A stretch of 64,000 nt of DNA from an uncultured Chthonomonadaceae bacterium. Lineage in GTDB: Bacteria > Armatimonadota > Chthonomonadetes > Chthonomonadales > Chthonomonadaceae. Numbering within the stretch: position 1 is the stretch's first letter; every line of letters begins with the position of its first letter. This document shows positions 1 to 64,000 of this stretch, one piece after another. The stretch lies in NCBI GenBank assembly GCA_963835065.1, contig CAWIEK010000037.1:128001-192000 (forward strand), written 5' to 3'. The notes under the pieces are model-generated. The model saw only the letters and a list, made by a program, of their open reading frames with translations, searched no databases and was not told the DNA's origin. A program made the position numbers and the translations under genes.

Positions 1-2301
1 CCATTCAAACGACGGATGCGCAGGGGAAGGCGGTGCCGTGCGAGTTGTCGTTTGGCGTGGTGGATGAGGCGATTTATGCGCTGCGCGAGGACGACCCAAA
101 AGCGATGCAGCAGGCGTTTTATCCGCGCCGATCCAATCAGGTATCCACGTCCTACTCGTTCGCGGTGGAGTACCTGGGGGATGCCGACAAGACGGAACCC
201 AAAATCGAAACGCGCAAGAAGTTCCCCGATACCGCCTACTGGAACCCGAACCTGCGCACGGACGCGCTCGGACAGGCGCGAGTTTCCTTTGCCCTGCCCG
301 ACAGCCTGACGACATGGCGGGCGACGGCGGTTGCCAACACGCAGGATACGCGCATCGGGCGCGGCGTGAATAAAATCCTGGTAGCCAAAGACTTTTATGT
401 CCGGCTGCAAGCGCCCCGTTCGCTGACGCAGGAGGATACATCGAAGTCTGGTGGCGATTGTCCACAACGATACGGGCATGGCGCAAACCGCGCTTGTGCG
501 CTTGCAGGCCGAGAATTTGACGGCGAGTGGCGATGCCACGCAAACGCTGACCTTAGCCCCCGGCGCGCATGGCGAAGCGACCTGGCCGATTACGGCAAAC
601 GGGTACGGCGAAGCCAAATTGAAAGTGACCGCCTGGACGCCCAAAGAAAACGGGAACAGGCAGTACACGGATGGGCTGGAAACCACGCTGCCGATCCGCC
701 CGCATGGCCGCGAAAACATGGTCTCGTTTGCGGGGCAGTTGACGGCAGCGCATCCTGAAACAGAAGTGGTACGGCTGGACCCGAACGCGGTTCCCGGCCT
801 GAGCCATGTCACCGTTCGCATTACGCCCTCCATTGCCAGTTCGCTGGCGGGAGGATTGGAATACCTCATCGGCTATCCGTATGGCTGCGTGGAACAAACC
901 CTGAGCCGCGTACTGCCGGATTTGCGGGTGCAGCGCGTCCTCAAACAGCGCGGATTGGCCCTGAACGCAGCCGAAACGCGCCGAGCGGGAGAAATCGGAC
1001 AGATGGTGCGGGAAGGCTTGCAGCGCCTGTACCGCTTCCAGCATCCGAGCGGCGCGTGGGGCTGGTGGGAGCATGACCCGGACGATCCCTGGATGACGGG
1101 CTACGTTCTGGTCGGGCTGGCGGAAGCGAAAGCGGATGGCTACCCGGTCAGCGAACGGGTATTGCAAACCGGGCGTGAAGCGGGCGTAAAACTGCTGAAG
1201 CGGTGCAAGCCCGGTCAACTGCCCTTCCTGATGTATGGGCTGGCCTTAGCGGGGGAGCGAAACTATGTTGCAAAATGGCGGCGCAATCTGCCCATGCCCG
1301 GCCTGTCACCCGAAAATCTGGCGTATGTGGTTCTGATTGACCGGATGCTGGGACACAGCGCAACGGACGCGGAACGGCAATTGGCCGGTAAAGCCGTCCG
1401 GCAGGACGAAATGCTGCACTGGACGGAGCGCAACAGCGACGACCGCAACGATCTGACGGCAACAGCAATGGCCTTGCGCGTGATACTGCAAGCCAATCCG
1501 CAAGACCCGCGCATTGTGCCGACGCTGCGCTGGCTGATGTTCAAGCGCACGGGCGAGTACTGGGGCAGTACGCGGGATACGTCGTGGGTACTCGCCGCCT
1601 TTGCGGACTACCTGCAAACGCAGTCCAATTACTCGGCGGGCGGGCAGGTGCAATTGCAAATCAACGGCACATTGCGGCAGACGGTTGCCTTGACGGAAAA
1701 CAACCTGCGCGAAAAAGAGATCATTCTGCGAATTCCGGCAACGCAATTGCGCAGCGACAAGAACGACATTACATTAACGCGAACCGGAGGCAACAGCCCG
1801 ATCTTCTACAGTGTGCAATTGCGGCAGACGATCAGTGGCGAGGAACTGCCCGCCCTCAGTTCCGGGAAACTCAGCGTCACGCGGGAATATCTGCGCGTGA
1901 CGACAAAGCAGGCGACGGACACGCCCTGGAAAGTGCGAACGGAGCCGACCAACAACACCATGCAAACGGGCGATCATATCCGGGTGCGCCTGACCCTCAA
2001 CGTGCCCCGTGACATGGCGTATGTGCTGATCGAAGACCCGTTCCCTGCCGGCTGCGAAGTCTCGGAGCGCGGCGACGCGGATGAAGTGACGGATTGGAAC
2101 TACTGGTGGTCGAGCCTTGACGTGCGCGATGATCGTATCGCCTTCTTCGCCCGGACACTATCCGCCGGTCAGCATGTCATTGAGTACAACCTGCGCGCGC
2201 AAACGCCGGGAACCTACCGCGCCCTACCCACGCTCCTGCAAGCCATGTACGCCCCCGACCAAAAAGCGGAAACGGCGGAAGCGAAGGTGGAAATAAAATG
2301 A
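1..2301 (+). CDS. Alpha-2-macroglobulin family protein, 5' partial, frameshift near 447
   Basis: RKKFPDTAYWNP, LPDSLTTWR, thioester motif YPYGCVEQ, C-terminal RDDRIAFF and MYAP. ORFs 33-758 and 451-2301 join if one base is removed near 447. Confidence 0.9.
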
Positions 2302-3110
2302 AGAAAGAAGCCGTTGCCATCACTTTGCTGTTTGGCGTCGGGAGCAGTTTGTTTTGGGGAATGAACGCAACGCCTGCGCCGCAGGAAGTGGAAATGGCGG
2401 GCTACGCTACAAGCCTGAAAGGGCGCACCATCAGCCAGCGGCACAATGCGCGGAAAGCGGCGGACGCGCTGAACGGCAAAACCATTGCGCCGGGAGCGGT
2501 TTTCTCGTTCAACGCAACGGTAAAATCGTGGTCTGCCGATCAGGGGTTTGTGAAAGCGCCCGTCAGTTTCGACGGCGAACTGATTAAAGCGTACGGCGGC
2601 GGGGTGTGTCAAACTTCCACCACGCTGTACAACGTCGCGCTGCTGGCCGGCCTGCCGATTGTGGAGCGGCATCCGCATGTGTTCGCGCCCCACTACGTTC
2701 CGCCCGGACAGGACGCGGCTGTCGCGCAGCGCAACATTGACCTGCGCTTTCGCAACCCGTACAAGTGGCCGCTGCGTATACGAGCGAAAACGGAGGGGGA
2801 TCGTCTGGAAATACGCCTGTACGGAGCCGAACCCGTGCCGCAGCAGGTACAGGTCGCCACCGAGGTTCTGTCTGCAAGCCCGCCCGCCCGCCTGACGCGA
2901 GTGGCGTATCGGGGCGCAGCCTCTGCCGGACGCGCGTATGTCCGCAATCCCGGCGCGGTCGGCTACCGTGTGCTGACATTCCGAACGTTTGTATCCAGTG
3001 ACAAAGCGTTACCGGCAAGTGGAGCAAACGCGCGGCGCGAACGCCTGTCGGATGACACCTATCAGGCAATGGATCGCATTGTACAGGTAGATGAGGTAGC
3101 CGCCCCCTAA
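2298..3110 (+). CDS. VanW family protein
   Basis: FSFNATV, YGGGVCQTSTTLYN, YVPPGQDAAV and DLRFRN motifs. ATGA overlap with the upstream gene. Confidence 0.88.
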   Translation: MKKEAVAITLLFGVGSSLFWGMNATPAPQEVEMAGYATSLKGRTISQRHNARKAADALNGKTIAPGAVFSFNATVKSWSADQGFVKAPVSFDGELIKAYGGGVCQTSTTLYNVALLAGLPIVERHPHVFAPHYVPPGQDAAVAQRNIDLRFRNPYKWPLRIRAKTEGDRLEIRLYGAEPVPQQVQVATEVLSASPPARLTRVAYRGAASAGRAYVRNPGAVGYRVLTFRTFVSSDKALPASGANARRERLSDDTYQAMDRIVQVDEVAAP

Positions 3111-3120
3111 CCTCAAAACA

Positions 3121-3272
3121 GCGGCGTAGGGACACAACATGTTGTGTCCTCCTCCGTCTGCGTGTCCTCCTCCGTCTGCGTGTCCTCCTCCGTCTGCGTG
3201 TCCTCTTCCAGTAGAGCGAACGCGGACACAACATTGTCCATGCGGACACAACAAGTTGTGTCCCTACGCCGC
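3121..3272. repeat. GTAG-type REP doublet (REPIN-like) with internal 18-bp tandem repeat x3
   Basis: 29-bp inverted ends gcggcgtagggacacaacatgttgtgtcc (1 mismatch). gtgtcctcctccgtctgc x3 at 3144-3197. Confidence 0.8.
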
Positions 3273-3273
3273 G

Positions 3274-3534
3274 TTATCGTTCCTTTACGGGAGTAAAGGT
3301 GACTTCCAGAGGCGCGTGGCCGTCTATCGTAATCTGCGGGTTCCCTTGTTCCACTTTGGGGCGAACCGCGCGCCGGTGCGACCAGATATTCATGCCGAGC
3401 CAGCCCGCCACCAGGATTTTGAAGCCCTGCGAGTACAGCCCGAACCAAGCGCTCTGGCACAGCGCCACAATGCCAAGCACAATCAAGCTGATGGCAAGCA
3501 TCTCCATCGCCTGCGCAAAACGTCCTGAAAGCAT
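3274..3534 (-). CDS. Small two-TM membrane protein, last gene of the ABC operon
   Basis: MLSGRFAQAMEMLAISLIVLGIVALCQ..., GGAG before the ATG at 3534, two hydrophobic segments. Confidence 0.7.
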   Translation of the reverse strand: MLSGRFAQAMEMLAISLIVLGIVALCQSAWFGLYSQGFKILVAGWLGMNIWSHRRAVRPKVEQGNPQITIDGHAPLEVTFTPVKER

Positions 3535-3544
3535 GGGAACTCCG

Positions 3545-3662
3545 AGGGAACAGGGAACAGGGAACAGGGAACAGACGATACTACTACCTAAACTATCTGA
3601 ATAACCTCGAAAGGTTATAGAGCGGGTATTTTCTGTTCCCTGTTCCCTGTTCCCTGTTCCCT
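3545..3662. repeat. Inverted heptamer arrays (AGGGAAC)4 ... (GTTCCCT)4
   Basis: Arms at about 3545-3574 and 3633-3662 around a unique spacer. Confidence 0.9.
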
Positions 3663-3664
3663 TC

Positions 3665-4753
3665 CTACGTGAGCGCCATCGTCGTCTCCTGATCGAACAG
3701 GTGGGCGCGGGTGTGGTCAATACGCATGTGCAGGATTTCCCCGATGCGCGACATAAAGGTGGGGGGCATCCGAACTTTGAAAATGTTGCCGGCAAGGCGC
3801 GCGTCTATGATGTTCTCGGAACCAAGCGGCTCCACGACATACACTTCGCTCGGCACGAATTCCGCCTGCGGGTCGCGGCGCAGGGCAATGTCTTCGGGAC
3901 GGACGCCCAAAATCAGCGGCTTGCCGGTCGGGGCGTTGGCGAACCGCGCTCTGGCGTCGGCCTGAATCGGCAGGGTCACGTCACCGTCCAGCAGCAGGGC
4001 GCTGCGGTCCGGCGCGATCTGGCACGGCACTAAATTCATGGCGGGCGAACCGATGAAGCCCGCTACAAACAGGTTGGCGGGACGGTCATACACGTCGGAA
4101 GGCGAACCCACCTGCTGCAAAAAGCCGCCGTACATAATGGCGATTTTATCCGCCATGCTCAGGGCTTCCAACTGGTCGTGCGTGACGTAAATCGTCGTGG
4201 CGTTCAGGTCGGTTTGCAGCCGCTTGATTTCCGCCCGCATTTCCGTGCGCAGTTTGGCGTCCAGGTTGGACAACGGCTCGTCCATCAGGAACACTTTGGG
4301 GCGGCGCACAATGGCGCGTCCGATGGCGACGCGCTGCATTTCGCCGCCCGACAATTTGCCCGGTTTGCGGCTCAACAGCCGCTCGATGTGCAGCGTTTTG
4401 GCCGCTTCCTGTACCCGCTCCGCAATCACGGAAGGCGGAGTCTTGACGGCTTTGAGCGGAAACGCCAGATTTTCCGCAACGGTCATGTGCGGATAAATGG
4501 CGTACTGCTGAAACACCATCGCGATGTCGCGCTGCGAAGGCGGCAGTTTGGTAACATCCTCGCCGTCAATCAAAATCTGCCCGCCGTCGGGGATTTCCAG
4601 CCCGGCAATGCAGCGCAAAGTGGTTGTTTTCCCGCAGCCCGACGGGCCGAGGAACACCATAAACATGCCGTCATCAATGTCCAGCGACGTGTTGTTGATA
4701 GCGATATTCTGGTCGAATTTTTTCAATAAGTTGCGAACGTGTACGGTTGCCAT
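3665..4753 (-). CDS. Carbohydrate ABC transporter ATP-binding protein (MalK/UgpC family)
   Basis: GPSGCGKT, LSGGEMQR, DEPLSNLD, C-terminal TOBE region. Confidence 0.95.
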   Translation of the reverse strand: MATVHVRNLLKKFDQNIAINNTSLDIDDGMFMVFLGPSGCGKTTTLRCIAGLEIPDGGQILIDGEDVTKLPPSQRDIAMVFQQYAIYPHMTVAENLAFPLKAVKTPPSVIAERVQEAAKTLHIERLLSRKPGKLSGGEMQRVAIGRAIVRRPKVFLMDEPLSNLDAKLRTEMRAEIKRLQTDLNATTIYVTHDQLEALSMADKIAIMYGGFLQQVGSPSDVYDRPANLFVAGFIGSPAMNLVPCQIAPDRSALLLDGDVTLPIQADARARFANAPTGKPLILGVRPEDIALRRDPQAEFVPSEVYVVEPLGSENIIDARLAGNIFKVRMPPTFMSRIGEILHMRIDHTRAHLFDQETTMALT

Positions 4754-4766
4754 AAGAGTAGGTTTC

Positions 4767-4856
4767 AGGCATTAGGCATTAGGCATTAGATATTAGGAAA
4801 GTACCTGTTTAGCGGGTGCATTGTCCTAATGCCTAGTGCCTAATGCCTAATGCCTA
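4767..4856. repeat. Inverted heptamer arrays (AGGCATT)n ... (AATGCCT)n
   Basis: Arms at about 4767-4797 and 4825-4856. Confidence 0.9.
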
Positions 4857-6920
4857 CTTCTTGATTGCTCCAAAAGTGACGCCGCGCAGCAGGTGCTTGC
4901 GCATAAGGAAGGTGAACAGGGTGACTGGCAACAGGAACAGCATGGCGCCCGCTGCGATTTGTCCGTAGTCGAGGCCGCCGGGTCCGGTTAAGCCGATGAT
5001 GGACGGCGGGGCGGTCTTGGAAGGAACGCCCGACAGCACCTGCGCGAACGCGAACTCGTTCCAGGCCGTGATAAAGCAGAAGACAGCGGTGACCGCGATG
5101 CCGGTCAGCGCCTGCGGCAGCGAGATTTTCCAGAAGGTTCGCAGCCGGGAATAGCCGTCAAGCAGGGCGGCATCATCGTATTCGTGCGGAATATCGTCGA
5201 AAAAGCCTTTCAGCAGGTAAGTTGAGAACGACAGATTGAACACGGTGTACAGAATAATCAGACCCAGGCGCGTGTTGAACAGCCCGATGGTTTTGAACAT
5301 CAGGAAGATGGGAATCACGACGGCGATAGCGGGCAGCATGCGCGTACTGAGAACGAAAAACAGCAGGTCGCCCTTCCCTTTGATTTGAAACCGCGCAAAG
5401 GCATACGCCGACATCGTACCAAGCGAAACGGCCAAAAGTGTACTGACAATTCCGATGAACAGGCTGTTTCCAATCTGTTCGGGAAAGTCTTTGTAGCCTA
5501 TAATGGGCTTGGTCATGTCGTAGTTTTGATGTTTGTATATAAGCGCGTCGTAGTTGCGCAGCGTGTAGCCGAAGCTCGTGTCATTGGAAGGCTGTTCGCC
5601 CCGAACGTAGGCGTGGGAGGGAATCAGTTTGGGCGGCGCGGTGAAAATCTGCGTGGGCGGCTTCAGGCTGGTTACGAAAATCATGTAAATCGGCAGCAGA
5701 TAGGCTACGGTTGCCACACCAATCGCGCAATAGGCTAATCCGGTGCGAACCCCCTGCGGCAGTCTTGTCGTGTTCCATATCAGCACAACCGCAACAACTG
5801 CGCCGACAATGGGCAGAATATGCCCGCCCATCCACTGCGCAATTAAGCCTGCCTGCGGCAGCAGCAAAAGTACAATCAACGCGCCGAGAAAATACGTGGG
5901 CTGCTCGACATAACGCGCCAGTCCCGGAAAACCCTTGTCGCGTACCCGGTCGCCAAGAAACGCGCCGAACCCGCTGGCATCGGGAATGTTTTCGCCGCGC
6001 ACCTTCGCCATGTACTTGATGAACAGGTTCGCAAGCCCGATGATGATGAGCAGGATGATATAAGCGAGGGCGCACGAAATTCCCGTATAATGCTGATCGA
6101 ACGCCTTTTGGTACAGGCTGAACGACACGGTTTTGGTCATGTCGCCCGGCCCGCCGCCCGTGAGCGCGTAAACCAGATCGAATATCTTGAAGCAGTCAAT
6201 GGTGCGGAACAGCAGCGCGATCATGACAATCGGCGCGACCATCGGAATGGTGATGTAGCGGAACTTGAACCAGGTAGACGCGCGATCCACTTCCGCCGCT
6301 TCGTACAAATGCGGCGGAACCGCGTTCAAGCCCGCAAGCGAAATCAGCATCACGAACGGCGACCACATCCACGTATCCACCAAAACAAGCGACCAGATCG
6401 CGTTGTCGGGATTGGTTGTCCAGACCAGAGGATTGGCGGGATTTTGCAGGTGCAGCAGCTGCAGCAGCCAGTTCACGACGCCGAAGTTGGCGTCCAGCAG
6501 GTAGTACCAGAACTTGCCGACAATGACTGGCGACAGCATCATCGGCAGCAAGATCAGCGTGGTAAGGATGCCTTTGGCCTTGAAGGTCCGGTTCAGCAGC
6601 AGCGCCATGCCAAAGCCGACAAGTAATTGCGCTCCGACCGCAAACAGGGTAAACCGCGCCGTGACGATGAAGTTGTTCCAGATGTCGCGGTTCGTGAGCA
6701 GGCTGGTGTAGTTGGCTCCGCCGATCCAGAGCGCTTTCTTGCTTGCCGTGTCGGTATAATCGCAAAAAGACAGGATCAGCGACCAGAACAGCGGGAACAC
6801 GTTCATCGCAATCAGCAGCAGCACGGTGGGCAGCAAAAACAGGTTCGCCACGCTGCGATCCGAAAGTCCGCGTTTGGGGGTTTTTGTTTGCAGTTGCGTC
6901 CGTGAAAGGGGTGTATCCAA
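4854..6920 (-). CDS. Fused carbohydrate ABC permease (MalF-like plus MalG-like)
   Basis: Two EAA loops (YEAAEVDRAS and YDDAALLDGYS) in one 688-aa ORF. Confidence 0.9.
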   Translation of the reverse strand: MDTPLSRTQLQTKTPKRGLSDRSVANLFLLPTVLLLIAMNVFPLFWSLILSFCDYTDTASKKALWIGGANYTSLLTNRDIWNNFIVTARFTLFAVGAQLLVGFGMALLLNRTFKAKGILTTLILLPMMLSPVIVGKFWYYLLDANFGVVNWLLQLLHLQNPANPLVWTTNPDNAIWSLVLVDTWMWSPFVMLISLAGLNAVPPHLYEAAEVDRASTWFKFRYITIPMVAPIVMIALLFRTIDCFKIFDLVYALTGGGPGDMTKTVSFSLYQKAFDQHYTGISCALAYIILLIIIGLANLFIKYMAKVRGENIPDASGFGAFLGDRVRDKGFPGLARYVEQPTYFLGALIVLLLLPQAGLIAQWMGGHILPIVGAVVAVVLIWNTTRLPQGVRTGLAYCAIGVATVAYLLPIYMIFVTSLKPPTQIFTAPPKLIPSHAYVRGEQPSNDTSFGYTLRNYDALIYKHQNYDMTKPIIGYKDFPEQIGNSLFIGIVSTLLAVSLGTMSAYAFARFQIKGKGDLLFFVLSTRMLPAIAVVIPIFLMFKTIGLFNTRLGLIILYTVFNLSFSTYLLKGFFDDIPHEYDDAALLDGYSRLRTFWKISLPQALTGIAVTAVFCFITAWNEFAFAQVLSGVPSKTAPPSIIGLTGPGGLDYGQIAAGAMLFLLPVTLFTFLMRKHLLRGVTFGAIKK

Positions 6921-6934
6921 GCTAATTCCTTAAA

Positions 6935-7013
6935 AGTGATGAGTGATGAATGATGAGTGATGAATGAAGACGCCGCGCTTTACTCATCACTCATCACTCA
7001 TCATTCATCATTC
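6935..7013. repeat. Inverted heptamer arrays (TGATGAR)n ... (YTCATCA)n
   Basis: Arms at about 6935-6968 and 6980-7013. Confidence 0.9.
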
Positions 7014-7014
7014 C

Positions 7015-8427
7015 TTACTGTGCTGAGGCCGCCGTAATGCTTTTCAGGGTTTCGGTATGTTTTTTGGCGATGGCGTCCATGGCCGCCTGCGGGGTCTCGC
7101 TGCCGGTTACAACCGCATTCCAGTGTGTCTGCGTTTCGTTGAGCAGTTCCGCATACTTGGGATTGTTGTAAAAGTCCTTCAGGTACTGGACGCTTTCGGC
7201 GAAGGCCGGGTTAAAGGGCGCGGCCTGCTGGAATTCCGGGGTTTTCAGCACGTCGGTATCGCAGGTAAGGCCACCCAATTTCGCCCATTTCTGCTGCGTT
7301 TCCTTTTTGCTGAACCAGGCGAGGAACTTCTTGGCCTCCTCCTGATTTTTGGAATACGCGGATACGGACAGACCCTGGCCGCCCAGGCTGATGAAATGGC
7401 CTTTCGGACCGCCGGGCGACACGAAGAAGCCTGTTTTGGCCGCGAGGGTGTTTTCTTCTTCGTTGGTCAGGCCGGGGAAGAAGGTGTACCAGTCTTCGGC
7501 CATCGCCACCTGTCCGGCTTTGAAGGCTTCCAGCGTTTCGTTGAAGTAGAATTTTTCCGAACCGGGCGGGGTGAACTTCTTGAGTTCCTGCGTGTAGAAT
7601 TTCAGCGCGTCTACGGCGGTGGAGGAGTTCAGCACGCCGTCAACTTTGCCTTTACCGTCGTTGAGATCGCCGCCGTAAGACCACAGCACCTCGTCAAAGC
7701 CCATCGTGATGCCGTCGTATCCGCCGCCGCCCGCATAAAACGGAGCCAGTCCGTACATCTGCTTGCCGGTTGCGGGGTCTTTGCGGGTGAAGAATTCGGC
7801 CACGTCGCGCAGTTCGGCCCAGGTTTTGGGCGGCGCGAGTTCATGCTTGTACTTGGCCTGAAAGTCGGTTTTGTTTTTGGCGTCTTCAAACAGGTCTTTG
7901 CGATACGCGAAGCCGATAGCGTCCGCTTCGCAGGGTACGCCGTAAGTCTTGCCTTCGTAATCGCAGTAGAATTGTTTGGCGGCGGGGGAAATCTCGCCCC
8001 AGGGCACATTGGTTTTAGCCCATTCGGTCAGGTCGGCGTAATGGTGTTCGGTTGCGCCGCGTCCGAGCCACTGGCTGTCGCCGACAATCAGGTCATAAGC
8101 GTCGCTATGCCCGCTCCACACTTCCGTTTGAATCTTATTCTGGAAGTCCGTCCAGGGAATCTGCTTCACGTCTACCGCTGTGCCGGTTTCTTTGGTGTAA
8201 TCCGCGCTCAAAGTTTCCAGGTATTCCGAGGGTTTCCACTGCGCCCAGGCAATCGTCAGCTTGCCACCTCCGGTGGGAGCGGCAGTGGATTTGCCCGATG
8301 TGTCGGCAGAACCGGTGGATGAGGCCGTATTGTCGGATTTGTTTCCGCCACAGCCCGTAAGAGCTAACGCGCCCAGCGCTGCCAGTCCCAGCAGTGATGC
8401 GGCGGCAATGCCATTCATTTTACGCAA
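7015..8427 (-). CDS. Sugar ABC substrate-binding lipoprotein
   Basis: Lipobox LTGC, SBP family 1 features (YRKDLF, PKTW). TTG start 7 nt after AGGAGG. Confidence 0.9.
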   Translation of the reverse strand: MRKMNGIAAASLLGLAALGALALTGCGGNKSDNTASSTGSADTSGKSTAAPTGGGKLTIAWAQWKPSEYLETLSADYTKETGTAVDVKQIPWTDFQNKIQTEVWSGHSDAYDLIVGDSQWLGRGATEHHYADLTEWAKTNVPWGEISPAAKQFYCDYEGKTYGVPCEADAIGFAYRKDLFEDAKNKTDFQAKYKHELAPPKTWAELRDVAEFFTRKDPATGKQMYGLAPFYAGGGGYDGITMGFDEVLWSYGGDLNDGKGKVDGVLNSSTAVDALKFYTQELKKFTPPGSEKFYFNETLEAFKAGQVAMAEDWYTFFPGLTNEEENTLAAKTGFFVSPGGPKGHFISLGGQGLSVSAYSKNQEEAKKFLAWFSKKETQQKWAKLGGLTCDTDVLKTPEFQQAAPFNPAFAESVQYLKDFYNNPKYAELLNETQTHWNAVVTGSETPQAAMDAIAKKHTETLKSITAASAQ

Positions 8428-8689
8428 CGAAGCGCCTCCTTTTGCAAAGCAGTTGCAGTAGATAGTGTTGCAGGAAGAACCATCCCCGACGGTATTCGAG
8501 AGGATGGGAAGGGAATCTGAAGAATTCTGAAAAAGCAAGACAGTGCAAGCCGAAACGCGAACAGGATTACCGCAGGATTGCATAGGCGCAGATAATCACG
8601 AAGATTATAGCACGGTCACGCAATTCTGTCTACGCCGACAGGCGAACAATCGGCGTACTCCTTCGACGCGGACGCAGGAAATTCCTTCT

Positions 8690-8719
8690 TTGCGCGTGAA
8701 ACATTACTCGTGCTATAAT
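8690..8719 (+). promoter_or_regulatory. Sigma70-type promoter
   Basis: TTGCGC-N18-TATAAT with a TGn extension, upstream of AGGAGG and the ATG at 8756. Confidence 0.6.
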
Positions 8720-8755
8720 GCGGCAGAGGTTTTGAGTGGAAAAGGAGGCGGTAAA

Positions 8756-9154
8756 ATGGCATTGCCACAAATGCTCGAAGGCACATGGGAAGAAATCAAG
8801 CAGCACGAGGCGGAACTGTCCGGCCAGCGATTGCGCGTGTACATCAACCCCGATATTGAAGCGCCCGGACAAACGGCAAAGAAGGTTCGGACGCAACCAA
8901 AACAAAAAGGCCGGCCTGAACAGTTGCGCGGGCGAGGGATGCTTGCAGGAGTGTTAAGCACTGAAGAGTTCCTGCGCCGCAAACACGAAGAAACGGCTCA
9001 GACTGTTGGAGCAGTGGCGACTCCCCAATTGGACAGCGGCACGGCAAGCCGCCCCTCAGTCTTAGGCAAGTATGCTTTTGTCGCCGGTGGCTCCGAGGAG
9101 TTTGCAAAAGAAAAGCAAGCGGAGATAGCGCGTAAAGATAACAAGTTCAAATAA
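8756..9154 (+). CDS. Hypothetical antitoxin-like protein with a duplicated C-terminal motif
   Basis: Strong SD. LEGTWEEI...LRVYI N-terminus, then GMLAGVLSTEEFLRRKHEE and GKYAFVAGGSEEFAKEKQAE. Confidence 0.65.
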   Translation: MALPQMLEGTWEEIKQHEAELSGQRLRVYINPDIEAPGQTAKKVRTQPKQKGRPEQLRGRGMLAGVLSTEEFLRRKHEETAQTVGAVATPQLDSGTASRPSVLGKYAFVAGGSEEFAKEKQAEIARKDNKFK

Positions 9155-9211
9155 CCGTTTTCGATAGGCAGCAGCGCCCCTGTTATAATTGGTACACGCC
9201 CACAAAAAAGC

Positions 9212-9514
9212 AACAGAAAAAGAGCAAAATAATTCGAAAAAAAGCGAACCCTTTGCCCCACGCAACCGTCTAAACAGTAGAATAGTGTCTATTATACAGA
9301 GACGAAGGCTGAAAGTTCGAGTTCCTCTCAACTCTCAACCCTCAACTCTCAACCAAGACAAAAGGGAGGTGCAAAGCCTATGTTTCACCCCTCCCGCTCG
9401 CCCTGATGCTTTCGAGGTCACGACGCCTCTCTCCTACAATCTGACACAACGAGACATCGGGCTGGAAGCGCTGCATTGCCAAGATTTCGACGATGCCTCT
9501 ACATACTCTTTTTT
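9212..9514 (+). ncRNA. Conserved leader/ncRNA-like element, copy 1 (orphan)
   Basis: Aligns with 53186-53428. Core 9435-9506 is 71/72 identical. Carries a GAACC...GTCTA promoter-like motif, micro-ORF 9380-9406 and a T6 tract. Confidence 0.6.
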
Positions 9515-9683
9515 CTACCTGCCGCTTGCCAACGCTTTCAAGACTTCCGCTTGGTAAATGACGGACTTACCGCAGGTTCAGGAAGGGATATGTCTACGGA
9601 TCCTTAGAGCCACTCCCAATAGGCGCGGCATTTGCGCCCGAAGGACAGTTGCCGGGTACTTTCAGAAATAGCGCCCGTGTGGT

Positions 9684-9804
9684 TGCCAGGGGTTGAAACC
9701 CCCTGTCTGGACAAAGCAAGCGTCTTGCAGACGCGCCCATGCTTTCGGGAAGTTGCGTCTGGAAGACGCTTGCACTTTCCTGCCGGGGATTTTCAATCCC
9801 CGGC
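9684..9804. repeat. Palindromic MITE/REP-like element, family C
   Basis: Terminal hairpins with TTGAAA/TTTCAA loops and internal gcgtct..agacgc palindromes. Inverted copy near 14488-14606 and a relative at 53021-53146. Confidence 0.8.
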
Positions 9805-9828
9805 CTAACGGCGACAGGTTCTTAGCGT

Positions 9829-10857
9829 TTACAAACTGCGCCCAATAGCCTGAGCGATTTTTTCCAGTTCGTGCATGGTGGCGCGGAACTGTTCGGGCGT
9901 CAGGGATTGCGCCCCGTCAGACAGGGCTTGCTGCGGGCAGGGGTGTACCTCCACAATCAGGCCGTCGGCTCCCGCGGCGATGGCGGCGCGGCTTAACGCG
10001 GGAACGTAACGCGCCACGCCCACGCCGTGCGAGGGGTCTACGATCACGGGCAGGTGCGACATGTGCTTGAGGACAGGAACGGCGTTCAGGTCGAGCGTGT
10101 TGCGGGTATACGCGCGGTCAAGCGGATGGACGCCGCGCTCGCACAGCATCACATCCTGCGTCCCATGATGCAGCAGGTACTCGGCGGCCAGCAGAAACTC
10201 GTCAATGGACGCGCTCGGCCCGCGCTTGAGCAGGGTGGGATGCCCGGAGCGTCCCGCCGCGATGAGCAGGGGATAGTTCTGCATGTTCCGCGCCCCGATT
10301 TGCAGTATGTCCACGTGCGCGGCCACTTTTTCCACGTCTTCGGGTGACATCACTTCCGTAATCGTCAGGATGCCCAACTCGTCGCCGACTTCCTTGAGCA
10401 GTTTCAAGCCTTCCACGCCCAAGCCCTGAAAGGCGTAGGGGGAAGTGCGGGGCTTGTACGCGCCGCCGCGCAAAACTTTCGCGCCCCCCGCCTGTACCGC
10501 GCGGGCGGACGCGAAAATCTGGTCGCGGGTTTCCACGCTGCACGGCCCGGCCATAACCACGCACTGATTGCCGCCGATTTCAACCCCCTTAATGTTGATA
10601 ACCGTGTCCACGCGGTGAAATTCGCGGGACGCCAGTTTATACGGGCGGCTGATCTGTACGACGTGATCCACGCCGGGCAGAGCAGACAGGGAGGTGGAAA
10701 GCGGTTCGCGCACATCGGGCGGAATGGCGCTGGCAACGCCGATAGCGACATGCTCGTCGCCGGGCAGGCGCAATGCCTGCATTTTGTAATGTTCGATGCG
10801 CCCGACAACATCGTCTATCTGTTCGGGCGTGGCTTCCTGGTTCATCAGTACCATCAT
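9829..10857 (-). CDS. aroF: DAHP synthase type I-beta with N-terminal regulatory domain
   Basis: AGPCSVE, RGGAYKPRTSPY, QIGARNMQN, LLKRG, DPSHG motifs. Confidence 0.95.
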   Translation of the reverse strand: MMVLMNQEATPEQIDDVVGRIEHYKMQALRLPGDEHVAIGVASAIPPDVREPLSTSLSALPGVDHVVQISRPYKLASREFHRVDTVINIKGVEIGGNQCVVMAGPCSVETRDQIFASARAVQAGGAKVLRGGAYKPRTSPYAFQGLGVEGLKLLKEVGDELGILTITEVMSPEDVEKVAAHVDILQIGARNMQNYPLLIAAGRSGHPTLLKRGPSASIDEFLLAAEYLLHHGTQDVMLCERGVHPLDRAYTRNTLDLNAVPVLKHMSHLPVIVDPSHGVGVARYVPALSRAAIAAGADGLIVEVHPCPQQALSDGAQSLTPEQFRATMHELEKIAQAIGRSL

Positions 10858-10898
10858 TGGTTTGCTGCTTTCTGTTTCTGTTCTCGTCGTTGAAAATA

Positions 10899-10943
10899 AG
10901 TTCAGGTATTCAGGTGTTCGGTGTTCAGGTCTTCGGTATTGGT
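10899..10943 (+). repeat. Single degenerate octamer array (GGTGTTCA-like)
   Basis: ttcaggtattcaggtgttcggtgttcaggtcttcggt. Confidence 0.7.
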
Positions 10944-11060
10944 TTGTATTGTGACCGAAATTGCCCGTTCTGCGCAAGAGACAATTTGAACGGATGCTTA
11001 ATTTGCGCGTAGTTGCTGATGTGGCGGCAGTAATAAACAAACCAACATGAAGGACACGAT

Positions 11061-12366
11061 ATGGCTCTATTAGATGTACGAATGGCGCGGCGGCAGTTTA
11101 CTTCCCTGGCGCAAACGTGGGAGGGACAGCCCGCCGTTTTCTTTGACAATCCGGGCGGGACGCAGGTTCCCGATGGCGTGATTGAGGCGACTGTGCGCTA
11201 TTACCGGGAGCAGAACGCCAATGTCGGCGGCGCGTTTCCGACCAGTCGGCGTACCGATGACGTGGTGACGCGGGCGCGGCAGGACATGGCCGACCTGCTC
11301 AACGTCGCGCATCCGCATGAAATCGTTTTCGGCGCGAACATGACCACGCTGACGTTTCATCTGGCGCGCTCGCTTGCAGACACAATACAGCCCGGCGACG
11401 AAATTGTCGTCACCAATCTGGATCACGACGCCAATGTCGCGCCCTGGACGGATTTGAAGGCGCAGGGTGCAGTCGTAAAAATCGTGGATATTGATACCAA
11501 CGATTGTACGCTGTCATTGGACGGTTTTCGGGAGGTTTTGTCGGAGCGGACGAAACTGGTAGCGATTTCTCACGCTTCCAATGCGGTAGGAACGGTTCCC
11601 GACGTATCCGCGATTACCCGGTTGGCGCATGAAGTGGGCGCTTTGGTGTTTGTGGATGCGGTTCAGTTCGCGCCGCATGGCCCAATTGACGTGCAGGCAT
11701 TAGATTGCGATTTTCTGGCCTGCTCCGCGTACAAGTTTTTCGGCCCGCACGTTGGCATCCTGTACGGCAAAGCCGAACATCTGGAGCGCCTGACGCCACA
11801 CAAAGTACGCCCCTCCAAAAACGCGATTCCGTATCGGTGGGAAACGGGTACACTCAACCATGAAGGGCTTGGCGGGCGTGTCGGCAGCCGTGCAGTACCT
11901 TTCCACATTGACGCAGGGAGGAATACAGGCGGCAGGCGGCACTTCTCTAAACGGATCGGACACGAACATAGCCGCAGCAGAACCGCATCACAAGCCGCGC
12001 CGTCACGACACGCTGGGCAAAGCGATGCAAATGGTGAAAGCGTATGAGGAAACGCTGTCGGCCTACTTGCTGGAACGCTTGAAACCGTTTGAAGACATTA
12101 CCTTGTACGGCATTGCCGACGCAGGACGCCTTGCCAATCGCGTACCGACTTTTGCGTTCACCTGGCCGCGCTTATCGCCCCGCGCAACGGTTGAGCATCT
12201 GGCGCAGCATGGTATCGCCGCCTGGTCCGGCAACTATTACGCCCTGCGCCTGATGGAGCGTTTGGGATTGGAAGCGGAGGGCGGGGCCGTCCGCATCGGG
12301 CTGGCGCACTACAACACCACTGAAGAGATTGACCGCTTGATTGCCGCGCTCCATGAGGTTCACTAA
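11061..12366 (+). CDS. Cysteine desulfurase-like class V aminotransferase, frameshift near 11866
   Basis: FFDNPGGTQVP, LDHDAN, DAVQFAPH, CSAYKFFGPH (PLP lysine). C-terminus continues in ORF 11860-12366. Confidence 0.88.
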
Positions 12367-12368
12367 AC

Positions 12369-14390
12369 ATGACAAAATTCACGTTATGGTTGTGCTGCCT
12401 GCTGCTGATGGCGGGAACCGCGCAGGCTGCGGAACATAAACTTACGCTGACGCCCAACATGGTGATTAACGAAACCGGGCTTGGCAATGCGGCCTTGCTG
12501 GTGGATGAGCAGGAACAGGTTGGCGACCCGGCGAGCGGCAAGGCGCAGGCTCCCGCGCATCCGTTCTTTCCCGGCTGGACGGCCTGGTACTATCCCGCGC
12601 ATGTGATTATTGATTTGGGCGCGAAACACCACGTCACACGGGTTTTTCTGTACAACGAGACCGGGCAGAATGAGGTCGTGGTTTCGCATGGCACACTGCT
12701 TGCCTGGAAACCGCAAACCGTCGCGCTGGACGGCTACCGAAATTGGAAGGCGTGTCAGATAGATGCCGATACGCGCTATCTGCGCTTGACATTGCCCCGG
12801 CCCGTTTCGCTGCCGGAGATCGTTGTTTATGGCGAACGACTCGAAGCCGCCCCGCCCGCGCCTGCGCCCCGAAAACGAACATTGCCGCTGATGCAGGATT
12901 TTATCGGCGCGAACGTGTTTATTGATGATCCGATAGACAAAATCGCCACGCCCATCGGGTTTGCGCGGGAGTACCATTCGTGGAGTTGGGATGTGGAAAA
13001 CGCCGACCTGCAAACGCGCTTTCAGCCGAGCGCGGCGGGCGGAGGCAATTCCTGGTTCTTCGATGATTACTATCGCAAACTGAAAAGTCAGGATGTGACC
13101 GTTTGCCCCGCAATGCAGGGCTTGGTGACAGCCCTGTATCCGGGCGCGGATTTCGACCACAAGCCGGTGGACAAGACAGCCAATGACAAAGTGGGCGATG
13201 AAAAGGCCGGGAATAAAGAAGTCAATGCAAAAGAAGCCAACCCAATGGAAAGCCGCGCGGAAAATCCTGCCGCGTACCGCCGCCACGCCGCGCATTTGTT
13301 TCAGTACGCCGCCCGGTATGGCAGCCATTCCGTGCCGGATGAAAAGCTGGCGTTAGCATCCGGGCAGCCGCGCAAAAGCGGGTTGGGATTGCTGCGCTAT
13401 CTTGAAAACTGGAACGAACCGGACAAAACATGGCGGGGGCGGGAAGGCTTGTTTACGCCCTTTGAACTGGCCGCAATGTCGAGCGCGGATTACGACGGCG
13501 ATCAGGGCAGGATGGGCGCGAACATCGGCGTAAAGCAGGCCGACCCGAACCTGCGGCTGGTATTGGGCGGACTGGCAGGCTTGAACCTGGATTACTTACG
13601 CGCCATGAAACTGTGGGCGGACGCGCATCGGGGCGGCAGTTTCCCCGCCGACGCGCTGAACCTGCACCACTATTGCAGCACGGGCAACGAGCAGGGTTTC
13701 CAGCCGAACGGCAAGGGCATCAGCCCGGAAGACGATCATCTCAAGGAAAAATTGGCGTCCATCGTTGACTGGCGTAACCGCTATTTGCCGGACAAAGAAG
13801 TGTGGGTCACGGAGTTCGGGTACGATACCAACCCCAAATCGCCCCTCCATGCGCCTGCTCTTGGAACCCTGTCCGCCGAGCAGGTACAGGCCGCGTGGCT
13901 GGTACGCAGTTACTTCGCGCTGGCGGCGGCAGGCGTAGACCGGGCGGCAATGTTCATGCTGCGGGACGTGAAATCGGATGGCGGCGGCGTGTTCGAGACA
14001 TGCGGATTGGTGACGGAAAAAGGCAAGTGGGAACCAAAACCTTCTTGGTACTACGTGGCAACGCTGAAACACCATCTTGCAAATATGCGCTTTGCCGGAG
14101 AAGTGGCTTCAGGAAGGCCGGACGTGCTAATCTATGAGTTTCAAGGCACACACAAGCGCGAAAGCGTGTATGCCGTCTGGTGTCCCACAAGCGAAGACAA
14201 GCATATAGCAGGCTACCATTTCCCGCGCAAAATTGCCGACACAGATCATACAGCGCAAATCACGCTGACCAACGGCAAAACGGAAGGCAGCAGCCAGCCG
14301 TTACGCAGTGAGAACGGAACGCTGTCCCTTGCCGTCAGCGAAACGCCCATACTGCTGCGCGTTACGAAAGCAGTTTCTGCCGGAAAGTAA
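12369..14390 (+). CDS. Secreted glycoside hydrolase (GH-A clan-like) with N-terminal beta-sandwich
   Basis: Signal peptide, WNEPD acid/base motif and VWVTEFG nucleophile motif. Confidence 0.75.
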   Translation: MTKFTLWLCCLLLMAGTAQAAEHKLTLTPNMVINETGLGNAALLVDEQEQVGDPASGKAQAPAHPFFPGWTAWYYPAHVIIDLGAKHHVTRVFLYNETGQNEVVVSHGTLLAWKPQTVALDGYRNWKACQIDADTRYLRLTLPRPVSLPEIVVYGERLEAAPPAPAPRKRTLPLMQDFIGANVFIDDPIDKIATPIGFAREYHSWSWDVENADLQTRFQPSAAGGGNSWFFDDYYRKLKSQDVTVCPAMQGLVTALYPGADFDHKPVDKTANDKVGDEKAGNKEVNAKEANPMESRAENPAAYRRHAAHLFQYAARYGSHSVPDEKLALASGQPRKSGLGLLRYLENWNEPDKTWRGREGLFTPFELAAMSSADYDGDQGRMGANIGVKQADPNLRLVLGGLAGLNLDYLRAMKLWADAHRGGSFPADALNLHHYCSTGNEQGFQPNGKGISPEDDHLKEKLASIVDWRNRYLPDKEVWVTEFGYDTNPKSPLHAPALGTLSAEQVQAAWLVRSYFALAAAGVDRAAMFMLRDVKSDGGGVFETCGLVTEKGKWEPKPSWYYVATLKHHLANMRFAGEVASGRPDVLIYEFQGTHKRESVYAVWCPTSEDKHIAGYHFPRKIADTDHTAQITLTNGKTEGSSQPLRSENGTLSLAVSETPILLRVTKAVSAGK

Positions 14391-14429
14391 GAGCCTCTCT
14401 CAGCAGGCGCGGCATTCACATCCACCTGT

Positions 14430-14653
14430 TGCCGGGTATTGAAAACGTCTGCTGTGAAATGGGATGCCGGGTACCGACACGAGCGTTCCGAGTGTTGAAA
14501 ACACCCGGCAGGAAAGAGCAAGCGTCTTGCAGACGCAACTTCCCGAAAGCAGGGGCGCGTCTGCAAGACGCTTGCTTTGTCCAGACAGGGGTTTTCAACC
14601 CCCGGTAAACCACACGGACGCTATTCCACAGCAAGCGTTTTCAATCCCCGGCC
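14430..14653. repeat. Family C palindromic element nested in a degenerate outer copy
   Basis: Core is the reverse complement of 9684-9804. Outer gccgggtattgaaaacg ... cgttttcaatccccggc. Confidence 0.75.
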
Positions 14654-14697
14654 ACTTGGAAGCAATTTGGCGCGGCGTAAAATGCTATACTAAACGC

Positions 14698-15699
14698 ATG
14701 GACGAGCGAGAATTCGTGAAGCGGAAACGGGAAGGGTGGGAGCAGCTTGCCGCGCTGGTCGAGAAGGCGAGCGGCAAAGGCAATGTCCGGGCGTTAAGCC
14801 GGGAGGAGCTGCTGGCGCTTGGCCCGTTGTATCGCCGCGCCTGTTCTGACCTGGCGTATGCCCGCGTTCATGCCGTCAGCGCGGACACCCTCGCGCACCT
14901 GAACCAACTCGTCGGGCAGGCACATGCCCTGCTGTACGAGGCCGAACACTCCGGGCGCGCGCTGCGTTCCGTCGTAGACTTCTACCTGTACGATTTCCCC
15001 GCCCTGCTGCAAAAACACGTCCGCTACTTTCTCGCCGCTTTCGGCCTGACCCTGATTGGCGCGTTTTACGCCTACTGGTTCGTGCAGACGCATCCCACGC
15101 AGGAAGAGGTTTTCATTCCGCCGCAGTTCAAGAGTTCGTTCGAGCATTGGAAGAACGGAGCCGGGGCGCAGGACCCGAGCGCGGAAATGTCGGGCTTTCT
15201 CTTTACCAACAATCAGCGTGTGGGCTTGTTCGCGTATGCGTCCGGCGTGGCGGCGGGCGTCCCGACGTGCTACCTTCTTTTTAATAACGGCGCGACGCTC
15301 GGCGCGTTGTCCGCAGTGGTCACGCAATCCCACCAACACGCGCATTTATGGCCGGGTATTTTGCCGCACGGCATTGCCGAACTGACGGCGATTTTCATTT
15401 GCGGCGGCGCGGGCCTGCTGATTGGCGGTTCCCTTCTGCTGCCCGGACGCTATCGCCGCTCCGAGTCCTTCCGCAAAGCCGGCTTGGAGTCTATCTATCT
15501 CGTTTTGGGCACAATCCCCCTGTTTGTGTTCGCGGGCATCGTGGAGGGGATGTTTTCGCATCTTGGACTGCCCGGCTGGATGCGCCTATTATTTGCCGGA
15601 TTGAACGGCGTCCTGTGGTACATCTATCTGTTCCTGCCGCGCCGCAAGCCGGAACCCGCCGCCCCGCCGCCAACTTCGCGGAACTTGACTGCCGCGTAG
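14698..15699 (+). CDS. SpoIIM/DUF95 family membrane protein
   Basis: MDEREFV...W start, LYRRACSDLA, FTNNQRV, ILPHGIAEL, AGIVEG motifs. Confidence 0.85.
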   Translation: MDEREFVKRKREGWEQLAALVEKASGKGNVRALSREELLALGPLYRRACSDLAYARVHAVSADTLAHLNQLVGQAHALLYEAEHSGRALRSVVDFYLYDFPALLQKHVRYFLAAFGLTLIGAFYAYWFVQTHPTQEEVFIPPQFKSSFEHWKNGAGAQDPSAEMSGFLFTNNQRVGLFAYASGVAAGVPTCYLLFNNGATLGALSAVVTQSHQHAHLWPGILPHGIAELTAIFICGGAGLLIGGSLLLPGRYRRSESFRKAGLESIYLVLGTIPLFVFAGIVEGMFSHLGLPGWMRLLFAGLNGVLWYIYLFLPRRKPEPAAPPPTSRNLTAA

Positions 15700-15716
15700 C
15701 GCGTAAAGTCAGGAGC

Positions 15717-15869
15717 AGGGTGTTCAGGTATTCGGGTGTTCAGGTGTTCGGGTACTCAGGTATTGGCGCTCTCTTTAGTCTTAGCTGTCAAGACGTACAA
15801 ACTCGGATTCTCAATACCTGAACACCTGAACACCAAACACCTGAACACCTGAACACCGGAGACCTGACC
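15717..15869. repeat. Inverted octamer arrays (GGTGTTCA)n ... (TGAACACC)n
   Basis: Arms at about 15717-15766 and 15812-15869. Confidence 0.88.
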
Positions 15870-15871
15870 GT

Positions 15872-17875
15872 ATGCCTCAATCCGAACCGGATGGCTGTCC
15901 GCGCGACGCGCTTGCCCAATTGCGCCAACGATACCCCGACGCTCCTTTTCTGGCGTTGGGGCAAACCGTCTTTTGGGACGAACCCGTGAAGGCCGCGCTG
16001 CGCAAACTGCTGGATGACAACCATCTCGGCGGGCATATCATACTGGGCGTTCACGACACGGACTATTTCGCCAAAGCGCAATTGCCGTACTCCAAGCAGA
16101 AACGGTTCGCGCTGATGCCGCACAACGACGGCAGCACCAAATCTCTGTGGTCGGCGGCGGGCGAAATCTCTACCCTGTTCGGCAGCGAAACCTTTCCCAC
16201 GCGGCACGATTACGCGCGCTGCGGCGTGGCGTTTCGTAAATTGGCCCGCGCCCATCCCGGCGGGGCGCAGGCGTTTTTGGATGACCTGACCGAAGCGTGG
16301 GGCTGGCGCGGGCTGGTGTATACGGGTTCGCGTGACCTGATCGTACATTACCTGCCGCTCAAGGAAGTCGGCGACGGCATTATGGAAATGCTGCGGTGGG
16401 GCTTCGACAACGCCCTGTCGCAAATCGTGCCCGGCTGCTGTCAGGACGAGGCGAAGCGCGTTACCGATACCATCATGGGCTGGTGCGCCGACTTTCGGCA
16501 GGCCAACCCCGACAAAAACCTCACCCATCTATTTCAGCACTTATTGCCCCTGTTTTATGAATTGCTGCTTGGTTCGCCACTCCAAAACATCAGCGTAGAC
16601 TGCACCACGAACCTGCTCCGCCTGACCCCGGCAACAGCGCATCGGCCCCGCTTCCGCTTTGTAGATTTGTTTCTCAATCCCGATACGCGCGAACACGCCC
16701 TCCATGCCTACAATACCGCGCTTGCCGGTTCGGAAATGTACACGCTGGATCGTTTTGGCGCGGGCGCATTGCCATTTGACATTATCCTGCCGGAACGGGG
16801 CCGGGGAACCCTGCGCGTGACGCCCCGCGTCCTCTTCGTGGAAACCCGGCAGCCCGTCGCCATCGGCCTGAAGAAACCTGTCGAATCCATACAGGAATTG
16901 GCGGAAATTTTGAACCGCAAATTAGGCGATGAGATTACACTCGTCGGTAAAGCGGTATCCCTTGTTTCCATGCTGGCGCAGGAGTTTATCTTTGTTTTCA
17001 ATGAGGAAGGCTCGCTGTATGTGCGCCGAACCCGGCAAATGAACGACATGCTGGCGGAAAAAGGGATTGCCTTAGATATGCGCCCCATTCTGCGCATGCG
17101 CTATCATACTTGGGACGCGCTGTGTGTGGGCAAATCCACCCTGCGCCCCACCGAGCATCTTGCCGCTGCTTTCGGACAGAAAACCATTACCACGCCCGAA
17201 TTCGCCGCGCACTGGAAGCAGGTGATTCAGGAACAGCGCCAGTTGTGCAAGGACATTGCGCAGGTACACAAGCCCTTGCAGTTGCTCCAATTCTTACAAA
17301 AACGCAGCAGCACAGAGGATTGGGAGGAGCAAACGCGCGCCCACCAAAAGGCCAAACAACTCCTCTATGAGAATTGGGAAGAAGCGGCAGTCCTTCAGAA
17401 GCAGATTGACGCGCTTTACGCCACCCGGCGTCAACTGAAACAGCGCAGTCTGGAAACCCAAACGGCGCAGGGAGCGCATTTTCGCAGCGTAAGCGAATGG
17501 ACACCTGAAGCCCATGCAACCCGCGCCGCTTATAAGGAAGCAGCGCGCGCTCTGTGCCTGCAAAAGCGAAGTGTGTGCGGCGAAATTCGAGAGTTAAAAG
17601 TGCGCCGCCTTGCCCTGGAGCGCAGCGCGGATGCTGTTAATGCCCGCGAAACCCTTGCCCAAATCGAAGCCCGCGCCGAACTGGCGCGTATGCAGCTTGT
17701 GCGTAACGCCCTGCTGACCATTGAAGGCTTGACTCACACCAACCATCGCCCATCCGTCTGGTGGCTGCCCGTACTCGATCCCGCCGGCGACTGGTTCCGC
17801 CGCCTTGCGGACACGGCGGAAGTGTATATGGAACCTTTATTAAGGGGTCAGGAGTCAGGGGTCAGGGGCCAGTAA
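15872..17875 (+). CDS. Hypothetical protein with C-terminal coiled coil
   Basis: 667-aa ORF with host-like codon usage. No family confidently recognised. Confidence 0.75.
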   Translation: MPQSEPDGCPRDALAQLRQRYPDAPFLALGQTVFWDEPVKAALRKLLDDNHLGGHIILGVHDTDYFAKAQLPYSKQKRFALMPHNDGSTKSLWSAAGEISTLFGSETFPTRHDYARCGVAFRKLARAHPGGAQAFLDDLTEAWGWRGLVYTGSRDLIVHYLPLKEVGDGIMEMLRWGFDNALSQIVPGCCQDEAKRVTDTIMGWCADFRQANPDKNLTHLFQHLLPLFYELLLGSPLQNISVDCTTNLLRLTPATAHRPRFRFVDLFLNPDTREHALHAYNTALAGSEMYTLDRFGAGALPFDIILPERGRGTLRVTPRVLFVETRQPVAIGLKKPVESIQELAEILNRKLGDEITLVGKAVSLVSMLAQEFIFVFNEEGSLYVRRTRQMNDMLAEKGIALDMRPILRMRYHTWDALCVGKSTLRPTEHLAAAFGQKTITTPEFAAHWKQVIQEQRQLCKDIAQVHKPLQLLQFLQKRSSTEDWEEQTRAHQKAKQLLYENWEEAAVLQKQIDALYATRRQLKQRSLETQTAQGAHFRSVSEWTPEAHATRAAYKEAARALCLQKRSVCGEIRELKVRRLALERSADAVNARETLAQIEARAELARMQLVRNALLTIEGLTHTNHRPSVWWLPVLDPAGDWFRRLADTAEVYMEPLLRGQESGVRGQ

Positions 17876-17962
17876 CTACAATCTACATCCTCTGCCTGCT
17901 TGTAAGCAGAGGTGTTTGTGTAGTTCTCACCCCTGACCCCTTACTCCTGACCCCTGACCCCT
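17843..17962. repeat. Inverted heptamer arrays (AGGGGTC)n ... (GACCCCT)n
   Basis: Left arm overlaps the last codons of the upstream gene (GQESGVRGQ). Confidence 0.88.
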
Positions 17963-17969
17963 ACTGCCT

Positions 17970-19838
17970 ATGATCTCCCTACCCGACCATATCCCGGACC
18001 TGCGCCGCTTGTACGGATTTCGCGCCGTGATTGTGCTGCTGCTTGGCATGATCGGCCTGCGGCTGTGGTATTTGCAGCTTGTCAAGAACGCGGAACTGGC
18101 GGAACTGTCGCAAACGCAGAGCGTGAAAATGCTGCGCCGGGTCGCGCCGCGCGGCGTGATTATGGACGCCAAAGGCGCGGTGCTTGCGACGAGCCGCGCC
18201 AAGTTCGTGGTTTCGCTTTCTCCTGACGACGCCAAAAAGCACCCGGAAACCCTCTCGCGGCTGGCATTATTGTTAGGCGTGAAGGAGGACGACCTGCGCG
18301 GCAAGGTGCTGCCGATGCAAATGGGGCCGAACGGGATGAAGATTGTGCTGCGCGGCAAGCCGTTCGATCCCGTGCCGCTGGATCGGGATGTTAGTATCAA
18401 GGTGCTGTCGCAGATCGAGGAGCAGCGTCTGGATTTGCCCGGCGTTGTCGTCAGCCGCGATCCCGTTCGCTATTATAAAGATAACATGACGTGCGCCCAT
18501 TTGCTCGGCTTGACGGGGCTGATTAACGAAGAGCAGATGCGCAATCCCAAGTTTGCAAACTATCACGGCGGCGATTACGTGGGGCGCAACGGCCTGGAAG
18601 CGTATTATGAGTCGGAACTGCGCGGCGAGGATGGCGGCGAGTATGTGACCGTAGATGCGCGGGGCCGGACACTGCGGCAGCTGCGCGCGGATAAGCCGCG
18701 TCCGGGGCACGACCTGAAACTTGCGCTGGACATGGGCTTGCAGCGCGCGGCCTACGATCTGCTGAAAGCGCAGTTTGACGGCAAAAACGCGCGGCATCCC
18801 GGCTCGCATACGGGCGCGATTGTGGCGCTGGATCCGGCGAATGGCGAAGTGCTGGCGATGGTCAGCATGCCCTCCTACGATCTGAACACGTATGGAGAAA
18901 AATATGACGCGCTGGGAGAAGACGAGACGCAGCCCCTTTTTAACCGCGCCACAAGCGCAGCCCTGCCCTGTGGCTCACCGTTCAAACTGGTTACGGCGGC
19001 GGCGGGGCTGGAATCCGGTAAAATCGGGCAGTACACGACTTATTTTTGTCCCGGCTACAAGCGAATCGGCAATCGGATTTTCAAATGTGATGAAGTGCAT
19101 CGCAGCACGGCCTTTGAAAAGGCGATTGGCGCGTCCTGCAACGTGTACTTTTATTCCGTTGGCGAGGAAGTCGGCCCGGACGCGCTTGCAGAGTGGGCAA
19201 AGCGGTTCGGGTTGGGCAAGACAACGGGCATAGACCTGCCTTCCGGCAGACCGGGATTAATTCCCTCGCCCTCGTGGAAGCGCAAGGTAGCGCGCGACCC
19301 CGCTAACAAAGTCTGGTATCCGGGTGAAACCGCCAATATGTCTATCGGGCAGGGCGACGTGCAGGTAACGCCTATTCAATTGGCGAACTACACGGCAGCC
19401 CTTGCCAACGGCGGCACGTTGTGGCGTCCGCATCTGGTACGCGCCATCATGGACACGTCCGGCTCCAAGCCAACCGTTATTAAAACCATACAGCCCGAAG
19501 CGCGGGGGCATTTGGGCCTGAAACCGGAAAACTTGCAGTTGATTGTGGCGGGAATGCGCAAGACCATGCAGAAGGGCGGCACGGCGTTCGCGTCCGCGAT
19601 TCCGGGTTTGGAGATTGCGGGCAAAACCGGCACGGTGGAAATCAAGAAACAACGCAATTCTATGTTCGTGTGCTTTGCCGGACTGCCGGGAGAAAAACCC
19701 CGCATTGCCCTTGCCATCCTGGTGGAGGGCGGAGGATACGGTTCCGAAACCGCCGCGCCCATCGCCCGCAGCCTGCTGTCCGAGTATTTCCATATTCCTA
19801 TCAGCCCAATTGAGACTGTCGGCAATGCGCGGGACTGA
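17970..19838 (+). CDS. mrdA: Penicillin-binding protein 2
   Basis: N-terminal TM, RLWYLQ, APRG, GSPFK (SxxK), SCN (SxN), KTGT. Confidence 0.92.
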   Translation: MISLPDHIPDLRRLYGFRAVIVLLLGMIGLRLWYLQLVKNAELAELSQTQSVKMLRRVAPRGVIMDAKGAVLATSRAKFVVSLSPDDAKKHPETLSRLALLLGVKEDDLRGKVLPMQMGPNGMKIVLRGKPFDPVPLDRDVSIKVLSQIEEQRLDLPGVVVSRDPVRYYKDNMTCAHLLGLTGLINEEQMRNPKFANYHGGDYVGRNGLEAYYESELRGEDGGEYVTVDARGRTLRQLRADKPRPGHDLKLALDMGLQRAAYDLLKAQFDGKNARHPGSHTGAIVALDPANGEVLAMVSMPSYDLNTYGEKYDALGEDETQPLFNRATSAALPCGSPFKLVTAAAGLESGKIGQYTTYFCPGYKRIGNRIFKCDEVHRSTAFEKAIGASCNVYFYSVGEEVGPDALAEWAKRFGLGKTTGIDLPSGRPGLIPSPSWKRKVARDPANKVWYPGETANMSIGQGDVQVTPIQLANYTAALANGGTLWRPHLVRAIMDTSGSKPTVIKTIQPEARGHLGLKPENLQLIVAGMRKTMQKGGTAFASAIPGLEIAGKTGTVEIKKQRNSMFVCFAGLPGEKPRIALAILVEGGGYGSETAAPIARSLLSEYFHIPISPIETVGNARD

Positions 19839-19908
19839 CAAAAGGGGTGTTGGGTGTTGGGTATCGGGTGTCGCAACGCTCAAACGAAAATTCCTAAAAG
19901 GAAAATTT

Positions 19909-21129
19909 ATGCCTGAAGAAGCGGAACAACAATCTCAGCCTTTAACGCGCCGGGGCTTTGTCTCCCGCGCCGCGTCCGCCTCGCTGCTGCCTGCGCTGAC
20001 CGCAACGGAAGCCGCCGCGCAAACTCCCGCATTGCAGCCGGATCGAAGCCTGCGGCTCACTCCCGCGCAATCCGCCGCCCACTTGATTACCCGGCAGCGC
20101 GAACCGGAAAATTTGGAATTCAACTTCGGCACATTGGACAACTTTCTCACGCCCAATGACCGCTTTTACGTGCGTACCCACTTTGCCACGCCTAATCTGG
20201 ATGCCGCGCAGTGGCAGTTGCGCGTAGAGGGAGCGGTTGAGCGTCCGTTTACGCTTTCCTATGCCGAATTGCAGCAGATGCCGTCGCGCAAATTGCAAAC
20301 CACGCTGGAATGTGCCGGCAATGGGCGTGTCGCGCTGACCCCGCCTGCCAATGGCGTACAGTGGGATTTGGGCGCGGTCAGCACGGCGGAATGGACGGGG
20401 GTATCCCTGTCGAATTTGCTGGCGCGGGCGGGTATCCGTCCTGAAGCCGTAGACGTGGTTTTGGAAGGCGCGGACAGCGGGGAAATCAAGACCACGCCGC
20501 GCCCTGCCGGAGCCATTCACTTTGCCCGCAGCCTGCCCCTCGAACGCGCGCGGCAGCAGGATGTAATCCTCGCCTACCGCATGAACGGCAGCGATTTGCC
20601 CGTTTCGCATGGTTTTCCGGTTCGAGCCGTTGTGCCCGGCTGGTACGGCATGGCGTCCGTAAAATGGCTGACGCGCATCCTTGTATTACCGCAAGCGTTT
20701 CAGGGCTATTTTCAGACCATTGATTACGCGATATGGGAGCGGCAGGGGGGCGAAGCAAGGCGCGTTCCCATTACCACCATGCAGGTCAAGGCCAGCATTG
20801 CGCGTCCCACATTCCGGGAATTGATTCGCGCCGGGAGTGCGTATCGTATCTATGGAGCGGCCTGGGCCGGGGAAGCCGCTGTTACCAAAGTGGAAGTCAG
20901 CGCCAATGGCGGCCAATCCTGGCAGCCCGCCCGCTTGAACAATCTGCCGGTTCCGTATACCTGGCGCTTCTGGGAGTACGAGTGGCGCGCGCCCCAGCAG
21001 CCGGGACGCTACGGCATCCTGGCGCGGGCAACCGACGCAAAAGGCAACACACAGCCCCTGCAGCGCGACGCTGACCGCGAAAATTACATGATTAACCACG
21101 TTGTGCCGGTGGAAGTGGAAGTGGGATAG
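19909..21129 (+). CDS. Sulfite oxidase family molybdoenzyme, probable Tat substrate
   Basis: TRRGFV, FYVRTH, LECAGNGR, HGFPVR, GWYGMASVKWL, Ig-like dimerisation domain. Confidence 0.9.
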   Translation: MPEEAEQQSQPLTRRGFVSRAASASLLPALTATEAAAQTPALQPDRSLRLTPAQSAAHLITRQREPENLEFNFGTLDNFLTPNDRFYVRTHFATPNLDAAQWQLRVEGAVERPFTLSYAELQQMPSRKLQTTLECAGNGRVALTPPANGVQWDLGAVSTAEWTGVSLSNLLARAGIRPEAVDVVLEGADSGEIKTTPRPAGAIHFARSLPLERARQQDVILAYRMNGSDLPVSHGFPVRAVVPGWYGMASVKWLTRILVLPQAFQGYFQTIDYAIWERQGGEARRVPITTMQVKASIARPTFRELIRAGSAYRIYGAAWAGEAAVTKVEVSANGGQSWQPARLNNLPVPYTWRFWEYEWRAPQQPGRYGILARATDAKGNTQPLQRDADRENYMINHVVPVEVEVG

Positions 21130-21250
21130 GCATTAGGCATTAGATATTAGGCATTAGGCTGCTCATTATCGGCTTGAATGGGATGTGCCTTTAGACAACA
21201 CTATCCTGCTTGTACAGGTACTAATGCCTAATGCCTAATGCCTAATGCCT
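21127..21250. repeat. Inverted heptamer arrays (TAGGCAT)n ... (ATGCCTA)n
   Basis: Arms at about 21127-21160 and 21220-21250. Confidence 0.9.
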
Positions 21251-21264
21251 CCCCGGAAACGCTT

Positions 21265-22560
21265 ATGGCGCTGAATATACGGCAAAATGGCATTGTATTG
21301 CGGCAGGATGACGGGAGCGTGACCATTCACCGTCCCGGCAAGGGCGGCAATGCGGGTGTGATTATTGAAGTTGGGGAAGAACTGGCGGATACGTGGCGGC
21401 TGGCGACTGGAGATGTTGTGGAAGGCGTCACGGCAGTCTTTGACGATGTGCAGGCCGTGTCGGACGCAAGCGCGGAGTGGTACGAGCAATACGATTTAAT
21501 GGACGAGGAGCAGCGGGACGAACCCGGCAGCGCGCGGGGCGTCTCGGTTCCCGCGTGGTTGCGGGAACACGTTTTGCCGTCCGAGCAGCTTGTGTCCATT
21601 TCGCGGGTGAACGGCATGGAGTGGGAAGATGCGGACGAACGCCCTTCCCCGCGTAAGCGCAACAACGCCGAGCGCAGTTCGCCGGATCGCCTGCTTCCGC
21701 TTGCCGTTCGCGCTTCGGACACGACCGGCAGGATGCTGGACTTTGCCGCGCCATTGGGAACGGGCTGTGTAGGCGTGATTTACGGCCCTCATGCCAGTGG
21801 CCTGACCCGGACTCTGGAAGCCGTTGTTGCGGGAACCTGCGCCAATGCCCCGGATGTAGCCGTGCTTGTGCTGCTGCTGCGAGCGCGGGGCGAGGAAGCG
21901 ACCGAATGGCGGCGGCAGTTTCCCAATGCGGATGTGGTTGTGTGTTCTTCCGCGTCGTCGGCAAGTACGCCGGAGCAAGCCCTGCGCCTTGCCGACATCA
22001 CATTGGCCTGCGCGCAGCGTCAAACGGAATTGGGGCGGCATGTGCTGCTGGCGGTTGACTCGCTGACGGGATTGTGGGGCGCGATGCTGGAAGCGGAACA
22101 CGCGGATTCGCAGTCGGAAGCGGATCAATCGCGGGCGCGGTATCGGCTGCGCGAGTGGGTTCAAAAAGCAGGCAACTTCGGCGGGCCGGGACTGCTTGGC
22201 GCGTCATTGGGCGGCTCGCTGACATTAGTTGGAACCGCGTGGCAGCAGAGCATAGACGAGGAAGCGGAAGAAGAGCGCGATGTTCACCCCCACCTGCGCC
22301 TGATGGAGCATCTGCTGCACGACACCAACTGGCGCGTTCCCCTGTCGCCCGTTCTCATGCGCGAACGCCTGTTCCCCGCCATTGATACGGCGCGCTGTCT
22401 GTCCCAACCCGAAGACAAACTCCTGCCGCCTGAGATTTACGAACAACTGCTAACCGCGCGGGCAAAACTGGCGCGTCTGGACCTGCTTTCCCGCCACAAA
22501 ACGCTTTTAGATGCGCTGGACGAAACAACCGACAACAGCCAGTTAATGGATATGTTGTAA
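21265..22560 (+). CDS. Divergent Rho termination factor-like protein with degenerate ATPase motifs
   Basis: Rho landmarks in order: LATGDVVEG, RMLDFAAPLGTG, EEATEW, GRHVLLAVDSLT, GGSLTLVGTA, RLFPAID. Confidence 0.8.
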   Translation: MALNIRQNGIVLRQDDGSVTIHRPGKGGNAGVIIEVGEELADTWRLATGDVVEGVTAVFDDVQAVSDASAEWYEQYDLMDEEQRDEPGSARGVSVPAWLREHVLPSEQLVSISRVNGMEWEDADERPSPRKRNNAERSSPDRLLPLAVRASDTTGRMLDFAAPLGTGCVGVIYGPHASGLTRTLEAVVAGTCANAPDVAVLVLLLRARGEEATEWRRQFPNADVVVCSSASSASTPEQALRLADITLACAQRQTELGRHVLLAVDSLTGLWGAMLEAEHADSQSEADQSRARYRLREWVQKAGNFGGPGLLGASLGGSLTLVGTAWQQSIDEEAEEERDVHPHLRLMEHLLHDTNWRVPLSPVLMRERLFPAIDTARCLSQPEDKLLPPEIYEQLLTARAKLARLDLLSRHKTLLDALDETTDNSQLMDML

Positions 22561-22728
22561 ATTGAAAACCCCGGCATTTGTCCACGCGGAGGCCATCATT
22601 CTGTGCTAAAATATGGTACAGGCGATATTCTGGTACGGTGCAGTTTGTGGCAGGGAAGTCAGGGCATTTTGAAGTCGCCGCGCCCGTAACCGTTTGAAAT
22701 CAGTTGATTGGAGCAGTCTGTTTTTGTT

Positions 22729-23142
22729 ATGGCGGCAAGTAAAACCACAAGTAAGAAGTATGGACGTATTCGCAATGCGCGGCAGAACTACGCGCCGTTT
22801 CGCGCCTGCCTGCTGGTGGCGGGGTTGGCGGCGATTATGAAAATGGCGCTTGCCGGCAGCGTCCACGATATGCAGCGCATGTCGTGCGACGGATTGCGTA
22901 ATTACCTGGCGGGCGCGGAAGGAAACTATTACCGCAAATACCATCACTTTGTTGTCGGGGGCGAGGATGCGTTACAGGAACTGGTGAATGCCCAGGTGAT
23001 GCGCGCCCTGCCGGAATGTCGCGCGGGTGGGCACTACACCGCCGTTGCCAACCCGGACGGCTCCCTTGCCATTCATTGCAGCATTCCCGACCACGACAAA
23101 GATCATGCCATTACCCGTCTGCCCTCTCGCCGTCGGCAGTAA
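22729..23142 (+). CDS. Hypothetical protein with pilin-like C-terminal Cys pair
   Basis: Hydrophobic segment followed by LPECRAGGHY...IHCSIPDH. Confidence 0.5.
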   Translation: MAASKTTSKKYGRIRNARQNYAPFRACLLVAGLAAIMKMALAGSVHDMQRMSCDGLRNYLAGAEGNYYRKYHHFVVGGEDALQELVNAQVMRALPECRAGGHYTAVANPDGSLAIHCSIPDHDKDHAITRLPSRRRQ

Positions 23143-23221
23143 ATCAAGGGTATCTAACCCGCTTTGTCCAATTAAGCTTTGTTGATCCGTTTAGCATCAA
23201 ATCGCTCGTTATTCAATCATT

Positions 23222-24911
23222 ATGCTGCGTACGCTTTCTGTCCGAAATTTTGCCATTATTGACCGGCTTGACCTGGAATTCGAGCCGGGGTTTAACGTGC
23301 TGACCGGCGAAACCGGCGCGGGCAAATCCATCCTCATGGACGCGCTGAACCTGATATTGGGCGCGCGGGCCGGGGCGGAAATGGTTCGCGGCGGCGCGGA
23401 TAAGGCCACGATTGACGCCGTTTTCGATGTGGGCGAATCATCGCATTTGCAGGCGATTGTCGAGCGCATGGGCTACGACCTGGAAGACGACCAGTTGTTT
23501 CTGGCGCGGGAAGTGTCGGCTGCGGGCAAGTCTTCGTGCCGCATTGCGGGGCGTCCGGCAACTGTGGCGCAGTTGAAAGAATTGGGCGACTGGCTGGTAG
23601 ACCTGCACGGGCAGCACGAGCATCAATCCCTGCTGGCCGTAGCGCGGCATCTGGATATGCTGGACGATTGGGGCGGCAAGCCGATTGCGGGTTTGCGCGG
23701 TCAGGTGGCTGAAGCGTATCAGGCCGTGCAAAAATTGCGCCGGGAAAAAGAGGAATTGGAGCGGGACGCCCGCGAACGCGCGCACCTGCTGGATTTGTAC
23801 CAGTTTCAGGTGAAGGAAATCGGGGAAGCCAAACTTGCGCCCGGTGAAGATGAGGAACTGGCAACGGAATACAAGCGGGTTGCGAACGCGCAAAAACTGG
23901 CGGAATCGGCGGCAACCGCTGCGGAAGCCCTGACGGGCGGCGAAAGCGGCAGCGGCGCACTCGAAGCCCTGAACCTTGCCATGCGGACGCTGGAAGAAGC
24001 GGCGGCATTGGACGACGCGCTGACGCCCGCATTGGAAGCCGTTCGTTCCGCCACGTATGAACTGACCGAAACCGAGCGCGACCTGATCCGCTATCAGGAT
24101 ACCGTCGAGTTCAATCCCGAACGTTTGGAGCAGATCGAGGAACGCCTGGAACTGCTGCGCAACTTGAAGCGCAAGTACGGCGACAGTATCGAAGAAATCG
24201 CGCAGTACGGCAAGGAAACCGCCGCGAAACTGGATACGCTCACCAATTCGGAAGAGCGCGGGGCACAACTGGACGCGGAAATCAAAAAGGGCGGTAAGAA
24301 ACTGCGCGACCTGTGCGCCCAACTCAGCGACCTGCGCTGCAAAGCGGCTTTGGAATTTCAGACGATCACGCTTACGGAACTGCGCGACCTGGCGATGGAA
24401 AAAACGCGCTTTGAAGTCCATATCGTTCAGGGCGAGCCGACCGCCAAAGGCACGGACAAGGTAGAATTTCTGATCGCCACCAATCCCGGCGAGCCGCTCC
24501 GTTCGCTGGCGAAAGTGGCGTCGGGCGGCGAAATTTCGCGCGTGATGCTGGCGATCAAGTCCGCGCTTGCCCGGCAGGAACCCTTGCCGACAATGGTTTT
24601 GACGAGATTGACGTTGGCGTAGGCGGGCGCACGGCCAGTAAAATCGCCGAAAAATTGTCGAACCTCGCGAAGAACGCGCAAGTCTTGTGTATCACGCACC
24701 TCGCGCAGCTTGCCAGCAAAGGGCAGCGCCATCTGTACATCGAAAAGAACGTGGAAGGCGACCGCACCAATGTCACCGTCGTTCCCCTGACGCCCGAACA
24801 GCGCGTCACAGAAGTCGCCCGCATGATCGGCGGCGAAGGCATCACGGACACGTTCTACAACACGCCCGCGAAATGCTGTCCACGCCAAAAGAGAAGAATG
24901 GCCGCGAATGA
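23222..24911 (+). CDS. recN: DNA repair protein RecN, frameshifts near 24600 and 24853
   Basis: TGETGAGKS, HGQHEHQ, ASGGEISR. FDEID, ITHLAQ and EVARM are recovered in other frames. Confidence 0.93.
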
Positions 24912-25348
24912 ACGCGCATAACCTGCGGTTCACGTACAAGAGCGACGGACACTTTTACCCTGCATTGGCAAACCTCTGTGAAACACAGCAAAGAGTTCTG
25001 TGGTTTAATGTTCAGGCGTAATTACTGTTAATTACTGGATTGACATTAACGGCGAAAATAGTAGGTAATGACGAGTACAAAGAATCATTGAAGGAATTGT
25101 ATCGCTCAACTGCTTCCGAAGGGAAATTCTATATTGTGACATGCGCTGGCTGTGGTGACCAGGGTGTGCAAGCGCATCTGCGATAGAGATAACGCATATA
25201 GAAGGCAAAACGCTATGGCTGACACGGAGTTAAACCGGTCTACGTTTTTGACACACAAGAGTATGTTGCTCAGATAACAAGTGCCTACGAAGAATTAGCG
25301 CATCTTAAAGAACTCTATCCGAGTTATCGAATGAGCGATGTGTGGTAG
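24908..25348 (+). pseudogene. Low-GC degraded ORF remnant
   Basis: Protein-like fragments in different frames (LKELYRSTASEGKFYIVTCAGCGD; PVYVFDTQEYVAQITSAYEEL) broken by several stops. Confidence 0.4.
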
Positions 25349-25403
25349 CCGCAGTTTGATAAGTTGAGGCATGAAACCCAATCCCGTTCAAGTAACGCCT
25401 GCA

Positions 25404-25532
25404 CCGGGAATAAATTCCTCGGCTGTGGTAACGAAGCCCGCCTGCGCGGACTGAAGGCTTTATAAATCATCTAACGGCGGTGTAGTCCGCGCAGGCGGAT
25501 TTCGTTACCACAGCCGCGCATTTAATGCACGG
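25404..25532. repeat. Palindromic MITE/REP-like element, family B
   Basis: ggctgtggtaacgaag.ccgcctgcgcggact ... agtccgcgcaggcgga.ttcgttaccacagcc. Second copy at 49539-49669. Confidence 0.85.
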
Positions 25533-25540
25533 ACTTTTCA

Positions 25541-25825
25541 ATGCACGGCGAATATAAAACTCCGGGTGGCAAATTGGTCATGGTTGATTTTTCCGTCGCT
25601 CACGGCATACTTTATGGTGTGCAGGTGAGCGGCGACTTTTTTCTGTACCCGGAGGAAGCGTTGCTGCACATCGCCGCGTCGTTGGAAGGCTTGCCGATTA
25701 CGGCAGATGTGGATGAGATTGCCGCCCGAATTACGAACGCGCTTGCGCCCGATGTGGTGATGCTTGGGTTTTCGCCTGAAGCGATTGCGCGGGCGGTCAG
25801 AAATGCGCTGGAGGAACAGCCATGA
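25541..25825 (+). CDS. Lipoate-protein ligase accessory subunit (LplB-like)
   Basis: MHGEYKTPGGKLV and SGDFFLYPEE motifs, overlapping the lplA start. Confidence 0.85.
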   Translation: MHGEYKTPGGKLVMVDFSVAHGILYGVQVSGDFFLYPEEALLHIAASLEGLPITADVDEIAARITNALAPDVVMLGFSPEAIARAVRNALEEQP

Positions 25826-26697
25826 GTAACGAGACGCTGAACAGCAACGCGCCAGAGGAGGCGATGTCTGCCGAACCGGTGTATGCGCCTGTTCCTGCGC
25901 CGATTACGCTGGATGTGACGCCAATGCTGGAACGCTGGAAAGGGGCAGGGTGGCAATTGCTGCCGGAAGTTCCGCTTAGTCCCGCCATGAATGTCGCGCT
26001 GGATGAAGTTTTGTTGGGACAGGTGCAGCGTAGCGAACGTCCGCCGACCTTGCGGTTTTGGGGATGGGGCGGGCAGGCGGTGATTTTGGGTTCGTTTCAA
26101 TCCGTACGCAATGAAGTGGACGAGCAGGCCGCGCAGGAAATGGGAATCGCCATTGTCCGGCGCATGAGCGGCGGCGGAGCCATGCTGGTGCAGCCCGGAT
26201 TAACGATTACGTACTCGCTGTATATTCCCGACGGATTGCTGCAAGGCGTTTCCATTGCCAACTCGTATGCGGTTTGCGATCAATGGGCGGTGGCGGCGTT
26301 TCGGGAGGCGGGGATCAATGCGTGGTACGCGCCCCTCAACGACATTACGAGTGCGGAAGGCAAAATCGGCGGCGCGGCGCAGGCGCGGCGTCCCGGCGCA
26401 ATCCTGCACCACACGACCATTGCCTACGAAATGAACCCCGACGAGATGCTGCGCGTTCTCCGCATCGGACGCGCCAAACTCAGCGACAAAGGCATTGCCA
26501 GCGCCGCCAAGCGCGTCAGCCCCCTGCGCCGTCAAACCGACCTGCCCCGCGAACAACTGGTAGCGCGTCTCACAGAGGGTTTTCGCAACGATTTCGGCCT
26601 GACCGACTCCGCGCTGTCTGCCGAAGACATTCTCGCCGCCGAACAGCTTGTACAGACAAAATACGGCACAGACGCCTGGACGCATAGCCTGCCCTGA
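25822..26697 (+). CDS. lplA: Lipoate-protein ligase A catalytic subunit
   Basis: NVALDE, RRMSGGGA, LNDI, KIGGAAQ, LHHTT. Confidence 0.9.
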   Translation: MSNETLNSNAPEEAMSAEPVYAPVPAPITLDVTPMLERWKGAGWQLLPEVPLSPAMNVALDEVLLGQVQRSERPPTLRFWGWGGQAVILGSFQSVRNEVDEQAAQEMGIAIVRRMSGGGAMLVQPGLTITYSLYIPDGLLQGVSIANSYAVCDQWAVAAFREAGINAWYAPLNDITSAEGKIGGAAQARRPGAILHHTTIAYEMNPDEMLRVLRIGRAKLSDKGIASAAKRVSPLRRQTDLPREQLVARLTEGFRNDFGLTDSALSAEDILAAEQLVQTKYGTDAWTHSLP

Positions 26698-28179
26698 TTA
26701 TTTAAGTATGTGGAGCAGCCGTTGGTAAGCCTCTTCCCAGCGTTCGGCGTTTGCGGCAGGCGTGTAGGTTTCCAGCGTGAAAGAATTGCGCACGATTTGC
26801 CGCGCCTGCTCCAGCCCATTCAGCAGGCCGACGCCGATGGCCTGCATTAGTATATTGCCGATAGCGGTTGCTTCCACCGGGCCGGCAATTACGGTTCGGC
26901 GCGTGGCATCGGCGGTGAGTTGGCACAGCAGTTTGTTTTGGGTTCCGCCGCCCACGACGTGAATGGTGTCAATGCCGCGCCCGCGTACCTGCTCCAATCC
27001 CTCCACTACAAACCGGTATTTCAGCGCGAGGCTTTCCAGGCAGCAGCGGATGATTGCGCCCTCGTCCTGTGGAACCGCCTGCCCCGCGCGTTGGCAGAAG
27101 GCGCGGATTTCCGCCGCCATGTCGTCGGGCGCGAGGAACGCGGGATCGTCCGGGTCAATCAATGGCCCGAATGGAGGAGCCTGTTCCGCCAGTGTGGTCA
27201 AGGTAGCATAGCTGTGATCGTGTCCGTATCGGGCAAACGAGCGGCGGCACTCCTGCACGAGCCACAATCCCATCACGTTTTTCAGGACGCGAACCGTGTT
27301 ACGCGCGCCGCCTTCATTGGTAAAGTTGAATTTCGCGGTTTGTTCGGAGATAAGCGGGACAGGCGCTTCGATGCCGACAAGCGACCATGTGCCGCTGCTG
27401 ATGTAAGCGTAATCGGGAGTGGACGCGGGCACGGCGACAACCGCGCTGCCCGTATCATGGGTGGCGGGCGCGATCACTTGCAGGTTGGTGGCTCCTGTTT
27501 CTGCCGCAATATCCCGGCGAAGTGTGCCAAGCCGCGTTCCCGCGGGTACGATGTCGGTGAAAATAGCGCGGGGCAGTTGAAACGCTCCAATCAAATCCTC
27601 CGCCCATGCGTGGTTATGCGGGTCGGCGAGTTGCGTCGAGGTGGCGTTGCTCCATTCCGTCACTTTTACGCCCGTCAGCCAGAAGTTCAGCAGGTCGGGC
27701 ATGAGCAGCAAGGTGCGGGCGTTTGCCAGCAGGGGCGAACCCGCTTTTTGCAGCGACAGCAGTTGATATAGCGTATTGAACTGCAAAAACTGTATTCCCG
27801 TGCGCTTGTAAATCGCTTCACGCGGCACGGTTTGAAACGCGGCTTCCATCATGCCGTCATTGGCGTGGTCGCGGTAATGGCGTGGGTTCCCCAACAGCAC
27901 ATCGTCTTTGCCGAGCAGTCCGAAATCCACTGCCCACGTATCAATGCCCATCCCCCTAAAATCGGTTCCACAGGACTGCGCGGCCAATCGTAATCCTGTC
28001 TTGATTTCCGTAAACAGCCGCAGCGCGTCCCAATACAGCGTATCGAGTACGCGCGTCCCGCCCGTCGCAAAACGGTGCGCGTCCTGCAAGCGCAGTTTGT
28101 CGTCCTCAAAAAAGCCCGTTACCGCCCGCCCGCTTTCCGCGCCCAGATCAAACGCCAGAAACTTGGCTTCCATTGCCAC
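26698..28179 (-). CDS. rhaB: Rhamnulokinase, copy 1
   Basis: FDLGAESGR, IDTWAVDFG, HDTGSAV, SSGTWSL, FTNEGG, KNVMGLW, GPVEATAIGN. Confidence 0.92.
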   Translation of the reverse strand: MAMEAKFLAFDLGAESGRAVTGFFEDDKLRLQDAHRFATGGTRVLDTLYWDALRLFTEIKTGLRLAAQSCGTDFRGMGIDTWAVDFGLLGKDDVLLGNPRHYRDHANDGMMEAAFQTVPREAIYKRTGIQFLQFNTLYQLLSLQKAGSPLLANARTLLLMPDLLNFWLTGVKVTEWSNATSTQLADPHNHAWAEDLIGAFQLPRAIFTDIVPAGTRLGTLRRDIAAETGATNLQVIAPATHDTGSAVVAVPASTPDYAYISSGTWSLVGIEAPVPLISEQTAKFNFTNEGGARNTVRVLKNVMGLWLVQECRRSFARYGHDHSYATLTTLAEQAPPFGPLIDPDDPAFLAPDDMAAEIRAFCQRAGQAVPQDEGAIIRCCLESLALKYRFVVEGLEQVRGRGIDTIHVVGGGTQNKLLCQLTADATRRTVIAGPVEATAIGNILMQAIGVGLLNGLEQARQIVRNSFTLETYTPAANAERWEEAYQRLLHILK

Positions 28180-28196
28180 GATGATGCCTCCCCAAA

Positions 28197-28336
28197 AAGG
28201 ATGAAGGATGAAGGATGAAGGATGAAGAATGAAGACAATGCCTGTCTCTGTCTTAATCAATAAACATGGTTATGACAGAAGAAGCCATTGTCCTGAGTGC
28301 AATTCTTCATCCTTCATCCTTCATCCTTCATCCTTT
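28197..28336. repeat. Inverted heptamer arrays (AGGATGA)n ... (TCATCCT)n; duplicated at 31027-31166
   Basis: Arms at about 28197-28235 and 28303-28336. Confidence 0.9.
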
Positions 28337-28489
28337 TCGGGGCGGGAAAATCCTGCTTGTTTCTTATCGTGCAATTTTACGCCGATGAGGGCTGTCAACA
28401 GGAATGGGCACCTTGCCGCTAGTACGCGGCAGAGCCAATAATAAATCATCCGAGAGGATGAATGGGAAGAAGCAGGAGAAAGAGGCAAC

Positions 28490-29680
28490 ATGACAGCGCA
28501 ACCTTTGAACATACAAATCTACTTACGCGGCGGCGGCACATTGGAAGCATTGGCGCGCGATCTGGCAATCCGCCATGCCCGGCATCCGGCTTACGCCAAT
28601 CTGGTACTGCTGAAATACGATCAGATTAACAGCCCGATGGACAACCCTGTTGTGCGGGAGTGCCGGGGGCTGATTCTGGATGAAGCGGACGATTGGCGCA
28701 TTGTTGCCCGCGCTTACGAGAAATTCTTCAACTACGGCGAACCGAACGCGCCCGTTATAGATTGGACAACCGCCCGCATACAGGAGAAAGTAGACGGAAC
28801 CCTGTGCATTTTCTACCATTACGACAGCAAGTGGCATGTTGCGACAACGGGAACGCCGGACGCCGGGGGCAGGGTGCATAACGGCGAGCGCATATTCCGT
28901 GACCTGATCTGGGAAACGGCAAGGCAGTACGAAATGCAGTTGCTTTCGCCCCAACATTGCTATCTGTTTGAACTCACAAGCCCCTACAATCGCGTGGTCG
29001 TGCCGCATGAGCAGCCGGGCTTGACCCTGCTGGGCATACGGCAAACGGATAATGGCGCATGGGTCCCGCTGAAGCAGGCCCATTCGTATATCAGCGGTTC
29101 CGTGCCTGTCGTGCAGGAGTTCGCGTTCAACTCGCTTGCCGCCGTGCTGTCTTCGTTGGAAAACATCAACCCTCTGGAGCAGGAGGGGTACGTGGTTGTG
29201 GATGGCGCGGGCAATCGCGTCAAGGTGAAGCATCCGCGTTATGTCGCGCTGCATCTGCTCAAGGAATCGTTCAATTTGCGGGCGTATGTGGAGGTATTGC
29301 GGGCAGGCGAAACTCCCGAACTGCTCACGTACTTTCCCGAAATCGGGGCAGAGTACGCGCCGGTTCGCGCTGCTTACGAAACCCTCGCGATGGAAATTGA
29401 CGCCGATTACAGCCGTCTGCGTTCGCTTGACACGCAGAAAGAGTTTGCACAGGCCGCGCTCAAAACACGCTGCTCCGCCGCGCTGTTCGCAATCCGGGCC
29501 GGCGATTGCCGCGATGCCCGCGATGGATTATTTAAGCATGTGGAGCAGCCGTTGGTAAGCCTCTTCCCAGCGTTCGGCGTTTGCGGCAGGCGTGTAGGTT
29601 TCCAGCGTGAAAGAATTGCGCACGATTTGCCGCGCCTGCTCCAGCCCATTCAGCAGGCCGACGCCGATGGCCTGCATTAG
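28490..29680 (+). CDS. T4 Rnl1-like RNA ligase, copy 1, chimeric C-terminus
   Basis: About 345 N-terminal residues match copy 2, then the frame reads into antisense rhaB copy 2. Confidence 0.7.
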   Translation: MTAQPLNIQIYLRGGGTLEALARDLAIRHARHPAYANLVLLKYDQINSPMDNPVVRECRGLILDEADDWRIVARAYEKFFNYGEPNAPVIDWTTARIQEKVDGTLCIFYHYDSKWHVATTGTPDAGGRVHNGERIFRDLIWETARQYEMQLLSPQHCYLFELTSPYNRVVVPHEQPGLTLLGIRQTDNGAWVPLKQAHSYISGSVPVVQEFAFNSLAAVLSSLENINPLEQEGYVVVDGAGNRVKVKHPRYVALHLLKESFNLRAYVEVLRAGETPELLTYFPEIGAEYAPVRAAYETLAMEIDADYSRLRSLDTQKEFAQAALKTRCSAALFAIRAGDCRDARDGLFKHVEQPLVSLFPAFGVCGRRVGFQRERIAHDLPRLLQPIQQADADGLH

Positions 29681-31009
29681 TATATTGCCGATAGCGGTTG
29701 CTTCCACCGGGCCGGCAATTACGGTTCGGCGCGTGGCATCGGCGGTGAGTTGGCACAGCAGTTTGTTTTGGGTTCCGCCGCCCACGACGTGAATGGTGTC
29801 AATGCCGCGCCCGCGTACCTGCTCCAATCCCTCCACTACAAACCGGTATTTCAGCGCGAGGCTTTCCAGGCAGCAGCGGATGATTGCGCCCTCGTCCTGT
29901 GGAACCGCCTGCCCCGCGCGTTGGCAGAAGGCGCGGATTTCCGCCGCCATGTCGTCGGGCGCGAGGAACGCGGGATCGTCCGGGTCAATCAATGGCCCGA
30001 ATGGAGGAGCCTGTTCCGCCAGTGTGGTCAAGGTAGCATAGCTGTGATCGTGTCCGTATCGGGCAAACGAGCGGCGGCACTCCTGCACGAGCCACAATCC
30101 CATCACGTTTTTCAGGACGCGAACCGTGTTACGCGCGCCGCCTTCATTGGTAAAGTTGAATTTCGCGGTTTGTTCGGAGATAAGCGGGACAGGCGCTTCG
30201 ATGCCGACAAGCGACCATGTGCCGCTGCTGATGTAAGCGTAATCGGGAGTGGACGCGGGCACGGCGACAACCGCGCTGCCCGTATCGTGGGTGGCGGGCG
30301 CGATCACTTGCAGGTTGGTGGCTCCTGTTTCTGCCGCAATATCCCGGCGAAGTGTGCCAAGCCGCGTTCCCGCGGGTACGATGTCGGTGAAAATAGCGCG
30401 GGGCAGTTGAAACGCTCCAATCAAATCCTCCGCCCATGCGTGGTTATGCGGGTCGGCGAGTTGCGTCGAGGTGGCGTTGCTCCATTCCGTCACTTTTACG
30501 CCCGTCAGCCAGAAGTTGAGCAGGTCGGGCATGAGCAGCAAGGTGCGGGCGTTTGCCAGCAGGGGCGAACCCGCTTTTTGCAGCGACAGCAGTTGATATA
30601 GCGTATTGAACTGCAAAAACTGTATTCCCGTGCGCTTGTAAATCGCTTCACGCGGCACGGTTTGAAACGCGGCTTCCATCATGCCGTCATTGGCGTGGTC
30701 GCGGTAATGGCGTGGGTTCCCCAACAGCACATCGTCTTTGCCGAGCAGTCCGAAATCCACTGCCCACGTATCAATGCCCATCCCCCTAAAATCGGTTCCA
30801 CAGGACTGCGCGGCCAATCGTAATCCTGTCTTGATTTCCGTAAACAGCCGCAGCGCGTCCCAATACAGCGTATCGAGTACGCGCGTCCCGCCCGTCGCAA
30901 AACGGTGCGCGTCCTGCAAGCGCAGTTTGTCGTCCTCAAAAAAGCCCGTTACCGCCCGCCCGCTTTCCGCGCCCAGATCAAACGCCAGAAACTTGGCTTC
31001 CATTGCCAC
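29528..31009 (-). CDS. rhaB: Rhamnulokinase, copy 2
   Basis: Identical to copy 1 except I/M near the C-terminus. Confidence 0.92.
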   Translation of the reverse strand: MAMEAKFLAFDLGAESGRAVTGFFEDDKLRLQDAHRFATGGTRVLDTLYWDALRLFTEIKTGLRLAAQSCGTDFRGMGIDTWAVDFGLLGKDDVLLGNPRHYRDHANDGMMEAAFQTVPREAIYKRTGIQFLQFNTLYQLLSLQKAGSPLLANARTLLLMPDLLNFWLTGVKVTEWSNATSTQLADPHNHAWAEDLIGAFQLPRAIFTDIVPAGTRLGTLRRDIAAETGATNLQVIAPATHDTGSAVVAVPASTPDYAYISSGTWSLVGIEAPVPLISEQTAKFNFTNEGGARNTVRVLKNVMGLWLVQECRRSFARYGHDHSYATLTTLAEQAPPFGPLIDPDDPAFLAPDDMAAEIRAFCQRAGQAVPQDEGAIIRCCLESLALKYRFVVEGLEQVRGRGIDTIHVVGGGTQNKLLCQLTADATRRTVIAGPVEATAIGNILMQAIGVGLLNGLEQARQIVRNSFTLETYTPAANAERWEEAYQRLLHMLK

Positions 31010-31319
31010 GATGATGCCTCCCCAAAAAGGATGAAGGATGAAGGATGAAGGATGAAGAATGAAGACAATGCCTGTCTCTGTCTTAATCAATAAACATGGT
31101 TATGACAGAAGAAGCCATTGTCCTGAGTGCAATTCTTCATCCTTCATCCTTCATCCTTCATCCTTTTCGGGGCGGGAAAATCCTGCTTGTTTCTTATCGT
31201 GCAATTTTACGCCGATGAGGGCTGTCAACAGGAATGGACACCTTGCCGCTAGTACGCGGCAGAGCCAATAATAAATCATCCGAGAGGATGAATGGGAAGA
31301 AGCAGGAGAAAGAGGCAAC

Positions 31320-32465
31320 ATGACAGCGCAACCTTTGAACATACAAATCTACTTACGCGGCGGCGGCACATTGGAAGCATTGGCGCGCGATCTGGCAATC
31401 CGCCATGCCCGGCATCCGGCTTACGCCAATCTGGTACTGCTGAAATACGATCAGATTAACAGCCCGATGGACAACCCTGTTGTGCGGGAGTGCCGGGGGC
31501 TGATTCTGGATGAAGCGGACGATTGGCGCATTGTTGCCCGCGCTTACGAGAAATTCTTCAACTACGGCGAACCGAACGCGCCCGTTATAGATTGGACAAC
31601 CGCCCGCATACAGGAGAAAGTAGACGGAACCCTGTGCATTTTCTACCATTACGACAGCAAGTGGCATGTTGCGACAACGGGAACGCCGGACGCCGGGGGC
31701 AGGGTGCATAACGGCGAGCGCATATTCCGTGACCTGATCTGGGAAACGGCAAGGCAGTACGAAATGCAGTTGCTTTCGCCCCAACATTGCTATCTGTTTG
31801 AACTCACAAGCCCCTACAATCGCGTGGTCGTGCCGCATGAGCAGCCGGGCTTGACCCTGCTGGGCATACGGCAAACGGATAATGGCGCATGGGTCCCGCT
31901 GGAGCAGGCCCATTCGTATATCAGCGGTTCCGTGCCTGTCGTGCAGGAGTTCGCGTTCAACTCGCTTGCCGCCGTGCTGTCTTCGTTGGAAAACATCAAC
32001 CCTCTGGAGCAGGAGGGGTACGTGGTTGTGGATGGCGCGGGCAATCGCGTCAAGGTGAAGCATCCGCGTTATGTCGCGCTGCATCTGCTCAAGGAATCGT
32101 TCAATTTGCGGGCGTATGTGGAGGTATTGCGGGCAGGCGAAACTCCCGAACTGCTCACGTACTTTCCCGAAATCGGGGCAGAGTATGCGCCGGTTCGCGC
32201 CGCTTACGAAACCCTCGCGATGGAAATTGACGCCGATTACAGCCGTCTGCGCTCGCTTGACACGCAGAAAGAGTTCGCACAGGCCGCGCTCAAAACACGC
32301 TGCTCCGCCGCGCTGTTCGCAATCCGGGCCGGCGATTGCCGCGATGCCCGCGACTACCTGAGCCGACGCGCCACCGTTGCTTCCGTAATGCGACTGCTTG
32401 GGTTAAAGGAGGAACCACAGGCGGCAAACAAAAACGCCATAGAAGGGGAATTCAGTTCGTCTTAA
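31320..32465 (+). CDS. T4 Rnl1/RnlA-family ATP-dependent RNA ligase, intact copy
   Basis: ECRGLI, KFFNYGE, motif I EKVDGT, FELTSPYNRVV, motif IV EGYVV, motif V RVKVK. Confidence 0.85.
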   Translation: MTAQPLNIQIYLRGGGTLEALARDLAIRHARHPAYANLVLLKYDQINSPMDNPVVRECRGLILDEADDWRIVARAYEKFFNYGEPNAPVIDWTTARIQEKVDGTLCIFYHYDSKWHVATTGTPDAGGRVHNGERIFRDLIWETARQYEMQLLSPQHCYLFELTSPYNRVVVPHEQPGLTLLGIRQTDNGAWVPLEQAHSYISGSVPVVQEFAFNSLAAVLSSLENINPLEQEGYVVVDGAGNRVKVKHPRYVALHLLKESFNLRAYVEVLRAGETPELLTYFPEIGAEYAPVRAAYETLAMEIDADYSRLRSLDTQKEFAQAALKTRCSAALFAIRAGDCRDARDYLSRRATVASVMRLLGLKEEPQAANKNAIEGEFSSS

Positions 32466-32496
32466 AAACTCACTGCTACCTGACGCAAAATCAAAC

Positions 32497-32562
32497 AGCT
32501 CTGCTTATACGAGCGGTACTGTTAGAGCTAAGACTATGAGTACCGCTCGTATAAGCAGAGCT
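32497..32562. terminator. Perfect 24-bp inverted repeat between convergent genes
   Basis: agctctgcttatacgagcggtact-N18-agtaccgctcgtataagcagagct. Confidence 0.65.
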
Positions 32563-32918
32563 TAAGCAGACAATCGATGAGTCTGAACGAGTACGTCTCG
32601 TACTCGTTCAACCAAGTGCTGCCAGTCAGACTTCCGATCAGTACGCAGATCGTGTTCTACTATAAGGCTGATGTGCAGCACTGATCGTAGAATACTTTCA
32701 ACCTCACTGAAGTTCTCAAGAACCAATTCACATTCTTGCATGGCGAAGCATGAGTAGCATGTGCAGTTGCGCCGCTCATTTTCAGTTACAAGGGGTTGAC
32801 CGCAGAAGCAGGTGAGATCCTCATCCCCTTCCCATTCAGGAACAGTGTTTTGATTCTGGAAATCGAAAGAAATGGTTTGAACCACTTCTGTTTGTGGTAA
32901 ACTCTCAACAGGGAGCAT
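32562..32918 (-). CDS. Hypothetical Cys-rich (putative Zn-finger) protein
   Basis: CFC...CTCYSC cluster, GGAG SD, low GC. Confidence 0.65.
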   Translation of the reverse strand: MLPVESLPQTEVVQTISFDFQNQNTVPEWEGDEDLTCFCGQPLVTENERRNCTCYSCFAMQECELVLENFSEVESILRSVLHISLIVEHDLRTDRKSDWQHLVERVRDVLVQTHRLSA

Positions 32919-32939
32919 GAGAAGTGTCTCCGTTCTTAA

Positions 32940-32972
32940 TGAGGAAAGAGGACTCGACCTCCTCTTTCCTCA
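32940..32972. terminator. 13-bp hairpin downstream of the DGQHR gene
   Basis: tgaggaaagagga-N7-tcctctttcctca. Confidence 0.55.
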
Positions 32973-32975
32973 AAG

Positions 32976-34229
32976 TTAAAATAGACGTGGCACGGGTTCG
33001 TCATTCTCAGGTAGATTGCCCTCCTTCTTATCTAATGATTTTTCAGCGTCGGTCAGTTCCAATCCGATTGCAACCTTCACATTACGTACAGCCTGCTTGA
33101 CAGGAAAGTTAGTAGTGTTGATTTTCAAGGTTTCACGGTTGACAATATTGTCTAACCACAGGTCGGATCTTCTGGTGAAATCCAACTCCCCTAGTTTCTG
33201 AATTAGTTCCTCTCGTTCGCTCCCTTCCTTAGTGTTAATGTAGTAGCCAGTTCTGCTAATCACCTGCAACCCTGTTGCCGTTAGATGAACGTTATCCTCA
33301 CGGAGTTTTGGTATGGAATTCTCCTCGGGGCCGGGCTTCGCATTGCTGTCAGCGATTAACTGCCACACGCTGTTGTATGTAGTAAACCGCTGGTAAAAAT
33401 CTATGATGTTGCGAACGTACTGATCGCCTGCTGGACCATCAAGACGTTCGGCAACGTACCGTGCTAAAGCATCACGGTTTTGTATGGAATTTCCTAACAA
33501 AATTTCAGCAGCACAATAGCGAATCTGGTTCAGAGTGAACAGCTTGATTGAGGTTTTGCCTATGCTCTGGGCCATTTCATCAATTCTGCCTCTGAAAAAG
33601 TCGACTTCCTTAGTGATGCGCTGTATCAACGGAAACAGCTTACTACGAGTGTCGAACGCAGCCAACATTGACTTGGGAATCTCTTTAGTCTGTGCGCAGT
33701 CGGCAAAATCCTGATGAACTTTAGTAATTTCTTCTTCCAAAACTAAAGTAATGCTGATGGCATCATCTTGCAATTCTGGCTTTGCTTCAATGGCTCGTTC
33801 GATTGCTTTGATGCGGTGTTGTCCATCGGTGACATAGAATTGGTAGCCACGAGGCACAATAACAATGACGTTCACCACAGGTGCTTGCGTTTTAGTGGTG
33901 AAACACTTCAAGGATTTGTCTACGTTGAGTGTAACTGGTGGAAGAATGTAGTGTTCTTCACTTATCAAGTATTCGCTGATACTTTTAACGTGGTCTGGAA
34001 TGAGAGGCCGGTTACGCCTTTCAGAGATACTCACAGTGGACTTGGAAGGAGACTCGATGCGTACCAACCGAATAACTTCGTGCATTGGCAGGCTAGTACT
34101 TATCATTCGTCGTCCTCCTTGTTGGTACAAGGCTCCGGGAATTGCAATGCCTCTCGTAGCCATTGCTTCATCGTTGGCTGCTTGTTGGGCGTCTGCAAAG
34201 GTGTTACAGTACTGAATGTTATCTTCCAT
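32976..34229 (-). CDS. DGQHR domain (DndB-like, ParB superfamily) protein
   Basis: QQGGR, NRPLIPDH, YILPPVTLN, VTDGQHR, QDFAD. GAGGAGG SD before the ATG at 34229. Confidence 0.88.
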   Translation of the reverse strand: MEDNIQYCNTFADAQQAANDEAMATRGIAIPGALYQQGGRRMISTSLPMHEVIRLVRIESPSKSTVSISERRNRPLIPDHVKSISEYLISEEHYILPPVTLNVDKSLKCFTTKTQAPVVNVIVIVPRGYQFYVTDGQHRIKAIERAIEAKPELQDDAISITLVLEEEITKVHQDFADCAQTKEIPKSMLAAFDTRSKLFPLIQRITKEVDFFRGRIDEMAQSIGKTSIKLFTLNQIRYCAAEILLGNSIQNRDALARYVAERLDGPAGDQYVRNIIDFYQRFTTYNSVWQLIADSNAKPGPEENSIPKLREDNVHLTATGLQVISRTGYYINTKEGSEREELIQKLGELDFTRRSDLWLDNIVNRETLKINTTNFPVKQAVRNVKVAIGLELTDAEKSLDKKEGNLPENDEPVPRLF

Positions 34230-34257
34230 GTTCGTGCCTCCTCGTTTGAATGAGAAC

Positions 34258-34287
34258 ATTATACATCTGAATGGAAGTAGCTGTCAA
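34258..34287 (-). promoter_or_regulatory. Consensus sigma70 promoter of the DGQHR gene
   Basis: TTGACA-N18-TATAAT on the minus strand. Confidence 0.8.
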
Positions 34288-34304
34288 GGATTTGAAACTA
34301 TAAA

Positions 34305-34355
34305 AACGGACATATTTGACCGTTTTTTTATAAAAAATGGTCGGATATGTCCGTT
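34305..34355. promoter_or_regulatory. 24-bp imperfect palindrome just upstream of the -35 box
   Basis: aacggacatatttgaccgtttttt-tat-aaaaaatggtcggatatgtccgtt. Confidence 0.6.
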
Positions 34356-34396
34356 ATATGCAAAATAAGGCTATTTGAGGTGTTTCACAGCCCTAC

Positions 34397-34678
34397 TCAG
34401 GCATCTACTCTGCTCATCAAAGAGTGAATTACTACATGCCTGTTGGCATAGCCAATTCGAGCGGAGAAGGCAACTGGTAGATAGAATTCTTCTCTAGCAC
34501 GGGCACAATCTTCCATCAACGATAACTGCTCAAACCCGTCAATGATGCCCAAATCGTCAGGATGTTCTTCAACCCAGTGTTTCAGGGCTGTAGTCGCTGT
34601 TGTTATTTCCGGCAGGGTTGTTGCTGTCAACACCTGAACTATCAACTGTTGGCGCTCTTTACTTTCCAGATAATTCAT
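34397..34678 (-). CDS. Small helical hypothetical protein coupled to the HExxH gene
   Basis: 4-nt overlap with the 34675-35259 ORF. Confidence 0.7.
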   Translation of the reverse strand: MNYLESKERQQLIVQVLTATTLPEITTATTALKHWVEEHPDDLGIIDGFEQLSLMEDCARAREEFYLPVAFSARIGYANRHVVIHSLMSRVDA

Positions 34679-35259
34679 CTTAGTTGTCCTTTCAACTTCT
34701 GATTGGAGGAAGACAAAACTGTCAGCGCCTGTTTACGGTGATCAGGTTCAAGCGCAAGCGCTTGTTTCAGTAAAGAAGCGTTTCTATCCCGAATCGGAGT
34801 ACGCAGTAGATCAAGATAAAACTCTTGCTCTTGTGTACCCAATACGGAGCGAATTTGTTCAAGAGCATCAATGTAAACGTTGAACAGATGCGTTTGATCG
34901 GTAGACTGGAAGAAATTCTCTTCAACGGTGACACCAAGCGTTTGTAAGACCGTAGGCCGCACAATACGCTGAAGTTTTTCAACAACCCCTTCTTCCCACC
35001 CCCTATTTGCTTCAAAGTCAAGCCGGTTATATCCGGCGGAAAGCGCATGAAGAACCTCGTGGATTAGCGTTCGCCAGCGCAGGTTCTGTTCCGCTAACAT
35101 CGCATTTATCAGGATGCTGCAAGTAAACGGCTTTTTGCCATGAAAGTTGGCGTTCGTTATCAATTCGACTGTGCCGTTCCAATTGGAAGCAAGTCCGGTG
35201 ATTTGTTCGAGAAGGATTGTAATCTGTTGCAGTTCAGCTGCGATAAGTTCGGTGTTCAT
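34675..35259 (-). CDS. HExxH zincin-like metallopeptidase-fold protein
   Basis: TLIHEVLHALS followed by WEEGVVE (candidate third ligand). Confidence 0.7.
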   Translation of the reverse strand: MNTELIAAELQQITILLEQITGLASNWNGTVELITNANFHGKKPFTCSILINAMLAEQNLRWRTLIHEVLHALSAGYNRLDFEANRGWEEGVVEKLQRIVRPTVLQTLGVTVEENFFQSTDQTHLFNVYIDALEQIRSVLGTQEQEFYLDLLRTPIRDRNASLLKQALALEPDHRKQALTVLSSSNQKLKGQLR

Positions 35260-35340
35260 AATTTGCTCGGTTGAATGTGGGTTGATTGTATTGTACCCGA
35301 TTTGTCGGCGTTGCTTTTGAATCTGCCTGCCGTTTACCCC

Positions 35341-35369
35341 TTGACGGAACGCCCCGAAAATTGTATACT
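35341..35369 (+). promoter_or_regulatory. Sigma70 promoter of mutS (likely leaderless transcript)
   Basis: TTGACG-N17-TATACT, 7 nt before the ATG at 35377. Confidence 0.7.
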
Positions 35370-35376
35370 CGTTTGC

Positions 35377-38189
35377 ATGTCAGACACCACTTCCAACAAT
35401 CAACCAATCTCAAATGACGCGGCTGCCGTGCCCGTCAACACTACGCCTGCGCCTGCGAATGTTGCCGCGCCGGGTGTTAATCCCGCGCCCGGAGTGACGC
35501 CGCCCAAGCGCCCGGCTCCCGAATCGGTTCCCAAAGATTATGAGGGCAGTACGCCGCTGATGAAGCAGTATTTCGCCACCTGTCAGGAGCATCCCGGCAT
35601 CATTTTGCTGATGCGCGTGGGTGACTTTTACGAAGCGTATGGCGAAGCGGCGGAAATCATTGCCCGCGACCTGAACATCACGCTGACCGGGCGCGAGGAT
35701 GGCGGCGTCCGCGTCCCGATGGCGGGCGTCCCGCACCACGCGACGGAGCGTTACGTCGCCCGCCTGATCCACAAGGGGCGGCGTATCGCCATCATGGATC
35801 AGGTGGAAGACCCCAAGTACGCCAAAGGGCTGGTCAAGCGCAAGGTGACGCGGGTTGTCACGCCGGGAACCGTGCTTGAAGACAACATGCTCGACGCTAA
35901 AAGCAACAACTACCTTGTGGCGGCGGTTGTCGGCGACCCGGTTGCGGGCGTGGGCATTGTGGACGTGTCTACGGGCGAGTTTTTGACAACCGAAATCAGC
36001 GGCGAACGGCGCGTAGAATCGCTTGCTGGACGAAATCATGCGTTTGGAACCGGCGGAAATTCTGGTTTCCCCGGACGCCGATCCCAAATCTTGTGGACGA
36101 AATCCGGGCGTCGTGTTCGGGAACGGTCACGGTTGTGGAAAGGCAGGAAGGCAAACGGCAAAAGGCGGAAGGCAATAGCCGCGAGATGCTGCTGTCCCAT
36201 TTCGGAACCCAATCCCTGCGCGGTTTCGGCTGCGAGGAGTACACAGCGGGACTGGACGCCTGCGCCCTTGTTCTCCGCTACCTGCGCGATACGCAGGTGA
36301 ACGCCCTGCCGCATATCCGCAGTCTCAGCACCTATTCCGCCCGCGAGTTTATGATGCTGGACGGCCCCGCCCGGCGGCATCTGGAACTGACGCAGGCGAT
36401 GGGCGAAGGCGGCAGGCAGCGCACTCTGCTTGCCAGTCTGGACGAAACCCTGACGCCGATGGGCGGGCGCTTGCTGCGCCGTTGGCTGGAAGAGCCGCTC
36501 CTGGACGTGACCCGCATCACGCGGCGTCTGGATGCTGTCGAGGAACTCAGTCGTGACGTGATCAGGCGGGGCGATGTGCGCGAACTGTTGCGCGGCATGG
36601 GCGACATCGAGCGCCTTGTCAGCCGCGCGGCTGCGGGCATGGCGAACGGGCGCGACTTGATTGCCCTGAAAAACGCCCTATTGCGCCTGCCCGATCTGGC
36701 CGACCTGCTGGAAGGCGTCCAATCCGAAAAACTCAGCGAACTGGCGCACCGCCTGTCCTGCCCGCCCGACGTGGCGCAGCGCATTGCCGAGGCGATAACC
36801 GATGATCCGCCCGCCGGATTGAGCGAAGGCGGCCTGATACGTCCGGGCTATAATGCGGTGTTGGACAAAATTCAGGAAGAAAGCGCGAACGCCAAAGCGT
36901 TTATCGCCAATCTGGAAACTTCCGAGCGACAGCGAACGGGCATTAACAGTCTTAAAGTGGGCTACAATGCCGTGTTCGGCTATTACATCGAGGTTACAAA
37001 AACCCATTTAAGCAAAGTGCCACTCAACTACACGCGCAAGCAGACCATTTCTACCGGAGAACGCTATATCACGGAAGAATTGGTAAATCAGGCAAAACTC
37101 GTATCTAAGGCAGAAGAACAAAGCGTAGAATTGGAATACGAGTTGTTTCTGGCCGTCCGGGAGCGGGTTGCGGAAGCGGCGACGGACGTGCTTGCCGTTG
37201 CCCGCGCCGTCGCCGAATTGGACGTGTTTACCGGTTTTGCCGAAACCGCCGTGCGCCATCATTATGTACGGCCTCTTGTGGATGATGAAGACCGGATTGA
37301 AATCGCGGGCGGGCGGCATCCCGTGATTGAGCGCATCGGCAGCGTCCTGGGCATCGGCGGCGAGTACATTCCCAACGACTGCAAACTGGACGATGATTGC
37401 CGCATGGTCATTATCACCGGCCCGAACATGAGCGGCAAATCCTCCTACCTGCGCCAAATCGCCCTGATCGTCCTGCTCGCGCAAATCGGCAGTTTCGTGC
37501 CTGCGGACGGCGCGACGATTGGCGTGGTAGACCGCATTTTTACCCGCGTCGGCGCCCATGACGAACTGGCAAGCGGGCAGTCTACGTTCATGGTGGAAAT
37601 GAACGAAACCGCCAGCATCCTCAACAACGCCACCAGCCGCAGCCTTGTCGTATTGGACGAAATCGGGCGCGGAACCAGCACGTATGACGGCCTTTCCATT
37701 GCGTGGGCGGTTGCCGAACACCTGACGCGCATCGGCTGCAAAACCCTGTTCGCCACGCATTACCACCACCTCAACGAACTGGCGAAGCACTTCCCAACCG
37801 TGCATAACTACCGCGTCGCCGTGAAGGAGCAGGGCGACAGCATCATCTGGCTGCGCAAACTGGTTCCCGGTGGCACGGACCGGAGTTACGGCATACAGGT
37901 GGCGCGAATGGCGGGCGTCCCGCAGGAAGTGGTCGAACGCGCCAAAGAAGTGCTGAAAGGTTTGGAGCGAGGCAGCGCGGGCGCAACCCGCGACATCATC
38001 GGGCAAACGGGCGAAAACGGAACCGGTATCGCGCCCCGCAAGCAGAAGGTGCAAATGACGCTCTTCGAGGCCGAAAAGCACCCCGTTTTGGAGGAACTGG
38101 AAACGCTGGACGTAACTTCCCTCACGCCCGTGGAAGCCCTGATGAAACTCGACGAACTCAAGCGCCGCCTCAAGCGCCAATCGCAATAA
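35377..38189 (+). CDS. mutS: DNA mismatch repair protein MutS, frameshifts near 36022 and 36088
   Basis: TPLMKQY, RVGDFYE, TGPNMSGKS, QSTFMVEM, DEIGRGT, FATHY, SYGIQVA. Confidence 0.95.
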
Positions 38190-38206
38190 GTAAGGAGAAA
38201 ACGGCC

Positions 38207-38509
38207 ATGACAATTATGCTGGAATTGACACCGGAGGTAGAGGCACAACTGACTCGACAAGCGCGTCAGGAAGGTCTCTTAGTTAAGGAGTATGTGCAGC
38301 GCGCGGTGGAACAACTGGTAAAACCAAAGGAGTTTGACATAAATGCTTTTCTTGCGCTCCCGCGTGACGAGCAGGATTACATTCTGGCAACTGCCGCCGA
38401 AGACGCCGCGCCCCTGTATGCCGCAGACCTCGCGTTGCCTGTAACCGAACGGGAACTAACCGCGTTTACGGCGCTGGATGGAGAACCTTTTCATGACGAC
38501 AACTTCTGA
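38207..38509 (+). CDS. Putative antitoxin (RHH-like N-terminus)
   Basis: MTIMLELTPEVEAQLTRQA, acidic tail, overlaps the toxin start. Confidence 0.7.
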   Translation: MTIMLELTPEVEAQLTRQARQEGLLVKEYVQRAVEQLVKPKEFDINAFLALPRDEQDYILATAAEDAAPLYAADLALPVTERELTAFTALDGEPFHDDNF

Positions 38510-38846
38510 TCCCGTTCGTGGCGAGATATGGCGCGTCAACTTGGAACCCACACAGGGCGATGAAATGGGTAAGACACGTCCTATTGTTGTTCTGAGCGGC
38601 AAAAGCATTGGGCGTCTTGCTTTACGGATTGTGGTTCCTTTGACGGATTGGAAAGATCGTTACGCCGCCTATGTCTGGATGACACGGCTGGAACCGGACG
38701 CCACCAATAATCTGACAAAAACATCAGCGGCAGATGCGTTTCAAGTGCGTTCCGTATCTGTATCCCGTTTTGTGGAGTACGTCGGCATTCTGCCGGATGA
38801 GCGATTGGACCGAGTCTGGAAGTCGCTGAGTATATGTACGCGCTGA
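38493..38846 (+). CDS. mazF: PemK/MazF family endoribonuclease toxin
   Basis: RGEIWRVNLEPTQGDEMGKTRPIVVLS, VVPLT, QVRSVS. Confidence 0.88.
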   Translation: MTTTSDPVRGEIWRVNLEPTQGDEMGKTRPIVVLSGKSIGRLALRIVVPLTDWKDRYAAYVWMTRLEPDATNNLTKTSAADAFQVRSVSVSRFVEYVGILPDERLDRVWKSLSICTR

Positions 38847-38934
38847 GTCACTAAAGCAGGGCAAAATCTTGATCGGGACTACTTTGAATTTATTTGCTGT
38901 ATACTCATACAACCACAATGGAGGAAACAGCGTA

Positions 38935-39324
38935 TTGGCAACATGGCAGGAATTGAGTTCGGATTGTCTTCGCTCTGCGAAAGTGCTGCTCGACAATGGC
39001 TTGCTGCGTCGAAGTATCAGCAGCGCGTACTATGCGGCCTACTGCGCTGTCACAAGCCATCTTGTCGCGCACGGGGTTGATTTCGCGCATGGCTGGAACA
39101 ATCCCGCGCATGAACAGTTGCCGAATCTGGTGCTGAACAACACGACTTTGCCGCGTAACACTCGTTATCAAATCAACAAAGCCATTCGCCGCCTGCGCAT
39201 GGCGCGTGAGGATGCGGATTACAGACCTGCGGTGATAATTGACCGCAGACGGGCGCTTGATTGTCTGCATGACGCGGGTGATGTGCTGCAACTATTGGGG
39301 GTAAACGTAAATGGAACTGAATAG
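38935..39324 (+). CDS. HEPN domain protein
   Basis: ISSAYYAAY, H, RMAREDADY. TTG start after GGAGG. Confidence 0.8.
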   Translation: MATWQELSSDCLRSAKVLLDNGLLRRSISSAYYAAYCAVTSHLVAHGVDFAHGWNNPAHEQLPNLVLNNTTLPRNTRYQINKAIRRLRMAREDADYRPAVIIDRRRALDCLHDAGDVLQLLGVNVNGTE

Positions 39325-39577
39325 AAATAGTGTCGCGCAGAAAGTGCGCGAGTACCTGCAAAATCATCATCCCGGCGGCGTGACGCTGGAAGTGGTTGAA
39401 AACGACATTCATCAAGTGGACTACTGGTGGCGCGTTCCCGTGCGTCCGAGCGCGTGGCCTTTGAAGCGGTACGAATACTACGAGGCGCTGGCCGATATTG
39501 AAAGCGACATTCAGGAGAAGGAACACCTCAACATCTTGATTGCGACCGGGGAACCTTTAGAAGCAGAAGCGGCTTGA
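39311..39577 (+). CDS. Small HEPN-associated hypothetical protein, paralog 1
   Basis: Overlaps the HEPN stop and is similar to the next ORF. Confidence 0.75.
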   Translation: MELNRNSVAQKVREYLQNHHPGGVTLEVVENDIHQVDYWWRVPVRPSAWPLKRYEYYEALADIESDIQEKEHLNILIATGEPLEAEAA

Positions 39578-39579
39578 CA

Positions 39580-39912
39580 ATGGATACATTATCGCGCATT
39601 GAACTGAATGCGTAATCCGCCGTGCAGCAAGTACGTGATTTGTTACCGACTCAAGAAGTGGGTGGGATTACGTTGCGCATCATGGAGGAGTATGTTTACT
39701 CACAACATAAATTCTGGCACGTTCCCGTTCGACCCAACGCCGCCCCTTGCAACTTGTCGGAACTAATCGAAACTCTTGCGGAAATAGAAACCACGCTGCA
39801 ACTGGACTACGGATTAAACATCATGATTGATCCTGTTGACCCGGAGCCGGCGGAAAGCGGCGCAGAGGTTGAAAACAGCCAGCCGGAGTTTGCCTCAACC
39901 TCTGCCGCCTGA
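39580..39912 (+). pseudogene. HEPN-associated paralog 2 with an in-frame TAA at 39613 (or GTG start at 39622)
   Basis: ELNA*SAVQQVRDLL aligns with ELNRNSVAQKVREYL. Shared GG.TL, W.VPVRP, LA.IE and LNI motifs. Confidence 0.6.
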
Positions 39913-39918
39913 CGTTTA

Positions 39919-40374
39919 CTATTCCTGTAGCGAAGGAACTTTGCCGCCTTTGCCTTCCACTTCGCTTTGGATGGATTGCAGGGCGGTTTGCAGTTCCTCG
40001 TTGATGGTTGCGTCACGATCCCCCGTGCTTTTTTCCAGATTGGCGCTGATGTGGGGTGGGGGCGCAAAGGAGAGATGCACGGTTACTTTGGATTGGCCGT
40101 CGCCCGCGTCCCCAACCTGCATCCAGCCGGAATACGCATGTTCGCCGTCCGAACCCCATTCCAGGCGCAGGGCGGCATGGTCGGCGTGTAAATGTCCGTC
40201 CGAGTCGTAGTGGTGGCCTTTGGCATCGCCCTCCATGTGAACCCGCTCCCCTTCCTCCGGTTCGGCGCGTTTCACGGTGGGCAGGTATTTGGGCATGTTG
40301 TGTACGTCGGCGATAAAGTCGAACACGACATCCGGCGCGGCGTGTACGGTCAGGCTCTGCTCGTATTCAGGCAT
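39919..40374 (-). CDS. SRPBCC family protein
   Basis: VHAAPDVVFDFIADVHNMPKYLP, GGAGGAG SD. Confidence 0.85.
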   Translation of the reverse strand: MPEYEQSLTVHAAPDVVFDFIADVHNMPKYLPTVKRAEPEEGERVHMEGDAKGHHYDSDGHLHADHAALRLEWGSDGEHAYSGWMQVGDAGDGQSKVTVHLSFAPPPHISANLEKSTGDRDATINEELQTALQSIQSEVEGKGGKVPSLQE

Positions 40375-40485
40375 GGAATTCTCCTCCACATTCCGGCAAA
40401 ATTCTGGCAAACAGTTCCGCCTGCCGCAATTTATTTTATTGCGGCAGGCGGAAGCGCGTTCAAACACGATAAGATGAGCGCGTAA

Positions 40486-40824
40486 CTACTGCGAACCGCC
40501 GCCAGCCTTGCGGGCATCAATTTGATTCAGCAGGGCGACCATGTTGTTGAGAGTGGTGTTGGCGCGGTCAATGTTGGCCTGCGTCGCCGCCGTGTTGTTC
40601 TGGGCGCTCGGCGCCATGTTGTTGGACATCATGGTGGTGTTCATCATGGCATCGCGCTTTTCGGCTTTGCGCTCGGCCTTGCGCGCCTGGCGCGCGGGCT
40701 TGGACATCGCCTTTTTCTCCTGCTTGGAGGGTTTGGGCGTGTTGTTCTGGGCGCAAACGGGCGCAATGGCGACTGCCGCCAGCAGGCCGGTCAGGGCGAA
40801 AGCAAAAGGACGCATTTTCGTCAT
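40486..40824 (-). CDS. Small secreted low-complexity protein
   Basis: Signal peptide, AGGAG SD, upstream TTGACT-N18-TATAAT (40922-40893). Confidence 0.75.
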   Translation of the reverse strand: MTKMRPFAFALTGLLAAVAIAPVCAQNNTPKPSKQEKKAMSKPARQARKAERKAEKRDAMMNTTMMSNNMAPSAQNNTAATQANIDRANTTLNNMVALLNQIDARKAGGGSQ

Positions 40825-40941
40825 GTTCGTTACTCCTGTGAAAGTGTGTGTCGAGTGTGTATCGAAAGAAAAGAGACAAGCGTACAGCAAGTATTATAGT
40901 ATACCCGGCGATTGGAAGTCAAGAGGGGAAGGAACAGTGAG

Positions 40942-41020
40942 GAACGATGAATGATGAACGATGAGTGATGAGTGAGAATTTGTATTCCATTCATCATTCA
41001 TCACTCAGCACTCATCACTC
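40942..41020. repeat. Inverted heptamer arrays (TGATGAR-like)
   Basis: Arms at about 40942-40976 and 40987-41020, overlapping the fbp stop codon. Confidence 0.8.
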
Positions 41021-42964
41021 CAAAATCATTCCTTCCTCGTAGGCATAAATCAGCCGCTCAAGTTGGGTGATCGCGCTTCTTAGCCGATCCCCGTCTTCTG
41101 TATCGCCGATATGGTGAACTGTCGGATACTCGCGCAGCGTGGTGATTTTAGGAATCATGTCCGCGCCCGTTGTGATAGACTCTTCTACGGAGGTGAAGTG
41201 CGAATGTTCCGCCAGCGAAATGCGTTCCGCGTCTAAAATCAGCGTGTAGCCGTGGTCGCCATACGCTTCGGAAAACGCGCCGTCAATGGTCACGGCATTG
41301 CCGCCCCGCTTGACAGGCTGCTCCCCTTCGTCAATCTTGACGGGAACATGCCCGTTGACGATTAAGCCGTCCTCGCTCACGCCGAACTCGCGCAAGATTT
41401 TGCGGCAAAAGTCGGCGTCGTGTATCAATTGGAAGTAGGCGTTTTTGGTTTCTTTGTGGGTGGCTTTGTCGGCGACAAAGTATGTCTCGAAGGTCGCCAT
41501 TCTATCCTTGCCGAACAGGGGTGAGAGCGGCCCCGCCCACAGGTACCACATCCAATCGGCGTCGGCGTCGCGCCGTTCCGCGCCCTTGCGAAAGGCGCGG
41601 CGTATCAGGGAAGCGAGGGCGTCGAACAAATCCCTGCCTTTCCGTTCCACGCCGTCTACGGACAAGGAGAGAAATTCGCCGTTTTCATCGCAGGGGACGC
41701 AGGCATGGAAAATGAGGGTGTCGTCCCGCCGCTGCCACATCGCGCCGTGCTGCACCATCCAGCGCATCTGCTCCCACAAGGCTTGGCTTGCCGTAAACGA
41801 CTGCTGCAGCCGCTTCATGCAGGCGTCTTCTTCGGGGGAGAGGGCATACGGGTCGGCAGGGTCAAGGGTGGGGAAGTGGGTGTCGAGAAGCGGATAGGTT
41901 TGTCCGTCAATTTCCACCGTTCCCGCCTCATGGTGGATGCGGTGCAGCAGGTTGCGGTGTTCCCAGTTCCATTCCGGGTGCTTGCGGCTGCTGCTGCCTT
42001 CCAGTTTGAAGTTCAGAATCGCGGTGGCTTTTTGCATCCGGGCTAATGTCAAATCGTCGCGCAGGCCGGAACTTTTGGCATGGAATCGTTCGGCGGGATC
42101 GTCACCATAAACGGTGCGGGCAAGATGTTCCAGGGGGTCAAGGAAGATGCCGTACCCCTCTTCCAGTTGCTCCAGGCGTTGGTAGCGCAGGGACAGGCGC
42201 AGCACGGTGGCAATGGCCGTCGGTTCGCCAAGACACGCCCCCATCCATGAGGTATCGTGATTGCCCCACGTCACCGTCACATGCGGCTGCCGCATCAGGT
42301 AATCAATCACTTTGTCAATGCGCAAGCCCCGGTCGCCCATATCCCCGGCAACAAATAACTCGCCCACGCTTAGGTTACGGACAAGTCGGCTTGCCGCCCG
42401 CACAACCTCAAAGACAGCCCCCGCGTCAACGAAAACTTTAATCATCGCGTTGATGTAATCCGGGCTGCGCAGGGTGGCGGGTGCGTCCAGCAGTTCGGCG
42501 AACAACTCCCGGTAAGGCGTGGGAAACAGGGCGTAAATATGGCCCCGCCGATAGACCGGAGCCAGCCGACGCACACAGTCAAACTGCATCCGCAATGTCT
42601 GCTGCGCCCACCCCCCTTGCGCCTCTTGTGTTTGCAAGGCGTCTCGAAGATGCTGCATGGCTTCCTGCGGATAATAAAGCAGGGCAAGAAAGGCGGCCAA
42701 CTCGTTCGGGGCAAGCCGGCTGCCGAACAGTTCTTCTACGAGCGGGCGGAGCCTGCCGGAAGCGTTGTTAATGACGTGCCGCAGCTTGCGGTAATCGCCG
42801 TGAATGTCACTGATGACATGCGTGGCGGGCTTGGGCAGGCCGAGCATGGCAGCGCAGGCAGCGATTTCGCTTCGCGCCACTTCCACATTCGGGTACTGCC
42901 GCGCCAATGCCCGCAAGCCGACCAATTCGCCCGGTGTAATGACTCGTTCTTCCCACTCTGTCAT
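41015..42964 (-). CDS. fbp: Fructose-1,6-bisphosphatase class III
   Basis: LPK..H.ISDIHG, GDMGDRG, WGNHD, LEEGYGI, SPLFGKD.MATFE, NGHVPVK. Confidence 0.9.
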   Translation of the reverse strand: MTEWEERVITPGELVGLRALARQYPNVEVARSEIAACAAMLGLPKPATHVISDIHGDYRKLRHVINNASGRLRPLVEELFGSRLAPNELAAFLALLYYPQEAMQHLRDALQTQEAQGGWAQQTLRMQFDCVRRLAPVYRRGHIYALFPTPYRELFAELLDAPATLRSPDYINAMIKVFVDAGAVFEVVRAASRLVRNLSVGELFVAGDMGDRGLRIDKVIDYLMRQPHVTVTWGNHDTSWMGACLGEPTAIATVLRLSLRYQRLEQLEEGYGIFLDPLEHLARTVYGDDPAERFHAKSSGLRDDLTLARMQKATAILNFKLEGSSSRKHPEWNWEHRNLLHRIHHEAGTVEIDGQTYPLLDTHFPTLDPADPYALSPEEDACMKRLQQSFTASQALWEQMRWMVQHGAMWQRRDDTLIFHACVPCDENGEFLSLSVDGVERKGRDLFDALASLIRRAFRKGAERRDADADWMWYLWAGPLSPLFGKDRMATFETYFVADKATHKETKNAYFQLIHDADFCRKILREFGVSEDGLIVNGHVPVKIDEGEQPVKRGGNAVTIDGAFSEAYGDHGYTLILDAERISLAEHSHFTSVEESITTGADMIPKITTLREYPTVHHIGDTEDGDRLRSAITQLERLIYAYEEGMILE

Positions 42965-43076
42965 GGCTGTGCGCCTCCTGATTGGTTGGTACGCGCTCAG
43001 GGACGCAAACTCCTTCTTTTTATTAATTTTCTGCATTGATTCTTCTGCTCAGTCTCTCCCGCGAACTCCTGCGCGT

Positions 43077-43385
43077 TCACTCGCGCGTCCCATTTCCGAG
43101 AGCAGGCCGTTCCTGCAAGGTGTTGTCCCGATGGTAGAAAGCGGCATTGACTTCGACAAAATGCTGCCAGATGCGGGGCACATCGCTTTCCTGAAAGATA
43201 GCTTCAACGGGACATTCCGACTCGCACAGCCCACAGTCAATGCACACCGCAGGATTGACGAACAGCATATCGTAGCGCTGCCCATCCTTCTCGACAATGC
43301 CCTCGTGGATGCAGTCGCATGGGCAGACGGTCACGCACGACTTGTCCTTTACGCCCATGCACGGTTCGGTAATCACATACGCCAT
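43077..43385 (-). CDS. Ferredoxin (FdxA-like dicluster)
   Basis: MAYVITEPC..KDKSCV.VCP.DCI and CIDCGLCESECP. Confidence 0.92.
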   Translation of the reverse strand: MAYVITEPCMGVKDKSCVTVCPCDCIHEGIVEKDGQRYDMLFVNPAVCIDCGLCESECPVEAIFQESDVPRIWQHFVEVNAAFYHRDNTLQERPALGNGTRE

Positions 43386-43488
43386 AATTGTAGTTCTCCC
43401 ATTCTTTTCTCCGCATTTTCCATTATTTTCCAATTTTGGAAGCGGTTTCGCGTCGGGCACAGTGTACGGCAGAAAATGAGTCCGCAAC

Positions 43489-43504
43489 AATGACTTTTAT
43501 CACG
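43489..43504 (-). promoter_or_regulatory. Candidate Crp/Fnr-family site for the ferredoxin promoter
   Basis: CGTGA-N6-TCATT on the minus strand, about -42 relative to a start inferred from TACACT at 43466-43461. Confidence 0.4.
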
Positions 43505-43596
43505 CCGAAATCATAAGCGTACGCGGTATCCTGTTGATACAAGTAGTCAAGGCACAAGGTAAAAGAGAAAAGGCATAAGAGGCAGATAGCATCACT

Positions 43597-44362
43597 ATGA
43601 CATCCTCAACACTTGATTCCCGGATAGATGCGCTATCAACAATGGAAAGATCAATGGTGAAGAATGGGAGGCTGGCGCGTCGCCGCAGCGCATTACGCCG
43701 CGTTCAGTTTTTGAAGACGCTGCCTGACGATGTTCTGGCGGAATTGGCCGGGGCGGGTGTGGAGCGCTGCTTAAATCGCGGCGAGATGCTGTTTGCCGAG
43801 CATGACCGTTGTTTGGGGCTGATTGTGGTTCTGACGGGCGCGGTCAAGGTGTACAAACTGGATGCGCGGGGGCGCGAACTGACGCTGGATAGCGAATTAC
43901 CGGGCGAAAGCGTGTTTGAACTGCCCCTTTTCGACGGCGGCAATTACCCGGCAAGCGCGGAAGCCTCACAGGACGGCACAATCGTTTACATCGTTCGCCG
44001 GGAGCGGTTCGGGCAATTTGTCGCGGCTCATCCGCAGATCGCCGCGCTTGCCCTGCGCGCGCTGGCCGTGCGAACGCGCAAGCTGATTCAGATGGTGGAA
44101 GCGCACTCGCTCCATTCCGTGCGGACGCGCCTGGCCGCGTATCTGCTGCAAACGGCGGACGGGCAAGCCGTATTCACCCTGCGCGAAACCAACGAAGCTA
44201 TCGGCAGCCGGATCGGAACGGTACGCGAAGTGATTTCGCGGACGCTGCACAGCTTCAAGGACGCAGGGCTAATCCGCTTGTGCGGGCGCGAAGTCGGCAA
44301 TTTGCGAAGTCAACGCGCTGCGGCGCATTGCAGGAATAGAAGAAGGGGATAGCGAAGATTAG
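43597..44362 (+). CDS. Crp/Fnr family regulator, frameshift near 44296
   Basis: cNMP-binding fold (PGESVFELPLFDGGNYPASA) and HTH GTVREVISR. Confidence 0.88.
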
Positions 44363-44406
44363 CCGGTAAATTGCGCGTCTCCACACGCGCAAAGTTGTAA
44401 GGAACC

Positions 44407-46158
44407 ATGAGACTTTCAACGCCGGGAACATTTGCGGTATCTATTCACCTGGTCGGGCTGCTGGCCGTGCAGGGCTGTCATCGTCCGGCTGCCAGAGTCA
44501 CGCCTTTGCCCGCGCAAACGCCCCCACCTGTCTTTGCGCCTTCCCGCCCGTCTGTCGCGCAGGAACCTTTGCCGCTTGCGCATCGGACGCGCCACGAGCG
44601 CGAAGCCGGTGTGTTGTCGGCCATGCACAAGCGGGTGTGGGCGCGGCGCGCGTCCCTGCCCGACATTCGCCGCATTGCTTCGGATGTGTACCCCTTGATT
44701 TGCGAGGCCGCGCAGCAGGCGGAAGTGACGCCGTACCTGCAAGCCTTTGCGCGTGACAACGGCCTGGATTTGGAACAAGCGCGGGAACAGTGGGTTGCGA
44801 TTGAAGAAGCCGATTTGCTCCTGGAAGCGGGCGGCAATCCCGACGACATTTCCCCGGCGGGCGCATCCGGCGTGGCGCAATGGATGCTCAACATTGCGCG
44901 GGAACAGGGGCTGCATATTGATTTTGCCCGTTCGCGGCAATTCACAGCGCGTATTGACGCTCTAAACTGGCGCATTGCGTGGCTGACCTATCTATCCCGC
45001 CCGGATGCCGACCAAAACTTGCCTTCAAAACCAACCTTGACGCCCGCCGATTTCGCTACTCTGCCCGCCTTACAGCAGGAGCGGGAAACCCTGCGCGAAC
45101 AGCGCCGACAGGCAGATGACCGCTTCGAGCCGCGCAAAGCCGTGTTCGCCCATGCCCGCTACCTGCTCCGGCTGTACCGCAAGTTCCCGAGCAAGGATTG
45201 GATTTTTCAAGCCTATCACGGCGGCGAATGGGGCGCGAAAAAGGAGATTTGGTTTTACTTGGGACAAAAGCCGGCTTCCTACGCCGAAGCCATTCAATCG
45301 GGAAATACGGGACAGCGCCTGACGTATGAAGACGTGTACTTCGGCATTACGCCCCATGCGCACATCCCCGCGTTTCGCTACATTTACGGGCGGGGCGACG
45401 ACCATCGGCATTATTGGTGGAAACTGCGCTCCGCGCAGGAAGCCCTTGCCCTGTACCATCGTGACCCGACCGGCTTTGAACAGGAGTGGAACCGCCTGCT
45501 GCCGGGACGCCGCACGGAAGCCGTCTGGTATCCCGACGCGCCTGTCCATGCCATCGCCGACCTGAACGCGCTCCAATCCTCACAGGGCAAAGGGCTGGTT
45601 CCGGTCACGTCCGCTGCGAACATGCTTGTGCGCCCTGCGCCCCTCGATACTCCTAACGCCCAATGGTACGCCGCCTTGCAGCCGTCTGCAAAAGGCGCGT
45701 TGCTGCTGGCAGTGGAAGCGTACAAGCGCGCGGGCGGCAAAACCGTCTTGACAGTGGGAGACATGACACTCACGCCCCAATACAGCGCCCAATTAAAAGC
45801 GCTGCACCCCCCGAAACCAACCCTCGCCCCGCCGTACCCGCCCGACCCCGAACTCAAAACCCTGCCCGGTGGCGGACCGCCCGCCGATTTCGATTACCAC
45901 ACGACCGGGTTAGCCGCCGATATTCTCGCGCCCAAAACCAAATGGGAGCGCGAAATTCTGGAATACGCGCTTGCCTATCTGGAAGAGCGGCAGATCGTCG
46001 CCGTCACGGAAGCCAAAGACTACAACGAGCCGCGCTACCATCTCGTGCCCAACCCGCGCTACACCGACGCCCTGAGCAAAATCGGCGAGAGGAGAGTTGG
46101 GCAAAGGCCAGTCCCTGTGGTTCTTTGTCAATCAAGGCTTCCAGCATATCGTCGCTAA
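44407..46158 (+). CDS. Lytic transglycosylase-like lipoprotein
   Basis: Lipobox-like VQGC, SLT motifs LEAGGNP..ISPAGASGVAQ and AYHGG. Confidence 0.7.
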   Translation: MRLSTPGTFAVSIHLVGLLAVQGCHRPAARVTPLPAQTPPPVFAPSRPSVAQEPLPLAHRTRHEREAGVLSAMHKRVWARRASLPDIRRIASDVYPLICEAAQQAEVTPYLQAFARDNGLDLEQAREQWVAIEEADLLLEAGGNPDDISPAGASGVAQWMLNIAREQGLHIDFARSRQFTARIDALNWRIAWLTYLSRPDADQNLPSKPTLTPADFATLPALQQERETLREQRRQADDRFEPRKAVFAHARYLLRLYRKFPSKDWIFQAYHGGEWGAKKEIWFYLGQKPASYAEAIQSGNTGQRLTYEDVYFGITPHAHIPAFRYIYGRGDDHRHYWWKLRSAQEALALYHRDPTGFEQEWNRLLPGRRTEAVWYPDAPVHAIADLNALQSSQGKGLVPVTSAANMLVRPAPLDTPNAQWYAALQPSAKGALLLAVEAYKRAGGKTVLTVGDMTLTPQYSAQLKALHPPKPTLAPPYPPDPELKTLPGGGPPADFDYHTTGLAADILAPKTKWEREILEYALAYLEERQIVAVTEAKDYNEPRYHLVPNPRYTDALSKIGERRVGQRPVPVVLCQSRLPAYRR

Positions 46159-46804
46159 CATCGGCTAACAATCCTGCGCCAGCGCGAGTTTCCGGGGCAA
46201 GCATCGCCTGCGCATCTAAATCCCCCTGCTTTGCAATCTGCACCAACTGCGCGTCGACCGACCTATGATGCATGTGCGCTACTTGTTGTCGAAGCGGCTC
46301 CCAACTCAGTCGCTTTAAACGCGCAATATCACTGCGGTTCGCAGAACTCTCATATAAAACAAAGACGGTTTTGACAGGATCGACAGGGAGAGAGGAGTTG
46401 TCCTTCGGGTCTAATTTATCCTGGGGAAAGTCACGTCGCCAAGTTAGGTCATAGAGTTCAGCAAGGCGCTGCAGCATGGTTCTTAACGGCATCGGACTGG
46501 TGAAGGAAGTAATCGGCATGATTCCCACCCACGCAGGATCAGCCTTCAGTGTAACGCCCGATTGCTTTTGCAGGTCCGCCAGGACGACACTTAATGGCGT
46601 GTCTACGCATTGCAGGGAGACCGGTTGTTTAAGCGCGGCTAACGCCGGTCCTATTGGATCGGCTGCCGGAGCCGGGTTGACTGCTTGCTGTGCCGCATGA
46701 GTGGATGGCGTTTGCGCCTGCGCTATAGAGGAACATAAAACCACAGGAACCAGGCCAAACCAGCCCGGCTTTTTTGAGAGACAAAAGGGAAAGGCTTTCA
46801 GCAT
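46004..46804 (-). pseudogene. Secreted STN-like domain protein, apparently 3' truncated near 46087
   Basis: Signal peptide, PVSLQCVDTPLSVVLADLQKQSGV, GGAGG SD, TTGACA-N17-TAAACT at 46880-46852. Tail reads antisense through the neighbouring gene. Confidence 0.55.
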
Positions 46805-47018
46805 ACGCTTCCTCCTATCTACTTATCAACCATCAACTTGTTTGAAGGAAAAGTTTACATGTTCCCGCCAAATCTGTCAAGAGTGCGAGAAAATTTATGG
46901 GAACATGCCTTTCGGTGAAATTGCCTACCTGTAAAGTACGAACGACAGTTATAATCGCAGGAACAAACGCTTGTTGCGTCGAAAAGGAAGCGCATCATAC
47001 TCTTTCTGGAGCAACTTT

Positions 47019-48680
47019 ATGACGACGTGGAAATCAGGCCGTGAGGCTTTGAAACGATTCTGGTGGGCGGCAACTTTGGCGTGTGTGCCAATCTTTTTGT
47101 GTGTCATGCGCTGCCATGCGGACGATCTGCTTGGCGGATTGGCGCGTCCGCAGGAGGGGCGCAGTATGCGGGCGTCGTCCACATTCCGGGAGGGGCGCGA
47201 CGGCAAATACGATCCCCGCGCCGACCCCAAAGGCGACCGGGACGAAAAAAGCAATTGGGACAATTTTCGAAGTTGCGCCGGGTGAAACCCATGTCCTTCT
47301 GGACGCCAAAGGGCCGGGGCTGATTACGCATATCTGGATGACGTTTCTCGGCCCGGAAGCGCAGGAGTGGGCTAAAAACGGCTCGGCCAACCATCAGGAA
47401 ATGCTGCTGCGCATCTATTGGGACGGCAATTCCCGCCCCGGCGTGGAAGCGCCTGTGGGTGACTTTTTCGCCAACTGCTTCGGCAGGCGCAGCGAAGTCA
47501 TCAGCCTGCCGGTTCAGGTGGCGGACGGCGACGCTTACAACTGCTTCTGGCAAATGCCGTTTCGCAAGTCCGCCCGTATCGAGATCGTCAACCAGAGCGA
47601 CAAGCCTATCAGCCTGCTGTACTACAACATTGACTGGATACAAAAGAAAAGCCTGCCCCGCGACACGCCCTACTTCTACGCGCAGTACCGTCAGGAGTAC
47701 CCCGCGCAAAACGGCAAGGATTATGTTCTGCTGGACACGCAGGGCAAGGGGCATTATGTCGGCACGGTCTTGGCGGTGCGGACGCGCAGCCCCGCGTGGT
47801 TCGGGGAAGGGGACGAGAAGATTTACATAGATGGCGAGGCAAACCGTCTATCTGGGGAACGGGAACCGAAGATTACTTTTTGTCGGCATGGGGATTGAAG
47901 AAGACCAGTACGCCGTTCTTTGGCGTCCCGTATTTCGACCAGTGGGGGATTGTGGGCGGGCATACGAGCGCGTACCGCTGGCATCTCAACGACCCGATTG
48001 TGTTCCAAAAGGGCATCAAAGTGACGCTGGAGCATTGGGGCTGGATGTCGCCGGACGAGAACCCCGACTATAAAACCACAAGCTGGAACGAGCGCGAGGA
48101 CGATTATTCCAGCGTCGCCTTCTGGTATCAGACCGGGCAGCCGACCTTTGACGCCCGCGCCCCTCACGCCCGCGAGCGCAAATTGCCGTCCCTCGAACGA
48201 ATCCTTGTTTACGCCCGCGATTACGCCGACGCTTCCCATCACGGACCGGGCGAAACCGTGAAGCAGGCGCTTGGCTTTTACGACGGCCCGCAACTGCTGC
48301 TCAAGCCGGAACAACCCAAAGACGGCTGGCTGGAAATTCCGTTCGACGTAACGAAAAAAGAGCCGCTGCGCTTACTGCTCAACCTGACCCACTCCTACGA
48401 CTTCGGCAAGTATCAGGCAACCCTCAACGGCGTGAAAGTGGGCGGCGTGATAGACCTGTACAGCGCGGCCATCAGCAATGAAGAAGCGCATCTGCTGGAC
48501 TTCTGGCCGGAACCGGGGCATTATACGCTGCGTCTGGAGTGCGTCGGCAAAAACGCGCTGTCAACCGGCTATTATCTCGGCATAGAGTCGGTGCGCCTGC
48601 GGGAACGCCGCCCCCGCGTGACGGAATACGCCCACGACAAAGCCAAAGACTGGCGGCAAAAGCCGGAACTGTACCGATAA
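47019..48680 (+). CDS. DUF2961/GH172 family protein, frameshifts near 47268 and 47843
   Basis: GPGLITHIW, LRIYWDG, PVGDFF, MPFRKSA, WFGEGDE, GTGTEDYF, SSVAFWYQ. Confidence 0.85.
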
Positions 48681-48684
48681 GTAG

Positions 48685-48848
48685 TGATGTAGGGGCGCAA
48701 TTTATTGCGCCCTCTTGCCGTACTTCGTTTTTTTTCGATGCGCCCGCTTGCCGCTTCGTTTCGATGCGCCGTTTTGCCGCACGAGACTTCGTTTCAATGC
48801 GGGCGCAACGGCTGGCAAGCGGGCGCAATAAATTGCGCCCCTACATCA
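48685..48848. repeat. GTAG-type REP doublet (REPIN-like)
   Basis: Perfect 28-bp inverted ends tgatgtaggggcgcaatttattgcgccc. Confidence 0.85.
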
Positions 48849-48987
48849 TTGTTGTTCATGCAGATGTTTGCTCTTAGTTGCAGGTTTGATGCAGCAAGGT
48901 TCTGGCGTTCCGCATACAAGTGGCATTTCTGAGTGATAACAGCATCGGGGCAAAATGCCAATAATGCTTTCACGAGGAGACACCGCT

Positions 48988-49599
48988 ATGAACCTGATTG
49001 TTGTGTTTGGCCCGCCCGCAGTCGGCAAAATGACCGTTGGACAGGAACTCGCTCGCTTAACGGGCTACAAACTGTTTCACAACCACATCACGCTGGACAT
49101 GGTGACGCCCCTGTTTCCGTTCGGGACGCCGGAGTGTCGCCGTCTTGTGCGCGAACTGCGAACGCGCATCATTGCCCACGCCGCGCAAAGCAGCCTGCCC
49201 GGCCTGATCTTCACGTACAATTGGGCGCTGGATTTCGATGCTGACCGCGAGTTCATGGACGAACTGCGCGAACTGGTAGCCGCGCATGGCGGCAACACCT
49301 ATTACGTGGAACTGGAAGCCGATTTCGACGAGCGCCTGCGCCGCAACCGCACCCCGCAACGCCGCCAATGCAAAAACTACGGCGACATGGACGCGCTGGA
49401 AACCACCATGCGCCAGTGGCAGCATGAATACAAACTGAACTCCCAAAACGACTTCTTCTACCCCCATCAGCACGTAAAAATCAACAACACGCGCCTGTCG
49501 CCCGACTGCGCCGCCGCGCAAGCCGCAACCGCCATAACCCGTGAGTTGAAACTCGCGGCTGTGATAACGAAGTCCGCCTGCGCGGACTCCATCGTATGA
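48988..49599 (+). CDS. P-loop kinase (AAA_33/shikimate-kinase-like)
   Basis: GPPAVGKMT, LFHNH, ERLRRN. The C-terminus is encoded by the family B repeat. Confidence 0.8.
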   Translation: MNLIVVFGPPAVGKMTVGQELARLTGYKLFHNHITLDMVTPLFPFGTPECRRLVRELRTRIIAHAAQSSLPGLIFTYNWALDFDADREFMDELRELVAAHGGNTYYVELEADFDERLRRNRTPQRRQCKNYGDMDALETTMRQWQHEYKLNSQNDFFYPHQHVKINNTRLSPDCAAAQAATAITRELKLAAVITKSACADSIV

Positions 49600-49669
49600 A
49601 GATTTTCGGTTCCGCCTTCAGTCCGCGCAGGCGGACTTCGTTATCACAGCCGCGCAATTTATTGCACGG
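49539..49669. repeat. Palindromic element, family B, copy 2
   Basis: Matches 25404-25532. Confidence 0.85.
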
Positions 49670-49843
49670 ACGCTGCTACGGTTCTATGGTTCGCTACTAC
49701 GGTTCACTGCGGTTCGCTGAGGTTCGCGTCGGAAAACCGCCCCCGACACCCGACACCCAACACCCGCCCAAGCAGGAATTTGCCTGCCTGACCGAGAAGC
49801 AATAGGAACGGGCAGAAACGGGCGGGGAGCAAAGGCAGGCAAA

Positions 49844-52791
49844 ATGTACTTTCCGGGCATGGAAACGTTGGTCGGCGTCGGCATGGGCGTCCTGGGGAAC
49901 AAGGCGACGGACCTGTACAACAGGGCAGTGGGACAGGTCATGCCGGCGCACAATGGAGATTTACAGCTTGCCGTCGCTGTCGCCATGTCACGCGCTGCCG
50001 AACATCTGTATGCCGGGGAGGGGCAGGCCGAAGACGCAGGGGCGCAGGCGAAGCGCCGCGTGTGGAAGACCTTGCAATCGGAAGCCAAAGACTGGTTTGT
50101 CACACGCCCCAATGACGCAACCGGCGCGATTGTCACCGCGCTGGTTTTCGCCGATGGGCAGGAATTGTCTGCGGCGCTGGATGCCCTGCTGAACCGCGCC
50201 GACGATTTGAGTCAGGCTGAGAGCCTGCGCGTACCGCTTGCCGATGGATTGGAGGACGCGGCGCGAAAAGATGTTGTTTCGCGGCTGGGGGTGGAACTGG
50301 CCGAAATGTTCCGGGAGGTCATCAAGGAAGACCCGCACAACAAAGGCTTCAAGGCGTTTCAGCGCGATCTGGCGCAGGCCACGTATCAGGAAGTGCATGG
50401 GCTGGCTGCTTTTGTCTCACAGCTTTCCCTGCAACAGCAGCAGCAAGTGGCGGATATTTTGCAGCGTCTGGAAACCATCGCCAAACCCAACAGCGAACCG
50501 CCCGATGCCGGCGCGGTTTTCCTGATCTGGCGAATACCCTGCGCGTGGAAGCGGAAGCAACGCGCGAAGTGGTACGCGCAGAATCGGAGCAAACGCGCAA
50601 GGCTATAGAAGACGCCAACACGCAAACGCAGCCGAAGCTGGATAGGATGCTGCAACTCGCAGAGAACCTGAAGCCGTATGCGCCCGATGCGCCTCCTCTC
50701 AACAGCAACCTGCCCGCCCGCAACGAGTGCTTTACCGCCCGCGAAAACGAACTGACAGCGATAGCGCGGGCGTTTGAAACGCGCCGCTGCGTCGCCCTCG
50801 TGGGGCAGGGCGGCGTCGGAAAAAGCGAACTGGCGCTGGAATACGCCCACTGCAGCCGCCATCTGGAAACGCAGCCGACGTACCGCATCATCGCGGAAAC
50901 CGGTGCGGAGTTCGCTTCCAACCTTGCCGACATTGCCCGCCTGCGCCGTTTCCCGCTTCCGCCCGACGCCAAACAGCCGGAACTGCTTGCCGCCGTGTAC
51001 GCCTGGCTCCGAATGACGGACGACTGGCTGCTCATACTGGACAACGCTGACGATCCCGCCATAATTGCCGACCTGCTGCGCCTGCCCCTGCGCGGACACG
51101 TCCTGCTGACGATGCAGCCCACGCCGAACAACGCGCTTGTCCACCCGTTGCCCGTAGAAACCCTTTCGCCCCCGGACAGCGCCCGCCTGCTGCTAATCCG
51201 CGCCGGACGCTTGCCCACCGACAGCCTGCTTCCCGATGCGCAGCGCCACCCCGAATACCCGGACGCGCTGGAATTGGGCGCGGAACTGGACGGCCTGCCG
51301 CTCGCCATAGATCATGCCGCCGCCTACATCGCGTCCCCGCCCGGCATCACGGTGCGCGGCTATCTGGATCGGTATCGCAGGTCGGGCAGCAGGGTATTGC
51401 ACAAAGACTTCCCCGATGCCCTTCGCCCCCATGCTTCCGTGTACCGAACCGTCGAAATCGCGCTGGAACGTACCGCCAACAATCCGACGGCTCTGGATGT
51501 GCTGTACGCCTGCGCGTTTCTGGCTCCCGACGCCATTCCCGCGTTTCTGCTGCAATCCAACGCCGCCCTGCTTGGTGACGCTCTGAAACCGGCAACGGAG
51601 GACGAGGAAGCGTGGGACGAAGCCATACAGGGCGCGTGTCGTTACGGATTGCTGGCACCCGACGGCTACGAACCCGACGGACAGGTTTTTTCGTTCGCCA
51701 TGCACCGTGTCACGCAGCGCGTCCTGCGCGACATGCTGGATGGGGAGAAACGCCATGACCTCGCCGCCCGCGTGGTACAGGCGGTAAACGCTGTCTTTCC
51801 TGAACCAGAACTGAATACCTGGCCGCTTTGCAGTGTTCTGACGCCTCACGCGCAGTCCTGCTCCACCCACATCCAAACGGAGGGCATTCAAACGCCTGAA
51901 GCGTCGAGATTGCTTAACCAGACAGCATCCTATTTGTACAATATAGCTCTATACTCCGACATCGAACCCTTGTTAATGCAGGCGTTGAACATTCGGCGTA
52001 AAACGTTGCCGGACGACCACCCTGATCTTGCCGAAAGCCTCAACAATCTGGCTGGGTTGTACTATGCTCAAAGCCGCTATGCCGACGCCGAACCCTTGTT
52101 AGTGCAGGCATTGGACATGCACCGTCAAGCCTATGGCGAACAGCATCCGCGTGTTGCCACCAGCCTCAACAATCTGGCTGGGTTGTACTATGCTCAAATC
52201 CGCTATGCTGACACTGAACCCTTGTTAGTGCAGGCGTTGAACATTCAGCGTAAAACGTTGCCGGACGGCCATCCTGACATTGCCCGAAGCCTCAACAATC
52301 TGGCGGTGTTGCACAGGTCGCAAGGCCGCTACGCTGAGGCGGAACTGATGTACAAACAGGCCTTGAACATTCGGCGCACCGCGTTGCCGGACGGCCACCC
52401 TGATATTGCCGAAAGCCTCGATAATCTCGCGGGGCTGCATGGGTCGCAAGGCCGTTATGCTGAGGCTGAAATGCTGTATAAACAGGCATTGGGCATTCGG
52501 CGCACCGGGTGGCCGAACGGCCACCCTGATCTTGCCCAAAGCCTCAGCAATCTGGCGACGTTGTACTATGCTCAAAGCCGCTATGCCGAGGCCGAACCGC
52601 TGTACATACAGGCATTGGACATTCTCGTTGGCAGTTTAGGGCCGCGTCACCCGAACACGGCTACAGTTCTCGACAACTTTCTGAGGATGCTTATCAATCA
52701 GGAACGCACAGAGGATGCCGGAGCCTTTTTAGTCTCAAAGCCGGAACTTCAAGAAACGTATGCTCTCCTGCTTGCGCGACAATCGGCGTAG
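49844..52791 (+). CDS. NLR-like STAND protein: helical N-domain, NB-ARC, TPR repeats; frameshift near 50515
   Basis: GQGGVGKS, WLLILDNA, LDGLPLAI, MHRVTQ, six 42-aa TPR units. Confidence 0.85.
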
Positions 52792-53020
52792 CGTCGGCGC
52801 GTTCTCCCGTCCAGCCTGAATTTCTGGCGTCGGTATCCGGCATATAAAATACCGGATAGCCAGGCGTTCCGCCGATTGGATGAAGGTTGTAAGAGGCTGC
52901 AAAAGGTTAAGGTCCCGAACTTGGTACATCACGGCGTAAATACACCAGTAGTTTTTTCGTCCGCAGGACGATTGGCCGTTGGCTTAACTACCGTTATTTT
53001 ATACGCTTGCTGTGAACTAC

Positions 53021-53146
53021 TGGCCGGGTACTGAAATTACCCGGCAGGAAAGTACAAGCGTCTTTCAGACGCGGCATTCTTAATGCAGAGAATCGCGTCT
53101 GAAAGACGCTTTTTTTGTTGCAGGGGTACTGAAAGTCACCCGGCAA
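53021..53146. repeat. Palindromic element related to family C
   Basis: gccgggtactgaaattacccggcaggaaagtacaagcgtctttcagacgc ... gcgtctgaaagacgct. Confidence 0.75.
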
Positions 53147-53185
53147 GCAGACGCCGCAGTGTACCGGCAAAAATAATCCCGAAAA

Positions 53186-53428
53186 AACAGAAAAAAAGAG
53201 CAAAATAACCCGAAAACAGCGAACCTTTTGCCCCACATACCCTGTCTATAGTGTACATGCGTCTATTACTTAGCAAAGGAGGTGCAAGCTTATGTTTCAC
53301 CCCTCCCGTTCGCCCTGACGCTTACGAGGTCACGACGCCTCATCTCAATACAATCTGACACAACGAGACATCGGGCTGGAAGCGCTGTATTGCCAAGATT
53401 TCGACGATGCCTCTACATACCCTTTTTT
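53186..53428 (+). ncRNA. Conserved leader/ncRNA-like element, copy 2, 5' of the vWA gene
   Basis: Aligns with 9212-9514. Micro-ORF 53292-53318, core 53349-53420, T6 at 53423-53428. Confidence 0.6.
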
Positions 53429-53525
53429 CACAGTCGGCTTTGCGGCAACGCTCACGCGGCGATTTGCGTATGAATCCATACGTAACCCAGACTTTCCCTG
53501 CCCATGACAAGGAGTACCTGCCGCG

Positions 53526-54200
53526 ATGGTCGCCCCGACTGCCTTAGAAGACGCCGTTGAGTTTGCCGAAAATCCCGAACCCCGCTGCCCCTGCGTCCTG
53601 CTGCTGGACACGTCCGGCTCCATGAACGGCGCTCCGCTGCAAGCCCTCAATGCCGGGCTGCAATCCTTCAAAACGGAAATCGTCAAGGACAATCTCGCCT
53701 CGCGCCGCGTGGAAATCGCCGTCGTCACCTTCAACAACGAGATCGCCGTCGAGCAGGATTTTGTCACCGCCGACCAGTTCGCGCCGCCCACGCTGACGGC
53801 GCGGGGCATGACCCACATGGGCGCGGCCATCAACAAGGCGCTGGATATGGTGCAGGCGCGTAAAACGCAGTACCGCGCCAATGGCGTCGCGTACTACCGC
53901 CCCTGGGTGTTCCTGATTACGGACGGCGCTCCGCAGGGCGAACCCGAAGATTTGGTCACGCAGGCCGCGCAGCGCATCAAGGCGGACGAAGCCGCCAAGC
54001 GCGTCGCCTTTTTCGCGGTGGGCGTGGAAAACGCGGACATGGATCGCCTCGCCCAACTCGCCGTCCGCGCCCCCGTCAAGTTGAAAGGGCTGAACTTCGT
54101 CGAGATGTTCGTGTGGCTGTCCGCCAGTATGCAGAAAATCTCGCAGTCACAGGTAGACGAGCAAGTGGCGCTTCCCCCGCCCGGATGGGGAACCGTTTAG
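53526..54200 (+). CDS. terY: vWA domain protein, TerY/YegL family
   Basis: ENPEPRCPCVLLLDTSGSM (MIDAS), YYRPWVFLITDG, FVWLSAS. Confidence 0.9.
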   Translation: MVAPTALEDAVEFAENPEPRCPCVLLLDTSGSMNGAPLQALNAGLQSFKTEIVKDNLASRRVEIAVVTFNNEIAVEQDFVTADQFAPPTLTARGMTHMGAAINKALDMVQARKTQYRANGVAYYRPWVFLITDGAPQGEPEDLVTQAAQRIKADEAAKRVAFFAVGVENADMDRLAQLAVRAPVKLKGLNFVEMFVWLSASMQKISQSQVDEQVALPPPGWGTV

Positions 54201-54201
54201 G

Positions 54202-54364
54202 AATTTTCGATTTTCGATTGCCGATTGTTAAGGAAAGCGCCTCCTGCAATCATGGTAATCATCATAATCCTGAAAATCATGGTTCAAGACAAACACAGGA
54301 GCCGCTTTGAACAGCAGTAACTCCCAACCCGCAATCGAAAATCGAAAATCGAAAATCGAAAATT
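54202..54364. repeat. Inverted heptamer arrays (TTTTCGA)n ... (TCGAAAA)n with an inner 9-mer array
   Basis: Right arm lies in the PP2C N-terminus. aatcatggtaatcatcataatcctgaaaatcatggt lies in the spacer. Confidence 0.8.
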
Positions 54365-55110
54365 GGCGCGTTGTGGCGGCATCCGTAACGGGCGTGAGCC
54401 ATGAAAAAGCCAATCTGCCGTGTCAGGACGCCCACGCCTTTCGGCAGTTGTCCAACTCGGTTTTGATTTGCGCGGTTGCGGATGGAGCCGGGTCTGCCGC
54501 CCTCTCGGAAATCGGTTCGCGCATCGCCGTACAGGTGAGCGTGGAAACGCTGGAACGCCGTATCCAGAGCGCTTCGGCAGCCGGCGCAAACATCGAAAGC
54601 GCGGATTTGCAGGCCGCTTTACGCGCTGTTCAGCAGGCATTGGAAACCGAAGCCGAAACGCGCCGCGAACCCCTGCGCGAATTTGCCACCACGCTGCTGC
54701 TCGTGGTTGTATATTCGGATCAAATCGCCGCGCTGCAAGTGGGGGATGGCGCGGTTGTGGCGCAGAACGCGGCAAAAGAATTAGTTGCCATCACCGTTCC
54801 GCCGGACGCCGAGTACGCCAACGCGACCACTTTTGTCACCTCGCCGGACGCCCTCGAATCCGCGCAAATCGTCATACAAACCCTGCCCTTAACCGGCCTT
54901 GCCATGTTTTCGGACGGCCTACAGCGTTTGGCGCTGAAACTGCCCGAAGGCACACCCCACGCGCCCTTTTTTACGCCCCTGTTCCGCTTCGCCCACCAAA
55001 TGGAAGACGCGCAGCAGGGCACACAACAATTAACGGCCTTCCTGCGCTCACCCCGCATCACCGAACGCGCCGATGATGATTTGACGTTGCTTTTAGCAGT
55101 AAGGCATTAG
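54307..55110 (+). CDS. PP2C-like phosphatase, YegK/PphC family
   Basis: SVTGVSH, PCQDA, AVADGAGSA, ATTLL, VGDG, SDGLQ, DDDLTL. Confidence 0.9.
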   Translation: MNSSNSQPAIENRKSKIENWRVVAASVTGVSHEKANLPCQDAHAFRQLSNSVLICAVADGAGSAALSEIGSRIAVQVSVETLERRIQSASAAGANIESADLQAALRAVQQALETEAETRREPLREFATTLLLVVVYSDQIAALQVGDGAVVAQNAAKELVAITVPPDAEYANATTFVTSPDALESAQIVIQTLPLTGLAMFSDGLQRLALKLPEGTPHAPFFTPLFRFAHQMEDAQQGTQQLTAFLRSPRITERADDDLTLLLAVRH

Positions 55111-55226
55111 GCATCAGGCATTAGATATTAGTGACTGTCCAGTAAATTAAAAAATGGCGCAGAAACGCTGCCCGGTTCATCTAATACCATCCTAATGCCT
55201 AATGCCTAATGCCTAATATCTAACCC
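55101..55226. repeat. Inverted heptamer arrays (AGGCATT)n ... (AATGCCT)n
   Basis: Lies between the phosphatase and kinase genes. Confidence 0.85.
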
Positions 55227-55227
55227 T

Positions 55228-57677
55228 ATGCGTTACCTGCGCCAATCCAACAATCAGCGCGTGATCGTGCCCGACGCGGCTCCTTTGGGAGTGGGCGGCG
55301 AGGCGAAGGTTTTTGCCGCGTCTGCCGATGGACGGCTGGCCGCCAAAATCTATCATCGGCCTACGGACGCGCAGGCGCGTAAACTGGCTGCCATGCTTGC
55401 CAACCCGCCCGACGATCCGATGTCGGCGCAGGAGCATATTTCCATTGCGTGGCCGCTGGACTCTATTGCGCAAGATGTACGGCGATCAGGGGTTTGCGGG
55501 GTTTCTGATGCCGCGTGTGTCCGGGATGCGCCCCCTGTTCAACGTGTACAACCCCGTCACCCGGCGGCAGGAACTTCCGCTTTTCAATTACCTCTACCTG
55601 CACCGCGCCGCCCGCAACGTGAGCAGCGCGGTTCGCGCCCTGCACAATCGCGGCTACGTTATCGGCGACATCAACGAGTCGAACCTGCTTGTCACGGAAA
55701 CCGCGCTCGTCACCCTGGTGGATACCGATTCGTTTCAGGTGCGCGACCCGCAGACCGGAACCGTGTACCGCTGTCCCGTCGGCAAGCCGGAATTTACGCC
55801 CCCGGAGCATCAGGGCAAGAACTTTCGGCAAGTGACTGCGTACGGAAGCAAGTGACCGCTTCGGCCTTGCCGTGCTGATTTTCCAGCTGCTGATGGAGGG
55901 CGCGCACCCGTTTTCCGGCGTGTATCAGGGCGAGGACGACCCGCCACCCTACGAAACCCGCATCCAAAACGGGCATTACACGTATGGAACGCGCCCGACG
56001 CCGTTCACGCCCATGCCGCTTGCCCCGCCCATAGACATGCTGCATCCCACCTTACGCGCCCTGTTCACGCGCTGTTTTGAGGAGGGACACGCCAACCCCG
56101 ACCTGCGCCCTGACGCCGCAACGTGGGCAAACGCGCTGATGCAGGCCGAAGAAGCCCTGATAACATGCGCCCTCAACGCGCAGCACCGTTACGGCAAGCA
56201 TCTCGCGGCCTGCCCCTGGTGCGAGCGCAAAGAGAAATTGGGCGGGCGCGACCCTTTCCCGCTCCAATCCGCCCAACCCTACGTCCGCCCCGGACGCGAC
56301 ATCCGCCGCATCGAGCCACAGCCGGTTTACCACGCTTCCGGTTCTATAACCTTAACCACGCCGCGCCACACGCCAACCGTAATACGCCTATCGCCGCTTG
56401 CCCCGGCCACCAGCCACCAGCCACCAGCCACCAACCTCCCCAACTGGCCCCTCGCGCCAAGCGTTCACACCTCTGCCGCCGTTGGAAATGGAAGTTTCGT
56501 GTTGCCGGCCATTCCGCCGTATCCCGCCGCAACATGGACGGCGCTTAGTTTTCTGATTTTAGCGCTGATGGTTCCCGGCTTTCATCTGTTCTTCGGCGTT
56601 TGCACATTGATTGCCGCCCTGATCGGCTGGTACAGCGGCAAGGCCGGGCGCTGGCTGGCCCTGAGCGCGGGGATTACAGGCAGCATCGTGTCGTTGATTA
56701 TTCTGGCGGGCGCGGCAAACCGCTCGTTCGTGGCGGCGGATTTGCGCACCCTTGAGGAAAAGGGACCCGTCCGCTCCGTGACGTTTTCGCCGGATAGCCG
56801 AACGGTTGCGGTCGGCACGGAACGGAATGAAGATCAGCGCTTGATCAACGGCGAAGCGGCTCTGTTCGATGTGCAGACGGGCGACATCACGCGCCGCTTT
56901 GTGCAGAATATGGGTCCTTCCAACATCGCGTCCGTTGCCTTTTCTCCCGATGGGCGCTTGTTCGCGGCGGGAACAAGCGCGGTGCTGGAACCGGGAACGG
57001 TGCGCCTGTGGGATACGCGCTCGTGGCGATTGCGGCAGGTGTTTACGGGTTTCAAAAGCGATGTGGACAGCGTGGCCTTTACGCCTGACAGCCTGCGCAT
57101 GGTTACAGGCAGCCGCGACAAAACCGTAGAAATATGGGATGTGGAAACGGGCGCGGCCTTGCGCCTTCTGGACGCGCCGGGGGAAGTGTACGGAATTGCC
57201 GTGTCGCCGGATGGCGCATTAATCGCGGCGGGCAGTGGCTCATCGGGGTCGGGCGAACCGGGGCGCGTAAGCGTATGGGACGCGCGCACGGGAACCCTGC
57301 TCTGGTCGCGCAAGGGACACAGCGAGCGCTGCCAGTCCGTCGCCTTTTCTCCCGACGGCAACCGCCTTGCCAGCGCCGGCAATGACAACACCATTCGGCT
57401 TTGGAACCCGCGCACGGGCAATCTGGAGAAAATGCTGGAAGCAAAGGGTATTCTAATGGTCAACGGCGTGGCGTTTTCCCCTGACGGCTCGAAAGTGGCG
57501 TGTGGCGGCAGCGACGGAGCCGCCCGCCTGTGGGACATTGCCAGTTCCAGCATCGTGCATACGTTTCCCGGAGCGGAAGCCAACGTGGAAACCATCGCCT
57601 TCGCGCCCGACGGCAAAATGCTGGCCTGCGGCGACCGCAACGGCGTCATCAACTTGTGGCGCATACATGATAAATGA
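55228..57677 (+). CDS. YegI-like Ser/Thr kinase with TM segments and a WD40 propeller; frameshifts near 55470 and 55850
   Basis: GVGGEA, AAKIYH, IAWP, GFLMP, IGDINESN, DTDSFQ, EFTPPE, CPWC, 2-3 TM helices, about 7 WD40 repeats. Confidence 0.85.
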
Positions 57678-57809
57678 GGATGTTCAGGTGTTCAGGTGTT
57701 CGGGTATTCAGGAGTTTTGACACTTGCAACCATCAGTGCTAAACTACCGCAACCTTTTATCTGTCAGCCCAAACACCCAAACACCTGAACACCTGAACAC
57801 CTGAACACC
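57678..57809. repeat. Inverted octamer arrays enclosing a promoter
   Basis: (GGTGTTCA)n ... (TGAACACC)n with TTGACA-N17-TAAACT at 57717-57745 in the spacer. Confidence 0.85.
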
Positions 57810-57834
57810 GTTGCATCCAAAGGAGCCTGAAACC

Positions 57835-58662
57835 GTGAAAATTGGAATCAATCGCTGGACACTGCCTTCACACCTGCCGCTTTCCGAGTGCTTTACCCTT
57901 GTCAAGCAGGCGGGGTTTGACAGCATCGAAATCAACATTGCCGAAGACGGCGAACTCACGGCGGAAACCAGTGAGCAGGACGTGAAGGCGTTGGTGGCGG
58001 CGGCGAACGACATCGGGCTGGAACTGTCGAGCCTGTCTACCGGGCTGGGCTGGAAGTACCTGATTACCTCACCGGACGAAGCCATACGCCGCAAAGGGGT
58101 GGAGACTATTCGCGCTTCCCTGCAAGCCGCGAAATGGATGGGCGTGGATACCATTTTGGTTGTGCCGGGAATTGTCAGCGATACGATTGCTTACGACGAG
58201 GCTTACGAGCGGGCGCAAACCGCGCTGAAAGAACTGGCTCCCGCCGCGCAGGAATTGGGCGTTGCGATAGGCGTGGAAAACGTCTGGAACAAGTTCCTGC
58301 TGTCGCCCTTGGAATTCGCCCGCTTCATTGACGAAATCAATGGGGCGGCGGGAACCAGCAGCATCGGCGCGTACTTCGATGTCGGCAACATCCTGCAATA
58401 TGGCTATCCAGACCAGTGGATACGCATTTTGGGCAAGCGCATCAAGAAGGTTCACGTCAAGGACTTCAAATCAGGCATCGGCAACGGACGCGCGTTCTGC
58501 AATCCCTTGCAAGGCGACGTTCCCTGGGCGCGAGTCAAAACCGCGCTGGAAGCCATCGGCTACGACGAGTATATCACGGCGGAAGTGGAAGGCTATAAAA
58601 CGGAATTTGAAGTGGGCTTGAAGCACATTCAGGAATCGCTGCGGACGGTATTCGGCAAATGA
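57835..58662 (+). CDS. Sugar phosphate isomerase/epimerase (TIM barrel)
   Basis: GFDSIE, ENVWNKFL, FDVGN, VHVKD, ITAE. Confidence 0.9.
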   Translation: MKIGINRWTLPSHLPLSECFTLVKQAGFDSIEINIAEDGELTAETSEQDVKALVAAANDIGLELSSLSTGLGWKYLITSPDEAIRRKGVETIRASLQAAKWMGVDTILVVPGIVSDTIAYDEAYERAQTALKELAPAAQELGVAIGVENVWNKFLLSPLEFARFIDEINGAAGTSSIGAYFDVGNILQYGYPDQWIRILGKRIKKVHVKDFKSGIGNGRAFCNPLQGDVPWARVKTALEAIGYDEYITAEVEGYKTEFEVGLKHIQESLRTVFGK

Positions 58663-60041
58663 GGATGGGGAACGCGAATGAAGCGGGAAACACGAATAAC
58701 GCCGCGATTACGAACAAAGCGGAAACGTCTCGCCCCCTCATGCCGCGCCTGGGACGTACCGTAATCGCGCTTGGGTTTGTCAGCCTGCTGACGGATATGT
58801 CCAGCGAAATGGCGTACACGCAGGTTCCCATTTTTCTGACGGGCGTATTGGGCGCGTCCGCCGTTTCCGTCGGCCTGATCGAAGGCGTGGCGGAAAGCAC
58901 GGCCAGCCTGCTGCGCCTCGCGTCCGGCTACTGGTCCGACAAAACCGGAAAACGCAAGCCGCTCACCGTACTTGGCTACAGCTTCGGAGCCATCAGTAAG
59001 CCGCTCATGGCACTTGCCTACGTATGGCCGCTCGTTCTGTTACTGCGCTTCGTGGATCGGTTCGGCAAAGGGTTGCGCACCGCCCCCCGTGACGCCCTGA
59101 TTACGGAAACCACGCCCAAAGAACTGCGCGGGCGCGCGTTCGGCCTGCATCGCGCCATGGACACAACGGGCGCGGTACTCGGCCCCCTGTTCGGCCTTGC
59201 TTTTCTCGGCTTCCTCCACCGCTACGCCCACAGCAACGATTTAGCCCACAACCTGCGCCTGCTGTTCGTCTTCGCCGGCATCCCCGGCCTGCTCGCCGTT
59301 CTGACGCTGCTGTTTGCGGTGAAAGAGGAGAAGACAGAAGACAGAAGACAGAAGGCAGAAGGAAATGCTGAACGAGGAATGATGAGTAATGAATTGAATT
59401 CCCATTCATCACTCATCACTCATCACTCATCACCTTCTTCTCCCTCAACCTCCTTCTGGTTCCGCCTGTCCCCAGAGTACCGTCGGTTTCTGCTGGTTAT
59501 TTTCCTGTTCAATTTGGGAAATTCCAGCGATGCGTTTTTGGTGCTGCGGGCGGGAAATTTGGGGTTCACGCCCTCACAGGTTTTATGGCTGTACGCGGCG
59601 TTCAATGTGGTGGAAGCGGTTCTGGGGTATGGCGCGGGTATTCTTTCGGATCGTATCGGGCGGCGTCCGCTGATTATTTCCGGCTATGTGGTTTTCGCGC
59701 TGGTGTATTTAGGCTTCGGACTGGCAAGCAGTAAAACCGCCATTGTTGTTTTGTTTTTGCTGTACGGCCTGTACTACACGCTCACGCAGGGCGTCCAGCG
59801 CGCGTTTGCCGCCGACATGGCCGACCCAAAACAACGCGCTACCCAAATAGGAGCGTACCATACCGTTGTCGGCATCGCCCTGCTGCCCGCCAGCCTGATC
59901 GCCGGAATCCTCTTCGAGCGCAATCCCGCCCTGCCGTTCTTCGTCGGCGCAATCACCGCCTCCTTCAGCGCAGTCTTCTTTGCTGTACAGAGGGGAAGAA
60001 AAGAAGAAAAGAAGAAAAGGAGAAGAGGAGAGGGAAGATAG
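58659..60041 (+). CDS. MFS transporter
   Basis: SLLTDMSSEM, SDKTGKRK, DRFGKGLRTAPRD, multiple TM helices. Confidence 0.92.
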   Translation: MRMGNANEAGNTNNAAITNKAETSRPLMPRLGRTVIALGFVSLLTDMSSEMAYTQVPIFLTGVLGASAVSVGLIEGVAESTASLLRLASGYWSDKTGKRKPLTVLGYSFGAISKPLMALAYVWPLVLLLRFVDRFGKGLRTAPRDALITETTPKELRGRAFGLHRAMDTTGAVLGPLFGLAFLGFLHRYAHSNDLAHNLRLLFVFAGIPGLLAVLTLLFAVKEEKTEDRRQKAEGNAERGMMSNELNSHSSLITHHSSPSSPSTSFWFRLSPEYRRFLLVIFLFNLGNSSDAFLVLRAGNLGFTPSQVLWLYAAFNVVEAVLGYGAGILSDRIGRRPLIISGYVVFALVYLGFGLASSKTAIVVLFLLYGLYYTLTQGVQRAFAADMADPKQRATQIGAYHTVVGIALLPASLIAGILFERNPALPFFVGAITASFSAVFFAVQRGRKEEKKKRRRGEGR

Positions 60042-60246
60042 AAACCGCGAAACATACGAAATAAACGAAAAAAGAACAAAGGAAAATAGACAGGATTAAC
60101 AACAAGAACAGATTGGCTTTCGATGTTCCTATCCGTGTTCATCCGTTTTGTCCGTGTCATCCGTGGTTTGTTCTTTTGGATTTTCCTTTTTCGTCTTGGT
60201 TCGTGTATTTCGCGGTTTCCCTCTCCTCTTCTCCTTTTCTCCCTCT
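59990..60246. repeat. Nested composite of inverted short-unit arrays between convergent MFS genes
   Basis: Outer ggagaagaggagagggaa/ttccctctcctcttctcc, middle aaaccgcgaaa..acgaa/ttcgt..tttcgcggttt, inner atccgt-based array. Confidence 0.7.
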
Positions 60247-61645
60247 ATCCCATTGACTCGCTTTCCGACTGGTTGACGCGGGGCGCGTGGAGGGTGAAGA
60301 GGGCGAGGAGGAAGGAGCCTATGAGCGCAATGCCGCACATCAGGAACGGCAGGCTGTGGGCGGGCAGGTGCAGGGGACCGAGCCTGACCATGCCGAGCGG
60401 GTACAGCCACGCGCTGAAGGAACTGCCGGTAATCGCGCCCACGCCCTGCGCGGTGGCGACTGCGCCCACAACCGCGCCGCGCTGATTGGAGCCGCTTTGC
60501 TCCGTGACAAGCGCCATCCACGCGGGAAAGGCGAGAGAAAACCCAGTTCCAATCAGGGTTCCCAGGAGGATAAGAGTCAGGTGGGAGGGAAACAGCAGCA
60601 GCAGCCAATATGCGGCCATGCACATCCCGATGCCGGTTTTGACGGCCAGTGCTTTGCCGATTTTATCGCCGATTTTGCCCATCGGGACGGAAAGCGCGCC
60701 TATAAGCAGGGCGGGCAGAACGAGCGTATTGCCGTAACTTTGCTCGGTCATGTGGAAGGGGCCATCACGCTCTAAGGCAAAAGTCTTGATGTACAGCATG
60801 ATGAAGCCGATGCCCAGGAAAGTAACAAATGTCATCAGCAGCGTCATGGGAATTCGCTTCAGCATCGCCTTCAACTCGTCAAGATGGATGGACTCGCCGC
60901 TTCCGTGTCCCTCGCCGCTTGTCGGCTGGAGTTTGGGCACGAAAATGATGGCGGCAATCGTGGTCAGCCCGAACAGAATGGCCGCGAGGTAGAACGACGC
61001 TTCTTTAGAATGGGCAGGCGACATGTGCATGGAAGTTCGCGCCCAATGGTTGACATTGCCGCCGAGAGACGGGCCGACAGCGATTCCGAAGATATACGCG
61101 ACGTTGAACAGGCTCATGGCGGTGGCGCGGCGCTCTTCGGGAACGTGGTCGCCAATCAGACTGAACACGGCAGGCCACAACGCCGCCGCGCCTACCCCGT
61201 CCAGAACGCGCAGGCAGACGAGGGCATACGGGTTATGCACAAGCGGCGTCAGCAGGGCGGTAAACGTGGACAGTATCGGGCCGGCCAAAATCAGGGGCTT
61301 GCGCCCGATGCGGTCGCCCAACGCGCCCATCGGCCCTTTCAACGCGCCTTCAGTCAGCAAAAACGACGTGCCGATGATGCCGATCCAGCGAGCGGGCAAA
61401 TGCGCGGTATCTTTGATAAACACCGGCATCGCCGACAAATTGACAAGCGCATACGCCAGTTCCGCCGACGCCGACACAAACATAATAGCAATCAGCAACG
61501 CCATGACGCTGTGTTTCCAATGCGCTGCGGCAGGTGAAGCGATAGGTTTCGAGGCGGAAGCAGAAGTTTCGTCCACAGGGGTAAGCGGCAGTGTTTCTGC
61601 GTCTATTTCCGCTTCTGTCGGCGACGAAGATGAGGGCTTATTCAC
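60245..61645 (-). CDS. MFS transporter
   Basis: GALGDRIGRK motif A, LRVLDGVG, multiple TM helices. Confidence 0.9.
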   Translation of the reverse strand: MNKPSSSSPTEAEIDAETLPLTPVDETSASASKPIASPAAAHWKHSVMALLIAIMFVSASAELAYALVNLSAMPVFIKDTAHLPARWIGIIGTSFLLTEGALKGPMGALGDRIGRKPLILAGPILSTFTALLTPLVHNPYALVCLRVLDGVGAAALWPAVFSLIGDHVPEERRATAMSLFNVAYIFGIAVGPSLGGNVNHWARTSMHMSPAHSKEASFYLAAILFGLTTIAAIIFVPKLQPTSGEGHGSGESIHLDELKAMLKRIPMTLLMTFVTFLGIGFIMLYIKTFALERDGPFHMTEQSYGNTLVLPALLIGALSVPMGKIGDKIGKALAVKTGIGMCMAAYWLLLLFPSHLTLILLGTLIGTGFSLAFPAWMALVTEQSGSNQRGAVVGAVATAQGVGAITGSSFSAWLYPLGMVRLGPLHLPAHSLPFLMCGIALIGSFLLALFTLHAPRVNQSESESMG

Positions 61646-61937
61646 AGATATTCCTTAAACCACAACGCCTGGCTCCTTGTTTAGCCCGCGCTTGAACTCG
61701 TGGTCGAATCATTAGTCTGAACTTTCACAAGGCGATAGTGCGGAACGACAGCGCCGTCAATATCCGGCATCGTCAGGATTTCATACGCGATTTAAGTAAA
61801 GATTGCAGCAAGCCTGACGGCCTAATAAACCAAGCCAATCGCTTTGAAAAGCCGCGAGAACTCCATACACGGCAAACTGCGCCGCCTACATCCACAGACG
61901 GCGCAGCAAGAGCCTGCGTTTCACCAACCACCAATTA

Positions 61938-63035
61938 CTAATCTATCGTGACTTCGCGCTTTTCGTCTGCCGACTTGTAAATGGCGTCCATGATTTTGGC
62001 GACCATCAGGCCGTGTTCGCCGCTTACGAGCGGCGGCTTGTTGTCGCGGACGCACTCGACAAACGCTTTCATTTCCGCGTAATGCGTGTTGATATTGTTG
62101 CCGCCGGGGATTTTGGGCGAATAGCTGAACACGCTGCGATGCCGCTCCTGCGTGATGCTGAACGGGTACGCTTCCGCGCCGCCTTCGGAGCCGAGCAGCG
62201 TGACGTTCTGCACTTCGTCCTTGATGTTGGCGACGAAACTGGATTCCAGCACGATGGTTGCGCCGTTGTCGAAACGGATCAAGGCGGCGGCCATGTCTTC
62301 AACGGTGAAGTTCTTGTAATCCCACTGCCCCATAAAGCCTACCACATCGTCGCGCTTGCCGAACTGCTGGTACGTGACGCCGCTGGCCGCAACCGGTTTC
62401 GGATGTCCCATGAACCACAGCGTCAGGTCGAGCATGTGAACGCCGATGTCAATCAATGGCCCGCCGCCCTGCTTGCTTTTGTCAATGAACACGCCCCAAC
62501 CGGGAATGCCGCGCACCCGCAACGCCTGCGCGCGGGCATAATAAATGTCGCCCAATTCGCCCGCGTCAATGAAGCGTTTCAGCGCCATGTTGGATGGCAG
62601 AAAGCGGCTGTTATAGCCGACCTGGAGGATTTTGCCGTTCTTTTTGGCGGTTTCCACCATTGCAGCGCCCTGCTGCGCGTTCATGGCAATCGGCTTTTCG
62701 CACAGCACATGCTTGCCCGCATTGAGCGAATCAATAGTCGGCTGGTAATGCGCGTAGTTGGGAGTGCAGACCGAAATAGCGTCAATCTCCGGCATTTCCA
62801 GCATTTGCTTATAGTCCTCAAACTTATGCTGAACCTGCGGGTATTTCGCGCTTGTCTTTTCCAGCGCGGCGGGGTCAATGTCGCACATCGCAAAAATTTC
62901 GCAGTCGTCCGGGATTTGCGAGTAGCCGGGCAGGTGCGCGCCATTGGCAATGCCGCCCGTGCCGATCACGCCAATGCGGACTTTCTTTTTGGGCGAGGCG
63001 GCAGTCGTTGTAGAAGTCGAGGTTGTGTTTGTCAA
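61938..63035 (-). CDS. Gfo/Idh/MocA family oxidoreductase
   Basis: IGTGGIA, HVLCEKP, GGGPLIDIGVH. Confidence 0.93.
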   Translation of the reverse strand: MTNTTSTSTTTAASPKKKVRIGVIGTGGIANGAHLPGYSQIPDDCEIFAMCDIDPAALEKTSAKYPQVQHKFEDYKQMLEMPEIDAISVCTPNYAHYQPTIDSLNAGKHVLCEKPIAMNAQQGAAMVETAKKNGKILQVGYNSRFLPSNMALKRFIDAGELGDIYYARAQALRVRGIPGWGVFIDKSKQGGGPLIDIGVHMLDLTLWFMGHPKPVAASGVTYQQFGKRDDVVGFMGQWDYKNFTVEDMAAALIRFDNGATIVLESSFVANIKDEVQNVTLLGSEGGAEAYPFSITQERHRSVFSYSPKIPGGNNINTHYAEMKAFVECVRDNKPPLVSGEHGLMVAKIMDAIYKSADEKREVTID

Positions 63036-63284
63036 GATGCCTGTTCCTTTCCTCTGTGTAGGAATTGTTCAATGGAGCGCTAATTCGCCGCGAACAGTGA
63101 AAATTCCTGCGAGTATTTTGAGGTTTTGCGGTTGCCGTAGTTTTTATTGTTTGCGGCATTTGGAAGAGGTGACAGGAAAACGCATGTCAACCGGCGAATA
63201 GTACCAAAACGAATGGCATTTCCTCTGCGTATTGAACATTGACGGCGCGTAGATACTTGCGGCAGGAACTGTAGAAGCCTTTGA

Positions 63285-63887
63285 ATGGCCGGGCAAGACT
63301 CTGATGAAACACCGCAAAACCAACCCCAACCGAATAATATGCTGGTTCCTGCGGATGGGATTGCAAGCATCTATCCTCAGAACTTTAACGCGCCAAGCCC
63401 GAACTACGCGGCGTACATCGCTTTAAGAAGCAAGCTGTTGGAGGTTATACGCAAAGACACGACAGCCAGAAACAGAATTGTGGACGACATTGTAGACAGT
63501 CTGGTAGAAAATGATAGGAGTTTGCCAACGGGCTTACTGGCAGGCGTTCAGTACGTACTCACTCTCGGCAAATCCGTACGCGACAAGCGCAAAAAAACGG
63601 AAGGCTTCCGAAAAGCGGTTGTTGCTTTGCTGGAACAGGTATTTGATCCGGTTTTAGAGTTCAAGATGACGAAAAAGGATATACTGGACGCTCTGGAAGC
63701 CAATGGCGTTGAGCGCGACAAAGTATCACCTCAGCAGATCAGTCAAGTTTATGTAAAAGTTCTTAGCAAGCTACGTTCGGGCGAACTGCGCGATCTGATT
63801 ACGGAAGAACAACTGTTGCGGTACGTCAACCTCAAGATCGAGGAAATAACCTACAGCCGAATGCAATGGGAACTTAACGAGCGATGA
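63285..63887 (+). CDS. Hypothetical helical protein (lower GC)
   Basis: 200-aa ORF with an ATGA overlap into the next gene. Confidence 0.65.
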   Translation: MAGQDSDETPQNQPQPNNMLVPADGIASIYPQNFNAPSPNYAAYIALRSKLLEVIRKDTTARNRIVDDIVDSLVENDRSLPTGLLAGVQYVLTLGKSVRDKRKKTEGFRKAVVALLEQVFDPVLEFKMTKKDILDALEANGVERDKVSPQQISQVYVKVLSKLRSGELRDLITEEQLLRYVNLKIEEITYSRMQWELNER

Positions 63888-64000
63888 GTGAAACCAAACC
63901 AAGAGTCATAGCGTTTCTGAGCGGCAAAGGCGGTTCCGGCAAGACAACCGCCGCCATTGCTATCGCCAAACTGCTCGCGGATATGGGATTTAAAACCCTG
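63884..64000 (+). CDS. ParA/MinD family ATPase, 3' partial
   Basis: MSETKPRVIAFLSGKGGSGKTT (deviant Walker A). Confidence 0.8.
   Translation, partial: MSETKPRVIAFLSGKGGSGKTTAAIAIAKLLADMGFKTL

Follow-up and report, generated by a model that had tools for sequence, protein, structure and literature searches.

What is the unannotated sequence that occurs twice, 44 kb apart, in this stretch of DNA, and does it belong to the genes beside it? The window, meaning the whole 64,000-nt stretch analyzed here, holds both copies (9212-9514 and 53186-53428) where the initial annotation had placed them, with the motifs in the order it described and a single substitution between the 72-nt cores at 9435-9506 and 53349-53420. 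That annotation treated copy 1 as an orphan and copy 2 as the leader of an operon. Copy 2 ends 98 nt before the start of a vWA gene (53526), and copy 1 is, as claimed, followed by no recognizable gene of its own, its neighbor there being a convergent DAHP synthase gene. Features of the two copies are collected in Table 1.

Table 1. Features of the two copies of the element and of their surroundings in the window.
Feature	Positions	Strand	Evidence
Copy 2, A-rich tract upstream of the promoter, possibly UP-element-like	53169-53220	+	sequence; common to most copies
Copy 2, predicted ECF-type promoter: -35 GAACC 53221-53225, -10 GTCTA 53244-53248, 18 nt between	53221-53248	+	
Copy 2, second GTCTA, ~20 nt past the first; operator or 5′ RNA element possible	53261-53265	+	logo over 141 copies
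Copy 2, very strong Shine-Dalgarno GGAGGTG	53278-53284	+	16S-tail pairing energy
Copy 2, minigene MFHPSRSP-stop (CCC TGA)	53292-53318	+	
Copy 2, spacer, fixed at 7 nt; last three positions vary freely	53319-53325	+	
Copy 2, hairpin P1, 5 bp, 6-nt loop	53326-53341	+	
Copy 2, A/C-rich linker (20-24 nt among copies)	53342-53364	+	
Copy 2, domain II: P2 53365-53373 with 53405-53413; P3; invariant apex GCGCTGYATTGCCA 53382-53395	53365-53413	+	
Copy 2, CATA motif and pyrimidine tail with T6; T-run begins 9 nt past the stem, non-canonical as an intrinsic terminator	53414-53428	+	
vWA (TerY-like) gene, then PP2C and WD40 genes; incidental neighbor of copy 2	53526-54200	+	Pfam, context tally
Copy 1, predicted ECF-type promoter: GAACC 9246-9250, GTCTA 9268-9272, 17 nt between; second GTCTA 9287-9291	9246-9272	+	
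Copy 1, optional leader insert with heptamer repeats; missing in copy 2	9300-9361	+	
Copy 1, Shine-Dalgarno 9365-9371 and minigene MFHPSRSP-stop 9380-9406	9365-9406	+	
Copy 1, hairpin P1 9414-9429; domain II 9451-9499, apex 9468-9481; tail T6 9509-9514	9414-9514	+	
Copy 1, degenerate right terminal inverted repeat of an ISAzo13-type MITE, then TTA	9581-9606	+	

Several other features of the window were recorded alongside the element. At 26696-32465, an FGGY sugar kinase gene (minus strand) and a T4-type RNA ligase gene (plus strand) occur twice in a tandem duplication with a 2830-bp period and 100% identical stretches, which is either a recent duplication or an assembly artifact. Intergenic 7-8-nt tandem repeats in inverted arrangement lie at 3545-3662, 4751-4855, 6933-7021, 15715-15860, 28177-28355, 40929-41034, 55102-55230, 57675-57818, and 59363-59442. 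At 35275-38189, 47083-48680, and 55228-57677, a mutS gene and a DUF2961 gene each extend over two frames and no kinase match lies between the PP2C and WD40 genes, possibly reflecting frameshifts or sequencing errors. The window also encodes a DndB-family protein (32976-34259) and a PemK/MazF-type toxin of a toxin-antitoxin system (38478-38846).

The description "present twice" holds for the window and fails for the genome, because blastn and nhmmer located 162 full-length copies in the 8.0-Mb assembly (G000). Each spans nearly all of the 152-nt model, there are no partial matches at E ≤ 0.01, and about four pairs are parts of duplicated regions. The same-genus genomes G002 and G001 have at least 47 copies and 13 copies, respectively, making the evidence base one genus and three genome assemblies. 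Covariance model R1 matched none of 39 genomes from other genera of the family (86 candidates scored per genome) and none of 150 genomes of the phylum (24 candidates scored per genome). A scan with the seed motif returned 79 matches in metagenome contigs and at least 55 in genome contigs, with 26 of 64 parts scanned; the 79 metagenome matches and 28 genome matches from outside the family were dismissed as chance because their score was limited to the seed motif (best 15.9 bits). A sequence-based look-up added no further genome.

Rfam yielded no matches within the 64-kb window at the gathering score and none at E ≤ 10 on 9200-9650, around copy 1, consistent with the earlier remark that no named RNA family could be recognized. 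ARAGORN found no tRNA or tmRNA genes in the window; the genome's single tmRNA is located elsewhere, and the genome also encodes tRNA-Sec. A published description of the element was not found in the literature searched, which mostly excluded subscription journals. Homologues in the two same-genus genomes and covariation (below), both of which the initial annotation had named as checks, together with the absence from Rfam, bear out its view of a structured RNA. The sequences therefore support a structured RNA without an existing name, confined to one genus so far, and the element is likely a small RNA gene that loads and holds a ribosome.

A link to vWA-PP2C-kinase signaling or defense had been proposed from the position of copy 2, and this did not survive the genome-wide comparison. 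Only 2 of the 162 copies precede a vWA gene, both belong to one duplicated region with 100% identical vWA proteins, and a third vWA homologue has no copy of the element. According to a purpose-made hexamer-based gene caller, 98 copies are followed by an opposite-strand gene, within 200 nt in 81 of them, and 63 by a same-strand gene (161 in all; p 0.007). The same-strand gene begins within 200 nt in 26 of the 63, the products are unrelated, and the neighbors of copies in G001 are unrelated as well. The vWA operon is an incidental neighbor, and the element is not its leader.

What the copies share begins at the promoter. Boxes of the form YGAAMCYTTT and YGTCTAAA are found in 148 of 162 copies, with gaps between GAAMC and GTCTA of 17 (96 copies), 18 (49), or 19 nt (3), and the box cores are mostly 96-100% conserved, compared with 35-79% for the spacer columns between them. 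The boxes of this predicted promoter are presumably an ECF sigma consensus, and the genome has 51 matches to sigma-70 region 4. A second conserved GTCTA lies ~20 nt downstream of the -10 box in a logo of 141 copies. A different promoter-like motif precedes the same core in 11 of 27 further copies from relatives, and a third upstream sequence type does so in five G001 copies.

Outside the element, the promoter motif has only 15 intergenic matches in the genome. Related motifs at C63:47652, C48:65458, C24:17597, C30:9971, and C45:52741 of G000 lie upstream of what we take, from reading the sequence, to be a sigma-70-type gene, an rpoB piece, a gene for a 1713-aa protein, an HNH-type gene, and a small ubiquitin-like gene, all of which are possible members of the same regulon. 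A match upstream of efp was discarded as weak and as sitting before a separate sigma-70-like promoter. One orphan copy consists of promoter and leader without minigene or RNA (L249:230-620, on contig C54 of G000 near 109077), and locus L238 of G002 is the reverse case, with the 3′ half of the element only.

Translation signals are under equally visible constraint. The Shine-Dalgarno sequence pairs with the genome's own 16S tail at a median of -15.3 kcal/mol (160 copies) versus -6.2 kcal/mol for 4339 genes, of which 0.25% attain such strength. An ATG is in frame with the Pro-stop in 155 of 162 copies, and length changes within the minigene are whole codons, giving peptides of 8-11 aa, or up to 16 aa in G001. 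The N-terminal part of the peptide is variable, while its end is R-S-P, R-P-P, R-A-P, R-Q-P, H-P-P, or L-P-P, mostly fitting R-x-P-stop. The last codon before the stop specifies proline in 28/28 and 26/27 copies from relatives; all four proline codons are used across copies, and any of the three stop codons may follow. The spacer from stop to hairpin measures 7 nt in 157 of 162 copies and in 28/28 and 24/27 copies from relatives, which is about the distance at which a ribosome with a stop codon in its A site meets downstream structure. Pro-stop is associated with slow termination, tmRNA tagging, and frameshifting in the portion of the report available (PMC3082878), and RxPP and R/HxPP motifs cause stalling according to the accessible part of a second (PMC10951233). 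By analogy, ribosomes may stall at the R-x-P-stop of the element.

The same features were weighed against two further readings of the minigene. That it belongs to a leader that attenuates the genes behind it, the vWA-PP2C operon for instance, or that it is a site of +1 frameshifting at CCC-UGA yielding a longer peptide, is highly improbable. Some copies have the arrangement that a leader would need, namely the 63 with a same-strand next gene. Pro-stop also closes the TnaC and pheL leaders, and CCC_UGA is prone to shifting, as the available text of PMC3082878 has it; in the element, domain II can be read through in the +1 frame without a stop in 130 of 162 copies. Nevertheless, for 98 copies the next gene is convergent, the products encoded downstream have nothing in common, and no conserved switch fold was seen. 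A +1 frameshift or read-through product is made unlikely by the other proline and stop codons in relatives, where the context is often CCG, CCT, or CCA followed by TAA, by a linker that varies in length by single bases, and by a +1 frame that is closed in 32 of 162 copies.

There is also little probability that the element is a toxic minigene RNA like CreT, draining tRNA-Pro or ribosomes and causing dormancy. The gross layout of strong Shine-Dalgarno, start codon, mini-ORF, and downstream stem-loop is alike, going by the part of the CreT report available (PMC8501985), in which a second conserved domain such as that of the element is not described. However, the element has no rare-codon pair, its proline uses all four codons, CCC is not rare in this genome (39197 of 97864 proline codons), and no antitoxin was seen beside the copies inspected.

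Downstream of the minigene, the fold model comprises stems P1 (5 bp), P2 (9 bp), P3 (5 bp), and P4 (2 bp). In 49 sequences, 94.0% of cells are paired with 14 both-side changes (0/500 shuffles), and in 27 further sequences outside the derivation set, 89.6% are paired with 16 both-side changes (0/500 shuffles), while two pair-count measures among five whole-structure measures fail against shuffles in the latter set (125/500 and 163/500); because the sequences are related, these figures are inflated and are not probabilities. The middle of P2 is frequently open (79-86% paired), and the folding energy of the whole RNA is not better than that of shuffles (z -0.20 and -1.35). Of the pairings first proposed by eye, GAGGT/GCCTC and GAGACATCG/CGATGCCTC are supported across copies, AATCT/AGATT is not conserved, and GGAGG/CCTCC exceeds a predicted probability of 0.5 in 58% of 156 copies. 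The accompanying idea that two GAYGCCTC segments compete was not upheld: the second segment is not conserved, its key position being C in 67 copies, A in 65, and T in 30, and most relatives' copies reading TGTCTC, and the alternative fold is therefore unsupported.

The 14-nt apex of domain II, GCGCTGYATTGCCA, is invariant, being perfect in 162 of 162 copies. Its pairing with 16S rRNA is no better than that of 30 shuffles, and pairing between the apex and TATACAG in the 5′ leader shows no covariation. The linker that separates P1 from domain II is A/C-rich, with single-base length variation. The predicted transcript is 173-259 nt long (5th-95th percentile, 141 copies), with a tail that over 30 nt contains 34% C, 33% T, and 16% G and is not a canonical terminator. 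Nine public runs include part of the stretch. Short contigs of 157-524 nt that match the core occur in six of seven soil or biocrust RNA runs; in two of these, the loose ends include the Shine-Dalgarno or start region, and in RNA run X3 the match is limited to the heptamer repeat. These contigs are from other strains and carry neither strand nor ends, DNA may be present in the libraries, and the matches are a weak hint of expression.

On the observed copy number, anatomy, constraint, MITE association, mosaicism, and spacing, a model can be built to which slightly less than an even chance is given: a stress-induced, stand-alone RNA would load a ribosome, hold it at the Pro-stop, and present domain II to the ribosome or to a partner, with the dose set by copy number. 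Its transcription, sigma factor, stalling, binding, and outcome are all inferred. An ECF sigma factor would fire every copy together, and the very strong Shine-Dalgarno would load a ribosome that translates 8-9 codons, as the constraint on the minigene suggests. Slow termination at R-x-P-stop, by analogy with Pro-stop and RxPP, would make the ribosome dwell with P1 at the mRNA entry channel, 7 nt past the stop. The 20-24-nt linker would then present domain II, the invariant apex of which would bind the ribosome or a protein. Ribosomes or the apex-bound partner would thus be captured in a dose-dependent way, which would account for the amplified copy number. The copies would have spread as cargo between ISAzo13-type MITE ends and been mixed by recombination, as is seen in part. 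Promoter boxes, reading frame, RNA fold, and spacing have persisted as the ends decayed. Points against the model are that R-x-P-stop differs from the tested RxPP motif, that the L-P-P-stop subfamily has no arginine, and that the genome shows no avoidance of Pro-stop, which is common there (367 of 4532 genes end in proline, 36 in R/H-x-P).

The minigene could instead be a protective device only, with a parked ribosome guarding the RNA against 5′ decay or Rho while domain II acts independently as a sponge for a non-ribosomal protein. Stalled ribosomes can stabilize RNA, and the invariant apex, flexible linker, and pyrimidine-rich tail speak for such a role, as does a PF00006 match at 21238-22560 in the window, which we judge to be Rho-like. 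It is nonetheless considered unlikely, because a spacer of exactly 7 nt and a linker confined to 20-24 nt point to a fixed geometry with the ribosome, beyond the needs of shielding. As to the protein bound, CsrA is encoded, yet the sole GGA of domain II sits in stem P3 and is GAA in 8 of 49 copies, and Ro60 (TROVE, PF05731), the partner of bacterial Y RNA, had no match in this 92% complete genome.

How so many copies arose can be read in part from their surroundings. A 25-bp inverted repeat with TWA flanks delimits 19 short elements (78-108 bp) and two 1361-bp ISAzo13 elements of G000 (C41:162053-163413 and C53:451924-453284; PF07592, E 7e-107). In both 1361-bp elements (the C41 one being L059), the transposase occupies two frames with an overlap at an A-run, suggesting programmed frameshifting. 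Decayed forms of the same ends and flanks occur at some copies, with a degenerate right end behind 39-40 copies, a left end before 24, and both in 10 (controls 0-1 and 3); apparent direct-repeat flanks proved to be MITE right ends. The observation that similarity stops after the T-run is correct between copies 1 and 2, the latter having no visible MITE end, and incorrect for copy 1 by itself, which runs on into a degenerate transposon end (9581-9603) common to ~40 other copies. In one pair of filled and empty paralogous sites, the insertion opens at TAA and the left end, and the right junction is deleted. A match to an IS or MITE end had been named in advance as grounds for rejecting the RNA; a minority of copies do lie inside decayed MITE ends, but the conserved core is their cargo and not the end itself. 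ISAzo13 is the likely vehicle of the element on this sequence evidence, and G001, with its 13 copies, has no ISAzo13 match. DNA-level copying is indicated because the promoter boxes are shared among copies; the genome also contains two reverse transcriptase genes (L258, L259).

Copies turn over in position and exchange sequence. Only 10 of 39 G002 copies examined have a G000 counterpart at a matching site, and these show no greater similarity to that counterpart than to the remaining copies (ranks 10-156 of 162); all four gametes are present at 566 of 741 site pairs. The copies have therefore been mixed by recombination or replaced and are, to judge from their sequences, mosaics. The two flanks of G002 copies often map to different G000 contigs (8 of 39; L012-L015, L025, L232, L240, L243, and L245), and such copies may mark rearrangement breakpoints.

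Recombination among copies can itself maintain likeness, which counts against the ribosome-holding model and raises the question of whether the element is a functionless MITE passenger kept uniform by gene conversion. MITE ends at some copies, ISAzo13 partner elements, the insertion at TAA, restriction to one genus, and the lack of closeness between matching-site copies are all as this would predict. Yet conversion would even out promoter spacer and boxes alike, when in fact they contrast sharply within 30 nt, and conversion alone neither spares boxes while scrambling a spacer nor preserves frames and synonymous codons, the identity of the stop, the length of the spacer, and compensatory pairs. 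Where a right end is present (40 copies), it averages 4.2 mismatches in 25 nt (~17% decay) and the apex is perfect in all 40, and G001 maintains copies without ISAzo13. A passenger is accordingly judged improbable. Intact promoter, frame, and fold, together with the mutual avoidance described below, therefore point to selection on promoter, translation, RNA fold, and position.

Copies avoid one another along the chromosome. Only four gaps shorter than 10 kb occur, versus 22.7 expected from intergenic sites (0/1000 simulations), and on large contigs alone there are 3 versus 18.0 expected. G002 has no gaps below 13 kb versus 3.4 expected (p 0.02, for 46 of 47 listed copies). Five control repeat families, ISAzo13 ends included, are spaced at random. 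Three of the close gaps are in direct and one in inverted orientation, and loss of direct repeats alone is therefore insufficient to explain the spacing. Eight copies lie near contig ends versus 3.4 expected, a possible small assembly effect that involves too few copies to account for the pattern. A 121-bp palindromic repeat family with ~142 sites in the genome, including 9683-9803, 14488-14608, and 53022-53140 of the window, often adjoins the element and has random spacing.

Such spacing, found in G000 and G002, in both orientations, and unlike that of the controls, would suit copies that act in place, as evenly spaced inducible transcription-translation sites that organize the chromosome, insulate regions, or run antisense into the convergent genes that most of them face. 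This too is distinctly unlikely, given the fast positional turnover between G000 and G002 and the absence of strand bias in G000, whether relative to GC skew (77/159) or to local gene direction (84/158), the skew itself being weak there and too weak in G001 for a replication-strand call. In addition, acting in place leaves the invariant apex unexplained, and a small part of the spacing may be an assembly effect at contig ends. For the ribosome-holding model, the corresponding difficulty is that a sponge acting in trans would not by itself explain the even spacing. A bolder form of that model, which is regarded as rather doubtful, would make the element a new bacterial RNA class: ~160 evenly spread genes that respond to one stress signal, each RNA recruiting a ribosome, parking it at a Pro-stop, and clamping it with a folded domain, to give a chromosome-wide, RNA-only system of ribosome storage or translational braking, with its strength set by transposon-driven copy number.

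Should ribosome holding prove true, a slow-growing, uncultured group would have a way of shutting down translation that is based on RNA; even with another function, the element is a transposon-spread cargo then preserved by the host at the four levels of promoter, frame, fold, and position. We know of no bacterial RNA family in which a stand-alone minigene ending in Pro-stop is joined to a hairpin at the distance of ribosome entry and to a second domain that is invariant, nor, to our knowledge, is any RNA family kept intact in ~160 mutually avoiding copies.

Among known systems, CsrB/RsmZ and 6S RNA are stand-alone, dose-dependent small RNAs under alternative regulation, like the proposed element, but are untranslated; compared with these RNAs, the element lacks an Rfam match and repeated GGA loops. 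Attenuators such as TnaC and pheL differ in that the element has no fixed same-strand downstream gene or pathway and no conserved terminator or antiterminator folds, its T-run not directly following a stem. The arrest peptides TnaC, pheL, YbeL, and ApdA/ApdP, to the extent covered by the accessible parts of two reports (PMC3082878, PMC10951233), resemble it in the C-terminal proline before the stop, the arginine or histidine two residues earlier in most copies, and the variable N-terminus. In contrast to the RAPP/RxPP peptides as described there, the element has a stop rather than a second proline in the A site, encodes 8-9 residues, has no fixed downstream gene, and carries a hairpin at a fixed distance. 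CreT of the H. hispanica and H. hubeiense CreTA systems is likewise a small RNA that acts by translation, as the available portion of PMC8501985 presents it, and is set apart from the element by its tandem rare codons and antitoxin, and by the Pro-stop end, second domain, and ~160 dispersed copies of the latter.

As for mobile elements, only 10 of 162 copies retain both ends of an ISAzo13-derived MITE, and nearly all the ends present at copies are degenerate. Neisseria Correia elements are said to be comparable MITE-borne, dispersed intergenic repeats that carry a promoter. Coxiella QMITE1 and QMITE2 are similar in being dispersed 150-500-bp intergenic repeats with many copies, a promoter, and a transposase acting in trans, according to the part of the report available (PMC5896051). 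Compared with the QMITE and Correia repeats, as far as that text characterizes them, the element has mostly lost its ends and kept its cargo intact, and combines an ECF-type promoter and a constrained minigene with mutual avoidance of its copies; it departs on a defining point from each of its closest known counterparts.
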